Assembly: GCA_964291235.2 (NCBI GenBank)
Contig: OZ219816.1
Coordinates: 2,043,729-2,107,728 of the forward strand
Reading direction: 5' to 3'
Source: Vicinamibacteria bacterium
GTDB lineage: Bacteria > Acidobacteriota > Vicinamibacteria > Marinacidobacterales > Marinacidobacteraceae
Length of the DNA stretch: 64,000 nucleotides
The stretch's first letter is position 1, and the number at the start of each line of letters is the position of its first letter. This document shows positions 1 to 64,000 of this stretch, in pieces. The notes under the pieces are model-generated. The model saw only the letters and a list, made by a program, of their open reading frames with translations. It did not search any database and was not told the DNA's origin. Made by a program: the position numbers and the translations under genes.

Positions 1-689
1 CTCCCGAGAATCCGCCGGGCGAACGGAGATACCCCTTTCCCGTCGCGCACGACGTCCCGGACGAGCCTCCGGGCTGCCTTCCAGTCCGCCTCCAATTCCT
101 CAAGAAAACCGCTCAGCGTGGACGGGTTCGTGGCGTAGAGGATCCCGGGATTCGAGAGCGTGAGCACCAGCAAGCGCAGCGCGGTGGCCCCGTACCGGTC
201 CTTCAGATCGAGGAAAGCCGGATCCGACTGAGCGCGGTAGGGAGCCTGGAGCAACACGAACCAGGGCGGTGCGCGGCGCTCGCGGACGAGCAGCCAGCTC
301 AGCGAGCGATCCGGCTCAAGCGCCCCGAAGACGTAAAGGCTGGGACGCCGGATCCGGCGCTCCGCAATGAGGCGGAGCATCCCGTCCACGAATACGGCGC
401 GGGTCGCTCGCACCCGCTCCGGCGAATACGGGATGCGTTTCGGCTCACCCGCGGTGCCGGAGGTGAGTGCTACCGGGGTCCCGCTGCGGTCATCCACCGC
501 CGGCAGCGCAGGAGTGACCGGGGTGGCGGAAGTGATTCCCAGGCGCCTCGGCAGACGTCGTTCGCGATACGGATGGAGCCGCAGCCGCGCCCGGTGGCGC
601 AAAACGGCGGCGAGGCCCGCCAGGTGCAGGAGGGCGCCAATGGCCGAGCGACCGAGGTCATTCAGGAAACCTCGGAAATCGCGCCTCAA
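1..689 (-). CDS. GH3-family acyl-adenylate-forming amido synthetase (5' part only; runs off the window edge)
   Basis: Not in the ORF track. Manual minus-strand translation gives LTSGTAGEPKRIPYS (GH3 motif 1, S/TSGT..xK.IP) and YATNPSTL, open to position 1. The probable TTG start overlaps the upstream TGA (TTGA, 686-689). Confidence 0.75.
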   Translation of the reverse strand, partial: MRRDFRGFLNDLGRSAIGALLHLAGLAAVLRHRARLRLHPYRERRLPRRLGITSATPVTPALPAVDDRSGTPVALTSGTAGEPKRIPYSPERVRATRAVFVDGMLRLIAERRIRRPSLYVFGALEPDRSLSWLLVRERRAPPWFVLLQAPYRAQSDPAFLDLKDRYGATALRLLVLTLSNPGILYATNPSTLSGFLEELEADWKAARRLVRDVVRDGKGVSPFARRILG

Positions 690-2068
690 TGAGGGCGCAC
701 CCAAGGCTCTCCCGAGCGCAGGAACGGCGGATCGGCCAAGGGCGCCACGAAGGCGTTCGCGATGAAGTCGATGTCTTCCTCGCGGAGGAGGGCGGGATCC
801 CAGGTGATCGTGACCACGGTCTGGTCGCTCTGAGACATGGCTGCGAAGTAGAGCGGATGCTGGCGGTGCAGGCAGCCGATCACCTCCATACCCGACACGT
901 CGTTCAGCACCGGGTCGTCATCTCCCGGCCAGTGCTCCAGATGGGTGAAGCCGGCGCTCCCGAAGTCCGCCCACGGCCGGTAGAGCCACCGGCGGAGGAA
1001 CGGCGCCGCGACCGGAAAGAGCGCGGGAGGCACCGGCAGCGCGGGAATGGCCCATTCCCCCTGGCGTTTTTTCCGGTACACCAGCCGGCGCACCGAGCGG
1101 CAGCGCTCGAGAAACATCCGGCTCCTGACGGCGGACAACGGTTCCCGGTGAATCCGGATCCGCGAGGCGCCGTTTCCGAACCCGCGAAGCCACTCCTGCC
1201 GGGTGTTCACCGGCACCCACAAACCGATCCGATCCGCGGCCGCTCCACGATGCTCGTTCCAGGCCGCCAGCGCATCGAGCGCCGCCGCGAGCAGGCAGTC
1301 GTTCCAGCGGAATCCCCCGACCGTCTGCGCCAGGGAGGTAAGCGGCTCGCGCGGCACCTCGAAGGTGCGCCAGCAGCGGGCCGCCGACGGCGGCCCCGGA
1401 CGCGTCGCGACGGGAGTGGAGGACCGGGCGCCGGGATTCCGGCGAGCCCCCTTGGGGGCTTCGTGGAGTTTGAGCGATCCGCGTTGCGGGCGGGGAAGCA
1501 TCGTGTCGAGGCCGCGCGCCATCCGTAGTTGCCGCTGCACGAAGAGCAGCGTCCCGACGAGGTCGGACGCGGCATGGTGTACCTGGGTGACGAGGCTCCA
1601 GGAAGAGGGATCCCCGATTCCGAGCAACATCTGCCGCAGCGGAGGCCCCGCGGCGAGCGGGAACGGGGCCTCCAGAAACTCCTGGATCCGGGCAATGCGC
1701 TCTCCCTCCGGGAAGACCCGGATCGCGAGAGCGGGAGGCGCCGCGGGCTGCGGTTCCCACCTCGGTATGTCGAACGGCGGCCGGTACAGCCGGCTCGACG
1801 AGACCGGGTACACCAGGCGCGCGCCCTGAGCTCCGCGGTAGAGCGGCTCGAAGTCCGTCAGCGCCTGGGACGACTGGCCGAGATCGAGTACGAACGCGAA
1901 GTCCAGTGGGCGTTCGGTCGAGTCCGCCAGCAGACACGCCAGGTCCGGCGTCGCGAGCGGGATGCGTCCGGTCAGGCGGCTTCCGACGGCGTTTCGCGCC
2001 AGATGTCGCGCCGGGGGATCCAGCGCCGATCGGGATCGCGCTCGACAAGCTGGTGGAGCTCGATCCAC
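686..2068 (-). CDS. Stand-alone condensation-domain / CoA-dependent acyltransferase (PapA5/WS-DGAT-like fold)
   Basis: VHHAASDLVG (HHxxxD motif), PFPLAAGPPLR, WVPVNTR...FGNG. The true start is uncertain and may lie near 1975, coupled to the desaturase stop. Confidence 0.7.
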   Translation of the reverse strand: MDRAPPACRARSRSALDPPARHLARNAVGSRLTGRIPLATPDLACLLADSTERPLDFAFVLDLGQSSQALTDFEPLYRGAQGARLVYPVSSSRLYRPPFDIPRWEPQPAAPPALAIRVFPEGERIARIQEFLEAPFPLAAGPPLRQMLLGIGDPSSWSLVTQVHHAASDLVGTLLFVQRQLRMARGLDTMLPRPQRGSLKLHEAPKGARRNPGARSSTPVATRPGPPSAARCWRTFEVPREPLTSLAQTVGGFRWNDCLLAAALDALAAWNEHRGAAADRIGLWVPVNTRQEWLRGFGNGASRIRIHREPLSAVRSRMFLERCRSVRRLVYRKKRQGEWAIPALPVPPALFPVAAPFLRRWLYRPWADFGSAGFTHLEHWPGDDDPVLNDVSGMEVIGCLHRQHPLYFAAMSQSDQTVVTITWDPALLREEDIDFIANAFVAPLADPPFLRSGEPWVRPH

Positions 2069-2832
2069 GCGAGGTGCGGTCTCAGGTGGTGTTCCCGATG
2101 CATCGACAACCCGAAAGAGAACCAGTAAGCCAAACGGCCGAAGTAGTTGTGGGACCGGGCCGCGGGATCGCCGGTGGAGTACCCCTCATGGGTGAGATGG
2201 GCGAAGGGAATCCAGAGCACGAGCGATACCAGCACGCAGACCGGCAAGACCCCGGACACCAACCGCCAGGGGCCGACCAGCGCGGCGACCGGAAGATAGC
2301 AGGCCGCGATCGCCAGGTAGTTCCACACGAGATCGCGCGCATGGCCCCTTGGGAGGCCGCCGTGTCGCCGAATCCAGAAGAACCATTGGTGCGGCATCGC
2401 GAGTGCCCGAAACGGGAGTTGCCAGCGGTGGGGCGTGTCCAGGAATAGATCCGGATCCTTCCCCGGCTGGTTGGTGTACTGGTGGTGCTGGAGGTGGGTG
2501 CCCCGGAAATTCGTGAAGGGAACCAGGCACGGCACGAGGGCCAGGCGGCCCCAGAAGGTGTTGGCCCGGCGCGTCCCGCCGAGAAGGCCGTGAACGCCTT
2601 CATGGGCCATCACCGTGCCGACGAAGGCGAGCCAGGTGCGGAAGAGCAGGTCCGCAGTCCAGCCCCACCAGGTGGTGGGAACCACGAGCAGCCCGGCAAA
2701 ACTCAGCGTCATCAGCGAGAGAATTACCGTCCGGCTCAAAAGGTGCACCCGGCGAACCCGCCAGCGGCGGAGCGGCGCCGCAGTGGCGGGAGAATGGGCG
2801 CCGGGAACTGCGCGGTAGCGGTCTTCCGTCAC
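1972..2832 (-). CDS. Membrane fatty acid desaturase family protein
   Basis: Three His boxes (HEGVH, HLQHH, HREHH) separated by hydrophobic segments. Confidence 0.88.
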   Translation of the reverse strand: MTEDRYRAVPGAHSPATAAPLRRWRVRRVHLLSRTVILSLMTLSFAGLLVVPTTWWGWTADLLFRTWLAFVGTVMAHEGVHGLLGGTRRANTFWGRLALVPCLVPFTNFRGTHLQHHQYTNQPGKDPDLFLDTPHRWQLPFRALAMPHQWFFWIRRHGGLPRGHARDLVWNYLAIAACYLPVAALVGPWRLVSGVLPVCVLVSLVLWIPFAHLTHEGYSTGDPAARSHNYFGRLAYWFSFGLSMHREHHLRPHLAWIELHQLVERDPDRRWIPRRDIWRETPSEAA

Positions 2833-2948
2833 GGCCGTTCCTTACAACTTGTCCGGTCTTCACTCTAGCATTCGCCGTACCGCGAGATGGTCGGCCGGCA
2901 GGCCGCGCGTCAGCGGCCCAATTCCCGGAAGAAGGAGGGAAGCGCTCC

Positions 2949-5900
2949 ATGCCCCCAGCCACCTGTGACAACGGCTATTTCCCCGCGGCAACCCGGCTCT
3001 CCCGGCGCCGCAAATCCACGGCGTGGCTCACGGCGGCAATCCTGGTGGCCGGCAGTCTCGCGGCTGGCCAGACCGCCGACTCGGATTCCGGATCGGTCGC
3101 CACCGCAATCGGGGGTCTGAAGCTCCGCGGCATTGGCCCGGCCCTCATGGGCGGCCGCATCGCCGACATCGCGGTGCATCCGGAGCGGCGGTCCACCTGG
3201 TACGTCGTGGTGGGTTCCGGCGGGCTCTGGAAGACCGAAAACGGTGGCACCACCTGGAAACCGATCTTCGACGAGTATCCGTCCTATTCCATCGGGACGG
3301 TGGCGCTCGACCCGTCGAACCCGGAGGTCGTATGGCTCGGCACCGGAGAGAACGTGAGCGGCCGCCACGTCGGCTGGGGCGACGGGGTGTACCGCAGCCG
3401 GGACGGTGGCGCCTCGTGGGACCAGGTCGGCCTGGCCGGTTCGCAGCACATCGGCAAGATCCTGGTGGATCCGCGCGACAGCGACACGGTGCTGGTGGCC
3501 GCCGAGGGACCGCTGTGGAACGGTGGGGGCGAGCGGGGCGTGTACCGGACCGAGGACGGAGGCACTACCTGGACGCAGACGCTCGACCTCGGCCCCGATA
3601 CGGGAACGACCGACCTGGAATTCGCGCCGGACGACCCGGACACCGTTTACGCCGCGGCCTACCAGCGGCGCCGGCACGTCTGGTCGTTCCTCGCTGGCGG
3701 CCCCGGTTCCGGAATCCACAAATCCGACGACGGCGGCCGCACCTTCCGGAAGATCACGACCGGCCTCCCCAAGGGAGACATCGGGAAGATCGGGCTCGCG
3801 GTGACGCCCGCCGACCCGCGCCTCGTCTACGCGACGATCGAGGCCGACGAGGAGGAACGGGGCTTTTACCGCTCGACCGACCGGGGCGAGAGCTTCGAAC
3901 GCCGCAACCCGTACATCTCGGGTGGCACCGGGCCGCACTATTACCAGGAGATCGAGGCGTCCCCCACCGATCCGGACCTCGTTTACCAGATGGACGTCTT
4001 CTTCCACGTCACCCGGGACGGGGGCAAGACCTTCGACTATCTCGGCACCGGGCGCGAAAAGCACAGCGACAACCACGCCCTCTGGATCGACCCCGATGAC
4101 CCCGGCCACCTGCTCGGCGGCACGGACTCGGGGCTCTACGAGACCTACGACGAGGGCGTGACCTGGCGCCACTTCCCGAACATGCCGGTCTCGCAGTTCT
4201 ACAAAGTGGCCCTCAGCAACGCCGAACCGTTCTACGACGTGCTCGGGGGGGCGCAGGACCTCGGCACCGTGCACGGTCCCTCCCGGACGCTGAACATGGA
4301 GGGGGTGCGGAACCGCGACTGGTACGTGCCGCTCGGAGCGGACGGCTACGGGGTGGACATCGACCCGCGCGACCCGGACATCATGTACCTGATGACCCAG
4401 CAGGGGAACCTCTACCGGGCCGACCGGTCGAGCGATGAGGTGCTGCACATCGGACCGGTTGCCGCCTCCGGCGAGGCGCCCGAGCGCTGGAACTGGGACT
4501 CCCCCATCTTCATCAGCCCGCACAACGCCGACCGCCTGTATTTCGGTTCGCAGCGGGTGTGGCGCAGCGAGGACCGCGGCCAGTCCTGGACCGCGATCAG
4601 CGGTGACCTGACCACCGGCCGGAACCGCTACGAACTCCCCTTCTACGACCGGATCTGGAGCGTGGACGCGCTCCACGACACGAACGCCATGTCGCGCTAC
4701 GCGACGCTGACCGCGATGACCGAATCACCGGTGGCCGAGGGCGTGCTCTTCGCGGCGAGCGACGACGGACTCGTCCACTCGAGCACGGACGGCGGCGTCA
4801 ACTGGACGCGCACCGCGGCACTTCCCGACCTCCCCGCACTTTCCTTCGTAAACGACATCGAGGCCTCCCAACACGACGCGGACACGGTGTTCGTGGCGGC
4901 CGACAACCACAAGATGGGAGACTTCCGGACGTATCTCTTCCGGAGCCGCGACCGCGGCGCTTCCTGGGAGTCCATCGCGGGCGATTTGCCGGACGGCACC
5001 ATCGTCTGGGCCATCCAGCAGGACCACCAGGAGCCGGACCTCCTGTTCCTGGGGGCGGAGTTCGGGCTCCACATCTCCTGGAACGGCGGGACGAACTGGG
5101 TGAAGCTGAAGGGCGCCCCCACGATCTCGTTCCGCGATGTGAAGGTGCAGCGCCGGGACGACGACCTGGTAGGGGCGACGTTCGGCCGGGGGTTCTACGT
5201 GCTGGACGACTTCACCCCGCTGCGGACCATGGCCGCGGCGGTCCGGTCCGGCGACTCGGTGCTCTTTCCGCTCCGCGACGCGTGGTGGTACGTGCCCTCG
5301 GTGCCGGCCCAGGCCCCCGGCCGTCCCACCCAGGGCAGCACCGCGTTCGTTGCCGACAATCCGCCGTTCGGTGCGGTCTTCACTTACTACCTCGCCGAGG
5401 ACCTGAAGACAGCGCAGCAGGAGCGGCGCGATACCGAGAAGGGAACCCGCGAGGAGGGGGGTGACATCGCCTTTCCCGGGTTCGATACCTTGCGGATCGA
5501 GGAGCTGGAGGCGGACCCGGCGATATTCGTGGTGATCCGGGACGGGAATGGGCAGCCGGTGCGGCGCGTCGCCGGGCCGGCGAAAAAGGGCGTCCACCGG
5601 GTGGCGTGGGATCTTCGCGGCCCGGCCCCGAATCCCGTAAATCTGGCGACTCCGGGCTTCTCACCTCCCTGGGTCCGGCCGCCCCTGGGACCGCTGGCGG
5701 CGCCCGGCGAGTACACCGCGCAACTCGTCGCGGTCACTCGCGACGGGGCCCGCAGCCTCGGCGAACCACAACGCTTCGGGGTGAAGCCGGTGCCGAACCT
5801 GCCCGAGGGGGTGGATCCGGCAGCGGTGGCGGCCTTCCAGCAGGAGACCGCGGCGTTGCTCCGCCGGGTCCACGGCGCGGCGGCCGAGGCCGGCCGGGTC

Positions 5901-6284
5901 CGCGAGCGGCTCCGCCACCTGCGGGCGGCCCTGAACGAAACCCCGCGCGCCGAGGAGGCGCTCTGCGGGCGGATGGACACGATCCTGCGGACGCTTTCGG
6001 ACCTTGAAGTCCGGCTCAACGGCGACCCGGCGCGCCAGTCGCGGAACCATCCGGCGGCGCCCTCCATCCGGGGCCGCGTTAGGGGCATCGCGAGTGGCCA
6101 CTGGGAGAGCCGGCAGACGCCCACCGAGACCCAGCGCGCGAGCCTTCGCATCGCCGCCGGGGAGTTCGAAACGCTCCAGGGCGAGCTGCGGACGCTGGTG
6201 GACCAGGATCTCGGCCAGCTCGAAGCGGACCTCGAGGCGGCGGGCGCCCCCTGGACGCCGGGGAGGAAGATCCCGGGGCGGTAG
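2949..6284 (+). CDS. Secreted VPS10/BNR (Asp-box) beta-propeller protein, glycosyl hydrolase-like
   Basis: Signal-like N-terminus, GPALMGGRIADIAV, many SxDGGxTW Asp-box repeats, C-terminal helical region. Confidence 0.85.
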   Translation: MPPATCDNGYFPAATRLSRRRKSTAWLTAAILVAGSLAAGQTADSDSGSVATAIGGLKLRGIGPALMGGRIADIAVHPERRSTWYVVVGSGGLWKTENGGTTWKPIFDEYPSYSIGTVALDPSNPEVVWLGTGENVSGRHVGWGDGVYRSRDGGASWDQVGLAGSQHIGKILVDPRDSDTVLVAAEGPLWNGGGERGVYRTEDGGTTWTQTLDLGPDTGTTDLEFAPDDPDTVYAAAYQRRRHVWSFLAGGPGSGIHKSDDGGRTFRKITTGLPKGDIGKIGLAVTPADPRLVYATIEADEEERGFYRSTDRGESFERRNPYISGGTGPHYYQEIEASPTDPDLVYQMDVFFHVTRDGGKTFDYLGTGREKHSDNHALWIDPDDPGHLLGGTDSGLYETYDEGVTWRHFPNMPVSQFYKVALSNAEPFYDVLGGAQDLGTVHGPSRTLNMEGVRNRDWYVPLGADGYGVDIDPRDPDIMYLMTQQGNLYRADRSSDEVLHIGPVAASGEAPERWNWDSPIFISPHNADRLYFGSQRVWRSEDRGQSWTAISGDLTTGRNRYELPFYDRIWSVDALHDTNAMSRYATLTAMTESPVAEGVLFAASDDGLVHSSTDGGVNWTRTAALPDLPALSFVNDIEASQHDADTVFVAADNHKMGDFRTYLFRSRDRGASWESIAGDLPDGTIVWAIQQDHQEPDLLFLGAEFGLHISWNGGTNWVKLKGAPTISFRDVKVQRRDDDLVGATFGRGFYVLDDFTPLRTMAAAVRSGDSVLFPLRDAWWYVPSVPAQAPGRPTQGSTAFVADNPPFGAVFTYYLAEDLKTAQQERRDTEKGTREEGGDIAFPGFDTLRIEELEADPAIFVVIRDGNGQPVRRVAGPAKKGVHRVAWDLRGPAPNPVNLATPGFSPPWVRPPLGPLAAPGEYTAQLVAVTRDGARSLGEPQRFGVKPVPNLPEGVDPAAVAAFQQETAALLRRVHGAAAEAGRVRERLRHLRAALNETPRAEEALCGRMDTILRTLSDLEVRLNGDPARQSRNHPAAPSIRGRVRGIASGHWESRQTPTETQRASLRIAAGEFETLQGELRTLVDQDLGQLEADLEAAGAPWTPGRKIPGR

Positions 6285-6297
6285 GCGCCGAGCCGCG

Positions 6298-7023
6298 CTA
6301 CCGCACCGTCCGCGAGTACCACCCGCTCCACACCCTCTTCCGCCGCCGGAACATCCACAGGAAGAGCGGGTTCGTCCAGATCAGGATCTTCCACAGGGGC
6401 CACGTATCGAAGCGGCGCGTGGAAGGCCGGACGCGCGGCTTCCGGATTCGCCGGATCCGCCGGCCGGTCTTCCGGCCGAGTCTCCCGAGACGCCAGATGA
6501 AGTCGACGTCCTCCCCGATCCAGTTCCGTTCGTCGTATCCCTCGACCTGATCGAAGGCGTCCCGGCGAGCAAACTGCGCCGCACCCACCACCATCCCGGT
6601 ACCCCGGACCAGGAAGCGCCACGCGTTCAAGTGGAGCCTTACCAGGAATCGCCGGGCCCGCCACTCCGTCTCCACTCCTCCGCCGATGCAGTGCGCATCG
6701 CCCATCGCCTCGCGGATGGCACTCAGGAACTCCGGCGGGACGACGACGTCCGCATCCACGAAGACCAACACGTCACCCTTCGCCCGCTGGGCGCCCGCGT
6801 TCCGGGCCCGGGCGATGCTCCGCACCGGCTCGTAGACCACCGTCGCCCCCCGTTGGCGCGCAAGCGAAGCGGTCCCGTCGCGGCTGTCGTTGTCCACGAC
6901 GATCGTCTCGACGTCCACGCCGGCCCGGGAGCGCAGCACGTCAGCCGCGGCCCGGAGCGCATCCAGTGTCGCGCCCAGGTAGGCCTCTTCGTTGAAGGCG
7001 GGAACGACGACGGAGAGCCTCAT
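6298..7023 (-). CDS. Glycosyltransferase family 2
   Basis: SVVVPAFNEE, VVDNDSRDGT, FVDAD (DxD), GED motifs. Confidence 0.9.
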   Translation of the reverse strand: MRLSVVVPAFNEEAYLGATLDALRAAADVLRSRAGVDVETIVVDNDSRDGTASLARQRGATVVYEPVRSIARARNAGAQRAKGDVLVFVDADVVVPPEFLSAIREAMGDAHCIGGGVETEWRARRFLVRLHLNAWRFLVRGTGMVVGAAQFARRDAFDQVEGYDERNWIGEDVDFIWRLGRLGRKTGRRIRRIRKPRVRPSTRRFDTWPLWKILIWTNPLFLWMFRRRKRVWSGWYSRTVR

Positions 7024-7063
7024 TCCGCCCGGATCGGTTCCCTCCGGTCGGGACGCTCCACCC

Positions 7064-8824
7064 TCAACGCTGGTCCGCGATCCAGCGGCGGATGACGGTG
7101 TCCAGCACCGGCAGCGTCACCGGGCCGTTCAGCAGCACCGCGTCATGGAAGGCGCGAATGTCGAAGGCGTCGCCGAGTTCGGTCTCGGCAAGGGCGCGCA
7201 GTTCCCGGATCTTGAGTTCCCCCATCTTGTAGCCGAGGGCCTGGCCCGGCCAGGCGATGTAGCGGTCTGTTTCGGTGGTGATCTCGTGGATGGAGAGCGC
7301 GGTGTTGGCGGCGAGGTAGTCGAGGGTCTGCTGGCGGGTCCAGCCGAGCGCGTGCATCCCGGTGTCCACCACCAGGCGGCACGCCCGCCACATCTCGTAG
7401 GTCAACCGCCCGAAATTGTTGTAGGGATCCTCGTAGAAGCCGACCTCGAGGCCGAGCCGCTCCGAATACAGCCCCCACCCCTCGCCGTAGGCGCCGATCC
7501 CGTAGTAGCGGCGGAACTCGGGCAGGTCGAGTTCCTTGGCGAGGGCGTTTTGCAGGTGGTGCCCCGGAACGGCCTCATGGAGCGACAGCGACTCCAGCGT
7601 GTAGAGCGGCCGGCTGTCGAGCTGATAGGTGTTCACCCAGTAGCGGCCCGGTTGGGTCGACGTGAGCGCTGCCCCGACGTAGCGTCCGCCCGTGTACTTC
7701 GGGGCGATGGCGTCCGGGACCGGCTCCACGGTGTAGGGCTGTCGCGGTAGCCGGCCGAAGAGTTGCGGCAGGGCGCCGTCCATTCGCTTCACGATCCACA
7801 TCGCCTCCCGGAGCAACGCCTCCGGGGTGTCCACGTAGAAACGGGAGTCGGTTCGCAGGAACTCGAGGAACTCCGCGAAGGTGCCTTCGAAGCCGGTGGC
7901 CGCCATCGCCTCGTCCATCTCCGCCCGGATTCGTTCCACTTCCCCGAGTCCGACCTGGTGGATCTCCTCGGCGGTCCGGTCGAGGGTGGTGAAGCGACCA
8001 ATCAGGAACGCGTAGTACTCGCGCCCGTTCGGAAGTTCCGAAGCTCCGATGGTGGTCCGCGCGGCGGGCCGGTACTCGTTCTCGAAGAAGTCGAGAAAGG
8101 TCCGGTAGGCCGCCACGGCGCCGACGAGGATCGCTGCCGAGCCGCTTTCGCGCAGCCGGGCCCGCTCTGCCTCGGGAATCCGCTCTGGAAAGGAGGCGAA
8201 GGGAGCGTAGAAGACGCTCGCCTCGGGATCTTCGAGGACGTGGCTGGCGATCGTGACCTCGTAGCCCTCGAGCACCACGCGGGGCACGGTCATTCCGAGT
8301 TCCATTCCGCGCCGCATGAGCGCAATGTGCTCGTCGAAGTAGCGGGGGACATCCCCGAGGAGCGCGATGTAAGCCTCGTAGTCGGCCACCGTGCGCAGCG
8401 GCAGCGAGTTCGGAAGCCGGGCCATCCCGATGTGGAACCCCGAGTCGGCGTTGATCGGGAGGAAATGGCCACCGAAGCGCACATCGCCGATCCGCTCGGC
8501 GAGCATCGCCTCGAAGATGTCCCGGTGGACGAGATCCTGATCCGAGAGCCTTTCGCGGGGAATTTCCAGCAGCCGGTCCCGGAAACCGCTCATCGCGTCC
8601 GCCCGCCGCTCGATGTCCCGCTCGGTCGTGGAGCCGAGCGTGGTGGGGGAGACACCTTCGAGCGAGGCCGCAAAGCGGGGCTCTTCCTGCCGCCGGAATT
8701 CCATGAACTCGTCGAAGAGCGCGTGCAGTTCGGCGTCCTGCGCCGCTGCCGGGACGGGAGCGAGGGAGGCGGCGACAAGCGGGATAAGGATTGCGAGCGT
8801 GGTGCGAAGGGGGATGGAGGTCAC
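7064..8824 (-). CDS. DUF885 family protein (secreted, metallopeptidase-like)
   Basis: HEAVPGHHLQ, EGWGLYSE, RACRLVVDTGMH, PGQALGYKMG; signal peptide. GTG 8824 chosen because TAGCAT lies 7 nt upstream. Confidence 0.9.
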   Translation of the reverse strand: MTSIPLRTTLAILIPLVAASLAPVPAAAQDAELHALFDEFMEFRRQEEPRFAASLEGVSPTTLGSTTERDIERRADAMSGFRDRLLEIPRERLSDQDLVHRDIFEAMLAERIGDVRFGGHFLPINADSGFHIGMARLPNSLPLRTVADYEAYIALLGDVPRYFDEHIALMRRGMELGMTVPRVVLEGYEVTIASHVLEDPEASVFYAPFASFPERIPEAERARLRESGSAAILVGAVAAYRTFLDFFENEYRPAARTTIGASELPNGREYYAFLIGRFTTLDRTAEEIHQVGLGEVERIRAEMDEAMAATGFEGTFAEFLEFLRTDSRFYVDTPEALLREAMWIVKRMDGALPQLFGRLPRQPYTVEPVPDAIAPKYTGGRYVGAALTSTQPGRYWVNTYQLDSRPLYTLESLSLHEAVPGHHLQNALAKELDLPEFRRYYGIGAYGEGWGLYSERLGLEVGFYEDPYNNFGRLTYEMWRACRLVVDTGMHALGWTRQQTLDYLAANTALSIHEITTETDRYIAWPGQALGYKMGELKIRELRALAETELGDAFDIRAFHDAVLLNGPVTLPVLDTVIRRWIADQR

Positions 8825-8886
8825 GGCGGCGATGCTACCGAAGCGAAACGCACCGCCCCGATACACTGGCGAATCGAGGTGGCGTG

Positions 8887-10581
8887 ATGAGCAGGACCAA
8901 CAGGAACGAACACGCTCGCAGGCGGTTCCTCGCCTACTTCTCGGGCACCGGGCTGGGCGCGACGCTCCTGCCGGGCGTGCTCTGGGCCCGCGTGCAGGAG
9001 GAGGGGCCCGAGGGCCTGACCGTCGGCATGATGAAGGAGGCCGCGGCCCTCGCCGGGCTCGACTTCACCGACGAGGAATACGACTTGATGGTGGACGAGG
9101 TGAAGAAGAACTTCGGCCACTACCAGGACATGCGGCAGCGGCGCATCGACAACTCCGTTCCACATCCCCTGTACTTCAACCCCGCCGTTCCCGGGATGAC
9201 GTTCGACCGCTTCGAGCGGGAAATGCGACAGGGAACGGGGCCCGAGGTGTCGCGCCCCGCGGATCTGGAGGAGGTCGCGTTCTGGCCGATGACCTACCTG
9301 GCGCGGCTCATCGAAACGCGCCAGGTCAGCTCGCTCGAACTGACCGAGATGTACCTCGGCAGACTGGAGCGGTTGAATCGGGTCCTCAACTGCGTCGTGA
9401 CCCTCACCCCGGACCGGGCGCGCCAGCAGGCGGAGGCGGCGGACGAGGAGATCGCGGCCGGCAGCTACCGGGGCCCGCTGCACGGGATCCCCTGGGGCGC
9501 CAAGGACATCATCGCGGTGCGCGGCTACCGCACCACCTGGGGCGTCGGCGCCTTCGAGAACCAGGTCATCGACGTGGACGCCGCCGTCGTGGAGCGCCTC
9601 GATGCCGCGGGCGCGGTGCTGGTCGCCAAGCTCACCACCGGCGAGCTTGCTTTCGGCCACAACTGGTTCGGCGGGCGCACGAACAACCCGTGGAACCCGG
9701 AGGAAGGCTCCAGCGGATCGTCCGCGGGTTCGGGATCGGCGGCCGGTGGCGGCCTGGTGGGATTCGCCATCGGCACCGACACCGGCGGATCCATCCTCTC
9801 GCCCTCGATCCGCTGCGGCGTGGTCGGCCTCCGCCCGACGTTCGGCAGGGTCCCCCGCTCCGGGGTGATGGCCGCGGGGTTCTCGCTCGACAAGATCGGG
9901 CCCATGACGCGCGGCGTGGAGGACGGCGCGCTCATCCTGCACGCCATTGCCGGCCCCGACGGCCAGGACCTCGCCTGCGTCCAGGGGGTTCCCTTCAACT
10001 GGGACGGCGCGGCGTCCGCGAGCGGGCTGCGGATCGGCTATTTCGAGTCCGCGTTCGAGCAGCTCGAGTCGGAGAACGACCCCGAAAACCTCGAGCACGC
10101 CCGCCGAAGCCTCGACACCCTCCGTTCCCTCGGCTACGACCTGAAACCCGTCGAGATTCCCCGCGACCGGCTCATCTACTTCATCGAGTACGTCGAGCGC
10201 TCCACCGGGTTCGACGAGTTCAAGCGCAGCCGCCAGGACGTGAACCTGGTGCGGCAGGGGCACCGCGGCGAGCTGCGCGCCTCGCACCTGGTGCCGGCCG
10301 TCGACTGGCTGCAGGCCAACCGGATCCGCTACCTGTTCATGCAGGAGCTTGCCGGCATCATGGAGGGGCTCGACGCCGTGGTGTCCCCCTGGCGCGCGAT
10401 CAACGCGCTCACCAGCATGACCGGGAACCCGGTGGTGACGGTGCCGAACGGATTCGACCCGGACGGCACCCCGACCGGCATCGCTCTCCTGGGACAGGTC
10501 TATGGCGAGGAGCGGCTCCTGCTCCTCGCGAAGACGCTCCAGGACGCGACCGACTTCCACACCCGGCGTCCGAACCTGTAA
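8887..10581 (+). CDS. Amidase signature family enzyme with Tat-like leader
   Basis: GPLHGIPWGAKD, GSSAGSG, GTDTGGSI (Lys-cisSer-Ser triad); RRRFL leader. Confidence 0.9.
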   Translation: MSRTNRNEHARRRFLAYFSGTGLGATLLPGVLWARVQEEGPEGLTVGMMKEAAALAGLDFTDEEYDLMVDEVKKNFGHYQDMRQRRIDNSVPHPLYFNPAVPGMTFDRFEREMRQGTGPEVSRPADLEEVAFWPMTYLARLIETRQVSSLELTEMYLGRLERLNRVLNCVVTLTPDRARQQAEAADEEIAAGSYRGPLHGIPWGAKDIIAVRGYRTTWGVGAFENQVIDVDAAVVERLDAAGAVLVAKLTTGELAFGHNWFGGRTNNPWNPEEGSSGSSAGSGSAAGGGLVGFAIGTDTGGSILSPSIRCGVVGLRPTFGRVPRSGVMAAGFSLDKIGPMTRGVEDGALILHAIAGPDGQDLACVQGVPFNWDGAASASGLRIGYFESAFEQLESENDPENLEHARRSLDTLRSLGYDLKPVEIPRDRLIYFIEYVERSTGFDEFKRSRQDVNLVRQGHRGELRASHLVPAVDWLQANRIRYLFMQELAGIMEGLDAVVSPWRAINALTSMTGNPVVTVPNGFDPDGTPTGIALLGQVYGEERLLLLAKTLQDATDFHTRRPNL

Positions 10582-10595
10582 CGGCGAGTGGATTT

Positions 10596-11642
10596 GTGAC
10601 CGGGGCCCGAGCGGCCGCCCTCGCGGTCCTGGTCGCCATCCCGCTGCCGGCCGCCGCCGGTCAGGCGCAGGACCTGCCGGTGGTCAAGCTCTTCACCACC
10701 GGCGGGACGATCCAGAGCCTCGGCAAGGATCGCCTGAAGCTCGCGGAGTACCGCGAAGGGCGCATCGACGGCGACACGATCATCGAGGCCGTGCCCGAGA
10801 CCTTACGCCTCGCGCGCATCGAGGTCGAGGCGATCTCGGCGGTCAGCAGCACCCGGATGGGCGCCGAACAGGGGCTGCCTCTCGCCCGCCAGCTCATGAC
10901 CGAGCTGGAGCGGCCGGAGGTCGCCGGCGCGATCGTCACCCATGGCACCACCACCCTGGAGGAGACGGCCTTCTTCCTCCACCTCACCGTCAGGTCCACA
11001 AAGCCGGTGGTGGTCATCGGTTCCATGCGTCCCTGGACCGCGGTCAGCCGGGACGGCCCGCTCAACTTCCTGGGCGCGGTCCGCACCGTGCTCACCCCGG
11101 AGGCCAGCGGCAAGGGCGTCATGGTGTTGCTCAACGACACGATCCACTCGGCCCGCTTCGTGACCAAGCGGCACACCTACCACATCGAGACGTTCGTCTC
11201 CCCCGATGTCGGCCCCCTCGGCTTCGCCGACTCCGACCGGGTGGTGTTCTATCGCTCGCCCCTCACCCGCCACACCGCCGACACCGAGTTCGACCTCGAC
11301 GGAATCGAGGAGCTGCCCCAGGTGGACGTCGTTTACGGATATCAGGAGGCCTCCCGCGCCCCCATCGACGCCCTGGTGAAGGAGGGCGCAAAGGGCATCA
11401 TCCTGGCCGACGGTTCGCCGGCCTACCGGAACGCGGTGCTGGAGGCCCGGGCCGTGGGTGTGGTCGTGGTGCAGGGCAGCCGCAAGGGTTCCGGCCGCGT
11501 GGTGCTGAGCGATCGCACCGCGGCGCGGGGCGAGATCACCGCCGACAACCTCCACCCCCAGAAGGCGCGCATCCTGCTTCGTCTCGCCCTCACCCGGACG
11601 ACCGACGCGCGGGAGCTGCAGCGGATCTTCAATGAGTACTAA
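10596..11642 (+). CDS. Secreted type II L-asparaginase/glutaminase-like enzyme
   Basis: TTGGTI, THGTTTLEET, GSMRP, DGPLN, VTKRHT, DNLHPQKARILL. This is the C-terminal part of ORF 8613..11642; GTG start followed by a signal peptide. Confidence 0.88.
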   Translation: MTGARAAALAVLVAIPLPAAAGQAQDLPVVKLFTTGGTIQSLGKDRLKLAEYREGRIDGDTIIEAVPETLRLARIEVEAISAVSSTRMGAEQGLPLARQLMTELERPEVAGAIVTHGTTTLEETAFFLHLTVRSTKPVVVIGSMRPWTAVSRDGPLNFLGAVRTVLTPEASGKGVMVLLNDTIHSARFVTKRHTYHIETFVSPDVGPLGFADSDRVVFYRSPLTRHTADTEFDLDGIEELPQVDVVYGYQEASRAPIDALVKEGAKGIILADGSPAYRNAVLEARAVGVVVVQGSRKGSGRVVLSDRTAARGEITADNLHPQKARILLRLALTRTTDARELQRIFNEY

Positions 11643-12735
11643 AGAGCGCGCGCAGGTCGCCGTCGCCTGCGGTATCGCGGCGCTTCTCGGAGCGGCCACC
11701 CTCGGCGCTCAGGAGATTCCCCCGCTGCCGCCACCGGGAATCGATCTGCCGCATGTCGTGCTGGTGTCGCTGGGCGGAGAGATCGCGACGAACTGTGACG
11801 ACCGCCTCGAGCGGGCCGGGTGCGGGGAGGCCGGCGCGAGCATCGGTCCGGACACCTGGGTCCGGGACCTGCCCGACCTGCGGCTCGTCGCCCGGGTGAC
11901 GACGGAGGATCTGCGGGCGCTTTCGCGGGGTGAGGGGCCCATGGCGGACCGTCGGCGCGCGGCGGCGGAGCGTCTGCAACAGCTCGCCGGCGATCCCGAG
12001 GTTGACGGCGTGGTGGTGGCGGACGGGACGGATCGGATCGCGGAGACGGCCTGGTTCATGAACCTGGTGCTGGACACCCGGAAGCCGATGGTCTTCGTCG
12101 GCGCCCAGCGTCCCTGGAGCGCGGTGAGCGGCGACGGCCCGCTGAACCTCTACGACGCCGTCCGGGTGGCCGCGGACCCGGCCGCCGGCGACAAGGGGGT
12201 GGTCGTCGTCCTCAACCAGGAGGTCCACGGAGCGCGCGACGTGAGGAGGACGAGCGCCTACCGCATGGACGGCTTCGGGAGCGTCGATCTCGGACTGATC
12301 GGGGTCGCAGACCCGGACATCGTCCGGTTCTTCCTCGAGCCGACCCGCCGGCACACCCACCGCTCGGAGTTCGATCTTGCGGCGCTCCCGGAATCGCTTC
12401 CCGCGGTGGAGATCGTGACGGCGTATCCGGACGCTCCGGGCGGCGTGATCGACGAGTTGGCGGCGGCGGGAACGAGGGGCCTCGTGGTGGACGGAGCGGC
12501 CCGCCTGTCACCGGGCCAGCTTGAGGCGGTGCAGCGGGCCCGCGCGAGCGGAGTCGTCGTGGTGGCCACTTCACCGGCGCGCGGCGGCCGGGTGCAGCAA
12601 ACGGCGGCCCTCCGCGAATCCGGAATCATCCCGGGCGACAACCTGCCACCGGAAAAGGCGCGGGCACTGCTCCAACTCGCGCTGACCAAGAGCTCCGATC
12701 CAACGGGGATCGGGCGCTTCTTCGACGAGTACTAG
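11632..12735 (+). CDS. Asparaginase-fold paralog with degenerate active site
   Basis: SLGGEI, ADGTDRIAET, GAQRP, DGPLN, GDNLPPEKAR; signal peptide. Confidence 0.82.
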   Translation: MSTKERAQVAVACGIAALLGAATLGAQEIPPLPPPGIDLPHVVLVSLGGEIATNCDDRLERAGCGEAGASIGPDTWVRDLPDLRLVARVTTEDLRALSRGEGPMADRRRAAAERLQQLAGDPEVDGVVVADGTDRIAETAWFMNLVLDTRKPMVFVGAQRPWSAVSGDGPLNLYDAVRVAADPAAGDKGVVVVLNQEVHGARDVRRTSAYRMDGFGSVDLGLIGVADPDIVRFFLEPTRRHTHRSEFDLAALPESLPAVEIVTAYPDAPGGVIDELAAAGTRGLVVDGAARLSPGQLEAVQRARASGVVVVATSPARGGRVQQTAALRESGIIPGDNLPPEKARALLQLALTKSSDPTGIGRFFDEY

Positions 12736-12762
12736 CGAGGAGCGGCCGGAACGCGCGGACCG

Positions 12763-13983
12763 ATGAGACTCCGACAAGCGTGCATCTCGCTGGCGCTGAT
12801 CCTCGCCATGGCGCCGGTAGTGGGCTCCCACGCGACCCCCGGGCAGGACGACGGGGAACCGGGTGTGACGCTGGCCATCGTGGGTCAGGCGCTCATCAAG
12901 GTGGACCCCCGGGAACAGTGGCCAAACCCGTTCGCCGGGGTCCAGCCGATCCTCACGGGCGCCGACGTCGCCTTCACCAACTTCGAGATGGCGGTGGACG
13001 ACGAGTGCGGCGTTCCCCCGGACTACCAGGTCGTGCTGGGTGAACCCGAACTCGCCGAACCGCAAAGACCCGGCAACACGGGCGGGCCCCATGCGGTCCA
13101 CGAGAACGTGATGGCGTTTCTCGCGTCCTTGAACTTCAGGCTGCAGTCCCTCGCCAACAACCATTCGTGGGATCTCGGAGATTGCGGGGTGCTCGCCACC
13201 ATCGCGGCCGCCGAGGAATACGGCGTGACGCACGCCGGCACCGGAGAGAACCTGGACCAGGCGACGCGCGCGGCGGTCATCGAGGTTCAGGGCGTCCGGA
13301 TCGCGCTGCTCGCGGCGACCACCTCGAGGGACGAGCGGGACCTCATCCTGCCGACCGCATCCAGCCCCGGGGTGAACGGCGTCTGGATCGGACACCAGGA
13401 CGATTGGGACCGGAACATCGAGGCCGTCCGCTCCGCTGCCGGGCGCGCCGACTTCGTCATCTACTACCACCACTTCCAGATCACGACCGAGGAACTGTCC
13501 GGGGACCGCTCGAGCCGGGTGCAGGGGCACCGGGACGTGGGCAACGTGGAGGAGTGGCAGTCCCGCTTCGCGAGAGCCGTGATCGACGCCGGCGCCGGTA
13601 TGTACCTCGCGCACGGCGAGCGCATCTTCGACGGCATCGAAATCTACAGGGGCCGGCCGATCATCCGGCAGTTCGGCGGGTTCGCCTACCAGGGACTCCA
13701 GGCGGAGGGCGCCTACGACCCGCTCATCTGGGAGGGGCTCCTGGGACTTCTGACGATCCGGGACGGGGATGTCCAGGCGCTGGAAGTGATGCCTCTCAAA
13801 CTGGACGAAGGGCGGGAGAGCGAGTACGGCAGCGCGATCCAGTTCAGGCAGAAGCGCGGCTTTTCCGATCTGGCGGCCGGCGAGCCGGGACGCCGGATCC
13901 TCACGCGATTCGCGGAACTGTCCCGGGAATACGGCACGAGGGTGCGGCTCGAAGGCCAGCGCGCGGTGATCGAGGGTTGGTGA
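12763..13983 (+). CDS. CapA/PGA_cap family metallophosphoesterase-like protein
   Basis: FTNFE, SLANNHSWD, HAGTG, ARAVIDAGA; signal peptide. Confidence 0.85.
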   Translation: MRLRQACISLALILAMAPVVGSHATPGQDDGEPGVTLAIVGQALIKVDPREQWPNPFAGVQPILTGADVAFTNFEMAVDDECGVPPDYQVVLGEPELAEPQRPGNTGGPHAVHENVMAFLASLNFRLQSLANNHSWDLGDCGVLATIAAAEEYGVTHAGTGENLDQATRAAVIEVQGVRIALLAATTSRDERDLILPTASSPGVNGVWIGHQDDWDRNIEAVRSAAGRADFVIYYHHFQITTEELSGDRSSRVQGHRDVGNVEEWQSRFARAVIDAGAGMYLAHGERIFDGIEIYRGRPIIRQFGGFAYQGLQAEGAYDPLIWEGLLGLLTIRDGDVQALEVMPLKLDEGRESEYGSAIQFRQKRGFSDLAAGEPGRRILTRFAELSREYGTRVRLEGQRAVIEGW

Positions 13984-14016
13984 GCCGCCGGACGGGCCGC
14001 GCCGCGCGGACGGGCC

Positions 14017-16863
14017 TCAGACCGGCGCCAACGACGGTTGTTCCGCAGGTCCGGATGCCGGTTCCGCTTCGCCCGCATCCGCCGGATCGCAGGCTGTCCG
14101 CAGGATTTCGGTAGCGACCGGCTCGAACTCCGCGAGCGTTCGGGTGATCTCGGTCGGGCGCGGCGCCGAGCCGTTCCCGGCGAGCAGCGTCCGGAACCGG
14201 AGGGTGAGGCGGTCGGCGGAGCACCCCAGCAGGGCTGCTTCGGGGCCCGCCGGCGCAAGCCGGACATCATCCACGAAATCCTTGAGGTCCACGTCCACCG
14301 TCCGTTCGCGCGGTCCGGGAAGCGGCCGGGAACCGCGGCGTCTCGATTTCTGCTTCACGCGGCGGGTCAGAGCGAGCGGCCAGGAATCCGTGGTCCGGAA
14401 CGCCTCCAGGCGGGATTCCACCTCGCCAGGTTCGAGGTCGGCGGCCAGCAGCACCGCGTAGCGGAGCGCTCCGATCCAGCGGGAGAGCTTCGGCTCACCC
14501 GACCGAACCCGCACCAATTCCGTGAACCGCAGTCCTTCCTCGGAAGCCCCCCGCAGTGCTTCCAGCACCTGGGCTTCCGGTAGCTCCTCGGTCAGGGCGA
14601 ACTCGCAGAACTCGCCGAGCGACTGCACGCCGAGCGGCAGGGCCGGGCCAAAGCTGATCTTGGGACGCGGCGAGAAGCCCTCGCTGAAGCGGATCGGCAG
14701 ACCGGCCCGCCGCAGCACGCGCGGGAGAATGCGGATCAGTTCCCCGTGGCCCCGGAGCGCCATGGGTCCGAATTTGTCGAAGCGGGCCCGATAGACCACC
14801 GGTTCCCCCTGAGCAGCGCGGACCGGCGGCGCCGGACGGCGGTGGCCGCCGGCCGACGCGGGAGGCGCCGCGGCCGCCACCACCGGGAGAAGCGTCTCCG
14901 AGGCGCTCCGCGGTTCCTCGGCGCCGAGATTCTCCAGAAACTCGATCCGCTCGCTGCGCATCCCGTCGAGATCGCAGGCCACCCCGCAGTGGTAGCAGAC
15001 GAGCTTCCGCTCGTCGGCACGGGCGTCGGAGGCGTTCGTGTGATGGACCTGCATGGAGACCGGCTTCCCGCACGGCGGCGAGGCCCGGTCGCGGAGCGAC
15101 CGCCGGTATTCGCGCAGCAGGAACCCGTCCGCAAGCCCCACGTCCACGTGCTCCCAGGGGAGCCGGCCGTCCACCGGGATGGTGCCGAGGTAGTCCCCGC
15201 GGGTCACGCCGGTCTCGGATTCCCAGCGCTCGAGGGCCGTTTCCCAGAGGTCCCAGCGGAGCTGCTCGTCCCAGCCGTCGAACCGGGCGCCGAGCCGGAA
15301 GGCGATCTCGACGAGCCGGGCCGTCCGGATGTCGCCCCGAGCCAGGATGCCTTCGAGATGGCTCACGCGCCGGTCGTGGGTACGCAGCCGGAAGCCGTCC
15401 TGGCGGGCGCGTTCGTGAAGGAGTTCCTGCTTCCGCTCGATGTCGGCCATGGAGTCCTGGGCACACCACTGGAACGGCGTGTGCGGCTTCGGGACGTGGC
15501 TTGAAACGGCGACCGTAATCCGGACCCGCCGCTTCGCCTCGCGGTCGCCGATGTGACGGGCCTGCCGGCCCATGTCGGCGATCCCGAGCACGTCCTCGTC
15601 CTCTTCTGTCGGGAGCCCGATCATGAAATAAAGCTTGGCCCGGTCCCAGCCGCGCGAGAAGACCCGCCGGCAGGTCTCGTAGATGTCCTGCTCGCTCACG
15701 TTCTTGTTGACGACGTCGCGCATCCGCTGCGAGCCGGCTTCGGGAGCGAAGGTGAGGCCGGTCGCCTTCACCTGGGAGATGTCGTCGAGCACCTCCTCCG
15801 GGAGTCCGTAGGCGCGGAGGCTCGAGATGCCGAGAGAAACCCGGCGCGGCACGAGTTCCTTCATCACTTCCTTGATGAGGGGGGCAACGCAGGAGTAGTC
15901 CGCGGTCGAGAGGGAGGTCAACGACGCCTCGTCGTAACCGCCCTTTTGGACCGCGGAAACCACGGTGTCCACGATCGCCTTCGGGTCGCGTTCCCGGACC
16001 GGCCGGTAGATCATTCCTGCCTGGCAGAACCGGCAGCCCTCGGTGCAGCCACGCGCGATCTCCACCGCGGTGCGGTCGAAGATGGCCTCGGCAGCCGGCA
16101 CCGGCGAGTCGTCCGGGAACGGAAAGCGGTTCACGTCATCGAGGAAGGCGCGCTCGGTGCTCAGCGGCACCTCGGGGTGGCGCGACCGGGACACGTAAGC
16201 CAGCCCCGAGCGGTCACAGACATCGCGGTCGTAGAGCGCCGGGCAGTAGAGACCGCCGCCGGCCTGCAGCCGCACCAGCATCTCCACGCGGTCCTCGATC
16301 CCTTCCTCTTGAAGCCGCGCGTGTTCGCGCATGAGTTCGGGCAGGCGCTCCTCGGCGTCTCCGATGAGAAACGCGTCCACGAACGGCGCCATCGGCTCGG
16401 GCTGGGTCGCAACCGGGCCGCCCGCGAGGATCAGCGGATCGTCCGGTCCCCGGTCATGACTCCGGATGGGAATCCCGCCGAGATCGAGCATGTTCAGGAC
16501 GTTGGTGAACGTCAGCTCGTACTGGAGCGAGAACCCCACGAGGTCGAAATCGCCGAGCGGGCGCTGCGTTTCGAGGCTGATGAGGGGAAGGCCGCGCTCG
16601 CGCAGCTTCGCCTCCATGTCGGGCCAGGGGCAAAAGACCCGTTCGAGCGCGAGGTCCGGCTGGTCGTTCACTACCTTGTAGAGGATCTTGGTGCCGAGGT
16701 GGCTCATCCCGATGTCATAGACATCCGGGAAACAAAACGCCATCCGCGACTGAATCCCGTCGTCCGACTCCTTCACCACCTGGAAGCGCTCGCCGCCGCC
16801 GTAGCGGGCGGGGCTTTCCACTTCGTGGAGGAAGGCGGCGTAGGGATGGCGGGTCTCGGGCAT
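14017..16863 (-). CDS. TIGR03960-type radical SAM protein fused to a TIGR03936/DUF2344 domain
   Basis: FPDVYDIGMSHLG, RGCTEGCRFCQAG (CX3CX2C), TFAPEAG; C-terminal FSEGFSPRPKISFGPALPLG. Confidence 0.88.
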   Translation of the reverse strand: MPETRHPYAAFLHEVESPARYGGGERFQVVKESDDGIQSRMAFCFPDVYDIGMSHLGTKILYKVVNDQPDLALERVFCPWPDMEAKLRERGLPLISLETQRPLGDFDLVGFSLQYELTFTNVLNMLDLGGIPIRSHDRGPDDPLILAGGPVATQPEPMAPFVDAFLIGDAEERLPELMREHARLQEEGIEDRVEMLVRLQAGGGLYCPALYDRDVCDRSGLAYVSRSRHPEVPLSTERAFLDDVNRFPFPDDSPVPAAEAIFDRTAVEIARGCTEGCRFCQAGMIYRPVRERDPKAIVDTVVSAVQKGGYDEASLTSLSTADYSCVAPLIKEVMKELVPRRVSLGISSLRAYGLPEEVLDDISQVKATGLTFAPEAGSQRMRDVVNKNVSEQDIYETCRRVFSRGWDRAKLYFMIGLPTEEDEDVLGIADMGRQARHIGDREAKRRVRITVAVSSHVPKPHTPFQWCAQDSMADIERKQELLHERARQDGFRLRTHDRRVSHLEGILARGDIRTARLVEIAFRLGARFDGWDEQLRWDLWETALERWESETGVTRGDYLGTIPVDGRLPWEHVDVGLADGFLLREYRRSLRDRASPPCGKPVSMQVHHTNASDARADERKLVCYHCGVACDLDGMRSERIEFLENLGAEEPRSASETLLPVVAAAAPPASAGGHRRPAPPVRAAQGEPVVYRARFDKFGPMALRGHGELIRILPRVLRRAGLPIRFSEGFSPRPKISFGPALPLGVQSLGEFCEFALTEELPEAQVLEALRGASEEGLRFTELVRVRSGEPKLSRWIGALRYAVLLAADLEPGEVESRLEAFRTTDSWPLALTRRVKQKSRRRGSRPLPGPRERTVDVDLKDFVDDVRLAPAGPEAALLGCSADRLTLRFRTLLAGNGSAPRPTEITRTLAEFEPVATEILRTACDPADAGEAEPASGPAEQPSLAPV

Positions 16864-17046
16864 GGCCGGGGCGAGGATTCTAGGAGGGAACGCCGGGATT
16901 CACACGGGCATCACGGCAAACCGGGAAGAAAACACCGGTCAATCCGCCCGGTCGGGGCCTTCGGACGGGTATCGGAACGTCCCCGGGTGGGGGACGCGCA
17001 CCGCCGCCCGCCGTGATGCGCGCGGCTCCGGTAGATTCCCATCCGG

Positions 17047-17850
17047 ATGGCCGAAGACCTCACCGAGATCGCCGTTCCTCCCGCGCTGGGGCCGGAACCG
17101 ATCCGGATCCACCACCCGGCGGGCGCCTTCGTCCCGACGCCCGCCAGTCGAATCGCCCTCCAGGCCATCGGAACGCACTCCCACCGCTTTCGGGGGCGCG
17201 GGCTCGACTGGGGCAGCGGGTCGGGCATTCTGGCGATCGCCACCGGCCGGATCGCCGGCGTGGAGGCGGTGCTCGGGCTCGAACTCGACCCGCGGGGTGT
17301 CGCCGCAGCCCGGGAGAACGCCCGGCGGAACGGGGTCGAAGACAAGGTCCAATACGTCGAATCGGACTCCTACCAGCCCGTTTCGGCGGAGGGCGCCAAG
17401 GCGCTGGACCGGTTTCGCGGCGCTACCGACTTCATCCTGGCGAATCCGCCGTCCTCGAGTCCGCGCGGAGACGGCTTCGAGTTTCGGCGGGTTGTGCTGC
17501 GAGGGGCCCGGGATTACCTCCGGGCGGGTGGATTCCTGCTGCTGAGCGTTTCGACCCAGTACGGCGAGGAGCGGGTTCGAGGGCTGCTGCGCCGGAATCC
17601 GGAATTCGTTCACGACGGCGTGGCCGCCACCAGCGCCTGGGTCCCCTTCGACATGGAACGTCCCGACCTGCGGCGGGACGTCCTCACCTACGCCCGCGAG
17701 GAGGAACGCCGGGGCCTGCCCTATGCGTTTCGCGACCCTCGCGATCCCACCCGGCAGATGACCGCGGTCGAGGCCTGGAAGCACTTCCAGGCGACGGGGG
17801 AGAGCCCGCTCTCGCGGTGGCAGAACCACCTGCTGGTCCGGGAGGGATGA
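17047..17850 (+). CDS. Class I SAM-dependent methyltransferase (PrmC/MTS-like)
   Basis: LDWGSGSGILAI motif I and ILANPP. Confidence 0.8.
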   Translation: MAEDLTEIAVPPALGPEPIRIHHPAGAFVPTPASRIALQAIGTHSHRFRGRGLDWGSGSGILAIATGRIAGVEAVLGLELDPRGVAAARENARRNGVEDKVQYVESDSYQPVSAEGAKALDRFRGATDFILANPPSSSPRGDGFEFRRVVLRGARDYLRAGGFLLLSVSTQYGEERVRGLLRRNPEFVHDGVAATSAWVPFDMERPDLRRDVLTYAREEERRGLPYAFRDPRDPTRQMTAVEAWKHFQATGESPLSRWQNHLLVREG

Positions 17851-17983
17851 AGTTCGCCAGTCCACTCCGGGAGGCGTTATCTCCCAAGTGATGCCCGACG
17901 GAGGCCGGCGCTGTCGTCCCCGCGACCCTGACGGACCGCTTTGCCAGTCGGAAGCCTCCAGCGGGAAGGGCTGGAGCGTTCCC

Positions 17984-19993
17984 CTATCCGCCCACCACGG
18001 AGTGGACGGCGGCGCAGACCGCTTCCTCGGTCAGCCCGAAGCGGCGGGCCAACTCCCCTCCGGGAGCGGAAGCGCCGAAGCGATCCACCCCGACGACCGG
18101 GCCGCTCCCTACGTACCGCTCCCAGCCGAGCGTCGCACCCGCCTCGACCGCAACGCGCGGAACGCCCGCCGGGAGCACGCCCTCGCGATAGCCGTCCTCC
18201 TGGGCCTCGAAGAGCTCCCAGCACGGGAGGGAAACCACCCGCGCCCCTATCCCTTCGGCGTCCAGTTGTTCCGCGGCCGCACACGCGAGAGAAACCTCGG
18301 AGCCGGTGGCGATCACCACCGCCCTGAGCTCGGATTCCGGATCCCGGAGCACATAACCGCCGCGCTGCAGGCCGGTGGCCCGCTCCGGGGTGGCGACGAC
18401 CGGCACCTTCTGCCGGGTCAGGACCAGCGCGGTGGGCCCGTCGGTGCGTCGCAGGGCGTGCCGCCAGGCCTGCACGGTCTCATTGGCGTCGGCGGGACGG
18501 ACCACGTGCAGATTCGGCATGGCGCGCAGCGACATCAGGTGCTCCACCGGCTGGTGGGTCGGGCCGTCTTCGCCGACCCCCACCGAGTCGTGGGTCCAGA
18601 CGTACACCACCGGCAGCCCGGAGAGCGCCGCGAGCCGCACCGAGGGACGCATGTAGTCGGCGAAACAGAAGAAAGTGGAAGCGAACGTCCGGAATCCCCC
18701 GTGGTAGGCGATGCCGTTCGCCGCGGCGCCCATGGCGTGCTCGCGCACTCCGTAGTGGAGATTGCGGCCGCCCGCGTCGCCCGCGGACTGGGAGCCGAGG
18801 CCGACCAGCGCCGTCTTCGTGGAACACGACAGGTCGGCGTCTCCGCCGAAAAACTCGGGAAGCCGCGCCGCCAGGGCGTTCATCGCCTTGCCGGACGCGT
18901 CCCGGGTGGCGAGCCGATCCCCGGCCCCGAACGCCGGAAGTCCCTCGTCCCACCCCTCGGGCAACCCGTTCAGAAGCCGGCGCTCCAATTCAGCGACCGG
19001 CCCCGGAGCCTGGGTCCGAACCTGGTCGAGGTTTTCGTACCACGCCTGTCGGGCCCGTTCCCCTTCCCGGGCCCGCTCACCGCACCGTTGCCGAACGGCC
19101 TCCGGAACGGAAAAGACCGTCTTCGGATCGAGTCCGAGGGCCGCCTTGGCGGCCGCCGCCTCCTCGGCGCCCAGCGGAGCGCCGTGCGCCGCCGCCTTGC
19201 CCGCCTTGTTCGGGGCGCCATAGCCGATGGTGGTGTTCACCACGATCAGCGACGGCTGCTCCGGTTCGCCCACCGCGGACGCGATCGCAGCGTTGATTCC
19301 TTCGAGGTCGTGATCCCCGTCGGCGACCGTCTGCACGTGCCAGCCGAGCGCCCGATGGCGGGCCGCCACATCTTCGACGGAGAAGGAGAGGGAAGCCGGC
19401 CCGTCGAGGGTGACGTCGTTTTGGTCGTAGAGCCAGACAAGCCGCCCCAGCCCCAACTGGCCCGCGAGCGACGCCGCCTCGCACGCCACTCCTTCCATCA
19501 GGTCGCCGTCCGAAACCAGCGCGAACACGCGGTGGTCCACGAGATCCGGGAACCGTGCCCGGAGGGCGCGCTCGGCGATCGCCATGCCCACCGAATTCCC
19601 CGCCCCCTGCCCGAGCGGTCCGGTGGTCGCTTCCACGCCGGGAGTGGCGAACGTTTCCGGATGTCCTGGAGTCCGGCTCTCCCACTGCCGGAAGGCCCGG
19701 ATGTCGTCCAGACTCACGGGATAACCCGCCAGGTGCAGCAAGGCATAGAGCAGCATCGAACCGTGGCCGGCAGAGAGCACGAAGCGGTCCCGATCGGGCC
19801 ATCCGGGATCGCCCGGGCAAGTCTTCAGGTAGCGGCTCCAGAGAACCCAGGCCATCGGAGCGGCCCCCATGGGAAGCCCCGGGTGCCCGGAATTCGCCCT
19901 TTCGACGGCATCGATGGCGAGCCCCCGAACGGCGGCGATCGCTTGGGAATCGACCTCGTCGAAGGGGCGGGAAACGGGGGCGGGGCTCGGCAA
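17984..19993 (-). CDS. tkt: Transketolase
   Basis: [52 protein letters not shown]; start approximate. Confidence 0.96.
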
Positions 19994-20124
19994 GAAGCGC
20001 CGGACGGTAGCATGTTCCAGGCAGCATTTGTCCCCCCGAACGCGGCGAGCTGCCGAGGACCGGAGAACCGTCAGCGCCCGGGGCTCGTTCAGGGAGACAA
20101 ACCCACTACCGGAGTCCTTCGCGC

Positions 20125-20859
20125 ATGTTCTTATCCCTGAGTTTCGAACCGCTGGAGCGGGTCTCTCCGCCACGCGGACTGATCCTCGCCGCCACCCTCG
20201 CGGCGTCGCTCGCCGCCTGCGGCGAGCAGATCGACCACACGCCGCTCGGAGCGGCCGCCGCCGCCGGTGAACTGGAAGCGGTCCGGGCGCTACTCGACCA
20301 CGCGGATGCCGACCCCGACGCCATTGCCGAGGCCGGTTGGGGGCCTCTCCATCTTGCCTCCCGGCACTCCGACCTCGCCGTCCTCCGCGCCCTGGTCGCG
20401 GGCGGCGCAGACATCGAGCTGCGGGATCGGCGGAACGGCTGGACGCCTTTGCTCCACGCGATCCACGTGCGCAACGGACCGGCGGTCACGGCCCTCATCG
20501 AGGCCGGGGCGGATGTCAACCGAACCGGGAAGAGCGGGATGACTCCGCTGATCATGGCTTCCGGATACGGCATGACCGATTCCGTACGCCTGCTGCTCGC
20601 GAGCGGGGCGAATCCGCGCGCCGAGATGCGCGGCCTGAACGCGCTCTGGGCGGCGGCCGGCGGCGGCGCCATCCATGACTTCACCGACGGACCGCCACTC
20701 GGACGATGCTTCCCCGAGGTCATTGAGATCCTGCAGTCCCACGCGCCGGATCTCAGGATGGGGAGTGGAATCCGGAGCCGGATCCTCGGCTGGCTGGCGG
20801 ATGACGGGTGCGAACCGCTGGTGGCGGAACTCGTGGACGAGAGCCGCGTGGCCGACTGA
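20125..20859 (+). CDS. Ankyrin-repeat protein, probable lipoprotein
   Basis: Repeats [31 protein letters not shown]; LAAC lipobox-like motif after a hydrophobic stretch. Confidence 0.85.
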
Positions 20860-20900
20860 CCTTCGGCCGTAGCGGGCCCGGCGCGGCAGGGAGACGGCGG

Positions 20901-21977
20901 CTAGGCCGGAACGGCGCTGAGGACCTCCGCGAAGGCTCCAAGCGCTTCACGCGCATCCTCGTCGCCGATCCCCAGGTGCGGGATGACCCGCATCGCGTCG
21001 GGAGAGGCCGGCAGCACGGCGACCCCCCGGTCGAGGAGCCCTTCGGCAAGCCGGAACGCGTTCATGCCCGGAGTCCGGAAGCGGACGATGTTCGTCTCGA
21101 CCGAGGACAGCTCCACCGAAATGCCAGGCAGCTCGGCCAATCCTTCGGCCAGCCGCCGCGCCCGCCGGTGGTCCTCCGGGAGGCGCTCCCGATGGTTTTC
21201 CAGCGCATGGAGCGCCCCGGCCGCCATGATCCCGGCCTGGCGGAAACCACCGCCGAACAGCTGGCGGAAGCGGCGCGCTCGCCGGATGAGCGGGGCGGGA
21301 CCCGCGAGGCACGAACCCATGGGCGCGCCCAGGCCCTTCGAAAAACAAACGCTCACCGAGTCGAATCCGTCGGCATAGCGGCTCTCCGGAATTCCGGTGG
21401 CGGCGGTCGCGTGCCAGAGCCGGGCGCCGTCGAGGTGGGTTCCGAGACCGAGCCCGCGCGCCGTGTCCGCGACATCCTGCAGGGCGTCGAGTGGCCAGAC
21501 GGCGCCGCCCGCCCCGTTGTGGGTGTTCTCGGCCGCCAGTAGCCGCGCCACCGGATAGCAGGCGTCCGGGACCATCGGGTGCGGCGTCCGTACCGCAGCC
21601 CGGACCTGATCCGCCGAAAAGACGCCGCGCTTGCTCTCGAGGCCGACAACAGTGGCCCCGGAGAGCGCCGCCGGCCCCCCGCTCTCCACCAAATAGGCAT
21701 GGGCTCGCCGCTCGGCGAGCATCACGTCTCCCGGCTCGGTCTGGCAGCGGATGGCGATCTGGTTGCTCATCGTCCCGGTGGGGGTGAACACCGCGGCGTC
21801 CTTGCCGAGAACCTCGGCCGTCCTCTCCTCCAGGCGGCGGACCGAGGGGTCATCGCCGTACACGTCGTCGCCGACTTCGGCGGCAGCCATCACGGCCCGC
21901 ATTGCCTCAGTAGGGAGGGAGACGGTGTCGCTTCGAAGGTCGATCCGGACCGGACGTCCGGCAGCGGTTTGCGGCAT
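20901..21977 (-). CDS. ltaE: Low-specificity L-threonine aldolase
   Basis: DLRSDTV, GDDVYGDDP, ENTHN, HLDGARLW, CFSKGLGAP (PLP Lys). Confidence 0.92.
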   Translation of the reverse strand: MPQTAAGRPVRIDLRSDTVSLPTEAMRAVMAAAEVGDDVYGDDPSVRRLEERTAEVLGKDAAVFTPTGTMSNQIAIRCQTEPGDVMLAERRAHAYLVESGGPAALSGATVVGLESKRGVFSADQVRAAVRTPHPMVPDACYPVARLLAAENTHNGAGGAVWPLDALQDVADTARGLGLGTHLDGARLWHATAATGIPESRYADGFDSVSVCFSKGLGAPMGSCLAGPAPLIRRARRFRQLFGGGFRQAGIMAAGALHALENHRERLPEDHRRARRLAEGLAELPGISVELSSVETNIVRFRTPGMNAFRLAEGLLDRGVAVLPASPDAMRVIPHLGIGDEDAREALGAFAEVLSAVPA

Positions 21978-22007
21978 TGGGATTCCTCTCTCGGTTTCCG
22001 GCGGGGC

Positions 22008-23084
22008 TTAGCGCGTGATCCTGCGAATAGGAGCGAGCCGGCGCCGGACGGCATCCCCGCGGCCGGTGGACTCGACCATTTCCCACAGCCGGTCCACGAA
22101 CTCGCGGTCGGCGAATCCGGCGGGGGAGCCCCCGGTTGCCGGAGTGGAGAGTCCGAACTCCAGGCGGCAGGTATCCACCGCGCCGGCCAGCGCCGCATCG
22201 AACACCCGGAGTCCCGATGCGCCCAGGTCGTCGCTCTCCCCGGGAAGATCCGCCGAGGTTTCGACTCCGGCGCAGCCGGCTTCCCCGATCAGAACCCGGA
22301 GCTGCACCACATCGCCCCCGGTGAACATGGTGAGGGTGCGGTAACCGAGCTTCTGGCTGACCGCATCGTGAATCCGGCGCAGTTCGGCGACCGGCGTCTT
22401 GTGCTCGCAGACATTGATGTGAGTCGAAATCCCGTCGTCGCGCCGCGAGCCGTCTTCCCGCGGATCGGCCACCAGCACCCCCGCCGACTGCCGCCGGCCG
22501 CGCCGGGCGTCCCCTCCGGCTGCCTGTCCCGCCTCGAGCGCCGAAATCAGGCGGTCCGCCAGCGAGAGGCCGCTGCCCCGCGTGCGTTCGAAATCGTCCG
22601 CGACGGCGTCCACGACCTCAGGCCCAACGAGCAGGTTCCCCTGCGCCGCGTAGTCGGGCCCGGACCGGTGGCCCGCCCAGTAGAGGGTTTCCGAGCCCGT
22701 GTGCTGGGCCACCCCGCCGGTCAACCCGACGACGCCGACTTGCCGGTTCTCGGCGCTCTCGTCCTCGGCGAGCCGGTCGCGCAGCACCTGCTCCGCCGTC
22801 ATTCCCGAGGCGAGCCCGCTGAGCAACTCTTCACCGTACTGGGTGCGGGTGCGGGCCTGGGTAGCGACGGCGCCGACACCGACGCGGACCCAGGGCACCC
22901 CGTTGGCGACGCAGGGGTTGCGGGTGGTGACCGCGACCCCGGCTTCCCCGGTCTCGGGATCCACCGCGGCGATGGAGAACGTGTGGAAATTCGTCTCTCC
23001 GGGCGGGAGCGCTTCCTGGCCGGCGTCAAGGAAAGCCGCGCCGGCCACGAGGAGCAGCAGCGTCATGAGCGGAGTTCGAGGCAC
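22008..23084 (-). CDS. DUF1028 family Ntn-hydrolase-like protein
   Basis: HTFSIAAVDPETG, GAVATQA, AAQGNLL, AGGDARRGRRQSA; signal peptide. Confidence 0.85.
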   Translation of the reverse strand: MPRTPLMTLLLLVAGAAFLDAGQEALPPGETNFHTFSIAAVDPETGEAGVAVTTRNPCVANGVPWVRVGVGAVATQARTRTQYGEELLSGLASGMTAEQVLRDRLAEDESAENRQVGVVGLTGGVAQHTGSETLYWAGHRSGPDYAAQGNLLVGPEVVDAVADDFERTRGSGLSLADRLISALEAGQAAGGDARRGRRQSAGVLVADPREDGSRRDDGISTHINVCEHKTPVAELRRIHDAVSQKLGYRTLTMFTGGDVVQLRVLIGEAGCAGVETSADLPGESDDLGASGLRVFDAALAGAVDTCRLEFGLSTPATGGSPAGFADREFVDRLWEMVESTGRGDAVRRRLAPIRRITR

Positions 23085-23180
23085 AGGGGGAATCGTACTC
23101 GGGGGTGAGCAACCGCGGGACGAGCCGCGACGATCGTCTCGCGTCCGCTCGTCCCGGCGCCGTGGGTATGAGAAACCCGG

Positions 23181-24653
23181 TCAGGAGGAGAAGAAGCGGG
23201 AGAGGCGGGCGGAGGGCGGAGCCGCGGTGGAACGCGAGACCACCACCAGGGCCACGGTGGAAACGGCCACGATGGCAGCCGCCGGTTCCACGCCGCTCCC
23301 CGCGATCGTCCAGCCGGGAGCCCCCCCGGAGGAGACGAAGAAGATGGTCCAGAGCAGGAGCCCGCTCAGAATCCCCGCGGCGGCGCCGGCGCCGGTGCTC
23401 CGCTTCCAGTAGAGGGCGCCGACCAGAACCGGAAAGAACGCCGTGAAGCCCGAGAGGGCCCAGACTCCGAGACTGAAGATCGTCTGGGTGGAGACGAGGC
23501 TCAGCACAAAGACCAGAACCAGAAAAGCAGCCACGAAGATCCGGCCGAGGAGCGCCTGGCGCCTCTGGCTCCACATCGCGAAGCGCGGGACACGCGCCGC
23601 CGCGTTTCGGGTGAGCATGGTCCCCACAGCGAGCGTCTGGGAGTCGAGCGACGACATGATCGCGGCGAACACCCCGGCGGCGAGCATGCCCGCCAGGACA
23701 CTCCCGGCGTGCTCCCGGATCAGCAGGATGATGATCGGCCCCGTTGCGTCAACGGGAACGTCGAGCCGGCCCAGGGCGCCGAGCACCACCGAAGGGAACC
23801 ACACGGCCGCGATGCACACCGGATACAAGAGCACCGGCATGCGGAAGGCTTCCGCGCTCCGCGCCGACATCCAGTGGCTGAAGATGTGCGGGAAACACGA
23901 AGTGGAGAGCGGAACGAACAGATACGTCGCAATCTGAATCCAGTCCCGGGGGGAGCGCGCCAGCTCCAGGAGTTCCGGCGACTGCTCGCCGAGACGGGCC
24001 ATCGCCGGAACGAAACCACCCATGCCTCCGGTAATTACGACTAAGGCGAGCCCGCTGACCCCGATAAAGACCAGCGTCTGGAAGGTATTCACGAGCGCGG
24101 TGCTCCGCATGCCGCCGAGGACCACGTAGATCAAGACCACCAGGCACATCACCAGGCTGCCGGCCCACGGCGGGATCGCCGCATCCGTACCCGCGATCGC
24201 GGCGAGCGCATCTCCTCCGCCCTTGACTCCGATCAGCACGTACGGGACGAGCCAGAGCAGCGCGGCTCCGAGCACCAGCAGCCCGAGCGCCGGCGACTCG
24301 TAGCGATCCTCGAAGAACTCGGCCTGGGTGGCGTACCCGTGGCGCTTGCCGAGGCGCCAGAGAGGGACTCCGATGAGGAGGAAGGTCATCGGAATGACGA
24401 TCGCGGAACTCGTCGCCATCAGGGCAAACACCCGGATCCCCTGCCGGTACGCCTCTCCGGAGGCCCCGAGGATGGTGAAGGCCGTCATGTTCGTTCCGAA
24501 GAGCGTCATCAGCAGAACGAACGGCCCGATCGAACGGCCGGCGAGGAAGTACCCCTCGCCGGCCCGGTCCGGGCCCGTGCCCCTGCCGAACCGCGCCATC
24601 AACCCGACCCCGATGACCGCGGCCAGGTACAGGGCGACGACCCCGACCGTCAT
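23181..24653 (-). CDS. Sodium:solute symporter (SSS) family protein
   Basis: YFLAGRSIG, GGMRS, AAIMSSLDS; many TM segments. Confidence 0.92.
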   Translation of the reverse strand: MTVGVVALYLAAVIGVGLMARFGRGTGPDRAGEGYFLAGRSIGPFVLLMTLFGTNMTAFTILGASGEAYRQGIRVFALMATSSAIVIPMTFLLIGVPLWRLGKRHGYATQAEFFEDRYESPALGLLVLGAALLWLVPYVLIGVKGGGDALAAIAGTDAAIPPWAGSLVMCLVVLIYVVLGGMRSTALVNTFQTLVFIGVSGLALVVITGGMGGFVPAMARLGEQSPELLELARSPRDWIQIATYLFVPLSTSCFPHIFSHWMSARSAEAFRMPVLLYPVCIAAVWFPSVVLGALGRLDVPVDATGPIIILLIREHAGSVLAGMLAAGVFAAIMSSLDSQTLAVGTMLTRNAAARVPRFAMWSQRRQALLGRIFVAAFLVLVFVLSLVSTQTIFSLGVWALSGFTAFFPVLVGALYWKRSTGAGAAAGILSGLLLWTIFFVSSGGAPGWTIAGSGVEPAAAIVAVSTVALVVVSRSTAAPPSARLSRFFSS

Positions 24654-24889
24654 GGCGTCTTCTTGCCGCTGCTACCGGAGGCGGAGGGGTCGGGGGCGCC
24701 AGCAGGGGTGGGCAAGAGCGTCCGCACCGCGAGCCAGAGATTGAGCGTGGAGAGTCCGACGACGCCGATCTCGAGGACAAGCCCGAACGGCGTCCCCAGG
24801 AGACGCGGCTCCGCCGGAGCGAGCGCCACCAGCAGGTGCGTAAGGACGAGCGCCGCTCCCGCGGCGATCAGCCAGTTGCGGCGCCGCAA
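24650..24889 (-). CDS. Small two-TM membrane protein upstream of the SSS transporter
   Basis: Two hydrophobic segments flanking RLLGTPFG; stop overlaps the symporter ATG; start (TTG) approximate. Confidence 0.55.
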   Translation of the reverse strand: MRRRNWLIAAGAALVLTHLLVALAPAEPRLLGTPFGLVLEIGVVGLSTLNLWLAVRTLLPTPAGAPDPSASGSSGKKTP

Positions 24890-24896
24890 TTTGCGG

Positions 24897-26060
24897 TTAG
24901 CGAGCTCTGAGTTCGTGCGTCCGCCTGAAGTTGAACCGGATGCCCACGAGGCCGGAGAAGTTGTCCTGGGGCGCGCTGATGTGTCTCGCGAAGAGCCGGA
25001 ATTCCGCAAATGCCTGCATCTGCCCGGCACCGGTGTAGTTGGGCAGATTGAAGCCCGCCGTTCCGAACACGCCGCCGTCCAGAATCTCCGAGTCTCCGAT
25101 GCCCCAGGCGCCGGCGCCCAGTCCGAAGAACCCTCCCGGGGTCTGCCGGGTCACGATCACATCGAGTGTCGATCCGAGCCAGAAGTTGTGGGCGAATCCG
25201 CCGCCGGCCCGGATCGAAAACGCGTTGGTGCGGTCGGCCGTCGCATCGTGCGGCACCGTGAGGCCCAATCCGGCGCCACTCAGCCAGGAGGCCTCCGGGG
25301 TCGGGACGATGTCGGTCCGCTCACTCTTGTAGGTTCCGGTCGCGAAGTCGGCAATCGGCCAGAAACGCGGATGCAGCGCATCCACGCCCAGATCCGCGCT
25401 GCTGCAGGTGGCGGTGACTCCCCGATCGTCGGCGATCGTCACACTGGCCTCATAGACGCCACCCCCCGGCAGGACGAAGCGGCGCTCACATTGGTCGCTG
25501 GCGTCGAGAGTCGAAATCTGTACCCCGTCCTGCAGAACCGTGATGTAACGGGTGGCAATCCCGCCGGTCACGGCGCTGGCGTCACAGCTGCTCACGACAA
25601 ACTCGGCCGCCAGATAGTGGGTTGCCTCCTCCGGACCGCTGACGGTGAGGGAACAGGTCGGCGTGCCGGCCTCGAGCGAAACGGTGGCGCTCGCCGACTG
25701 CGGCGCCCCGGCTCCGCTCACCGTGGCCTCGGCCCGCCAGGTACCGGCGTCCCTGAGTTGCCCGGTCCACGAGAACCGCCTTCCGTCGCGGTCCATCGAG
25801 AGGTTCTCGCTCCCTCCCGAAGGGGAGGTCAGGGTCACGTTGAGGCGCGCTCCCTCTTCGAGCCGAACATCCACGGTAATCCGCGCCGCGGAAAACGAGT
25901 ATTCGCCCGACGCCACGAAGTGGATCACCGGTGGATCCTGCAGCGACTGCGGAGCGGACCTGCTGGCGGCCCCCGGGGCGGCAGCGAGGAGTGCCAGGGC
26001 GAGAGTCCAGGCGAAAGACCTCGCCGGACGAAATGCGAAACGGTGCGCGAGATGGATCAT
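24897..26060 (-). CDS. Hypothetical secreted protein, Ig/PKD-like domains plus C-terminal beta-barrel-like region
   Basis: Signal peptide; GVYEASVTIADDRG; alternating beta pattern ending GLVGIRFNF. Confidence 0.55.
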   Translation of the reverse strand: MIHLAHRFAFRPARSFAWTLALALLAAAPGAASRSAPQSLQDPPVIHFVASGEYSFSAARITVDVRLEEGARLNVTLTSPSGGSENLSMDRDGRRFSWTGQLRDAGTWRAEATVSGAGAPQSASATVSLEAGTPTCSLTVSGPEEATHYLAAEFVVSSCDASAVTGGIATRYITVLQDGVQISTLDASDQCERRFVLPGGGVYEASVTIADDRGVTATCSSADLGVDALHPRFWPIADFATGTYKSERTDIVPTPEASWLSGAGLGLTVPHDATADRTNAFSIRAGGGFAHNFWLGSTLDVIVTRQTPGGFFGLGAGAWGIGDSEILDGGVFGTAGFNLPNYTGAGQMQAFAEFRLFARHISAPQDNFSGLVGIRFNFRRTHELRAR

Positions 26061-26375
26061 GGTGTCCCTTCGCCTCCTCGGTCTGCGCGGCGGCGGCGCA
26101 GCGACTTGGCGGTGAGTTGCACAGGAACCGCCGGTTCTGGAAACCAGCTTCCGAAACCGCCGGACAGCCCGACGGAGCTAAAGCAAGACTTGAACTTCAT
26201 TGTACGGGGCGGCTTGAAGCCGGGTCCAAAACGGTTCCAGACGAAGAGCGTTCCCTTGAACCGATCTGAGCACACCCAACCGCAAAGCTCGGGCGGAAGC
26301 TTACTTTCCCCCCGGCGAATCCTCCACCTTTAGCCGGTACCGGGAGGAGGCGCACTGATAGAGTCTCCGGTCGGT

Positions 26376-27512
26376 TTGAGCTCGGAACCGGCTACCCAGC
26401 CCGCGCGAGGCGGGCAGCGGCTTTATCTGGAGGACGGTGCCGGTTTTACCGGCGTCTCTTTCGGTGCCGCCCTCGATCATCCAGTCGCGGGGGAAGTTGT
26501 GTTCAACACCGGGATGGCGGGGTACATAGAGACCCTGACGGACCCGTCGTATCGAGGACAGATCCTGGTTCTGACGTATCCGCTCCAAGGGAACTACGGC
26601 GTCCCGCCGGCGCGCCCGGACGGTTCCATTGCCGGTCCTTTCGAGTCCGGCCGGATTCAGGTCCAGGGGTTGGTCGTCCAGCATCACGAACCTCACTACA
26701 GCCATCACGCGGGAGCCCGGTCCCTCGGCGCCTGGCTCGCCGCGGAAGGGGTGCCGGGGATTCAGGGCGTGGACACCCGCGCGCTCACCATGCGGCTACG
26801 GGAGGTCGGGACGATGCGCGGCGTGCTCTGCGACGCCGGCATGGAGGCGTCCGACGCCGTGGAGCAGGCTTCGGCGGTCGAAATGCATCGCCAGGTCTTC
26901 GAGCAGGTGGTGCCGCAGGCGCCAGCCCACTACGGCCCGGAGGACGGACCGGAAGTGCTGCTGGTGGACGTGGGCGCCAAGGACAACATCGTGCGCTCGC
27001 TCATCGCGCGGGGCGCCCGGGTTCATCGCGTATCCGGCCTCGCGCCGTTCGCCGGCGCCGCGCGATCCGCCGCCGGGATCGTCCTCGGGAACGGCCCCGG
27101 CGACCCGGGAGACCTGCAGGATCTCGCCCGGGAACTGCGCACGGTGATGGAGTGGTTCCCCGGTCCGATCTTAGGCGTCTGCCTCGGCAATCAGTTGCTC
27201 GCCATGGCCGCGGGAGCGCGGACCTTCAAGCTGCCCTACGGGCACCGCAGCGTGAACCAGCCGGTTCGGGATCTCGTCAGCGGCCGCTCTTTCATCACGA
27301 GCCAGAACCACGGATACGCGGTGGACGAAGCGAGTCTGCCCGACGGTTGGGTCCCGTGGTTCGAAAACCTCAACGACGGCACGAACGAGGGAATCCGGTC
27401 GCTCGGGCGGCCGTTCCGCAGCATCCAGTTCCATCCCGAAGCCCACCCCGGCCCCGAGGACACGGCCTACCTCTTCGACGATTTCCTGCAGGAGTGCAAG
27501 AGCAGCCCGTGA
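26376..27512 (+). CDS. carA: Carbamoyl-phosphate synthase small subunit
   Basis: GEVVFNTGM, LTDPSY, NGPGDP, GVCLGNQ, SQNHG, QFHPE. Confidence 0.96.
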   Translation: MSSEPATQPARGGQRLYLEDGAGFTGVSFGAALDHPVAGEVVFNTGMAGYIETLTDPSYRGQILVLTYPLQGNYGVPPARPDGSIAGPFESGRIQVQGLVVQHHEPHYSHHAGARSLGAWLAAEGVPGIQGVDTRALTMRLREVGTMRGVLCDAGMEASDAVEQASAVEMHRQVFEQVVPQAPAHYGPEDGPEVLLVDVGAKDNIVRSLIARGARVHRVSGLAPFAGAARSAAGIVLGNGPGDPGDLQDLARELRTVMEWFPGPILGVCLGNQLLAMAAGARTFKLPYGHRSVNQPVRDLVSGRSFITSQNHGYAVDEASLPDGWVPWFENLNDGTNEGIRSLGRPFRSIQFHPEAHPGPEDTAYLFDDFLQECKSSP

Positions 27513-30500
27513 CCACGGCGTCCGCGAAGCCACGCTCCGTCATCGTCCTGGGATCGGGGGCGCTCCAGATCGGCCAGGCCGGCGAGTTCGACTATTCCGG
27601 ATCGCAGGCGATCAAGGCGTTGAGCGAAGAGGGCGTCCGCACCGTCCTCGTGAACCCGAACATCGCCACCATCCAGACCAGCGAGGGAATGGCGGATCGC
27701 CTGTACCTGAACGCGGTCACGCCGCGCCTGGTCCGGCAGGTTGCCGAAGCGGAAGGCGTCGACGGGGTGGCGCTCTCGTTCGGAGGGCAGACCGCGCTGA
27801 ACTGCGGGCTGGAACTCGAGGACTGGTTCCGGGCCGCCGGAATCCAGGTGCTGGGCACCCCGGTCAGCAGCATTCGGGACACCGAGGATCGGGGCCGGTT
27901 CAACGCGCGGCTCGCCGAAATCGGGGTGCTCACGGCCAGGAGCATCGTCTGTCACGGCCGCGCCGAAGCCCGGGAAGCCGCGGCGGCGATCGGGCTGCCC
28001 CTGATGCTGCGGATCGGATTCGCCCTCGGTGGCAAGGGCAGCGCCATCGTGGAGACCGAAGCGGAGCTTGAGGCGGCGCTCACGAACATCTTCGGAGCCC
28101 ACGACACGAAACAGGCCCAGGTGCTGGTCGAGGAATCCCTCCGCGGCTGGAAAGAAATCGAGTACGAGGTGGTCCGCGACCGCGACAACAACTGCATCAC
28201 GGTCTGCAACATGGAGAACCTGGACCCGATGGGGATCCATACCGGGGAATCGCTCGTGGTGGCGCCCTCGCAGACCCTGAACGATGAGGAGTACCAACTC
28301 CTCCGCACGGTTTCCATCCGGACCATCCAGCACCTCGGGATCGTGGGCGAATGCAATGTGCAGTTCGCCCTGAGTCCCACGGGGGCCGACTACCGGGTTA
28401 TCGAAGTGAACGCCCGGCTTTCCCGTTCCTCGGCACTCGCCAGCAAGGCGACCGGCTATCCCCTCGCCTACGTCGCCGCAAAACTCGGGCTCGGGTTCAC
28501 CCTTCCCGACCTGAAAAACGCCATCACCGGAGTCACGAAAGCGTTCTTCGAGCCTGCGCTTGACTACCTGGTGCTGAAGGCGCCGCGCTGGGACCTCGGC
28601 AAGTTCCAGGAGGCCGGCACCCGCATCGGCAGCGAGATGAAGAGCGTCGGGGAGGTCATGGCCATCGGGCGCACCTTCCCCGAGGTGCTCCAGAAGGCGC
28701 TGCGCATGCTCGACATCGGCGTCCGGGGACTCGATTCCCACGCCTTCGACTTCGAAGATCGCCAGGATGAACTCGTCAACGCGACGCCGCGCCGGATCTT
28801 CGCTCTTGCCCAGGCCCTGAGGGAGGCCGTGGATGCGGGAACGGTGGGAGAGGCGGTTACCGAAATCCACGATCTGACCAGGATCGATCCCTGGTTCCTC
28901 TACGGCATCGCCGAGGTGATGCAAACGGAGGCCGATGTCGAACGCGGCGGCTGGCCAATTCCGGAGGCGACGCTCAGGAAGGCCAAGGAACAGGGGTTTT
29001 CCGACGAATCGCTCGAGTTCCTCACCCGAAGGGAACGGGGCGCGGCGCGCGCCGCCCGCCAGGACGCCGGCATCGGCCCCCACATCGCCCGCATCGACAC
29101 CCTGGCCGCCGAGTTCCCCGCGGAGACCAACTACCTCTACTCCACCTACCACGCCAGCAGCGACGAGGGCGTGGGGCTCCCGGCCGGGGACCGCCGCCGA
29201 ATCCTGGTGATCGGCTCCGGGGTCTATCGGATCGGCTCCTCGGTGGAGTTCGACTGGTGCTGTGTCAACGCCGTCCAGGCCGCCGCGGAACTCGACTGCG
29301 AGACCCTCATGCTCAACTACAACCCGGAGACGGTGAGCACTGATTACGACATCTGCGACAAGCTCGTTTTCGACGAGGTGAGCGTGGAGTCGGTTCTCGA
29401 TCTCGTGGAAAAGGAGCGGCCGGACGGGGTGGTGGTGAGCATGGGCGGCCAGATTCCGAACCGCCTGGCGATGCGGCTGCACGACGCCGGCGTTCCGATT
29501 CTGGGCACCTCGGCGGAGGACATCGACCGGGCCGAGGACCGCAACAAATTCAGTGCGCTACTGGACCGGATCGGAGTGGATCAGCCGCGCTGGGCCCACG
29601 TCACCGACGTGGCCGACGCGGAACGCATCGTGGAACAACTGGGCGGCTTCCCGGTGCTCGTTCGTCCGAGCTACGTGCTGAGCGGCGCCGCGATGTCCGT
29701 CGCGCACGAACACCACGAGCTCACGCGGATCCTGCGCAAGGCGAAGGCGATTTCCCCCGAGCACCCGGTCGTCATTTCCAAGTTCGAGGAGGACGCCCGC
29801 GAGATCGAGATCGACCTGGTCGCCAAGCAGGGCGAGGTCGTGCTCTGGGCGGTCAGCGAGCACGTGGAGGACGCCGGCGTCCACAGCGGCGACGCCACCC
29901 TCGTCCTGCCGCCCGTGGACATGACCATTCCGACGCTGGGCCAGGTGCGGCGCATCGCGCAGCAAATCGCCGGCGAACTGCGGGTTACCGGCCCGTGCAA
30001 CATTCAGTTGCTCCACCGCGACGGGATCGTGAAGGTGATCGAGTGCAATCTGCGGGCATCGCGGAGCCTGCCGTTCGTCTCCAAGGTGACCGGCCGCAAC
30101 TACGCGAAGGCAGCCACTCGCATCATGCTGGGCGCGGATCCGGGGATGGATCACCGGCCGCTCTACGAGCTTGAGCACGTCGGCGTCAAGGTGCCGCAAT
30201 TCTCGTTCTCGCGGCTCATGGGCGCCGATCCCCTGCTGGGCGTGGAGATGGCCAGTACCGGCGAAGTCGGATGCCTCGGCGATTCCTTCCACGAGGCGCT
30301 CCTGCACGGCCTGGTTGCCACCGGCTTCCAGCGCCCGAAGAAAGGGGTCCTGCTGTCGCTCGGCCCGCTTCGTTGGAAACACCGGTTCGTCCGCACCGCC
30401 CGGACGATGGCGGAGGAACTCGGTCTCAAGATCTATGCAACCTCCGGGACCTGCCGCGTGCTCCTCGAGAACGGCATCGAAGTCACGGAAGTGGCGCGGG

Positions 30501-30793
30501 TGGCCACGCAGCAGCGTCCCCTGGGGGAAGGCTTCGACCAGCCAGGCCCGCTCAGCGCTCTCGATCTCATCGACCGCGGGGAAGTGGACTTCGTGGTGAA
30601 CGTCCCCGTCGCCTTCGACCCCGAGGGCCGCCCGGACGGTTACCTGGTGCGCCGGCGCGCGGTGGACCGCGGAGTCCCGCTGATCACGGACCCCTCACTG
30701 GCCCGCCACGTGGTCACCGCCCTCGTGGCGCATGAGGAAAACACCCTCCGCGCCCGCGCCTGGAACGACTTTCTGGAGCCGCCGAGCAGATAG
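27509..30793 (+). CDS. carB: Carbamoyl-phosphate synthase large subunit
   Basis: IGQAGEFDYSGSQA, two ATP-grasp halves, C-terminal MGS-like domain; GTG overlaps the carA TGA. Confidence 0.97.
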   Translation: MTTASAKPRSVIVLGSGALQIGQAGEFDYSGSQAIKALSEEGVRTVLVNPNIATIQTSEGMADRLYLNAVTPRLVRQVAEAEGVDGVALSFGGQTALNCGLELEDWFRAAGIQVLGTPVSSIRDTEDRGRFNARLAEIGVLTARSIVCHGRAEAREAAAAIGLPLMLRIGFALGGKGSAIVETEAELEAALTNIFGAHDTKQAQVLVEESLRGWKEIEYEVVRDRDNNCITVCNMENLDPMGIHTGESLVVAPSQTLNDEEYQLLRTVSIRTIQHLGIVGECNVQFALSPTGADYRVIEVNARLSRSSALASKATGYPLAYVAAKLGLGFTLPDLKNAITGVTKAFFEPALDYLVLKAPRWDLGKFQEAGTRIGSEMKSVGEVMAIGRTFPEVLQKALRMLDIGVRGLDSHAFDFEDRQDELVNATPRRIFALAQALREAVDAGTVGEAVTEIHDLTRIDPWFLYGIAEVMQTEADVERGGWPIPEATLRKAKEQGFSDESLEFLTRRERGAARAARQDAGIGPHIARIDTLAAEFPAETNYLYSTYHASSDEGVGLPAGDRRRILVIGSGVYRIGSSVEFDWCCVNAVQAAAELDCETLMLNYNPETVSTDYDICDKLVFDEVSVESVLDLVEKERPDGVVVSMGGQIPNRLAMRLHDAGVPILGTSAEDIDRAEDRNKFSALLDRIGVDQPRWAHVTDVADAERIVEQLGGFPVLVRPSYVLSGAAMSVAHEHHELTRILRKAKAISPEHPVVISKFEEDAREIEIDLVAKQGEVVLWAVSEHVEDAGVHSGDATLVLPPVDMTIPTLGQVRRIAQQIAGELRVTGPCNIQLLHRDGIVKVIECNLRASRSLPFVSKVTGRNYAKAATRIMLGADPGMDHRPLYELEHVGVKVPQFSFSRLMGADPLLGVEMASTGEVGCLGDSFHEALLHGLVATGFQRPKKGVLLSLGPLRWKHRFVRTARTMAEELGLKIYATSGTCRVLLENGIEVTEVARVATQQRPLGEGFDQPGPLSALDLIDRGEVDFVVNVPVAFDPEGRPDGYLVRRRAVDRGVPLITDPSLARHVVTALVAHEENTLRARAWNDFLEPPSR

Positions 30794-30806
30794 CGTCGCC
30801 AGTCCG

Positions 30807-33800
30807 ATGGCAGGTAGCGACCGCTTCGTCACGGAATGGGATGGGACGCCAAGCTTTTGGAATTACCTTCTTGGTCTCGACCGGGCTGATCTCGTTGCCG
30901 AGTTGGTCCAGAATGATCTAGATCAGGAAGCGACTCTCACTGTCCTCTCTTTCGAGAGAGATCGGCTGGTTTGCGAGGGTGACGGCAGGCCGGTCGAAGC
31001 CGATGGTTGGCAGCGGTTGCGGAAAATGCAGGGCGCGGGCGACAGCGTCCCTGCCAAGCGGCGGAAGATCGGAGTCAAAAACCACGGACTCAAGACGGCA
31101 TTCACCATCGGTGATGAGTTGGAACTTAGCTCTGCAGGACAGCGGATTGTACAGACGCTCTATGCAAATGGGCGAGACAAGCCCCCATATCCTGGGGCAT
31201 CACCTGAGCCGCGTTCGGACCCGCATGCTCCGACCGACGGTTGCCGCGTCACCGTCTGGTATCGCACCACTGACCTCGAACCGCTTCAGGGGGAAGCCAG
31301 CGTGTTCGGGGCATTCGGTAAGCGTCAAATCGACGATTTGTTCGTGTCCGCTTGCACCTCGGCGCCAGCACAATTTGCCGGCATCGCCGTGCCAGAGGTG
31401 GCACCACGCTACGAGATCGTGCTGCGGCACTGGCGGCTCGGGGAAGCCCGCTTCTCCTTCTCGTGCACGCGGCCACGGAAGATCGCTCAGCGTATTGAAC
31501 TTTTTCGGCGTGCCTGTGCCGTCAGCGGGACCGCGACCGATTTACCGGAGGGCCTCAATGAACAAGCCGCTCGTCGCCTAGTTCCGGCGAAACGTCGCCT
31601 CAGCGAGCGAGTGCCCGACTTCTTCCGGCGTGACAAGCGTTTCTTTGTCGAAGTTGCTTGGCCAATAGACCGGCGTGGCAAACCTCTCCTAGGCGTCGGC
31701 CGATACCGCTATCCCATCGGATACCCGAGGGGTTCAGCCGAAGCACTTACTGGGCATGGTGCGCATATCAGTGCACCATTGGTGTCGGACAACGCGCGCC
31801 GTGGTCTGGCCAAGAATGAGGCAACGAACGTCGAACTTCTCGGCGCGTGCGAGTCGCTTCTGACGGACGCAATCGCACACTATGCCGTCCCCGCTTGGGG
31901 ACCACGCGGTCTAGACCCTCTGGTGCCGACTTCTGACGCCGACATCACTCGCGCAAGTGTCCGACACATCCTAGCGGCTCTTACCAAGCGGAACGCTATG
32001 CCCGTCCTGAGTTGGCGGAACGCTGCACAGTTACTGTGGAAACGTAGGAAACAGCAAGTGCGGGAGGCAGAGCGGCGAATCAGACTCTCAACGAATTCGA
32101 AGCGGACACCGGGGTACCGCTTCGTGGTACCGGCTGCGACTTGGACGTCCGGAAAGATCCATCCGGCTCTCTCGCTGCTCTGCCCATCGTCGGAAAAACA
32201 GCTCGATCCTCGTGTTTCCTCAGAACTCATTCGTCTCCTGGAGGATCAAGAAACCTCGGGCTTTAGTGAGGAGTTCGTCACTTTCGATGAGAACGATGTG
32301 ATTGATCGCGTGACGGGCGATGGAAACGAGTGGTTCCCCGGTATCTCGAATCCAACGCGTGTCTTTGCTGAACCATTGGTCGCCGGGGCACTACTCGATC
32401 TCACCGAGAAGGCGATCAACGAGAGAAAACGTGACCCCATAGACGCGGATGAGTTGATGGACAGCTTACTCCTCCCCGATCGTTTGGGGAGGGCAACGTC
32501 GTTTCGAGATTTGTATTCCAGTGCTCCCCTCCCACTCGACGTTCCCGGTCTGCGACTGCCGCGAGTTCTTCACTCTGACCTGGTCAACCACTCGATCTTC
32601 AGGCACACAACGTGGCGTCTCCCAAAGTACACCATGGCCGAGTTCTTGGACAGTGGCACGCTCCAAACCGCCGACGAGAATACTCGCAGGAACTTCTGGA
32701 ACTGGCTACACCACAACCATCGGCGGATCGGACGCCGTGAGCGACCCAAATTGGCTGATCTCGCCATTTGGCTCGATGTCAATGGGGTTCCGGGCAGAAT
32801 CGCTGACCTTTGCGAGCCACGGTCGCGCTTAGTTGGGCGTACCCTCGGCGAGTCCATTCGCAGGCCGCATGATCAGCTACGGCGCTCCAAACTGGTCTCC
32901 GCCCACAGCAGAGCGCGTGCGCGAATTCGACCCGTACCAACTCAAGACGAGATCACCGATTGGCTCACCACATGGACGGCTCGATTCAGCGAAGGCAAAA
33001 CAGCTGGCGCTGGGACAGCTCAGCGGCTACGTCGTTTCGAAGCTGGTCTCGCCACCCTGCTCAACGACGCCGCCATCACTCGCCTGCTGAGAAAGACCCA
33101 AGTCTCCTTGCCGGCTCTCGCCAAGGACGGTTCGATTCGGCCACGTGGTGCACTCCTCCTACCCACTCGCAGTAACAACCGCCTCGCGCTACCGCCCCGT
33201 TTCGTTCTCGAGGAGCAAAACCCCCGACACTCAGAAGCCGTTGCCCGACTTTCGGCATGCCAAAGTGAGGTGACTCCCACGATGATTCTCAGCGCGTTCC
33301 GAGAAGATCCTCGCAACTGGTCCGCGCTGCAGGCGCGCTTACGCGATTTCCTCCGCGTCACGGAGAGTGGCGACAACTGGCGGCTCGAACTCCGAGACAC
33401 ACCCTTTCTTCCGGTTGGTGAGCAGCCGCGCTCACCGTCCGAGTTGGCCTTTCGAGGCAACCGAGGCGACTACTGGGGTGAATGGAAGACCGTCATTCCC
33501 ATACGCGCCCTGTCCCAAGACGATCAGCGTCGTTACGTCGAGGCCGGCGTAACGTCGGGGCTACCCGACCCGAGCTCGAGCCGAGCCTTTTTTGAGTGGC
33601 TCTCTGCACAGGATTCGACCGCTCTTCGACGTCACATTCCGTGCGTGCTACGGCAGATTCTCCATCGAGACGGGCCAACGAAATGGGCCGAGTCCTTCTC
33701 GGATATGCCTTTCATCCCTGCGCGAGGCTACGGAGACAGGCTGGAGTTACTGTCGTTGCGCGCCGCGAAGCGCAGGCCGGTCTTTCTCCCGCACGCTAGC

Positions 33801-35036
33801 AACATCAACGAGACCATCATCCGCAGAGACCGGGCCGTGTGGCTAGTGATCGACCGCGTTCGTGAGGTGGCGGAGTCGATATCTGAGCCGCTGTCGAGAC
33901 TCCGCGTTAGATCGCTCCACAAGCACTTTCAAGAGCCGGTCCGAGTTACCGGGACGGGAGATGTCGCGAAGGCAACTACCGAGATCCGCGACCTAATAGA
34001 GGAGCTTCAAACGTCTGGGTTTAGGCGCTCATTCCGAAAACGACTAGGTGAGCTAGGTGTTGAGTCGCGACTACTGCGCAACAACTGGCACGATCGACTG
34101 GGAAGTATCAAGAACATACACTCCGCCGACAAGGTAGAAGGAGTCTACAGGTTCCGCGGGAAGCCGTATCTTTCTCCTATTGATGCTGGATTTGATCGCT
34201 CGACTGGCATCTTTTGGTTAAGAAACGATCAGATTACCGGTGCCGGTGCCGTATACCGCGCTCTTGCGGCGCAGATGGTGTTCAAAACGACGGCTCGTCC
34301 CATTGATCACTTCTCCCTGGAGCACGCTAGAGCGCTAGATATTCGGGATCCTACCTATGGATCTGTAGACAGATCTAAAACCCAGTCGGGTTACGAAGCA
34401 GCGGACAATGCCTACCAGAACGAGTCCGACGACGATGGGGACGACCGCCCCACGGAAGCCACCTTCGGGCACTCACCATTCGAACCGGATCCAGCGCGTA
34501 ATACGCCGCATCCTGTCCCGATCCCGTCCGGTGAACCGAGGACAAGACGACGCCAATATCGCAAGAGTCAACCAAGTTCCGAAGGTCGGGAGCACAATGT
34601 CAGCCAAGCGCCGCCGCTTGAGAGGGAGCAAATAAGGATTTTGAAGCAGAACCTCTATTCGAGCCACTGCCAAATGTGTTTGTGCAAGCATCCGCCACGA
34701 GAGTTAGCGCCAACCGGCAGTTACATCGAGTGGGAGGAAGTACGTCGACGGGTCGTTGAGGCGCACCACGTTGATCCTAAGTCGGGCGGTGGGGCGCGTC
34801 ACGCCGGAAACCTGATCCTTCTTTGCAAACTGCATCACGACAACTATGGACGTCGCCTTACCCGTGCTGCGATTACTTCCTCACTGAGAGCCGATGCAAG
34901 AAAGGACTCCGTTCAGTATGGAGGCAACTCGGCGATTCAAGGTGTGCGGATCGAAGTCTCAATTCCCGACACGGGAGAGATAGTCGAGTTCTTCTTCATG
35001 AAGGAGCATGTAGACTACTGGCTCTCGGAAGGCTGA
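30807..35036 (+). CDS. Large sacsin-like GHKL/HATPase protein with C-terminal HNH endonuclease
   Basis: N-terminal AELVQNDLDQ...EGDG...KIGVKNHGLKTAF; C-terminal CQMC...EAHHVDPKSGGG..HAGNLILLCKLHH; visibly lower GC than flanks. Confidence 0.75.
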   Translation: MAGSDRFVTEWDGTPSFWNYLLGLDRADLVAELVQNDLDQEATLTVLSFERDRLVCEGDGRPVEADGWQRLRKMQGAGDSVPAKRRKIGVKNHGLKTAFTIGDELELSSAGQRIVQTLYANGRDKPPYPGASPEPRSDPHAPTDGCRVTVWYRTTDLEPLQGEASVFGAFGKRQIDDLFVSACTSAPAQFAGIAVPEVAPRYEIVLRHWRLGEARFSFSCTRPRKIAQRIELFRRACAVSGTATDLPEGLNEQAARRLVPAKRRLSERVPDFFRRDKRFFVEVAWPIDRRGKPLLGVGRYRYPIGYPRGSAEALTGHGAHISAPLVSDNARRGLAKNEATNVELLGACESLLTDAIAHYAVPAWGPRGLDPLVPTSDADITRASVRHILAALTKRNAMPVLSWRNAAQLLWKRRKQQVREAERRIRLSTNSKRTPGYRFVVPAATWTSGKIHPALSLLCPSSEKQLDPRVSSELIRLLEDQETSGFSEEFVTFDENDVIDRVTGDGNEWFPGISNPTRVFAEPLVAGALLDLTEKAINERKRDPIDADELMDSLLLPDRLGRATSFRDLYSSAPLPLDVPGLRLPRVLHSDLVNHSIFRHTTWRLPKYTMAEFLDSGTLQTADENTRRNFWNWLHHNHRRIGRRERPKLADLAIWLDVNGVPGRIADLCEPRSRLVGRTLGESIRRPHDQLRRSKLVSAHSRARARIRPVPTQDEITDWLTTWTARFSEGKTAGAGTAQRLRRFEAGLATLLNDAAITRLLRKTQVSLPALAKDGSIRPRGALLLPTRSNNRLALPPRFVLEEQNPRHSEAVARLSACQSEVTPTMILSAFREDPRNWSALQARLRDFLRVTESGDNWRLELRDTPFLPVGEQPRSPSELAFRGNRGDYWGEWKTVIPIRALSQDDQRRYVEAGVTSGLPDPSSSRAFFEWLSAQDSTALRRHIPCVLRQILHRDGPTKWAESFSDMPFIPARGYGDRLELLSLRAAKRRPVFLPHASNINETIIRRDRAVWLVIDRVREVAESISEPLSRLRVRSLHKHFQEPVRVTGTGDVAKATTEIRDLIEELQTSGFRRSFRKRLGELGVESRLLRNNWHDRLGSIKNIHSADKVEGVYRFRGKPYLSPIDAGFDRSTGIFWLRNDQITGAGAVYRALAAQMVFKTTARPIDHFSLEHARALDIRDPTYGSVDRSKTQSGYEAADNAYQNESDDDGDDRPTEATFGHSPFEPDPARNTPHPVPIPSGEPRTRRRQYRKSQPSSEGREHNVSQAPPLEREQIRILKQNLYSSHCQMCLCKHPPRELAPTGSYIEWEEVRRRVVEAHHVDPKSGGGARHAGNLILLCKLHHDNYGRRLTRAAITSSLRADARKDSVQYGGNSAIQGVRIEVSIPDTGEIVEFFFMKEHVDYWLSEG

Positions 35037-35228
35037 TTCGCAGAAAGCGCAGCGCCATTCGGTGCTTTCTTGTTGTGGATCCAGGCGACACAGCGTAGGA
35101 TTGTGCCTATCGGCCCCAACAATGAACGTACGGCGTTGTTTAGCCATTCAAAGTGTGCTTGCAAGCGCGCCTCGCTGGGCGGAAGTCATATGAGCGCGTC
35201 CTAGGACGTTTAGCCCAGTTGGGGGTGG

Positions 35229-38200
35229 TTAGGAGATCGGCGGATTTTGAGGTGACCCTCCGACAGCCCGTGCAAGCTGGTCGTCGAGGATCCGCTTCAA
35301 ATAGGCGGGCGGCGACTCGGGGAAGAGGATGTGTTTTTCGGCGAAACGTGTCCGAGTCCAGGGTCCGTCGGGGTAGTGTTTGCGGAGGGTGTCGAAGGGC
35401 GTGGCGGAGATGATGTAGGAGTCCAAAGTGACTCCGGCAAAGCCGCTTCTTCGGCTCGCAGCGGGACCGATTTCGTCGCGGAGCCGCTCGTGGAGCCGCG
35501 CCTTCTCATCGTGTTCGTAGGCGGGCGCGTGCATCATGCCGTGCGGTTCGACGAAGACGATGTGCTGCCGGTTTTCGTTCTTGATCCAGAGAATGAAGTC
35601 CGGGTAGAAGCCCCTGTCCTCAAAGAAGCTGATGCCGGCCCCCCGGGAGAGGTTCCGCAGCAGGAAGAGCCTCACCCCGGAGAACGGGCCGTGTTGTGCC
35701 TCACGCCAGAAGTTGGTCAGATCCCGCACGAAATCCTTCTCGCTCTCGACCAGGGCCGGCGGTGACATCGGCAATGGGTCCCCTTTGAAACCGAGCAGCG
35801 GTTCGTACAGATGTCCGTCGAACTCTATTGAGCGTAGGCGCCGCAACCCCTGCCTCGCGGGATCCCGGAGTTGGTGGCCAGTAGCCAGGAAGTCCTCCAG
35901 TTCTGCGATGAAATCCCTGTGCGTCCCGTCATTCGGGACCTGGATCGTGTAGGCGGCACCCTCACCAACGGCCAGATTCGGATCCGCAGGCGTGAGCTGC
36001 CGGTATTCGAAGTGAGTCGTTTCCCATCGCTCCCTGCGGCGGCGGTAGACCGCGTCGAGCGCCTTGCACAGCAGCCTGGTGACGGCCTGCTGCAGCCGCT
36101 TCAGATCCGCCATCGTCCGAGGATCGAACAGGCTCTCCTCGGCGGCGAGTCGGCAGCGGGTGGCGATGGGGCGGAGAGCCAGTTCCCGGATGATGACGTT
36201 CCGGTATCCGCGGCGGTAGGCGTGGTCCAGGAGTTCGAGACGAACACGCTCCCAGTCCACAAGATCGAGCAGCGCATCCGATAGTTGGCGGGGTGCACGT
36301 GCGCCGAACTCCGTGGCTGCGGCGATCTCGTCGTCGCTGCTTCGGAAACCGCTGAACCGTGGGGAGAGGTCGCGTTCAACGGCCGCCGCATCTTCGTCGG
36401 CAAACAGGAAGGGCGGTCCGCTCCGGGCGAACGAAACGCCGTCCGGCAGTCGGGGCACGACGAGCCTCTGATCGAGGAGATCGTCCCGAATGTGGAACGG
36501 CAGCACGAACTCCCTCGGTTCCGCGATCCCCTCGGCCCGCAGGTACTCCCGGAACCTCTCCATATAGGATGCCCGGATCGCGAACACCTGAAGTGTTTCG
36601 AGCAGATGAAGATGTGGGGGATGCCCCGTTGTCCCGAGAGCCCGGCTGCGCTTCAGGCAGAAATCCTTGCCCCGGAGGCGGACGCCGCGGCCGAAGAGCT
36701 GGATGATCTGTGATCCCTCGCTCCTGCCGACGTTCAGGAGACCCATGCTCGAGACGCGCCATGAGTTCCAGCCCTCGATGAACCGCTTGGCCCCTACGAG
36801 TACATTGATAGGAGACCCGCGCTCGTTGATCGCCTCGAACAGTGCCTCAGTCATGGCGTCCTCGGCCACCATGAGGGAAGGCTCCCGGCTACGGACGAGG
36901 TTCCGGAACTCCCGAGGATCCCCAACATAGATGACCCCGAAGTAGTCGGCCGCGCCTGCCGCCCGCAGGCCGATCTCACCCGCGCCACTGCGGATCGTCC
37001 GTAGTTCCAACCCGCCGCTCCTCTGGGTCTGGAACACCCGCCTCAGAATGTCCGCGTAGAGCGCGTCGCCGTTCATCTGCCTTCGTTCCCGCAGAAGGGG
37101 AAACAGACCGCGGAACGGATCCGCGCCGCCCAGATCGCTTCCGATCGTCCCGTTCAGGATCCTGGTGATGGTCGCTGCCGCCCAGATCCGGTCCTTCAAG
37201 AAGTGATGGAAGAACTGGCAGACGGTGAGGACATCACTTCGGCCCTGCCCCTCCTCCTTGCGCACCGCGTTGACCTTGGCGCCCACGAACACCCATAGAG
37301 GAGCCTCGATCCCGTAGGGTGCATGCCCGCCGCCATCGAAAGCAAGTCGCTGTTCGTAGAACGTGAGTAGCCCCGCCAGCAGCAGGACGTACCCAGCGCC
37401 GCCCCCCGCGTCCTGTTCCAGATTGAGAACGCGAAAGTCTTTTCCGTAGCCGTCCTCGTAAAACCAGCGGTAGGAGTAGTCACAGAGGATGCTCCGGCCG
37501 TAGCGCGCCGTCAGGTCCCTATCGTTGGCGGCGGCAAGCGCCTGGCCGAACGTGGCGCTGTACTCGAAGGTGAACCCCGTTTCCGAGAGTGCCTCGCGTA
37601 CCTTGCGCCACGCTTCTCCGCCGGATCCTTTGTGGCCCTCATCCACGAAGATCAGGTTCCTTCCCTGGAAGGACTCGACGGGGACCGAGACCCCCTTGCC
37701 GCGCTTCTCCTCGACCAGCTTCGTGATCTCTATGACCGCCACCGTGTTCGCGCCCGAAAGGCCCGCCGGAGAGTCGAAACGGCGCATCGGAACCCCGGAA
37801 AGCTCGGCCTCGCGGAGGTGCTGCGCACTGAGCCCCTCGTTGGGCGTCACCAGCAGGATGTTGTCGCGAAAGTTCTGGTCGTAGTGGAGGAACTGCCGGT
37901 AATTCAGGTGGAGCAACAAAGTCTTGCCGCTTCCGGTCGCCATCCAGAACGCCAGCCGGTCGAGGTCGCGCTCCTCGAAATCCGATAGCTGGTCCGCCCG
38001 ATGGGGCGATCCGCGGCGCTGTTCAGAAACCGACTGGTTTAGTGAATCGAGCAGTAACGCCCGGCTTTCGGCGCGACGGTGAAGGAAAAGCTCGGCGGCC
38101 AGAGCGGCGGCATGCTGGAAATAGCGGAGCGTGATGGCGTGCGCGGCGCGCTTCGCGTTCATCCGGGCGAGGTGAGACTGGATGTTCTCGTCGTATTGCC

Positions 38201-38429
38201 TCAGGTCGTCCTCGCCGATCCGAAGAGCCGAACCGCGCGAGAGGAGCCGGAGCGCAACGAAGCTCCGTCCCTCCGCATCGAACCCCGGCCCGACGGCACT
38301 CTCGTGCAAGTCTTTCCGCAGATCGGCCGCCGACTTGTAGCCAAACTCGCCAGCGACCCAGTGCACCAACGAGAGCTGGTCCACCAATTTCGGTGATCTG
38401 TTCGACGCCCCGCCCGGTTTCCGTCCCAC
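35229..38429 (-). CDS. res: Type III restriction enzyme Res subunit (SF2 ATPase + PD-(D/E)xK nuclease)
   Basis: MATGSGKT, FVDEGH, EYSATF, EGWNS, QLFGRGVR, FYPDFILW...FVEPHG. Confidence 0.9.
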   Translation of the reverse strand: MGRKPGGASNRSPKLVDQLSLVHWVAGEFGYKSAADLRKDLHESAVGPGFDAEGRSFVALRLLSRGSALRIGEDDLRQYDENIQSHLARMNAKRAAHAITLRYFQHAAALAAELFLHRRAESRALLLDSLNQSVSEQRRGSPHRADQLSDFEERDLDRLAFWMATGSGKTLLLHLNYRQFLHYDQNFRDNILLVTPNEGLSAQHLREAELSGVPMRRFDSPAGLSGANTVAVIEITKLVEEKRGKGVSVPVESFQGRNLIFVDEGHKGSGGEAWRKVREALSETGFTFEYSATFGQALAAANDRDLTARYGRSILCDYSYRWFYEDGYGKDFRVLNLEQDAGGGAGYVLLLAGLLTFYEQRLAFDGGGHAPYGIEAPLWVFVGAKVNAVRKEEGQGRSDVLTVCQFFHHFLKDRIWAAATITRILNGTIGSDLGGADPFRGLFPLLRERRQMNGDALYADILRRVFQTQRSGGLELRTIRSGAGEIGLRAAGAADYFGVIYVGDPREFRNLVRSREPSLMVAEDAMTEALFEAINERGSPINVLVGAKRFIEGWNSWRVSSMGLLNVGRSEGSQIIQLFGRGVRLRGKDFCLKRSRALGTTGHPPHLHLLETLQVFAIRASYMERFREYLRAEGIAEPREFVLPFHIRDDLLDQRLVVPRLPDGVSFARSGPPFLFADEDAAAVERDLSPRFSGFRSSDDEIAAATEFGARAPRQLSDALLDLVDWERVRLELLDHAYRRGYRNVIIRELALRPIATRCRLAAEESLFDPRTMADLKRLQQAVTRLLCKALDAVYRRRRERWETTHFEYRQLTPADPNLAVGEGAAYTIQVPNDGTHRDFIAELEDFLATGHQLRDPARQGLRRLRSIEFDGHLYEPLLGFKGDPLPMSPPALVESEKDFVRDLTNFWREAQHGPFSGVRLFLLRNLSRGAGISFFEDRGFYPDFILWIKNENRQHIVFVEPHGMMHAPAYEHDEKARLHERLRDEIGPAASRRSGFAGVTLDSYIISATPFDTLRKHYPDGPWTRTRFAEKHILFPESPPAYLKRILDDQLARAVGGSPQNPPIS

Positions 38430-38436
38430 GGTCGGG

Positions 38437-38778
38437 CTACTCCTCCCCGAGGACGGCGTTCAACGGCTGGATGAGTCTCGGGATCTGAACGGAAACGGTC
38501 ACATGCAGCCGCTCTTGAACGACCTCGCCATAGCCGTGTGCCAATTGATTGCGCATGCCGACCACCTGTCGCCAGGGTATCTCGGGATGCTGCGCCCGAA
38601 ACTCGGTCGAAACACGATTGGCCGCCTCACCCACGGTCATCACCTGATACCGAAGTGCGGAGTCCCCTGTCCGGTCGTTCTGTAGCGCGTCGACGCTCGC
38701 ATTCTCGGGAGTCTCCACGGCCGCCATCGCGTATTCCCGCATGTCGCGCAGCGCCATGTCGTCAGTCCGACGACCCAT
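38437..38778 (-). CDS. HepT-like HEPN RNase toxin (DUF86)
   Basis: VGEAA, HPEIPW, MRNQLAHGY (RX4HXY). Confidence 0.88.
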   Translation of the reverse strand: MGRRTDDMALRDMREYAMAAVETPENASVDALQNDRTGDSALRYQVMTVGEAANRVSTEFRAQHPEIPWRQVVGMRNQLAHGYGEVVQERLHVTVSVQIPRLIQPLNAVLGEE

Positions 38779-39068
38779 AGAAGACCTCCACAGACCTAGC
38801 GACCTCCTCCTGCATCCACGGCCGCAACGCTCGAAACTCAATGGTCTCCGCCTTGCGCCCCACAATGGCTGTGAGCCCGTCCTGTCGGTCCACCAGTTCA
38901 AATAGGCCGAAACGCGCGTCCGGTCGCAACTCCGCGACCAGGTCCACGTCGCTCTCTGCCCCGAAGTAGTCCCGAATCACTGAGCCGAACAACGAGAACT
39001 TCCGAATCCGGTGCTTGTCGCAAAACGCCGCGAATCGCGTGCCGAGGAATCGAAATCCGGAGGCTCAC
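38762..39068 (-). pseudogene. MntA-like minimal nucleotidyltransferase antitoxin, apparently frameshifted near 39033
   Basis: GTG at 39068 (overlaps the mod TGA) reads MSLRISIPRHAI. The continuation AAFCDKHRIRKFSLFGSVIRDYFGAESDVD (GSX10DXD) lies in the adjacent frame, one extra base away. Confidence 0.72.
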
Positions 39069-41995
39069 GAGGCCACTTCCGCGAACATCAGGCGCTTGAA
39101 TTCCGGGTCCAGCGACCGCGCTCTCTCAATCACGCTATCACCGTTCACATACACAACCTCCGCACCTTCGGTCAGCCCTTCCCGCTTTACCCACTCCCAC
39201 TCGTAGTCAAAATCCCTAGTCGCCCAACCATCGATGTCTCGCCAGATCACGACTGTCTCCCCATCCGCAGCCTCTCCGGTGAGGACCAGATAGCGGTGCC
39301 TCTTCTCGCCGTCCTCCCGGTACAGTGCCCGGCGTGTGCGGACGCGCATCCCGATCAGAAGGCTAAACGTTTCCGGCAAATCTATCTTGCGCGGCTCGGT
39401 CCGTCCTTTGCTGCGAGTTGAGAGTGTGTAATCGAACGGGCGAGACAGTCTTTTTACGTTGAGTAAGGCGTTGCTGTCGCGTGCTTCCGCGCCCAGCACG
39501 TAACGTAGCGCATAATCATCAAACGGGAGTCTACGTACTTCCTTGTTGAACTCTATGTTGTTGAGCGAATCCTCATATGACTCTAAACGAACATACTTGA
39601 CCACCCCGCCACCGTCATACTCCACAGTCCGACTGATACCGACCTTCCTTCCACGTAGTACTTGACGCATCCTCCACAACATGTCGGTATCGAAATAGTC
39701 GCCCTGCTCCACGGAAATACATCTTCTCCCGAGTTTCAAAGCGACTGCCGCAGTGGTCCCGCTACCACCAAAAAAATCAAGCACCAGATCATTCTGTTTC
39801 GACGATACCTCAAGCATACGACGAACAAGTTGCTCTGGTTTCTGGGTGATCTCTGCCCCATTCGGTGTGTACTCCGCGGCATTCCTCTTAATCTTGTTGG
39901 AGTGAAGCGACTCATAGTCACTGCAGTTCCACGTATCCTCCATGTTGTAAGGAGTCGTCTTCTCGTTAAGTCCTAACCTATAGTTCCGGCCATCCACTCC
40001 CACCGCCGTGACCTTCAGCGCATTAGCGGTATTTTTGGGCAGTTTCCACGCATCCGCGATAGCACGAAGCTCTGAGTCAATACTAGCCTTTGTAAAGGTT
40101 AAGCACGGAATCTTTGCATCTCTCTTCGAGAACATCGGTTGTGGCGACTTTCCGTAGAGGAGGATGGTTTCGTGGTTCCTTACGTACCTGTCCGCCGCGG
40201 TCTTGTAACCCGATACCCAACCAATCCGCCACACAATCTCATTCAGGAGCGTGGCCTCTCCGAAGAGGTGGTCCAGGATCATGCGTCCGTAGTGAACCGA
40301 GTTGTGATCGAGATGGAGATAGAACGATCCGTCAGGCGTCAAGAGCTGCCTACCGAGAGCGACGCGGTCACGTAGCATCGTGGACCAAGTCGACGTCCTG
40401 TACTTGTCCTTGAACAGAAACTGGGACGTCTCCGTGTTGAACGGAGGATCGATGTAGGTGCACTGTATTCGCTCGGAGAAACTAGCGCGCAGGAGGTTGA
40501 GCGCCTGCCAACTGTCTCCATGGATAAGAAGGACATCAGTATCCTCGGCCAAACCACCGGAGCCGAGACCACCGCGGAGCAACTGGTCAGTAAACGTCGA
40601 TGGAAAATGTCTTGTGTCCAGTGGCAGAGTCGCATTATCGAGGAGGAACATCAGTCGACGCTCCACGCTCGGAATGTCGATTCCAAACACGGCCTCCCAC
40701 TCCCGCCACTGCTCTTCCCGAGAGGCGACTTGAGCATGAAGTGCGTGCGGCACGCGACTCAAAGAGACCAGGTACTGGGCTTCCACGACGAACTTCCGCT
40801 TTTCCCAGAGCATCTTCTGGAAGTCTTCGAACTGGGCCAAGAAGGCGATGATGCGTTCCCCAACTGTTCGGAGCAGGCGCATCATCTGGAACCAGCCCTC
40901 GGCGCGCTCCTCGCCTCCGGCTTGGAGCGTGCCGAGCAAGACCACCTCATTCTTGACGTAGAAATCCAGCTCCCGCGTCAGGAAGCCCGAGAGGTCCCTG
41001 TGGATGAAGAAGTCGGAAGTGTTACGGCGCGTGTACTGCCGGAGGTGGTACGTAAGCAGAGTTTCGGTCTTGCCGTCAGAACCGACTGGGCGCACCTCAT
41101 CGAGCGCCACGAGGCATTCCGTATGAGCCGAAACAGCCTTCCGGATCGCGAGGGCAGTTTCCTTCAGGAGCGCCAACCGGGCGGTTTCGGCCCGTTTGCC
41201 GTGGCGCGCCTGTTCAGAGCCGGTAAGGGGGCGATACTCGAACGGGACCACAAGCTGCTGCTCTGCCTCATCCCAGGCAATTTCCGAACCCCGAGCGACG
41301 AAGAAGCGGCGGTCGCCCTTCACGTTGTCGTGCTCGACATCGGCCTCCCGGAGTTCAAACCGAACGGTGATGTCGGTCGCGCTCTGAAACTGATAGTCGC
41401 GGAAGTGCTCGGCGCTCTTGACGTAGTACTGGTCCGCCGTCGCCCAGTGGAACAGAACTTCCTCGCCGTTGTAGGGAACCGCGTAGCGATGGTCCTTGGA
41501 ATAGCGGCGCTTTGAGATGAAGTCGCCGTCCTCGTAGTAGCGACTGAAGAAGTTGTAGAGGCGGTTGTAAGCCTCGGTCTCCATCGCTTGGGCGCTGCGC
41601 GCGCCGCTCGCTACTTCCCGCGCATCCACATACCTCCGGCCAAGGGGAGTGTTGCGGAAGGAAGACCGCAGATTGCCGTCGGCGTCCAGTGCCTCCGGGC
41701 CAAACGTGGTGCGGACCTGCTCGGCCAACTCCTCTAGGGCCGCCGCTGCCGCTGCTTGTTCGGCAACCTGTCCCCGACTGAGTTCTTCTTCGACCCGCTT
41801 TGGCAGATCCTCGTCGATGAACTGCCGAATCGCATCCCGCTTGTGATTGAGGATCCGGTAGATCCCGAAATCCAGATCGGCGCAGTCGAACTGGAACAGT
41901 TCGCGAAGGAGATCCTGAAACTTGGCGAGCGGGGTGTCGGTCACGGTTTGCGGAACGGATGGCTTTCGCTTGGGGCGACGGAAGCGCCGTGCCAC
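39065..41995 (-). CDS. mod: Type III RM DNA methyltransferase Mod subunit
   Basis: FQFDCADLDFGIYRI, YIDPPFN (motif IV), TQKPEQL, DFFGGSGTT (motif I), beta order; start may be GTG 41944. Confidence 0.92.
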   Translation of the reverse strand: MARRFRRPKRKPSVPQTVTDTPLAKFQDLLRELFQFDCADLDFGIYRILNHKRDAIRQFIDEDLPKRVEEELSRGQVAEQAAAAAALEELAEQVRTTFGPEALDADGNLRSSFRNTPLGRRYVDAREVASGARSAQAMETEAYNRLYNFFSRYYEDGDFISKRRYSKDHRYAVPYNGEEVLFHWATADQYYVKSAEHFRDYQFQSATDITVRFELREADVEHDNVKGDRRFFVARGSEIAWDEAEQQLVVPFEYRPLTGSEQARHGKRAETARLALLKETALAIRKAVSAHTECLVALDEVRPVGSDGKTETLLTYHLRQYTRRNTSDFFIHRDLSGFLTRELDFYVKNEVVLLGTLQAGGEERAEGWFQMMRLLRTVGERIIAFLAQFEDFQKMLWEKRKFVVEAQYLVSLSRVPHALHAQVASREEQWREWEAVFGIDIPSVERRLMFLLDNATLPLDTRHFPSTFTDQLLRGGLGSGGLAEDTDVLLIHGDSWQALNLLRASFSERIQCTYIDPPFNTETSQFLFKDKYRTSTWSTMLRDRVALGRQLLTPDGSFYLHLDHNSVHYGRMILDHLFGEATLLNEIVWRIGWVSGYKTAADRYVRNHETILLYGKSPQPMFSKRDAKIPCLTFTKASIDSELRAIADAWKLPKNTANALKVTAVGVDGRNYRLGLNEKTTPYNMEDTWNCSDYESLHSNKIKRNAAEYTPNGAEITQKPEQLVRRMLEVSSKQNDLVLDFFGGSGTTAAVALKLGRRCISVEQGDYFDTDMLWRMRQVLRGRKVGISRTVEYDGGGVVKYVRLESYEDSLNNIEFNKEVRRLPFDDYALRYVLGAEARDSNALLNVKRLSRPFDYTLSTRSKGRTEPRKIDLPETFSLLIGMRVRTRRALYREDGEKRHRYLVLTGEAADGETVVIWRDIDGWATRDFDYEWEWVKREGLTEGAEVVYVNGDSVIERARSLDPEFKRLMFAEVAS

Positions 41996-42193
41996 CTTCC
42001 GGCGACCGCCGAAGCACCGGCCCTCAGCGCGAGGCGGAGTCTATCGGTCGGTGGAGCGGGTCGGGTACAGCAGACACGCGAACAGCCCGCCCGTGCGGCC
42101 CGTCCAATGCGGGCGGGAGCAATCGTCATTTTGCCGAGCTCCGGTCAAACGCCGCGATCGTCGTGGCCCCGTCGCTTCCGGATTCCGATGGGT

Positions 42194-42313
42194 TCAGGTC
42201 TGCCCGTGTCCACCGCCGACCCTGAGGTAGTCCATCACCTCCGAGGAAAGCCAGAGGGTGGTCGCTACCTTGGATCCTGCGACCGGGGACGGCTCCGGCG
42301 GACCGCCGCCTCA
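42194..42313 (-). pseudogene. Degenerate BrnA-type antitoxin fragment
   Basis: Manual translation: RRSRPRSQDP, frameshift, KVATTLWLSSEVMDYLRVGGGHGQT-stop. Resembles the BrnA pattern RGRP...K...TLRLS.EV..YFRA.G.GWQTR. Confidence 0.55.
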
Positions 42314-42327
42314 GCGCATTTCTCGGG

Positions 42328-43602
42328 TCAGCCATGGCGCGCGAGATCCGGCGCGTCGTCATGGTCAAGCCGCCGCAGCGCAGCCTCGAGCCGGCCCAGC
42401 GCGTCCGTGAGCAGCGGCTTGGGGCACGCCAGGTTCATCCGCGCATACCCCCGCCCTTCCTCGCCGAAGATCGCGCCGTCCTCGAGGCGCAGCTTGGCCT
42501 TGTCGAGCAGAAACGCCTCGAGCCCGGAGGCGGGAATGCCAGTGCGCCGGAAGTCGAGCCACGCGAGATACGTCCCTTCGACGGGAACGGCGCCGACGTT
42601 CAGTTCGGGGCGCTCGGCGCAAAAGTCCCGGACTGTCCGGACGTTTTCGCTCACGTAGGCGAGCACCTCGTCGAGCCAGGGCCCGCCTTCCCGCCAAGCC
42701 GCTTCCGCGGCCGCCGCGCTGAGGGGATTGACGCCATAGATTCCGCTGCGGTCGCGCGCGTTCCGGTAGGTGTCGCGCATCTCCCGGTCCGGAATCACCA
42801 GGCAGGAACTCTTGAGGCCCGCCAGGTTGAACGTCTTGCTCGGCGCCGAACAGACGACGGACCGGAGCCCCGCCGGGTGCTCGAGGCTCAGCCAGGGAGT
42901 GAACCGGTGTCCATCGAGCATCAGGTCGCCGTGGATTTCGTCGGCAACGACGATGAGGTCATGGCGGGCCGCAATCCTCGCGAACTCGTTCAGCTCCTCC
43001 GGGGTCCAGACCCGGCCCACCGGATTCTGCGGACTGCAAAGAAACGTCATCCGCGTCCGGGGATCGGCCGCCAGGCGCTCGAACCCTTCCAGATCCAACC
43101 GGTACGGATTCCCGGAGGAGGCCTCCGGCTCGGACGCCCGGAGCAGAGGGCAGAGCTCCATGCGGGCGCCGGCGTTCCTCACCGCCCCGAAGAACGGGAA
43201 ATAGACCGGTGGATGGAGGATCACCCCCTGCCCCGGCTCCAGAAACGTGCGGACGAGAAGGCCCAGGTCGGGAACGATCCCCTCCGTCGGCACCACCCAG
43301 TCCGGATCCGGACGGAACCCGTGGCGCGCCCCCACCCAGTCGCAAAACGCGTCACGGTAGCCGGGGAGGCCCATGCTGTAGCCGAAGATCGGATGGTCCA
43401 GGCGCCGGCGGATCGCTTCCAGCACCACCTCCGGACAGGGGAAATCCATGTCGGCGACCCACATGGGGATCACCTCGGGATCCTCCGCGGGAACGAGCGA
43501 GGACCCGTGGCCGACGGCGCCCTCCTGGTATTCCCACTTGACGGAGCCGGTCCCCGCGCGCGGAATGAGCCGATCGAGGAACGAAGGCGCGGATCCGCTC
43601 AT
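42328..43602 (-). CDS. MalY/PatB family PLP-dependent cystathionine beta-lyase
   Basis: PMWVADMDF, CSPQNPVG, ADEIHGD, APSKTFNLAG, RMNLAC. Confidence 0.92.
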   Translation of the reverse strand: MSGSAPSFLDRLIPRAGTGSVKWEYQEGAVGHGSSLVPAEDPEVIPMWVADMDFPCPEVVLEAIRRRLDHPIFGYSMGLPGYRDAFCDWVGARHGFRPDPDWVVPTEGIVPDLGLLVRTFLEPGQGVILHPPVYFPFFGAVRNAGARMELCPLLRASEPEASSGNPYRLDLEGFERLAADPRTRMTFLCSPQNPVGRVWTPEELNEFARIAARHDLIVVADEIHGDLMLDGHRFTPWLSLEHPAGLRSVVCSAPSKTFNLAGLKSSCLVIPDREMRDTYRNARDRSGIYGVNPLSAAAAEAAWREGGPWLDEVLAYVSENVRTVRDFCAERPELNVGAVPVEGTYLAWLDFRRTGIPASGLEAFLLDKAKLRLEDGAIFGEEGRGYARMNLACPKPLLTDALGRLEAALRRLDHDDAPDLARHG

Positions 43603-44741
43603 CGGTAGTAGAGCCAGAGCGGCCCCGGGAAGAGCCACGACAGCCCGACCTGCAGGCGGTCGCGCCAGTTGTCCCAGTTGTGGCCGTCGGCGGCCTCGAC
43701 GTAGCGGACCTCCATCCCGCTCTCCCGCAGCAGCGGGACGAGGGAGCGGTTCTCGTAGATCAGCGGTTCATAGATCCCGCAACTGACGAACACCCGGCTG
43801 CTCACCCGGCGGGGGTCTTGCCGATAGGTGTTCACGAAGTCCACTACCGGATCCAGCAAGGCGGTCCGCGTGCTCGGGCCGACATCGGTGAACGTGAACG
43901 ATCCCGAAGACAACAGGAGCTTCCCGAAAAAGCCCGGATACCGCCAGGCAGCCGTCAGGGCGGCCACCGCGCCGAGTCCGGCGCCCACCAGCCCGCGGTC
44001 GTCGGGACGCAGCCTGATCGGGTACTCGTTCTGGAGGTGGGGGACGAGCTCTGAGGTCAGAAACTCCGCGTGAGCGGGATTGTCGGCGTATTCCCGGATG
44101 CGTTTGGAGGGAGGAACGAAGGCGGCGATCAGGGGTGGGATCTCCCGGCGGTGAATGAGGTTGTCCAGCACCGTCCGGCAGGCGGCGTGGCGCAGGTAGT
44201 CCTCGCCGTCGAGCACCACGAGCAGGGGATAGCGGCGCCGGTTCCGGAATCCGAACGGGGTGTAGACCGACACCTGTCGGTTACCGAAAGTCCGGCTGCG
44301 GACATGGGTGAGCGACAGCTCGCCCCGGCCGACCTGCGCGTCTTCCTCGGTCCAGTCGGGTCGTTCGTATCCCTCGCCGTGACAGACGGACCAGACGCCA
44401 AACGGATCGCGCACCGTGCGCGGGTTCAGCGGATCCACGATCCACTCCGCGTCCGGCCCGCTGACGCGCTGGAACCGGTATTCGACGCGCGATTCGGCAG
44501 GCAAATCCAGCGTGAGGAACCAAAGGTCCGAACCGGGAACCCGCTCCATCTCCCGCGCCGCGGCGGTGCCGAAGAGCCAGTGCCCCAGCAGAACGGAACT
44601 CGCCTCCCCCCGGAACACGAACGTGGTGTGCGGGCCCTCCCGGATGGGAAAGTCGTGCGCCTCGATGAAACGGTCCACGGCTTCGGCCGTAGGGCCGGAA
44701 AGAAGAAGCTCCTGGATCGCCAGGTCCGGAGAACCGCTCAC
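43599..44741 (-). CDS. Fes/enterochelin-esterase-like alpha/beta hydrolase with N-terminal Ig/CBM48-like domain; nucleophile Ser absent
   Basis: SRVEYRF, DPLNP, YPLLVVLDG, DGHNW; nucleophile elbow reads GAGLG. Confidence 0.8.
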   Translation of the reverse strand: MSGSPDLAIQELLLSGPTAEAVDRFIEAHDFPIREGPHTTFVFRGEASSVLLGHWLFGTAAAREMERVPGSDLWFLTLDLPAESRVEYRFQRVSGPDAEWIVDPLNPRTVRDPFGVWSVCHGEGYERPDWTEEDAQVGRGELSLTHVRSRTFGNRQVSVYTPFGFRNRRRYPLLVVLDGEDYLRHAACRTVLDNLIHRREIPPLIAAFVPPSKRIREYADNPAHAEFLTSELVPHLQNEYPIRLRPDDRGLVGAGLGAVAALTAAWRYPGFFGKLLLSSGSFTFTDVGPSTRTALLDPVVDFVNTYRQDPRRVSSRVFVSCGIYEPLIYENRSLVPLLRESGMEVRYVEAADGHNWDNWRDRLQVGLSWLFPGPLWLYYR

Positions 44742-45736
44742 TGCGACACTCCTGGCTCCGGGTCGGCGGCGGGGAACCCCGGGACCAGTTCCGGAACCGT
44801 CTCGACCTCCCCGCGGCTCGACACCATCCGGATTCCGGCCGGAGAACTCCAGGCGCCGCCGTTCCACTGGATCAACTCCCCAACATCCAGCAGCACCGCG
44901 CGGTCGGGCGCCATCCGGCGGGCAAGTTCTCGAAGCCGCTGCCGAGCCTCCAGATCCAGCCGGGTCCGGGCGTCCGGGAAGAGCGCCACGCCGGGGAGCA
45001 CCGAGAGTCCCTCCCCGAGGATTTCCGGCCGCGCGGAGCCGCCCGGCAGACGGTCGTGAAACAGGACGATCCGCCGGGTGAGCACCATCGCGCCGGCGGA
45101 CCAGGCGAGGATCGGGAGCCGGGCGAGCGCGTCAGTGAGCCCGAGGAGCAGCAGCCGGTTCCGGATCACCGCGACGTGGCCGCCGGTCAGCACCACGGCG
45201 GTGGCATCCGCCAGCAGGCGCTCCAACGCATCCTTCTCCTCCCGGACGACCGGCCGCTCGCCGAGGTTCACCGCGTCACGGAACTCTTGCCAGAGCGCGG
45301 CATGGTGCTCCACGTGGAACCGGTCGGCCGCCAGGATCTCGCGCCACGCCGCGTCGGCATAGGGGGCTCGGTACCGCTCCGAAACGGAAAGCTGCGCCAC
45401 CTCGTGAGCGGTTTCGAGGGCTCGCCGCAGCCGGGCGCCGTACAACCGCTCTTCGGCAAGGAGTCCCTCCTGAAGCGCCCGGTGGGATTCAGCGAGACTC
45501 GGGTCCTTCTCGAAGATGCGTCCGACGCGTTCTCCGATGTGAAGCGGCGCCGCGGTTCGGCCAAGATTCCCAAGTTCGTGCTCGACCTCCCGGAGCACCG
45601 GCTCCGTCTCGCGCCAACCGACCGTGATCGCCGCCACCGGGCCGGGCGGCGGATCCAGGGCCTCGAGTCCGGGGCCCAGACTGATCCGGCCGGGCTGGGG
45701 GCCGAGCACCACGGCGTTCGGGGCATTGGCGGACAT
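44738..45736 (-). CDS. Peptidase S51 / class I GATase-like protein
   Basis: LTGGHV, AWSAGAM; GTGA coupling with the downstream gene. Confidence 0.7.
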   Translation of the reverse strand: MSANAPNAVVLGPQPGRISLGPGLEALDPPPGPVAAITVGWRETEPVLREVEHELGNLGRTAAPLHIGERVGRIFEKDPSLAESHRALQEGLLAEERLYGARLRRALETAHEVAQLSVSERYRAPYADAAWREILAADRFHVEHHAALWQEFRDAVNLGERPVVREEKDALERLLADATAVVLTGGHVAVIRNRLLLLGLTDALARLPILAWSAGAMVLTRRIVLFHDRLPGGSARPEILGEGLSVLPGVALFPDARTRLDLEARQRLRELARRMAPDRAVLLDVGELIQWNGGAWSSPAGIRMVSSRGEVETVPELVPGFPAADPEPGVSQ

Positions 45737-45737
45737 G

Positions 45738-45980
45738 TTTAGCGGCCTGTGGACAAGGCAACGTGAGTGCCGAGAGCGACGAGGTCCAGTTCTCCCGGTG
45801 GGGGCCCGGCTGACCAGGCGTGCGAGGGAGGAATACCGAGCGTGTTTCGACCGAAGCGCCACGATGAGCGACGCGTAGCGCCAGTTCTCCCGGTGGGGGG
45901 GCATTGAAGCCGGGATGTGTCGTCGCTCGAGCCCCCACCGGGAGAACTGGGCCGCGTGACTTTGTTCACAGCTTGCTAAA
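45738..45980. mobile_element. Non-autonomous MITE-like element with imperfect terminal inverted repeats
   Basis: Left end TTTAGCGGCCTGTGGACAAGGCAACG; right end (reverse complement) TTTAGCAAGCTGTGAACAAAGTCACG; fills the whole intergenic space; no transposase. Confidence 0.65.
45786..45950. repeat. Three copies of CCAGTTCTCCCGGTGGGGG (two direct, one inverted)
   Basis: Direct copies at 45786-45804 and 45881-45899; inverted copy at 45932-45950. Confidence 0.9.
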
Positions 45981-46878
45981 AACGGATCACGAGGGCGGCC
46001 AGGACGTTCAGATCGGTTCGGCGTCGGGGCGCGTCCACCGTGCCGACCGGCGGCCCGCCCGGAGCCTCGAACAGGCTCAGCCGCTCCAGGGAGGGGCGGG
46101 AATCGAACAGGGTCCGGACACTCGCCTGCAACGCGAGCCGGCGCGAAAGAGGGAATCCGACCGAGCCGGTGATGTCGAGACGCAGGTCATCGGAGTTTCG
46201 AAGGTTCCAGGTTGTAGCAGAGGTCAGCGTGAGGTCCGCGGCACGGTAGCGGGTCTCGGCTCGCACGTCCATCCTCAGACCGAGCGACGCCGTCTCCACC
46301 CCGGGATCGGCGATGGCATCGCTCTGGTGAATCGCCGAAAGCCCCAGACTGGTTTCGAAGGGGCGCCGGCCTCCGTTGCGGGTCTTTCCCCAGGCCGTGC
46401 CGACCCCGAGGGTCAGGTCGAGCCGGGAGCGCACGCCCGCGGGGGCGTCCCGCTCCCACCCCGCGGCGGCGAAGAACCGGGGGCTCGTGTTGCCGTCGTC
46501 CGGGGACGGTTCGGCAAAACGCGCCCGAAGATGGGTCCGGTCCGCCGAGGTCTGGCCGACCACCGTCCGCCGTACCGAAAAGGCGTCAGCGCTGCCGATG
46601 GCCTCGCGCGTCACCGTGTCGGTGCCCGTCCTGAGGAGGCCGCCGTCGAGCGTTACGCGCAACCAGTGGGTCTGGCGCGCCGCCGTCGCACTCAGGCCGA
46701 GCGAACCCGATCCGGCGTTTCCGTACGAACCGGCGAGGTTCAGGTTCGCCTCGCCGGACCAGCCACCCTGTGTGGGGGGCGAAGCCCCTCCGCCCTGCGC
46801 GCGCGCCGGGAGAGGAGCGGCAAGGCAGCACAGGGACACCAGGACGGCGAGAATTGGGCGACCGTCCCGGTTTGGCAT
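45976..46878 (-). CDS. DUF481-like outer-membrane beta-barrel protein
   Basis: Signal peptide, WSGEANLNLAGSYGNA, amphipathic strands, C-terminal Phe (LVIRF). Confidence 0.72.
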   Translation of the reverse strand: MPNRDGRPILAVLVSLCCLAAPLPARAQGGGASPPTQGGWSGEANLNLAGSYGNAGSGSLGLSATAARQTHWLRVTLDGGLLRTGTDTVTREAIGSADAFSVRRTVVGQTSADRTHLRARFAEPSPDDGNTSPRFFAAAGWERDAPAGVRSRLDLTLGVGTAWGKTRNGGRRPFETSLGLSAIHQSDAIADPGVETASLGLRMDVRAETRYRAADLTLTSATTWNLRNSDDLRLDITGSVGFPLSRRLALQASVRTLFDSRPSLERLSLFEAPGGPPVGTVDAPRRRTDLNVLAALVIRF

Positions 46879-46918
46879 GAGCGCCGGGAGAATACCCACC
46901 AGAGAGCGGGAGCAGACT

Positions 46919-49306
46919 GTGAACAAAGAGCCGCGACCGAAGACAAAGGGCCGCCGCATCGCCATCGCCGGGGTGTGGCTCGTCGGCGCCGTGATTCTCC
47001 TGGCGCTCGCTGCGGGTCTCTATGCCCGCAGCCGGCTCCTGGCGAGCCGCCCACTGCTCACTGGCGATGTGCCGCTCGCCGGCCTTTCAGCCCCGGTTGT
47101 CGTGGAGCGGGATCGTCTCGGCATCCCGCGCATCCACGCCGAAACGGCCCGGGACGGCTTCCGGGCGCTCGGGTATCTCCATGCCCAGGAGCGGTTTTTT
47201 CAGATGGACCTGCAGCGACGCCAACCGGCCGGCGAACTGGCCGGATTGGTGGGAGCGGCGGCCGTATCTCTGGATCGGGAAGCGCGCCTGCACCGGATGC
47301 GGGCGCGCACCGAACGCGCGGCGGAGGCGTTGCCCACCGCGGCGGGGCGAACTTTCGAGGCCTATCGGGACGGGGTGGCGGCCGGGCTGGCCAGTCTCTC
47401 CGCCCCACCGTTCGAGTACCTGCTGCTCGGGGAGGATCCGGCGCCGTGGCGGATCAGCGATTCGTTACTCACCGTAGTGGCGATGTACTTCGTCCTGAAC
47501 GACCCCGCGGGAGCCCGCGAGGCCAGGACGGGAGCCCTCGAAGCGGCGCTGCCTCCGGCGCTGGCGGCGTTCCTGAACCCGCTCGGGACCGACCGGGACG
47601 CTCCGCTGCTGGGCGAGGCGTTCGAGGTTCCGGAGGTACCCGGCCCGGAGGCCTTGGCCGGCGTCCGGAGCATCACCCCGGCAGTACCGACGACGCCGCC
47701 CATGATCTCGGGAAGCAACTCGTGGGCGGTGGCCGCCGAGTGGACCGCGGGCGGAGTCCCGCTGATGGCGAGCGACATGCACCTGCCGCTCGGGGTCCCG
47801 AACATCTGGTACCGCGCCGAACTCCACCTCGGCGACTCCCGTATCCGCGGGCTGACCCTGCCCGGAGTTCCCGCGGTGATCGCCGGAAGCAACGGCGACG
47901 TGGCCTGGGGATTCACCAACGCGCAGGGGGATTGGACCGACCTGGTGGAACTGGAAATCGACCCCGGCGACCCGCTCCGTTACCGCGCGCCGGACGGCTG
48001 GCGGCGGATGGATGTGTTCGAAGAAGAGATCCCGGTGGCCGGCGGCTCTCCCCGGACACTCGAGGTCCGGGAGACGATCTGGGGACCGGTCAGCGAGCAC
48101 TGGGGCCGGCCGCTCGCGATCCGCTGGATTGCCCACGACCCCGAAGGTCATCAGGCGGCCTACCTGGAACTCTTCGCGGCAGACAGCGTCGAGGAGATTT
48201 TCCGGGTGGGGTGGGGCAGCGGGATGCCGCCCCAGAACCTGGTGGCGGTGGATCGCCAGGGCGCGATCGGCTGGACCATCGCGGGCCGGATCCCGCGCCG
48301 GCGCGGGTTCGACGGGAGGGTTCCGACGTCCTGGGCCGACGGCGCCCGGGCCTGGGACGGCTACCTGGAACCCGGTCAGATTCCGGCCATCCGCAATCCG
48401 CCGACGGGACGTATCTGGACCGCGAACAACCGCCTCGTGGACGGCGAATTCCTGGACCGGCTCGGCCGGGGCGGCGGCTACGCCCACGGGGAACGGGCGC
48501 GTCTGATTCGCGACCGGCTCCGGTCGGTGGAATCCGCGAGCGAGCCCGCGATGCTCGACATCCAGCTCGAAGACCGGGCCGAGGAGCTCGCTCCGTGGCG
48601 CCGGTTGTTCATGGAATCCCTGGAAAACGCGAGCCAGCCGCTCGCGGCCGAGGCGCTCGGGGTCCTGCGGGAAGGGTGGACCGGCCGCGCAAGTGTGGAG
48701 AGCGCTGCCTATCCGCTGGTGCGAAACGCCCGCGTCAACCTCTTCGCCAAGGTGTACGGCGCGCTCACCGCCCCCGCCCACGACCTGCTGCCGAACTTCT
48801 CGCCCTGGGTCGCGACTCACTGGCCGGGCCCGCTGCTCCGGTTAGCCGAGGAGAGACCGGCCCATTTCGTTCCCCCCGGGGCAATGGACTGGGACGAGGC
48901 GCTCCGCCAATCAATACTCGAAACCGCCGCCCGCATGGCGGCCGCCGGCCCGCTCGCGGAACAGACCTGGGGCAAGGAGAACGTCGTCCACGTCAGGCAT
49001 CCGCTGAGCCCGGCGCTGCCTGCCCCCCTCTCGCGGTTCCTCACCCCGTTCCTGGACGCTCCCCCGCGCGGCCTTCCGGGGGACGCCGGACTCCCGCGGG
49101 CCCAAAACGGGGACCACGGGCCGTCCAACCGCTTCGTGGTGGCGCCGGGACGCGAAGAAACCGGGATCCTCCATATGCCGGGAGGCCAGTCCGGCCATCC
49201 GGGAATGCCGTACTACCTCTCAGGGCACGAAGATTGGGAGGAGGGCCGGGCGACTCCCTTCCTCGCCGGACCTACGGAGTGGACGCTGAGGCTGGTTCCT
49301 GAGTAG
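46919..49306 (+). CDS. Penicillin acylase family Ntn-hydrolase (S45)
   Basis: RDRLGIPRI, HAQERFFQMDL, GSNSWAV (autocleavage Ser), PGGQSGHP; start approximate. Confidence 0.92.
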   Translation: MNKEPRPKTKGRRIAIAGVWLVGAVILLALAAGLYARSRLLASRPLLTGDVPLAGLSAPVVVERDRLGIPRIHAETARDGFRALGYLHAQERFFQMDLQRRQPAGELAGLVGAAAVSLDREARLHRMRARTERAAEALPTAAGRTFEAYRDGVAAGLASLSAPPFEYLLLGEDPAPWRISDSLLTVVAMYFVLNDPAGAREARTGALEAALPPALAAFLNPLGTDRDAPLLGEAFEVPEVPGPEALAGVRSITPAVPTTPPMISGSNSWAVAAEWTAGGVPLMASDMHLPLGVPNIWYRAELHLGDSRIRGLTLPGVPAVIAGSNGDVAWGFTNAQGDWTDLVELEIDPGDPLRYRAPDGWRRMDVFEEEIPVAGGSPRTLEVRETIWGPVSEHWGRPLAIRWIAHDPEGHQAAYLELFAADSVEEIFRVGWGSGMPPQNLVAVDRQGAIGWTIAGRIPRRRGFDGRVPTSWADGARAWDGYLEPGQIPAIRNPPTGRIWTANNRLVDGEFLDRLGRGGGYAHGERARLIRDRLRSVESASEPAMLDIQLEDRAEELAPWRRLFMESLENASQPLAAEALGVLREGWTGRASVESAAYPLVRNARVNLFAKVYGALTAPAHDLLPNFSPWVATHWPGPLLRLAEERPAHFVPPGAMDWDEALRQSILETAARMAAAGPLAEQTWGKENVVHVRHPLSPALPAPLSRFLTPFLDAPPRGLPGDAGLPRAQNGDHGPSNRFVVAPGREETGILHMPGGQSGHPGMPYYLSGHEDWEEGRATPFLAGPTEWTLRLVPE

Positions 49307-49324
49307 GACCAGGCCACTGGAGGT

Positions 49325-50593
49325 TCAGGCCACGTAGGGAATCGTGATCGGGCCGTGGGGCAGGACTGCGAGCCGGGCCTCCGCGCCAGCCGCGGCGAGA
49401 GCTTCCCTGCAGGCGAGCGACAGGTCGGACACCGGCTCGAGATGCGCGGCGCGCACGGTCGCTTCGGGCAGCGCCGAACGGAGCCCGACCCGGGCGCGCT
49501 CCAGAATGCGGCAGTGGACCTGGATCTGCCAGTCGTCCGGACGGCGGAACGGGGAGGCGGCGAGGGCCTCCCGGACCTCGACAAGGGTGGCGCCCGCCCG
49601 GAGCGCCCGGGCGTAGGCGCCGCTGTCCGGGATTCCGTCGCGGCACTCGGCCGCACAGAGGATCGTTCCGCCCGCCTCGACGATGCGTTCGGCGGCGGAC
49701 ATCCCCTTCACCGCCTGGTAGAGGTTCTGGTCGAGCGGAAAGCCCGAATTCGTCGCGACCACCACCTCGAAGGGCTGCTCCACCGGACACATGGCCTCTT
49801 CGTGCGAACGGACCGTGGCCCGGGCGTGCTCGTCGAGCAGATCGCCGCCGAATACCCCGGTGATCCGTTTGTCGCCGTCGAGGAGAACGTCGAGGCCGAA
49901 GTCCACCCCCACCTGCCGGGAGATCGCCCGCACGTCGTCGTGAACCGGGTTGCCCTCGGTGATCCCGAATACCGCGTTCGGGTGCCCGATGCGGGCTTCG
50001 TCGTGGAGCACCAGGATCGTTTCCATTCCTGCCAGGCCGGGCGCCACCATCTTCGGGCCGCCGGAGAAGCCGGCGAAAAAGTGTGGCTCGACAAAGCCGG
50101 TGGTGATCCGGATGTCCGCTTCCAGAAAACGGCGGTTCAGCCGCACGGGGACACCGTTTTCCAGATCCGGCTGCCGGACGAGCTCCGAGTCGTTCCGGCA
50201 GTCATGGTTCACCACCTCGCAGGCGGAGAGCAGTTCGCTTCCGAACATCGCTTCGAGTTCGGACGGGGTCGCCGGCCGGTGGGTGCCGGTGGCGACCAGC
50301 AGCGTTACCCGTTCGGGTGGGGTCGGGATCTCTTCGAGGATGGCTCGCACCATCGGAATCCGCGGCTGCGCCCGCGTCGGGTCGCACACCGAGATTGCTA
50401 CCGAGGCGCCCGGTGGCACCCGCGCGGCGAGCGGCGGGCCGGCGTCGGGCTCCCGTAGCACCCGCAGGATCGCCTCCTCCTCGGACGGCAACGGCGCGGG
50501 GAAACGGGGCCGGACAACGGTGGTCCGCCCGGCGGCTTCCGCCGGGAGTTCAAGGTCGAGTCCGTTATCCCCGTAGTCGAGTGGAATCAGCAT
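49325..50593 (-). CDS. larA: LarA family nickel-pincer-dependent racemase/epimerase
   Basis: CDPTR, ATGTHR, NHD, EPHFFAGFSGGPK, DQNLYQAVKG. Confidence 0.9.
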   Translation of the reverse strand: MLIPLDYGDNGLDLELPAEAAGRTTVVRPRFPAPLPSEEEAILRVLREPDAGPPLAARVPPGASVAISVCDPTRAQPRIPMVRAILEEIPTPPERVTLLVATGTHRPATPSELEAMFGSELLSACEVVNHDCRNDSELVRQPDLENGVPVRLNRRFLEADIRITTGFVEPHFFAGFSGGPKMVAPGLAGMETILVLHDEARIGHPNAVFGITEGNPVHDDVRAISRQVGVDFGLDVLLDGDKRITGVFGGDLLDEHARATVRSHEEAMCPVEQPFEVVVATNSGFPLDQNLYQAVKGMSAAERIVEAGGTILCAAECRDGIPDSGAYARALRAGATLVEVREALAASPFRRPDDWQIQVHCRILERARVGLRSALPEATVRAAHLEPVSDLSLACREALAAAGAEARLAVLPHGPITIPYVA

Positions 50594-50619
50594 CGTCGGC
50601 TTCCGCGTATTCTCGCCGG

Positions 50620-51477
50620 ATGCGTCTTTACCGCTATGCAACCGCTTCCGGCGCGGACGCCGGAGTGCTGATCGGGGACCGGCTGACACCGATAGGGGAA
50701 CTGGCTCCCGAACTCGCGCCGGCCGAGCCGGGGGATCTTGACGAAGTCGTGCAGCGCGGCCGCTTGCCGGCCCTCGCCGCCGCCGCCGAAGGGGCTGATG
50801 CCGCTGGCGGACTCCGGCTGGACGAGGCGAATCTGCTCGTTCCCCTGGAGCGTCCCCCGAAGATCTGGTGCATCGGGCTGAACTACCGGGCCCACGCCGC
50901 GGACCTCGACGCCCGGACCACCCCGACGCCGGTCGGGTTCATGCGGCCGAACGCTTCCATCATCGGCCCGGGCGAAGAGATCCGTCTCCCGCGGGCCTCG
51001 GAGCGGGTCACCGGGGAGGGAGAACTGGTGATCGTGCTGGGCCGCTCGGGACAGGACATCGCTCCTGGCGACGCGCTTTCGGCGGTAGGGGCCTACACAC
51101 TCGCGGTGGACATGACCGCGGAGGACATCCTGCGGCAGAACCCGCGCTTCCTCACCCGGGCAAAGAGCTTCGACACCTTCTTGAGCCTCGGCCCCTGCCT
51201 CGTTACCCCGGACGAGGTGGCGACGCGGGAATCCCTACCGTCAGTCCGCACGACGACGTTCCACAACGGCGAACCAGCCCGGAGCGCCCTGGTGGAGGCA
51301 ATGACACACCCTCCCGAGAAGCTCATCTCCTTCTTCTCGGAGGACATGACCTGGAAGGCGGGGGACATCCTGCTGACGGGAACGCCGGGAGCGGTGGTGA
51401 TCGAGGACGGGGACACCGTCGGCGCCGAGGTGGAGCAGATCGGACGCCTCGAAAACCCGGTACGGCGGCTCGGGTAG
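50620..51477 (+). CDS. Fumarylacetoacetate hydrolase family protein
   Basis: KIWCIGLNY, EGEL, DMTAED, AKSFDTF, GDILLTGTPG. Confidence 0.92.
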   Translation: MRLYRYATASGADAGVLIGDRLTPIGELAPELAPAEPGDLDEVVQRGRLPALAAAAEGADAAGGLRLDEANLLVPLERPPKIWCIGLNYRAHAADLDARTTPTPVGFMRPNASIIGPGEEIRLPRASERVTGEGELVIVLGRSGQDIAPGDALSAVGAYTLAVDMTAEDILRQNPRFLTRAKSFDTFLSLGPCLVTPDEVATRESLPSVRTTTFHNGEPARSALVEAMTHPPEKLISFFSEDMTWKAGDILLTGTPGAVVIEDGDTVGAEVEQIGRLENPVRRLG

Positions 51478-51593
51478 CGGCACCCCGCGGAAACGGCGCG
51501 GTGGCAGCCGCGTGGTTTCGGCAAATCTGGAATCTCATCCCGGATCTGCCGGTGTTCTACGGTGAGACGACGGGTGGGCTCGCGGCGCCGACG

Positions 51594-52130
51594 TCAGGAC
51601 TTCGGCGGCGGGAAGTGACGCACCCGACTTAGAAGCTCACGGTCGGGGCGCCCGGACGCGGCGGCCCGCCAGCCGATGAGGTCGGGCCGGGCACCGAAGA
51701 GGACGATCGTCACGCCGTCGCGGGCCGGACCCGGCCGCTCGCCGCCCTCGACCCGAACTCCGCGCGCGCCGCCCGGAAGGAGCGCCGCCGATGGGGCAAC
51801 AAGGCCGGACTCCCCGGCCCCGTGCAGGCGGTCCGCCTCCCGCTGGCACGCCGCCCAGCTACCAAGACCCCCGGTCAGCGTCCGCACGGAAACCCGGGGA
51901 CGGGCCGCGGGCAGGTCGCCAACCTGAACCGCCCAGAGCGCCCGGCGGACGTGAGAGAGGTCCTCGGGGTCGGTGATCTCTTCGTGGCGGAGGAACTCGG
52001 CCCACGCCCCGTCCGGGGTGTCCGAAAAACAGTGCGTCAATTCCCCGGGACGATTCCAGCGTCCCGCCGCTGGCGAAACCGTTTCCCGCAGGAACGGGAA
52101 ACGGGGATCCGCGTGCCGAAAAGCGATCAC
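51594..52130 (-). CDS. RES-domain toxin (putative NAD+ phosphorylase)
   Basis: IAFRH, GRWNRPGE, WAEFLRH, LVAPSAA (R-E-S residues); GTG overlaps the antitoxin TGA. Confidence 0.8.
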   Translation of the reverse strand: MIAFRHADPRFPFLRETVSPAAGRWNRPGELTHCFSDTPDGAWAEFLRHEEITDPEDLSHVRRALWAVQVGDLPAARPRVSVRTLTGGLGSWAACQREADRLHGAGESGLVAPSAALLPGGARGVRVEGGERPGPARDGVTIVLFGARPDLIGWRAAASGRPDRELLSRVRHFPPPKS

Positions 52131-52735
52131 GTGGCCGGGGAGAAGCTGAGGGCCCCCGCGAGTTCCCGTACCCGCTCCGGACCATCGTCCTCCGCCGACC
52201 AACCACCCGTCAGCACCTCCGCCGGAGTCTTGCCGCCCATCGCGGAGCGCTTGCGGTCGAACCAGCGCCGGACCCCAATCTCGTTGTAGGCCCCCGCCAG
52301 GTCCCCGGCCACCAGGGCGAGGAAGTGGAGCCGAGCGGCAATCTCGTCCGGCGTCTGTCGTGCCCCCGACGAGTAGCGGCGGGCACTGGAGGGGGAGACA
52401 CCCAGAAGGCGCGACAGCAGGTCGAGGCCCAGGGACCGGGACAGGGCCGGCCACTCGGTGCGTGGTACCGGAGAGCCGGCGAGAGCCTCGTGAAGGGCCC
52501 TGAGCCAGCCGGCCGTCTCAGCCGGGTCTGCGCCAGCCGGACGCCGGACCAGCCGGGCGATCCCCGCCTCGGCCAAACGCGCCTCCAGCGCGTCCATGGC
52601 CCCGCTGTCAAGCCGGACGACCGCGGAGGGGCAGAGTCCCATCGCTTCGGCCCGACTCAGGGCCGAAGCCGCCAAGGGCGCGACCCGAGGGTCGTCGTAC
52701 GGACTCTTGACGGACTGTATATGGAGTTTTGACAT
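52127..52735 (-). CDS. Xre/MbcA/ParS-type antitoxin
   Basis: HTH-like LSRLLGVSPSSARRY; C-terminal RRWFDRKRSAMGGKTPAEVL; C-terminal part of ORF 52127..55486. Confidence 0.78.
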   Translation of the reverse strand: MSKLHIQSVKSPYDDPRVAPLAASALSRAEAMGLCPSAVVRLDSGAMDALEARLAEAGIARLVRRPAGADPAETAGWLRALHEALAGSPVPRTEWPALSRSLGLDLLSRLLGVSPSSARRYSSGARQTPDEIAARLHFLALVAGDLAGAYNEIGVRRWFDRKRSAMGGKTPAEVLTGGWSAEDDGPERVRELAGALSFSPAT

Positions 52736-52902
52736 TGTCCATATTGTATCCGAAACCTTTCCGATACCCGAAGTGCGGTTCGCGAGGGAGAGAGAGGGAC
52801 GGTCCGCGTCCGCGCTGTCCCGCGAGAGCGCTTGGCGATACGCGCTCTCGCTGCGCGGCACCAAGCGGCGCCGGCCTGGAGGTCCGGCGGCCCCTACCCC
52901 CC

Positions 52903-53889
52903 TTAGAGCTCCACCACCGTGCCGAGGTCCTGCTCCTCGGCGCGGGCGAGGGCCGCGGCGCCGACGGCGACGTCCTGCACCGCGGTCCCCACGCTCTTGA
53001 AGAGCGTGGGTCCGTGCCCGGGCCGCGGGGCCGTACCGGCAGCGATCTCCCCGATCTCGGCCAGGACGTGATCCTCGGTGATCGCCCCTCGGTCCCGAGG
53101 CTGAATCAAGTCCCCCGTTTCTTCCCAACAAGACTCGCGGTGATCCACCACCAACGCCGACCGGACGACCGTTGCCTCCGGGATGATCTGCATGTCCGGA
53201 GTGAAGGAGCCGATGGCGTTCAGGTGGGCATCCTCCCGGAGCGCCCGGTCGGAGAAGACCGGGGTCTTCGAGGTCGTCGCCTCGGCAATCACCTCGGAGC
53301 CGGCGACCAGGTCGTCGGCGGAGGCGGCCACGGTCACCGGGATGTCGAGCGCCTCCGTCATGTCGTTCGCGAAGGCGTGGGCGACCTGGGTACGCGGATC
53401 GAACACCCGGGCGCTCTCGATTCCGGGGCGCGCGGTCACCATCGCTTCCAGTTGCGTGCGCGCCTGCACGCCGGCGCCGAGCACGCCGGCGGTCCGGACA
53501 TCCTCCCGCGCGAGTTCCGCGGTCGCCACCCCGGACGCCGCGCCGGTGCGGATCGCAGTCAGGATGCCCCCATGGAGGGCCCCGGCGGGCAGGCCGGTGT
53601 CGGGGTCCAGAACCACCACCAAGGCGTTGATCGTGGGAAGCGGCGGGGTCCGGGTCAGGTTCTGCGGGAAGATCCCGACAATCTTGGTGGCGAGCTGGTG
53701 GCTCCCGGCCAGATACCCCGGCATGTAGAGGCTGATTCCGGAGCGGCTCGGCACATCCACGCGCGCTCGCACCGGCATGGTCGCCCGGCCGGCGGAGAGT
53801 TCGACGAAGGCCTGCCGTACGGACCGGATCGCTTCCGCCATCGGCATCGCCGCCCGGACTTCGGCGGCGGACAGGAGTCGCAACTTCAT
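52903..53889 (-). CDS. Ornithine cyclodeaminase/mu-crystallin family protein (imine reductase-like), copy 1
   Basis: LTAIRTGAASG, GAGVQA, NAIGS, FKSVGTAVQD. Confidence 0.92.
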   Translation of the reverse strand: MKLRLLSAAEVRAAMPMAEAIRSVRQAFVELSAGRATMPVRARVDVPSRSGISLYMPGYLAGSHQLATKIVGIFPQNLTRTPPLPTINALVVVLDPDTGLPAGALHGGILTAIRTGAASGVATAELAREDVRTAGVLGAGVQARTQLEAMVTARPGIESARVFDPRTQVAHAFANDMTEALDIPVTVAASADDLVAGSEVIAEATTSKTPVFSDRALREDAHLNAIGSFTPDMQIIPEATVVRSALVVDHRESCWEETGDLIQPRDRGAITEDHVLAEIGEIAAGTAPRPGHGPTLFKSVGTAVQDVAVGAAALARAEEQDLGTVVEL

Positions 53890-53926
53890 GGGCGAACTTG
53901 TACCAGAGGCGTGCAAGAATCCGGGC

Positions 53927-54808
53927 ATGAACGGCGTCTATTCGGTTCTTCCGACCCCCTTTGCCCCGGACGGCAGCTTTGACTCGCCAAGCCTCCGCCG
54001 CGTGATCGACCTGTTCCTCGAGGACGGCGTCTCCGGCTTCACCGCCCTCGGAGTGACGAGTGAAGTCGCCCGCATCTCGGACCGCGAGCGCGACGAGATT
54101 CTGGACGCCAGCATGGCCCACGCCGACGGGCGCGCGCCCGTGATCGTCGGCGCCAGCGGGCCAGGGCTCGATGTCTGTCTCGAGCGTTGCCGGGCCGCGG
54201 AACGGGCCGGTGCCGCCGGGGTCATGGTCTCGCCGCCCCGCGCCCCGAAATGCAACTCGGAGGCGATCTTCAGGCACTTCGCGAGGATCGCCGAGACCAT
54301 CTCGATTCCCGTGGTGATCCAGGACTTCCCCCCGATCTCGGGTTTCCACATGGAACCGGACCTCCTCGCGCGCATCTGCCGGGAGATCCCCGCCGCGCGA
54401 ACGATCAAGCTCGAGGACGCCCCCACCCCCTATAAGGCAGCCCGCATTCGGGAACGCACCGAAGACCTCGACATCGGCATCTTCGGCGGCCTCGGGGGCG
54501 CCTACCTGATCGAGGAACTCATTTCGGGGGCGACCGGCGCCATGACCGGCTTCGCGTATCCCAAGCTGCTGGTGGCGGTGGTCTCCCGCTGGGACGCCGG
54601 CGACCGCGACGGCGCGGCGGCGGCCTTTTACCGGTACGCCCCGGTGATGCGGTTCGAGTTCCAGGAAGGAATCGGAATGGCCATCCGCAAGGAAATGCTC
54701 CGGAGGAGGGGAGCGGTCGCCCACACGGGCATCCGCGCACCCGCCGCCCTGCTGGACCGGGCCACCGAGGAGGCGCTCGACCGCATCCTGGCCCATTTCG
54801 ACCTCTAG
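53927..54808 (+). CDS. DapA/NAL-family lyase, L-KDA-dehydratase-like subgroup
   Basis: LPTPF, LGVTSE, VIQDFP, TIKLED (Schiff-base Lys). Confidence 0.85.
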   Translation: MNGVYSVLPTPFAPDGSFDSPSLRRVIDLFLEDGVSGFTALGVTSEVARISDRERDEILDASMAHADGRAPVIVGASGPGLDVCLERCRAAERAGAAGVMVSPPRAPKCNSEAIFRHFARIAETISIPVVIQDFPPISGFHMEPDLLARICREIPAARTIKLEDAPTPYKAARIRERTEDLDIGIFGGLGGAYLIEELISGATGAMTGFAYPKLLVAVVSRWDAGDRDGAAAAFYRYAPVMRFEFQEGIGMAIRKEMLRRRGAVAHTGIRAPAALLDRATEEALDRILAHFDL

Positions 54809-54829
54809 GCGACGGGGGCGGGCAGCGCC

Positions 54830-55732
54830 TTGAGCCTGCTGAACCGGGTCATCAGCGGGACGCTCCCGCTGCTGCCGAAGGCGTTGGTGCGGCCGTTCGC
54901 CCGCCCCTATATCGCCGGCGAGACGGTCGAACAGCTCGTCCGCGAGGCCGAGACCCTGAACCGCCAGGGCTATCTGGTGGCGACCAGTCAACTCGGCGAG
55001 TTCGTCACCGACCGCGCCGAGGCGGAGGAGGCGACCGCGGTGTACCGGCAGCTCCTCGAAGAGGTTCACCAGCGGCAACTGGCCGCCTACGTGCACGTGA
55101 AGGTGACCCAACTCGGGCTGATGATCGATCGCGATTTCTGCCGCGACCAGATCCGGCAGCTCCTCAGACACGCGGCGGAGAACGGTGGGATCTTCATGCG
55201 CATGGACATGGAGGACAGTCCGCGCATCGACGCGACACTCGACCTGCACCGCGAACTCCATCCCGAGTATCCGAATTTCGGGGTGGTCCTCCAGTCGCGG
55301 ATGCGGCGAAGCCTCGCTGACGCCCGGGAATTGGCCAAGGTGCGAGCCAACGTCCGCATCTGCAAGGGCGTCTATCTGGAGCCCCCCGAGATCGCTTACA
55401 CCGAACCCCAGGAAATCCGGGACCACTACCTCGCCATGCTCCGGGTTCTGCTTTCCGCCGGCTGTTACGTCGGGATCGCCACGCACGACGATTGGCTCAT
55501 CGCCGAGGCCTCCCGCGTCATCAAGGAACTCGAGCTATCTCCCGACCGCTACGAGTTCCAGATGCTCCATGGAGTTCGGCCCCGTCTTCGGGAGAGCGTG
55601 AAACAGTCCGGGCACCAGGTCCGGGTGGGGGTGCCGTTCGGCCCCGAATGGATGCCCTATTCGCTGCGCCGCCTGCGGAAGAACCCGGAAATCGCCCGCC
55701 ACGTCCTGCGAGCCGTCTTTTCCAGGGGCTAA
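54830..55732 (+). CDS. Monofunctional proline dehydrogenase
   Basis: YIAGE, KVTQLGL, RMDMED, RICKGVY, IATHD, EFQMLHG. Confidence 0.92.
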   Translation: MSLLNRVISGTLPLLPKALVRPFARPYIAGETVEQLVREAETLNRQGYLVATSQLGEFVTDRAEAEEATAVYRQLLEEVHQRQLAAYVHVKVTQLGLMIDRDFCRDQIRQLLRHAAENGGIFMRMDMEDSPRIDATLDLHRELHPEYPNFGVVLQSRMRRSLADARELAKVRANVRICKGVYLEPPEIAYTEPQEIRDHYLAMLRVLLSAGCYVGIATHDDWLIAEASRVIKELELSPDRYEFQMLHGVRPRLRESVKQSGHQVRVGVPFGPEWMPYSLRRLRKNPEIARHVLRAVFSRG

Positions 55733-55806
55733 CAGCCCGTGGCAAACCCACGCGGGGTTCACCACCGGCTCTTAGATCGCGGGACGTTCGCCGGTACACT
55801 CGCTCC

Positions 55807-56790
55807 GTGGCACTGATTCTCACGGAGCGGGAGGTCGCAGGAATCCTCTCGATGAGGGAAGCCGTGAGGCTTCTGGAAGAGTCGTTCCGACTCCACGCCG
55901 ACGGGCGCACCCAACTCGCCCCGCGGCTGGTCATGCCGCTCACGGGCGTCGCCGGGAACTTCAGGATCATGGCGGCGGTGATCCCCGACATGGGCGGTTT
56001 CGGCCTCAAGACCCTGACCGGCACCCCGGGGAAACGGGCTCCCGAGGACACCTATTTCGCACTGCTCTATTTCGACACGGAAACGGGCGCGCTCCGGGCG
56101 GTGATGCCGGGAACCCACATCACCGGAACCCGGACCGGCGCCGCCAGCGGGGTGGCCACTCGCCATCTGGCGCGCCCCGACGCCACTTCGGTCGGCCTCA
56201 TCGGAGCGGGGTTCCAGGGCCGGAACCAGGTGGCGGCAGTACGGGAAGTGCGGGACATCCGCACGGTTCGGGTGTACGACGTGTTTCCGGAGGCGGCCGC
56301 CCGTTACGCGGCTGCGCTCGCTGAGGAAGGCCTCGACGCGCAGGCGGTGGACAGCGCCGCGGCGGCGATTCGGGGCCTCGACGTGGTGTGCGCCGCGACC
56401 ACCGCCAAGGAGCCGGTCATCCCGGCAGATCTGCTCGAACCCGGAATGCACGTGAACTCGGTAGGAGCGAACGCTCCAGTAAAGCGGGAGGTGGAAGCGG
56501 CGGCGTTTTCGCGCTGCCGGGTAGTGCTCGATTTCCGGGAGCAGGTGCTCGGCGAGGCGGGAGACATCATGGCGGCCATTCGGGACGGCGACTTCGCCGA
56601 AGACCGGATTCACGCCGAACTTGGTGATGTGGTGGCCAGCCGGGTTGCCGGCCGCGATTCTGCGGACGACATCACGCTTTTCAAGTCGGTCGGAGTGGCC
56701 ATCGAGGACGTTGCCTGCGCCGCTTTCGTTTACGACGAGGCGAAGAAACGGGGGCTCGGGCAGATGCTCCGCCTTCAGGACGCCGACTAG
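55807..56790 (+). CDS. Ornithine cyclodeaminase/mu-crystallin family protein, copy 2
   Basis: ITGTRTGAASG, GAGFQG, NSVGA, FKSVGVAIED. Confidence 0.92.
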   Translation: MALILTEREVAGILSMREAVRLLEESFRLHADGRTQLAPRLVMPLTGVAGNFRIMAAVIPDMGGFGLKTLTGTPGKRAPEDTYFALLYFDTETGALRAVMPGTHITGTRTGAASGVATRHLARPDATSVGLIGAGFQGRNQVAAVREVRDIRTVRVYDVFPEAAARYAAALAEEGLDAQAVDSAAAAIRGLDVVCAATTAKEPVIPADLLEPGMHVNSVGANAPVKREVEAAAFSRCRVVLDFREQVLGEAGDIMAAIRDGDFAEDRIHAELGDVVASRVAGRDSADDITLFKSVGVAIEDVACAAFVYDEAKKRGLGQMLRLQDAD

Positions 56791-56817
56791 TTCTTCGGGG
56801 CGGCGAAGGGACGAGAC

Positions 56818-58278
56818 ATGCACCACACCACGGAACGCTTCACGTCCCGCTGGGGCGTCCTGCTCGCCACCATCGGGATGGCGGTCGGCACCGGAAACAT
56901 CTGGCGCTTCCCCCGGATCGCCGCGCAGAACGGGGGCGGGGAGTTTCTGATTCCGTGGGTGATCTTCCTGTTCCTGTGGGCGATCCCGCTGGTGCTGGCG
57001 GAATTCGCGCTGGGGAAGAGTTCCCGCCGGGGACCGGCCGCCGCCATCGGCGTCGCCACCGACGGGCGGCACAACTGGATGGGGATCTTCATCGGGCTCG
57101 TCACCACCTTCATCACCTTCTACTACTCGGTGGTCACCGGGTGGTGCCTCAAGTACCTGGTCAGTTCCTCGTTCGGCGAACTGAGCGGCGCCGACCACAC
57201 GGCGTTTTGGGACAACTTCACCGGCCATACGAGCCAGCCCGTGCTCTTCCACGGGCTGGCGCTGGTGATCGCCTCCTTCATCATCTACCGGGGCGTCGCC
57301 GCCGGGATCGAGCGGGCGAACCGCTACCTGATTCCCCTGCTCTTCGTCCTGCTGGCAGGCGCAGCGGTCCGGGCGGTCATGCTTCCCGGCGCCGCGGAGG
57401 GACTTCGTTTCCTGTTCGTGCCCGACATAGGCAACCTGGGCGACTACCGGATCTGGCTCGCCGCCCTGACCCAAACCGCCTGGAGCACCGGCGCCGGGTG
57501 GGGCCTCGTCACCGTCCTCGGGGCCTACGTCGCCGACGGGCAGGGCTTCGTCAAGACCGGCATCACGGCGGTGCTCGCCAACAACTTCGCCTCGCTGCTC
57601 GCCGGGGTGGCGGTTCTCTGCACCGTATTCGCGCTCAGCACCTCCACGGCCGACACCGAGGCCGCCCTCGGCGCCAGCAACGAGGGGCTTACCTTCCTTT
57701 GGCTGCCACAACTCTTCGAGGCAATGCCCGGTGGAGCGGTCCTGTTGCCGCTCTTCTTCCTGACGCTCTGCTGTGCCGCCATCTCCTCGCTCATCACCCA
57801 ACTGGAACTCGTGAACCGGATGGTGATGGACCTCGGCGTCGAGCGCCGCCGGTCCGTCCCGATGGTCGCGGGAGTCGCGTTCGTGATGGGGCTGCCTTCG
57901 GCGTTCGCGCTCGGCTTCTTCCGGAACCAGGACTGGGCCTGGGGGGTCGCCCTGATCGTCTCGGGTCTCTTCGTGGCGATCACCGTGATCCGCCGGGGCG
58001 CGCGCCGCTTCCGCGAGGAGCACCTGCTGGGGGACGAGGAGGAGTGGCGCGTCGGCGCCTGGTTCGAGAAGATCATCACTTGGCTCATCCCCATCGAGTT
58101 CGTGGCGCTGATCGCGTGGTGGATGTGGCAGTCGGCGACCGTCGAAGGCGGCTGGGATCCCTTCGGCGAATTCACCGCCGGGACGGTGGTCTTCCAGGTC
58201 GGGCTGCTCATCCTGCTCTGTCTCGCGGTCAACCGATTCGTGTGGAAACGCGCAAGCGCCGCCTCGAAGGGCGATTGA
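56818..58278 (+). CDS. NSS (LeuT-like) sodium-dependent amino acid transporter
   Basis: AVGTGNIWRFP, NGGGEFLIP, YYSVVTGW. Confidence 0.93.
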   Translation: MHHTTERFTSRWGVLLATIGMAVGTGNIWRFPRIAAQNGGGEFLIPWVIFLFLWAIPLVLAEFALGKSSRRGPAAAIGVATDGRHNWMGIFIGLVTTFITFYYSVVTGWCLKYLVSSSFGELSGADHTAFWDNFTGHTSQPVLFHGLALVIASFIIYRGVAAGIERANRYLIPLLFVLLAGAAVRAVMLPGAAEGLRFLFVPDIGNLGDYRIWLAALTQTAWSTGAGWGLVTVLGAYVADGQGFVKTGITAVLANNFASLLAGVAVLCTVFALSTSTADTEAALGASNEGLTFLWLPQLFEAMPGGAVLLPLFFLTLCCAAISSLITQLELVNRMVMDLGVERRRSVPMVAGVAFVMGLPSAFALGFFRNQDWAWGVALIVSGLFVAITVIRRGARRFREEHLLGDEEEWRVGAWFEKIITWLIPIEFVALIAWWMWQSATVEGGWDPFGEFTAGTVVFQVGLLILLCLAVNRFVWKRASAASKGD

Positions 58279-58303
58279 TCGGGACGCGCGAGGGCGCTCT
58301 CCC

Positions 58304-59599
58304 ATGAGCCGGGAGTCGGGCGCTGTCCGGTTCAGCGCGTTCGACCGGGCGCTGCTCGCCGGTGAGGAAGGCCCGGCCCCACAGCTCGCCATGCGCATTC
58401 TGATCCGCATGGCCGAAATACGAGGCGCCGATTCGATGCTGGACATCGAGGCCGCCCACATCGACAGCACGATCTACGTGGGGGACGCCGGACTCGAGTT
58501 TGCGGAACGCCTCGCCGGACTCGGCGCCCGGGTGCGGGTTCCCTCGACCCTGAACGTGAGCGGGCTTGACGAATTCAATTGGCGCGACTGGTCCGTGCCG
58601 CCGGAATGGGCGGAAAAATCCGCCCGCCAGATGCGGGCCTATGCCTCCATGGGGACGATTCCCACCTGGACCTGCGCCCCTTACCAAGGCCGCCAGGTCC
58701 CGCGTTTCAGCCAGCAGATCGCCTGGGGCGAATCGAACGCGGTGTGCTTCGCGAACTCGGTGATCGGCGCCCGGACGGAGCGCTACCCGGATCTACTGGA
58801 CATCTGCTGCGCCATTACCGGGCGGGCGCCGGCCGCCGGGCTGCATCTGGACGAGAATCGGTTGGCCACCCGTGTTCTTCGCCTCCGGGACGTGCCCGAG
58901 GAGCTCGCGGCGGCCGACGACTTCTATCCCGTTCTCGGCCATCTCCTCGGCCCCTTTGCCGAAAACGACCCGGTGGCGATCGCCGGGCTCCCCCTGGTCC
59001 CCGAGGAGGACCAGCTCAAGGCGCTCGGGGCAGCCGCCGCGTCCTCGGGCGCCGTAGCCCTGTTTCACCTCCCGGGCGTCACTCCGGAGGCTCCCACTCT
59101 TCGCGACGCCCTGGGCGGACGCGAACCGGTCGCCGTCCGCGACGTCGGCGTCGAGGATCTGCGGGCGGCGCGCCGGGAACTGACCACCCACGACGAAGGC
59201 ACACTCGACATGGTGGTGCTCGGGAGCCCGCACTTCTCCTTCGCCGAGTTCGGGAAACTCGCGGCCGTGCTCCGCGAGCGGGGAGCGGACCGCACCCTCA
59301 GGGCGGAAAGCGGGTGCGAGCTGGTGATTACCACGAGCCGTGCCGTCCGCGACCTCGCCGAGCGCGCCGGGCTCTTGGAGCCGCTCCACGCCTTCGGCGG
59401 CCGTCTCATGGTGGACACCTGCGTGCTGGCGACCCCCATGCAGCCCGGGACGACCCGCCGGCTCATGACGAATTCCGCCAAGTACGCCTGGTATTCCCCA
59501 GGCCTTCTGGGGTCGGCGGTCGCGTTCGGCAGCCTCGCCGAATGCGTGGAGTCGGCCGTCCAGGGGCGGATCGTCCGGGAGCCCGGGCCCTGGGACTGA
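58304..59599 (+). CDS. Aconitase X large (catalytic) subunit, likely cis-3-hydroxy-L-proline dehydratase
   Basis: AHIDS, WTCAPY, WGESNAV, NSVIGART, GVTPEA, GSPH, VDTC, TNSAKYAWY. Confidence 0.88.
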   Translation: MSRESGAVRFSAFDRALLAGEEGPAPQLAMRILIRMAEIRGADSMLDIEAAHIDSTIYVGDAGLEFAERLAGLGARVRVPSTLNVSGLDEFNWRDWSVPPEWAEKSARQMRAYASMGTIPTWTCAPYQGRQVPRFSQQIAWGESNAVCFANSVIGARTERYPDLLDICCAITGRAPAAGLHLDENRLATRVLRLRDVPEELAAADDFYPVLGHLLGPFAENDPVAIAGLPLVPEEDQLKALGAAAASSGAVALFHLPGVTPEAPTLRDALGGREPVAVRDVGVEDLRAARRELTTHDEGTLDMVVLGSPHFSFAEFGKLAAVLRERGADRTLRAESGCELVITTSRAVRDLAERAGLLEPLHAFGGRLMVDTCVLATPMQPGTTRRLMTNSAKYAWYSPGLLGSAVAFGSLAECVESAVQGRIVREPGPWD

Positions 59600-59604
59600 T
59601 TGGC

Positions 59605-60051
59605 ATGCCGGTCGAAGCGAACTCCAAGCCAGGGCGCAATCGTCTCCGGGGACAGATCGTGGTCGCCGGAAGTGCCTCGGGATCCGTTCTCTACGCAACC
59701 CAGCCGTTGAGTTTTTGGGGCGGTTACGACGCCGCTTCGGGCCGCATCACCGACACTCACCACGCATTGGCGGGAGAAACCGCCGCCGGCACGGTGCTCG
59801 TCCTCCCCGCCACCCGCGGATCGTCCACCACCACGGCGGTGCTGCTGGAGGCAATCCGTCGGGGAACGGCTCCGGCCGCCCTGATTACCCGCGGAGTGGA
59901 CACCTTCCTCGCCCTCGCCTGCGTCGTCGGGCAGGAGATGTATTCCCGCTCACCGGCCTTGATCTCCATCGCCGAGACCGAGTTCCAGAACCTGGCCGAC
60001 TGGCGCCGCCTGGAACTCGACAACGGCGTGTTGACCCGTGTAGATCGCTGA
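59605..60051 (+). CDS. Aconitase X small swivel subunit (DUF126)
   Basis: PLSFWGG, TRGSSTT; C-terminal part of ORF 58579..60051. Confidence 0.88.
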   Translation: MPVEANSKPGRNRLRGQIVVAGSASGSVLYATQPLSFWGGYDAASGRITDTHHALAGETAAGTVLVLPATRGSSTTTAVLLEAIRRGTAPAALITRGVDTFLALACVVGQEMYSRSPALISIAETEFQNLADWRRLELDNGVLTRVDR

Positions 60052-60131
60052 CCTGCCCGCCCGTCGGCCACCTCGCCGGCGGAATGGCGCCGCTCGGACC
60101 GGACGCGTCCCACGGGCGCATCGTGTCCCGG

Positions 60132-60767
60132 TCACACCGGAATCCAGCGTCCGCCGGCATGGCGCTCGACGCGGATCCTCGAACTGCTTCCGTGAATCAC
60201 GATCGCATAGACGAGCCCCTCGCCACTCACGGTGATCCGACCGGACCCGGAGCCGCCGAGGGGCGAAAACGAAATCATCCCGGCGAACCCGACGGCCAGT
60301 CCCGGAAGGGGAGCCGGGCCCGCGGCGCCGGGCGGCGCCCCCCACGCGACTCCCGGAAAGCGGGATCCGAACCGCCAGGGGTTCTCGAGCAGCCGCTCCC
60401 CGCCGGAAGCGATTTCGGCACGCCGCACGCCGTTGTGATTGGTGTCCAGGACCAGGGCGACCACCGGGGAGGCGTCAGACCCGGGTAGGTCAATGCCCCG
60501 CTCCGCTAGCGGCGGATCGAAGACGACAGCGACGTTCGCGGCGCGAACGGCCGCTTCGGCCCGCGCCCGGTGGAGGACCGAACGCATGGCGAGCGCGGCG
60601 CCACGGACTCGCTCGGCTCTCAAATGTGCCGCCAGAGGCGGAATCGCTGTCCCGGCGACAACCAGCAGCAACGCCAACGCAACCAGGACTTCGACCAGTG
60701 TGAAGCCTCCGGTCCGGGCCGACCACCTTTCGGTAGTCGCGCGAGTCCGCGCCGCCCCGGTCGTCAC
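60132..60767 (-). CDS. GspH/FimT-like pseudopilin with prepilin cleavage motif
   Basis: GFTLVEVLVALALL; RARAEA; GTG overlaps the comEA TGA. Confidence 0.85.
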   Translation of the reverse strand: MTTGAARTRATTERWSARTGGFTLVEVLVALALLLVVAGTAIPPLAAHLRAERVRGAALAMRSVLHRARAEAAVRAANVAVVFDPPLAERGIDLPGSDASPVVALVLDTNHNGVRRAEIASGGERLLENPWRFGSRFPGVAWGAPPGAAGPAPLPGLAVGFAGMISFSPLGGSGSGRITVSGEGLVYAIVIHGSSSRIRVERHAGGRWIPV

Positions 60768-61087
60768 GCCGCGGCGGAAAACCCACCGGGCCGCCGGTTC
60801 CGGTCCGCGTCCCCAACGGTCACGTGGGACCGAATCCGTTCGTAGAGGCGCTCCCCGATCCCCTGGACGTTCATGAGTTCTTCCGTACTCGAGAAGAGTC
60901 CGTTTTCTTCCCGCCACTTGACGATGCGCGTGGCGGTCACCTCACCAATACGAGGCAGTTCAGTGAGTTCTTCGACGGTGGCGGTGTTGATGTTGATGGG
61001 CTCGTCGGGCTGCATGGCCGAGATTCCGAGCATTGCCGAGGCAACGATGGCGACGAGGGTCAGAAACGGAACGCGGAACTGCGTCAT
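60764..61087 (-). CDS. comEA: ComEA family helix-hairpin-helix DNA-binding protein
   Basis: Signal peptide, ININTATVEELTELPRIG, EELMNVQGIG. Confidence 0.9.
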   Translation of the reverse strand: MTQFRVPFLTLVAIVASAMLGISAMQPDEPININTATVEELTELPRIGEVTATRIVKWREENGLFSSTEELMNVQGIGERLYERIRSHVTVGDADRNRRPGGFSAAA

Positions 61088-61225
61088 GTCGATCTCCTTG
61101 TGTGTTTTGCATCTGTGTTCCCGACGCTCTCCCGACGCACCGCGAATATGCATCTTGATCTGTTGGTTGCCAACCAACACAACGACGATTCGTGGTGTCG
61201 GAGACTGCCGGAGACACGTTGCTGC

Positions 61226-61240
61226 GCAAGTTGCAGACCA
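61226..61240 (-). promoter_or_regulatory. Candidate sigma54 -24/-12 promoter for comEA-fimT
   Basis: Minus strand TGGTCTGCAACTTGC = GG-N10-GC with TTGC, about 140 bp upstream of the comEA ATG. Confidence 0.45.
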
Positions 61241-61389
61241 GTCGGGCGAGCGACCCGGAGGGCGGGCGCCCGGGGGAGCGGCACCGCCATTAGCACACTT
61301 CAAGTCATGGACTTACGTCCAGTGCGAAGAGATGCGGCAACCGCCGTGTGGAGCGGTGTCCCGCTTCTCTTGCCCCGGATGGCGTTCAC

Positions 61390-61440
61390 CCGTCAACCGC
61401 TGTTGACGGAATGCGTCACTTCCGGTTGACGATCGTCAAC
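61390..61440. promoter_or_regulatory. Tandem palindromic sites CGTCA-N8-TGACG (candidate enhancer/operator)
   Basis: Sites at 61391-61408 and 61414-61431, plus a third CGTCA half-site at 61434. Confidence 0.5.
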
Positions 61441-61527
61441 ATGCAGGAACCAGCTTCCCGGCGTCCGGGAGCGCACCCCCGCCCGCCCGCAGTTCTGCCG
61501 CCGGTGGCGCGCGTTGCGCCGAACGAC

Positions 61528-62847
61528 TCAGGAGCCGCCGCTTGCGCCGACCACGACCCGGGACGCGTCGGTCCGGGCCGGAGACCGCCTGCCCGGCCGT
61601 TCGAACGAGCCCACCAACTCGTCCCGCCACGCCTCGAAGAAGGCCAGGTGCTCCGCTGGAATCGGCGGCCCGGGCGGCAGGATGTGCGTCCGCGGATTCA
61701 GCGGGGTCCCGTGGCGCGACAGACGGTAGTCGAGGTGAGGGCCGGTCGAAACTCCCGTGGACCCGACAAAGCCGATGACATCCCGCTGGGTCACCCGCCG
61801 CCCGGAGCGAATTTCGGACGGAATTCGTGACAGGTGGAGGTACTTCGTGACGTACCCGCCGGCGTGGCGGAGGGTCACCATGTTGCCGTTCGGGCCGCGG
61901 CTCCCGGCGTCGCTGACCACCCCGTCCGCGGTGGCCATCACCGGGGTACCCCGAGGGGCGGCGTAATCCACTCCGTAGTGGGGCCGATACACCCGGTGGA
62001 CCGGGTGGAACCGCCGACTGGTGAATACACCCGAAATCCGCGTGTAAGCCACCGGGCTCATCAGGAACGCACGCTGGATCGAATTCCCGTCGAAGTCGTA
62101 GTAGCCCGATTCGCCCGTGGGAAGCTCGAAGCGAAACGCGTAGATGGGACGTCCAGCGTTCACGTAGCGAACGGCGTGCACCTCCCCGTAACCCTTCCAT
62201 TCGCCCTGGTCGTCGTAGCGCTTGTCCACGGCCACCGAAAAGCTGTCCCCAACGCGGGTATCGCGATGGAAATCAATGTCGTATTCCAGCACTCTCGCGA
62301 TCTGAACCGCCAGGTCGCCGCGTTCTCCGGTACGCACCAGGCTCTGGTAGAGGCTGTTGTCCACGACCCCCTGAACCACCTCGCGCCGGTCGAAGGGCTC
62401 GGCGGTGAACTCGCGCGCATCCCAGCCAGTTCCGGCGCGGAAGACCGCCACCTCGCGAAAATCGTCGAGTGGGAGGTGGACCCGAACGGGGTCGCCGCCA
62501 TCGTCCCGATGCATCCACACGGTTTGTCCGACCTTGAGACGCCGGACATCGGCAACCGGCATCAACGCTTCGGTAACAGCCCCGACTTCACGCTGGGAAA
62601 AACCGTTGCGGATCAGCACGTCAGACAGGGAGTCCCCGCGGACGAGCCGGTCCGGGACCTGGAACAATCCGACTTCCGGAGGCTCCGAAACTGCAGCGCC
62701 AGCGGGCGGCGCGAGCATGGCGGGCGGTTCCGGCAGAGGACCGTTCCAGGAGCGGAGGACACCGACCCCGAACAGGACAGCTCCCGCAAGGAGACCGCCA
62801 ATGACGGCGGTCGCCGGAGCGGTGGGGGGGGCTGGCCGGGGGGTCAC
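61528..62847 (-). CDS. M23 family peptidoglycan DD-endopeptidase (MepM-like)
   Basis: HYGVDYAA (HxxxD), YLHLS, STGPHLDY; N-terminal TM; start approximate. Confidence 0.92.
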   Translation of the reverse strand: MTPRPAPPTAPATAVIGGLLAGAVLFGVGVLRSWNGPLPEPPAMLAPPAGAAVSEPPEVGLFQVPDRLVRGDSLSDVLIRNGFSQREVGAVTEALMPVADVRRLKVGQTVWMHRDDGGDPVRVHLPLDDFREVAVFRAGTGWDAREFTAEPFDRREVVQGVVDNSLYQSLVRTGERGDLAVQIARVLEYDIDFHRDTRVGDSFSVAVDKRYDDQGEWKGYGEVHAVRYVNAGRPIYAFRFELPTGESGYYDFDGNSIQRAFLMSPVAYTRISGVFTSRRFHPVHRVYRPHYGVDYAAPRGTPVMATADGVVSDAGSRGPNGNMVTLRHAGGYVTKYLHLSRIPSEIRSGRRVTQRDVIGFVGSTGVSTGPHLDYRLSRHGTPLNPRTHILPPGPPIPAEHLAFFEAWRDELVGSFERPGRRSPARTDASRVVVGASGGS

Positions 62848-62888
62848 ACCGTGAATTGTCCAGTATGTCACAGGGAGTTGACCGGGGA

Positions 62889-63848
62889 TTACGCGGCCGC
62901 CCCCGGCCAGGTTCCGGAGCAAGCGCGGAGCAGCTCCGAAATTCCCCGCTCCAACGGGACCCGCGCGCGAAAGCCCAGCAATGCCGCCGCTTTCCTGGGG
63001 TCGGCGGAGGCATGGCGCATGTCGCCGGCGCGCAGCGGCCCGAACGTGGGATGCACCGCCGCTCCGGCGGCCGCGGCAACCAGCCGCCAAATCTCCCGTA
63101 CCGAGACGCCTCTCCCGGTGCCCACGTTGAAGGCCTGCCCTCCAGGCTCCTCCGGAGCCTTCTGGAGCGCCAGCATCAGCGCCTCCACGACGTCGTCCAC
63201 ACCAACGAAGTCGCGGGTCTGGCTCCCGTCACCATGGATCTCGGGCCGCTCGCCGGCGGCGGCCTGGGCGGCGAAGCGGGCAAGGACGCCGGAATAGGGG
63301 GAGTCGGCTGGCTGCCCCGGTCCATAGACATTGAAGAAACGCAGCGCGATGGCCGGTGGCCCGCCGGTCCGGTGGTAGAGGAGGACGTGCCGCTCCGCGG
63401 CAAGTTTGGTGACCGCGTACACGGAACCGGGTTTCAAAGGGACCGATTCCGCAATGGGACGCCCCCCGGCGTCACCGTACACGGAACAGGACGAGGCGTA
63501 CACGAGAGCGGAGACGCCGGCCCGCCGAGACTCTTCGAGCACCACCAGGCTCCCCTCGACGTTCACCCGGGCGGCGGTCTCCGGGTCCAGTTCCGCCCGG
63601 GGCACCGAGGCGAGCGCCGCCAGGTGGGCGACCCGATCCACGCCCGAAAGAGCATCCCGGACCGCGGCGGGATCCCGGATGTCTCCTTCCCGAACCTCGA
63701 TGCGCGGATTCCCGGAGATGCGGTCGCGCCGACCGGTCGAGAAGTCATCCAGGACCCGAACCCGCTGGCCAACCCCGGCCAGCCGGTACGCGAGTGCGGA
63801 CCCGATGAACCCGGCGCCACCGGTGATGAGATTGAGGGGTGCTTCCAT
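62889..63848 (-). CDS. NAD-dependent nucleotide-sugar epimerase/dehydratase (extended SDR)
   Basis: TGGAGFIG, YAVTK (YxxxK), RFFNVYGPGQ, GDGSQTRDF. Confidence 0.93.
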   Translation of the reverse strand: MEAPLNLITGGAGFIGSALAYRLAGVGQRVRVLDDFSTGRRDRISGNPRIEVREGDIRDPAAVRDALSGVDRVAHLAALASVPRAELDPETAARVNVEGSLVVLEESRRAGVSALVYASSCSVYGDAGGRPIAESVPLKPGSVYAVTKLAAERHVLLYHRTGGPPAIALRFFNVYGPGQPADSPYSGVLARFAAQAAAGERPEIHGDGSQTRDFVGVDDVVEALMLALQKAPEEPGGQAFNVGTGRGVSVREIWRLVAAAAGAAVHPTFGPLRAGDMRHASADPRKAAALLGFRARVPLERGISELLRACSGTWPGAAA

Positions 63849-63954
63849 CAGGGAGGTACCGAATGGGGATCAGTGAGGGGAGTTGCGCTCCCCGGTCGGG
63901 AGTGATGCCGGCCGGTTCTCCCGGCGGGGCGTGAACACCGGCGCTCGTTGGGTC

Positions 63955-64000
63955 CGAGCCGCCCGTAAGCCGAATTCTGTTCCCCGCGGCGGTTGCCCGC
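63955..64000 (-). ncRNA. rnpB: RNase P RNA, 3' end (partial, continues beyond the window)
   Basis: Minus strand reads ACAGAATTCGGCTTACGGGC, matching the conserved CR-V / P4 3' strand ACAGAAYYCGGCUUA of bacterial RNase P RNA. Confidence 0.85.

Follow-up and report, generated by a model that had tools for sequence, protein, structure and literature searches.

The 64,000-nucleotide stretch of Vicinamibacteria DNA analysed here (the window) carries a gene whose product is, as judged from sequence profiles, distantly related to Tiamat, a phage-defence protein, and which probably functions as a one-gene defence nuclease. The family is of a kind only recently outlined, in an October 2026 preprint. 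Since an HNH-swapped ‘Tiamat-like Type IV-A’ is already present in the preprint 10.64898/2026.09.30.754977, we regard the window protein as a divergent variant and not as a new system.

The ORF listing gives a single open frame on the + strand spanning 30732-35036; the start at 30807 was taken from the database copy, P0005, and agrees with the N-termini of homologues. The GC content of the gene is 0.586 (GC3 0.622), compared with 0.667 (GC3 0.83) for carB and 0.69 for the rest of the window outside the island described below. These values and the ORF listing agree with the preliminary description of a lower-GC ORF of about 1409 codons, convergent with a type III res gene. The layout proposed there, in which a GHL ATPase of sacsin type is followed by a long core lacking annotation, a linker and finally HNH, was recovered by structural models and profile searches, as follows:
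30807..35036, + strand: whole gene, 1409 aa plus stop, a Tiamat-like GHL ATPase with HNH nuclease; intact ORF, identical to P0005
30834..31916, + strand: GHL (Bergerat) ATPase and S5-like transducer, residues ~10-370
30900-30923, + strand: N-box E32/N36/D39 (ELVQNDLD, residues 32-39)
31068-31094, + strand: GxKNHG lid (IGVKNHGLKT loop, residues 88-97)
31917..33941, + strand: core of helical bundles and recurring β-hairpins, residues ~371-1045 (~700 residues), with a period of ~100 aa from residue 555
33954..34346, + strand: zincin/metalloprotease-like fold lacking HExxH, residues ~1050-1180, from AlphaFold models and searches
34347..34601, + strand: disordered acidic/Pro-rich linker, residues ~1181-1265
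34455-34520, + strand: conserved linker motif, residues 1217-1238
34602..35033, + strand: Zn-finger HNH (His-Me) nuclease and C-terminal β extension, residues 1266-1409
35051..35076, + strand: terminator-like hairpin and T-tract, 15 nt past the stop codon; a pattern match from a consensus scan

A consensus scan for sigma-70-like promoters found none in 30000-42600.

The N-terminal module has the Bergerat fold followed by an S5-like transducer that is characteristic of GHL/GHKL ATPases, along with motif I in the form ExxxNxxD. Of 36 full-length representatives with identities as low as 25%, at least 35 have residues E32, N36, D39, G58, G60, K91, N92, H93 and G94, and the candidate transducer arginine, R331, is retained in at least 35 of 36. 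The sacsin-type ELVQN box and divergent glycine loop (IGVKNHGLKT) noticed earlier are both present. Motif II departs from the canonical DxGxG with its adenine-contacting Asp: only G58 and G60 are invariant in the alignment of representatives, position 57 being E, L, Q, S, R, T, A or I and position 59 N, D, G, V or R. The aligned Tiamat-type proteins likewise lack a canonical DxGxG at the matching position. Since the Asp is unconserved and only xGxG is kept, ATP binding by the window protein is assumed. The NCBIfam model of the sacsin N-terminal ATP-binding-like domain, NF047352, matched at E 2.3e-6 with 28 bits, under its 50-bit cut-off, over residues 54-132 as numbered on a longer reading of the ORF.

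The relationship to Tiamat is carried by this module. An hhalign comparison of the family profile with eight proteobacterial TmtA-type proteins bearing NOV_C tails gave a probability of 85.7% and E 5.5e-6 across residues 27-367 (292 columns), placing a conserved Arg, R331, opposite R305 in the Tiamat proteins and identifying a homologous ATPase-transducer module. This eight-sequence profile superseded a comparison with a single TmtA-like sequence (L037), in which the motifs aligned but the match was not significant (probability 0.31). A second line of evidence comes from the relative P0136, which shares 33% identity with the window protein across 1209 residues, yet ends in NOV_C (PF13020; 36.1 bits versus a 22.1-bit cut-off), its tail matching the TmtA model PDLC03964 (1.8e-10). 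The preliminary description had not recognised a named system; the homology of the ATPase-transducer and the presence of Tiamat's NOV_C nuclease in P0136 now supply a named relative. The family has swapped effectors, its members carrying either HNH or NOV_C. P0136 is the only one of 35 full-length representatives with NOV_C, and the window protein ends in HNH instead of a C-terminal NOV_C/DUF3883 domain.

Tiamat in the strict sense combines an Hsp90-like ATPase, a DUF3684 core (TPR-like repeats, Fold B and a metalloprotease-like fold that is inactive) and a NOV_C nuclease. The PADLOC check suggested earlier was run, and the window protein matched no model, TmtA included, at E <= 0.1, nor at E <= 10 when searched as three pieces. 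It matched neither Pfam SACS nor DUF3684; SACS or DUF3684 is present in Atlas neighbours. DUF3684 (PF12449) gave two weak below-cut-off matches among 301 genomes of the phylum, and none in the search of the source genome (G000). Ten of 22 scanned relatives matched TmtA at E <= 1: nine weakly and collinearly (E 7e-4 to 0.04) and the tenth, P0136, through its NOV_C tail. When 20, and later 15, TmtA-like open frames were searched with an HMM of residues 1-1190, only weak collinear matches (<=17.7 bits) were obtained. Comparing the 800-residue core with that of Tiamat by profile revealed no similarity (0.6%), and a search of 15 TmtA-like proteins with the family HNH profile gave no significant match (best E 0.65).

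The middle region of about 1000 residues, flagged at the outset as unrecognised, indeed has no Pfam or PADLOC match. Support for the recurring L/FLP..G..R..L segments reported earlier is partial: models place β-hairpins at about residues 555, 655, 769, 868 and 968, but in hhalign comparisons of internal segments only two of 21 pairs reached P ~1e-3 and the other 19 were not significant. The predicted acidic/Pro-rich linker is present: in the AlphaFold model, pLDDT is <50 at residues 1181-1223 and 1246-1266, flanking the conserved motif, within which it rises from 64 (residues 1221-1230) to 88 (1231-1240). Across 32 sequences, E1217, G1221, H1222, P1224, P1227, N1232, P1234 and P1238 show no variation. 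We consider it unlikely that the protein is a modification-dependent (type IV-like) restriction enzyme, in which, by analogy with McrA and TagI, the core would read modified DNA, the HNH domain would cut and ATP would drive translocation or clamping. Searches with Pfam, NCBIfam and PADLOC found no modified-base reader (SRA, EVE, DUF262 or similar), although some 700 core residues are functionally unannotated. The modification dependence and the abortive-infection role suggested earlier are both conjectural.

The C-terminal domain has the β-β-α-metal core of a His-Me finger nuclease, with catalytic His, Asn and metal-binding His. This triad (H1321, N1335 and H1344) is retained in at least 35 of 36 representatives, to 25% identity, consistent with the initial assignment of a Zn-binding HNH; the predicted Zn ligands are C1288, C1291, C1340 and H1343. 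The window protein scores 17.3 bits against Pfam HNH (PF01844), below the 21.4-bit gathering score, and the model is matched at E <= 0.01 in seven of 32 family members (best E 7.7e-4). Foldseek with the C-terminal model returned zero matches at E <= 0.001, and a homodimer prediction with two copies of residues 1265-1409 gave no verdict either way (scores 0.00, 0.44 and 0.00). Two Zn-binding cysteines of the domain are lost in eight of 35 full-length representatives. Such losses, together with the unconserved DxGxG Asp and the HNH-like folds of Type IV-A, which according to the preprint typically lack catalytic residues (10.64898/2026.09.30.754977), are what would be expected if the enzyme domains were relics and the protein served as a scaffold or chaperone with no catalytic role, a function that has been proposed for sacsin. 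However, the N-box, lid, candidate transducer Arg and HNH triad persist in at least 35 of 36 representatives, the cysteine-less clade included, and conservation of ATPase and HNH residues down to 25% identity argues for selection on catalysis. We regard such a non-catalytic role as highly improbable.

With 623 representatives at 50% identity, the family is a large one, and its distribution is patchy. A database search with the window protein gave 238 matches, the best 120 of which are near-full-length homologues with 50-62% identity, while the gene was found in none of 40 relatives and in three of 401 genomes of the class; the single-protein query of genome contigs returned one locus. Disrupted copies were seen at L013/L016, L015, L017 and L023 and in G246 and G356. 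In the window, carB and a gene for an aminotransferase flank the insertion that holds the gene:
30794..42327, no strand assigned: lower-GC insertion, 11.5 kb, GC 0.602
35229-38429, − strand: type III res (PADLOC REase_III, 1.7e-130; PADLOC/Pfam), convergent with the target gene
38437-38901, − strand: HepT-like ORF (PADLOC/Pfam)
39065-41995, − strand: type III mod (PADLOC/Pfam)

The gap between carB and the aminotransferase gene measures 0.2-4.1 kb in five of five relatives, compared with 11.5 kb here; the gene was acquired horizontally, by insertion. No integrase, transposase or flanking repeat was found in the island, direct or inverted matches at its edges being short, imperfect and at chance level, and the window contains no tRNA. 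A tblastn search of 50,697 phage records gave no match, and no relatives lie on viral contigs. We treat the genes of the insertion as context and not as a demonstrated functional system.

Restriction-modification (RM) or defence-model genes accompany the family in nine of approximately 23 independent neighbourhoods (the window, L007, L008, L009, L010, L011, L014, L028 and L031), and relaxase, T4CP, transposase or integrase genes in five (L001, L009, L012, L026 and L027), which fits the defence surroundings first suggested. Fourteen of the approximately 23 neighbourhoods lack a defence gene, many contigs being short. No partner gene is conserved across approximately 22 independent neighbourhoods, near-duplicate loci aside (an HNH_2 gene recurs in only two), in keeping with the single-gene unit originally proposed. 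Its further suggestion of a backup for the RM system found no support. The two do occupy one lower-GC insertion of 11.5 kb, in convergent orientation and separated by 192 nt; UvrD-type helicase genes, one of them also with a PD-(D/E)xK nuclease domain, flank locus L007 on either side; and Tiamat-like genes are described as often adjoining helicase-nucleases and adenine methyltransferases (preprint 10.64898/2026.09.30.754977). Yet type III RM occurs in none of the approximately 22 other neighbourhoods, neighbours vary between loci, a terminator-like site lies 3′ of the gene, and convergent genes are not co-transcribed. An accessory or backup nuclease forming one composite system with the adjacent type III RM is therefore very unlikely.

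Alternatively, the gene could be cargo of integrative or conjugative elements, serving the element through addiction, exclusion, inter-element competition or non-defence DNA processing. The five neighbourhoods with mobility genes, the patchy distribution, the many decayed copies and the approximately 14% of Tiamat-like proteins assigned to non-defence neighbourhoods in the preprint (10.64898/2026.09.30.754977) are in line with this. Against it, tblastn of 72,556 plasmid records gave no match, no transfer gene is constantly associated, and the window island lacks integrase, transposase and flanking repeats. We judge a role as element cargo to be improbable.

Overall, we think it likely that this is a horizontally mobile gene for a defence nuclease that acts by itself and belongs to the Tiamat/sacsin branch of GHL ATPases. 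From other GHL ATPases and Bacillus cereus Tiamat, for which a preprint abstract reports ATP hydrolysis, nicking of duplex DNA and cutting of ssDNA, we infer ATP hydrolysis, dimerisation, DNA cleavage, the thing sensed and a protective effect. ATP binding would close and dimerise the ATPase-transducer module; the repeat core and dead zincin-like domain may form the surface that senses or clamps foreign DNA or protein; and the Zn-finger HNH, on its flexible linker of approximately 85 residues, would be licensed to nick or cut DNA. A more elaborate version, which we consider possible but doubtful, is a separate, unclassified Tiamat-like lineage with a competent Zn-HNH, in which the motif at residues 1217-1238 docks on the dead zincin-like domain and keeps the nuclease off until ATP-driven GHL clamp closure on foreign DNA. 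The Pro-rich motif might there act as a pseudo-substrate of the zincin-like domain. If true, this would show concretely how gating might work across the entire Tiamat/NO VEIN/sacsin group.

Tiamat is a defence protein with eukaryotic relatives, NO VEIN and sacsin. As the window family is invisible to PADLOC and Pfam, defence-system censuses using those libraries miss it. Its size, its conserved ATPase-lid, N-box and HNH triad residues, its compact, well-understood HNH nuclease and the natural exchange of HNH for NOV_C on a scaffold that is otherwise collinear recommend it for studying the control of a tethered nuclease by a GHL ATPase. Should it prove protective, models of the family belong in defence-finding tools; if not, the reach of Tiamat-like annotation is limited accordingly.

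Sacsin itself has three ATPase modules with DnaJ and HEPN domains and no HNH, and the match of the window protein to human sacsin SR1 (PDB 5v44) falls under the curated cut-off (28 versus 50 bits). TagI and EcoKMcrA, HNH modification-dependent restriction enzymes without an ATPase, have N-terminal modified-base readers, a counterpart of which was not detected in the window protein. MORC/paraMORC RM-like systems are described as multi-gene operons with SF2 helicases or methylases, the HNH being a separate protein (Iyer et al. 2008, PMC2292703); in the window protein the HNH is part of the same chain, and no conserved helicase/methylase/nuclease operon was found across approximately 22 neighbourhoods. 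Like VcSduA of Vibrio cholerae, described as an N-terminal GHKL ATPase, a clamp-like middle and a C-terminal Shedu DUF4263 nuclease that the ATPase is proposed to control (PMC12137116), the window protein is a single GHKL ATPase-nuclease chain. VcSduA differs in its PD-(D/E)xK DUF4263 nuclease, far shorter length and canonical GHKL motifs I-IV, and the PADLOC search detected no sequence relation. The closest correspondence is with Tiamat (TmtA, a B. cereus single-gene antiphage protein) and plant NO VEIN, whose domain order, as described for Tiamat (GHL ATPase and transducer, helical-repeat core, HExxH-less metalloprotease-like fold, disordered linker and C-terminal nuclease; 10.64898/2026.09.30.754977; 10.64898/2026.09.30.755639), is that of the window protein. 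The differences are an HNH in place of PD-(D/E)xK, a GxKNHG lid where the Tiamat-type set has GxFGxGF, and a core that cannot be aligned to that of Tiamat. Within the Tiamat-like types outlined in the first of these preprints, an HNH-like fold replaces the nuclease in Type IV-A and a helicase-nuclease neighbour marks Type IV-B (10.64898/2026.09.30.754977). Locus L007, with its flanking UvrD-type helicase genes, one bearing a PD-(D/E)xK domain, resembles Type IV-B as so described. Compared by description, the window protein has the Type IV-A architecture, in which an ATPase and core of Tiamat type are followed by an HNH-like C-terminus, but whereas Type IV-A folds are said typically to lack catalytic residues, its family keeps the triad almost throughout.

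The target gene lies in a single open frame on the plus strand (30732-35036 in the ORF listing), within which the public-collection copy, P0005, starts at 30807 and comprises 1409 residues; this start agrees with the N-termini of ten homologues. The gene and its surroundings are as follows.

27152-30793: carB, its stop 14 nt ahead of the target gene start
30807-35036, plus strand: target gene, Tiamat-like GHL ATPase with HNH; open frame, equal to P0005
34455-34520: Pro-rich linker motif (residues 1217-1238), invariant in 32 sequences
35051-35066: terminator-like hairpin 3′ of the target gene, from a pattern scan
35229-38429, minus strand: type III res (PADLOC REase_III, 1.7e-130)
38437-38901, minus strand: HepT-like HEPN ORF, 154 aa (PF01934, E 6.8e-17)
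39065-41995, minus strand: type III mod (MTase_III, 1.7e-132)
42328-43638: aminotransferase gene bordering the block

The preliminary description had picked out a lower-GC ORF convergent with type III res, and this is borne out: the target gene has a GC content of 0.586 (GC3 0.622), against 0.667 (0.83) for carB and 0.69 for the window outside the block, and faces res across a stop-to-stop gap of 192 nt. The block as a whole (30794-42327) has a GC content of 0.602. Its minus-strand genes run in the order mod, HepT-like ORF, res; because only 163 nt separate the HepT-like ORF from the mod stop, there is no space for an MntA partner. The HepT-like ORF gave no PADLOC match; HEPN genes are reported to cluster with RM operons (PMC3710099, Table 1), in a source that also covers sacsin. 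Elsewhere in the window, two neighbouring large minus-strand ORFs (52127-55486 and 55759-58470; 1119 and 903 aa) lack a Pfam match at E <= 1e-4 and have a GC3 of 0.67-0.68, below most window genes. A 1009-aa plus-strand ORF (8613-11639; GC3 0.66) has asparaginase domains confined to its final 320 residues, the first 690 being unannotated, and is followed by a second asparaginase gene.

The block is an insertion between carB and the aminotransferase gene. The distance from the 3′ end of carB to the aminotransferase gene is 11.5 kb in the genome holding the window (G000) versus 0.2, 0.8, 1.1, 1.2 and 4.1 kb in all five relatives searched (four congeneric, the fifth from the same family). A search of the block for a tRNA, an integrase, a transposase or a convincing flanking repeat found none. 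The junction also varies in length among the relatives themselves (G004, G008, G009, G014 and G017; longest in G008), and may mark a hot spot for repeated insertion. The target gene was found in G000 alone among 41 genomes, 15 of them other members of the genus, and in three of 401 genomes in a sample of the class; of the two further class-level matches, one is fragmented and contains a TGA stop, and only a C-terminal remnant survives of the other. Homologues disrupted by frameshifts or stops, or reduced to remnants (L013/L016, L015, L017, L023, G246:C6 in G246 and G356:C1 in G356), are consistent with frequent decay, while part of these copies, metagenome ones included, may be assembly errors.

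Neighbourhoods were compared for the window, 28 loci from metagenomes and one from a genome. Merging near-duplicates (L013/L016, L014/L033/L025, L018/L019 and L021/L022) and leaving out two loci without neighbours (L015 and L023) gave approximately 23 independent neighbourhoods, in which 108 neighbour ORFs of at least 100 aa were scanned with Pfam and PADLOC. RM or defence-model genes were present in nine.

Window: type III RM and HepT
L007: UvrD/GajB-like helicase gene on either side, with a PD-(D/E)xK domain in the upstream one
L008: ThiF/E1-E2-like, multi-ubiquitin, HTH + CapP-like M78 pair
L009: HTH + CapP-like pair
L010: HNH gene
L011: MkoA fragment
L014: type I RM, HNH gene
L028: nicking endonuclease, C5 methylase
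L031: HNH gene

Toxin-antitoxin components occur in two additional neighbourhoods (Phd in L018, PIN in L021). PADLOC matches with another Pfam explanation were discounted, namely RecD-like or DpdH (relaxase or TraA helicase), DrmD (IstB), mad3 (ABC transporter) and JetC (MCP). In an all-against-all BLAST of the neighbours, none was common to independent loci bar an HNH_2 gene in L010 and L014. The defence-gene setting anticipated for homologues is seen in nine of about 23 cases, with no conserved partner. A much less likely reading casts the protein as an aid to the convergent type III RM system; against this, type III RM is absent from every neighbourhood other than the window. Mobile-element genes appear in five neighbourhoods (L001, L009, L012, L026 and L027), and cargo serving a mobile element is a further rival reading. 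In L007, the UvrD + PD-(D/E)xK gene (2-2170), the homologue (2524-6795) and a second UvrD-like helicase gene (6838-9543), just 43 nt 3′ of the homologue, share one strand and may form a three-gene operon resembling Type IV-B of a recent preprint (10.64898/2026.09.30.754977). The HTH + M78-peptidase pair (PADLOC HTH_VI, CapP-like) lies immediately upstream of the homologue in the unrelated loci L008 (3547-4973) and L009 (754-1899), which suggests CapH/CapP-style damage-responsive control in some family members.

A word-indexed search returned 238 matches to the window protein, the best 120 of which, 1315-1510 aa long, share 50-62% identity with it across 91-99% of its length; the sole informative source name was ‘HNH endonuclease (signature motif containing protein)’. 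Nine sequences sharing 31-58% identity with the window protein gave a profile of residues 1-1190, which matched 623 of 1.84 billion representatives at E <= 1e-3; tightening the threshold to 1e-10 left 496, and to 1e-30, 254. Among the 150 matches listed the greatest length is 1443 aa, so bigger fused forms are absent there. A 32-member alignment is nearly gap-free, with a mean column identity of 65%. On the window protein, Pfam detected HNH alone and NCBIfam a sacsin N-terminal match, both below threshold, while PADLOC gave no match, even at E <= 10 with the protein in three pieces.

The order of parts first proposed, an ATPase, a long unannotated core, a linker and an HNH domain, is upheld by models and alignments. 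Two AlphaFold2 models, each from a 38-row alignment, covered residues 1-740 (mean pLDDT 86.8, pTM 0.78) and 701-1409 (82.6, 0.58). Foldseek matched the first to Hsp90, GRP94, GyrB, MutL and MORC3 (E 7.5e-9 to 3e-7), and residues ~10-370 are predicted to be a GHL ATPase with transducer; the second had no match at E <= 0.001. The linker is predicted to be disordered (pLDDT <50 at 1181-1223 and 1246-1266), apart from a short stretch of higher values (64 at 1221-1230, 88 at 1231-1240) overlapping the Pro-rich motif, whose residues E1217, G1221, H1222, P1224, P1227, N1232, P1234 and P1238 are invariant. Because pLDDT rises to 88 here against <50 in the flanks, the model suggests that the motif docks onto a folded domain.

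When the window protein was aligned with 35 full-length representatives of at least 1340 aa (36 proteins in all, down to 25% identity), the ExxxNxxD residues E32, N36 and D39, together with G58, G60, K84, G89, K91-N92-H93-G94, R331 and N341, proved to be kept in at least 35 of the 36, as are C1288, Q1289, H1321, N1335 and H1344 of the HNH region. In DxGxG, the canonical Asp varies across the set. Zinc ligands (CxxC...CxxH) are retained in 26 of the 35 representatives, 24 by strict pattern and two (P0137 and P0192) added by eye. Eight others (P0138, P0142, P0145, P0148, P0149, P0152, P0153 and P0154) have lost two Zn-binding cysteines while retaining HH..N..H, a clade that may correspond to the preprint's ‘HNH-like folds lacking catalytic residues’. 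A scaffold without catalysis is a rival reading to set beside these counts.

The remaining representative, P0136, has a different C-terminus. It shares 33% identity with the window protein across 1209 collinear residues and ends in a NOV_C PD-(D/E)xK domain (PF13020, 36.1 bits vs a 22.1-bit cut-off), which matches the nuclease end of the PADLOC model PDLC03964 for TmtA, or Tiamat, a single-gene antiphage protein (1.8e-10). HNH and NOV_C have therefore been swapped on one scaffold within the family, and P0136, with the same 1190 residues and NOV_C replacing HNH, is a natural effector swap. Of the 22 relatives scanned, nine more gave weak TmtA matches (E 7e-4 to 0.04) that were collinear and fell within the ATPase, the transducer or the mid-core. 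Tiamat-type genes of the same phylum, gathered with model PDLC03972, were found in 20 of 401 genomes; G000 had no match. Among 15 full open frames, eight have D...EVK-type NOV_C tails, five SF2-helicase motifs and two other tails, and the target-family HNH is absent from all. Aligned by hhalign with the eight NOV_C-bearing proteins, the family profile matched over 292 columns (residues 27-367; 85.7% probability, E 5.5e-6), R331 pairing with the conserved Arg of that Tiamat set; the cores on their own gave no match (0.6%). ESM-Atlas neighbours of the whole protein bear PF25794 SACS; those of residues 400-1190 include clusters with DUF3684 in 17-18% of members (score 0.93, few shared features), a lead only.

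We favour, with some reserve, reading the gene as a mobile stand-alone unit for an ATP-controlled HNH nuclease of the Tiamat/sacsin branch, whose most likely role is to protect against phages or other mobile DNA. A type IV-like enzyme is a less likely competing reading. Against a defence nuclease stand the missing PADLOC match, a core unalignable to that of Tiamat, the unconserved adenine-binding Asp and neighbourhoods that are mostly short or uninformative. Tiamat from B. cereus is reported to hydrolyse ATP, nick dsDNA and cut ssDNA (10.64898/2026.09.30.754977). If the window protein resembles it and other GHL ATPases, ATP would drive dimerisation, the core would act as sensor and the tethered nuclease would then be released.

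The same preprint lays out Tiamat as an ATPase with transducer, TPR-like repeats, ‘Fold B’, an inactive metalloprotease-like fold, a disordered linker and a PD-(D/E)xK nuclease, and catalogues ‘Tiamat-like’ types with a replaced nuclease; a second describes the same Tiamat/NOV architecture (10.64898/2026.09.30.755639). Other relevant reports concern RM-like operons that contain MORC and paraMORC, in some cases alongside HNH genes (PMC2292703), and VcSduA, a GHKL-Shedu fusion (PMC12137116); a literature search on sacsin/GHKL/MORC with HNH and on Tiamat/TmtA found no further GHL-HNH fusion of this kind. The initial view that this was no named system holds in that the protein is absent from current defence libraries, but Tiamat-type relatives exist, as hhalign and P0136 show. 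Because the window protein matches no TmtA model and has an intact HNH triad, the data suggest that its family lies outside the preprint's Tiamat-like set or at its edge. The window protein belongs to a kind lately described in that preprint, of which it is a divergent variant with an HNH domain.
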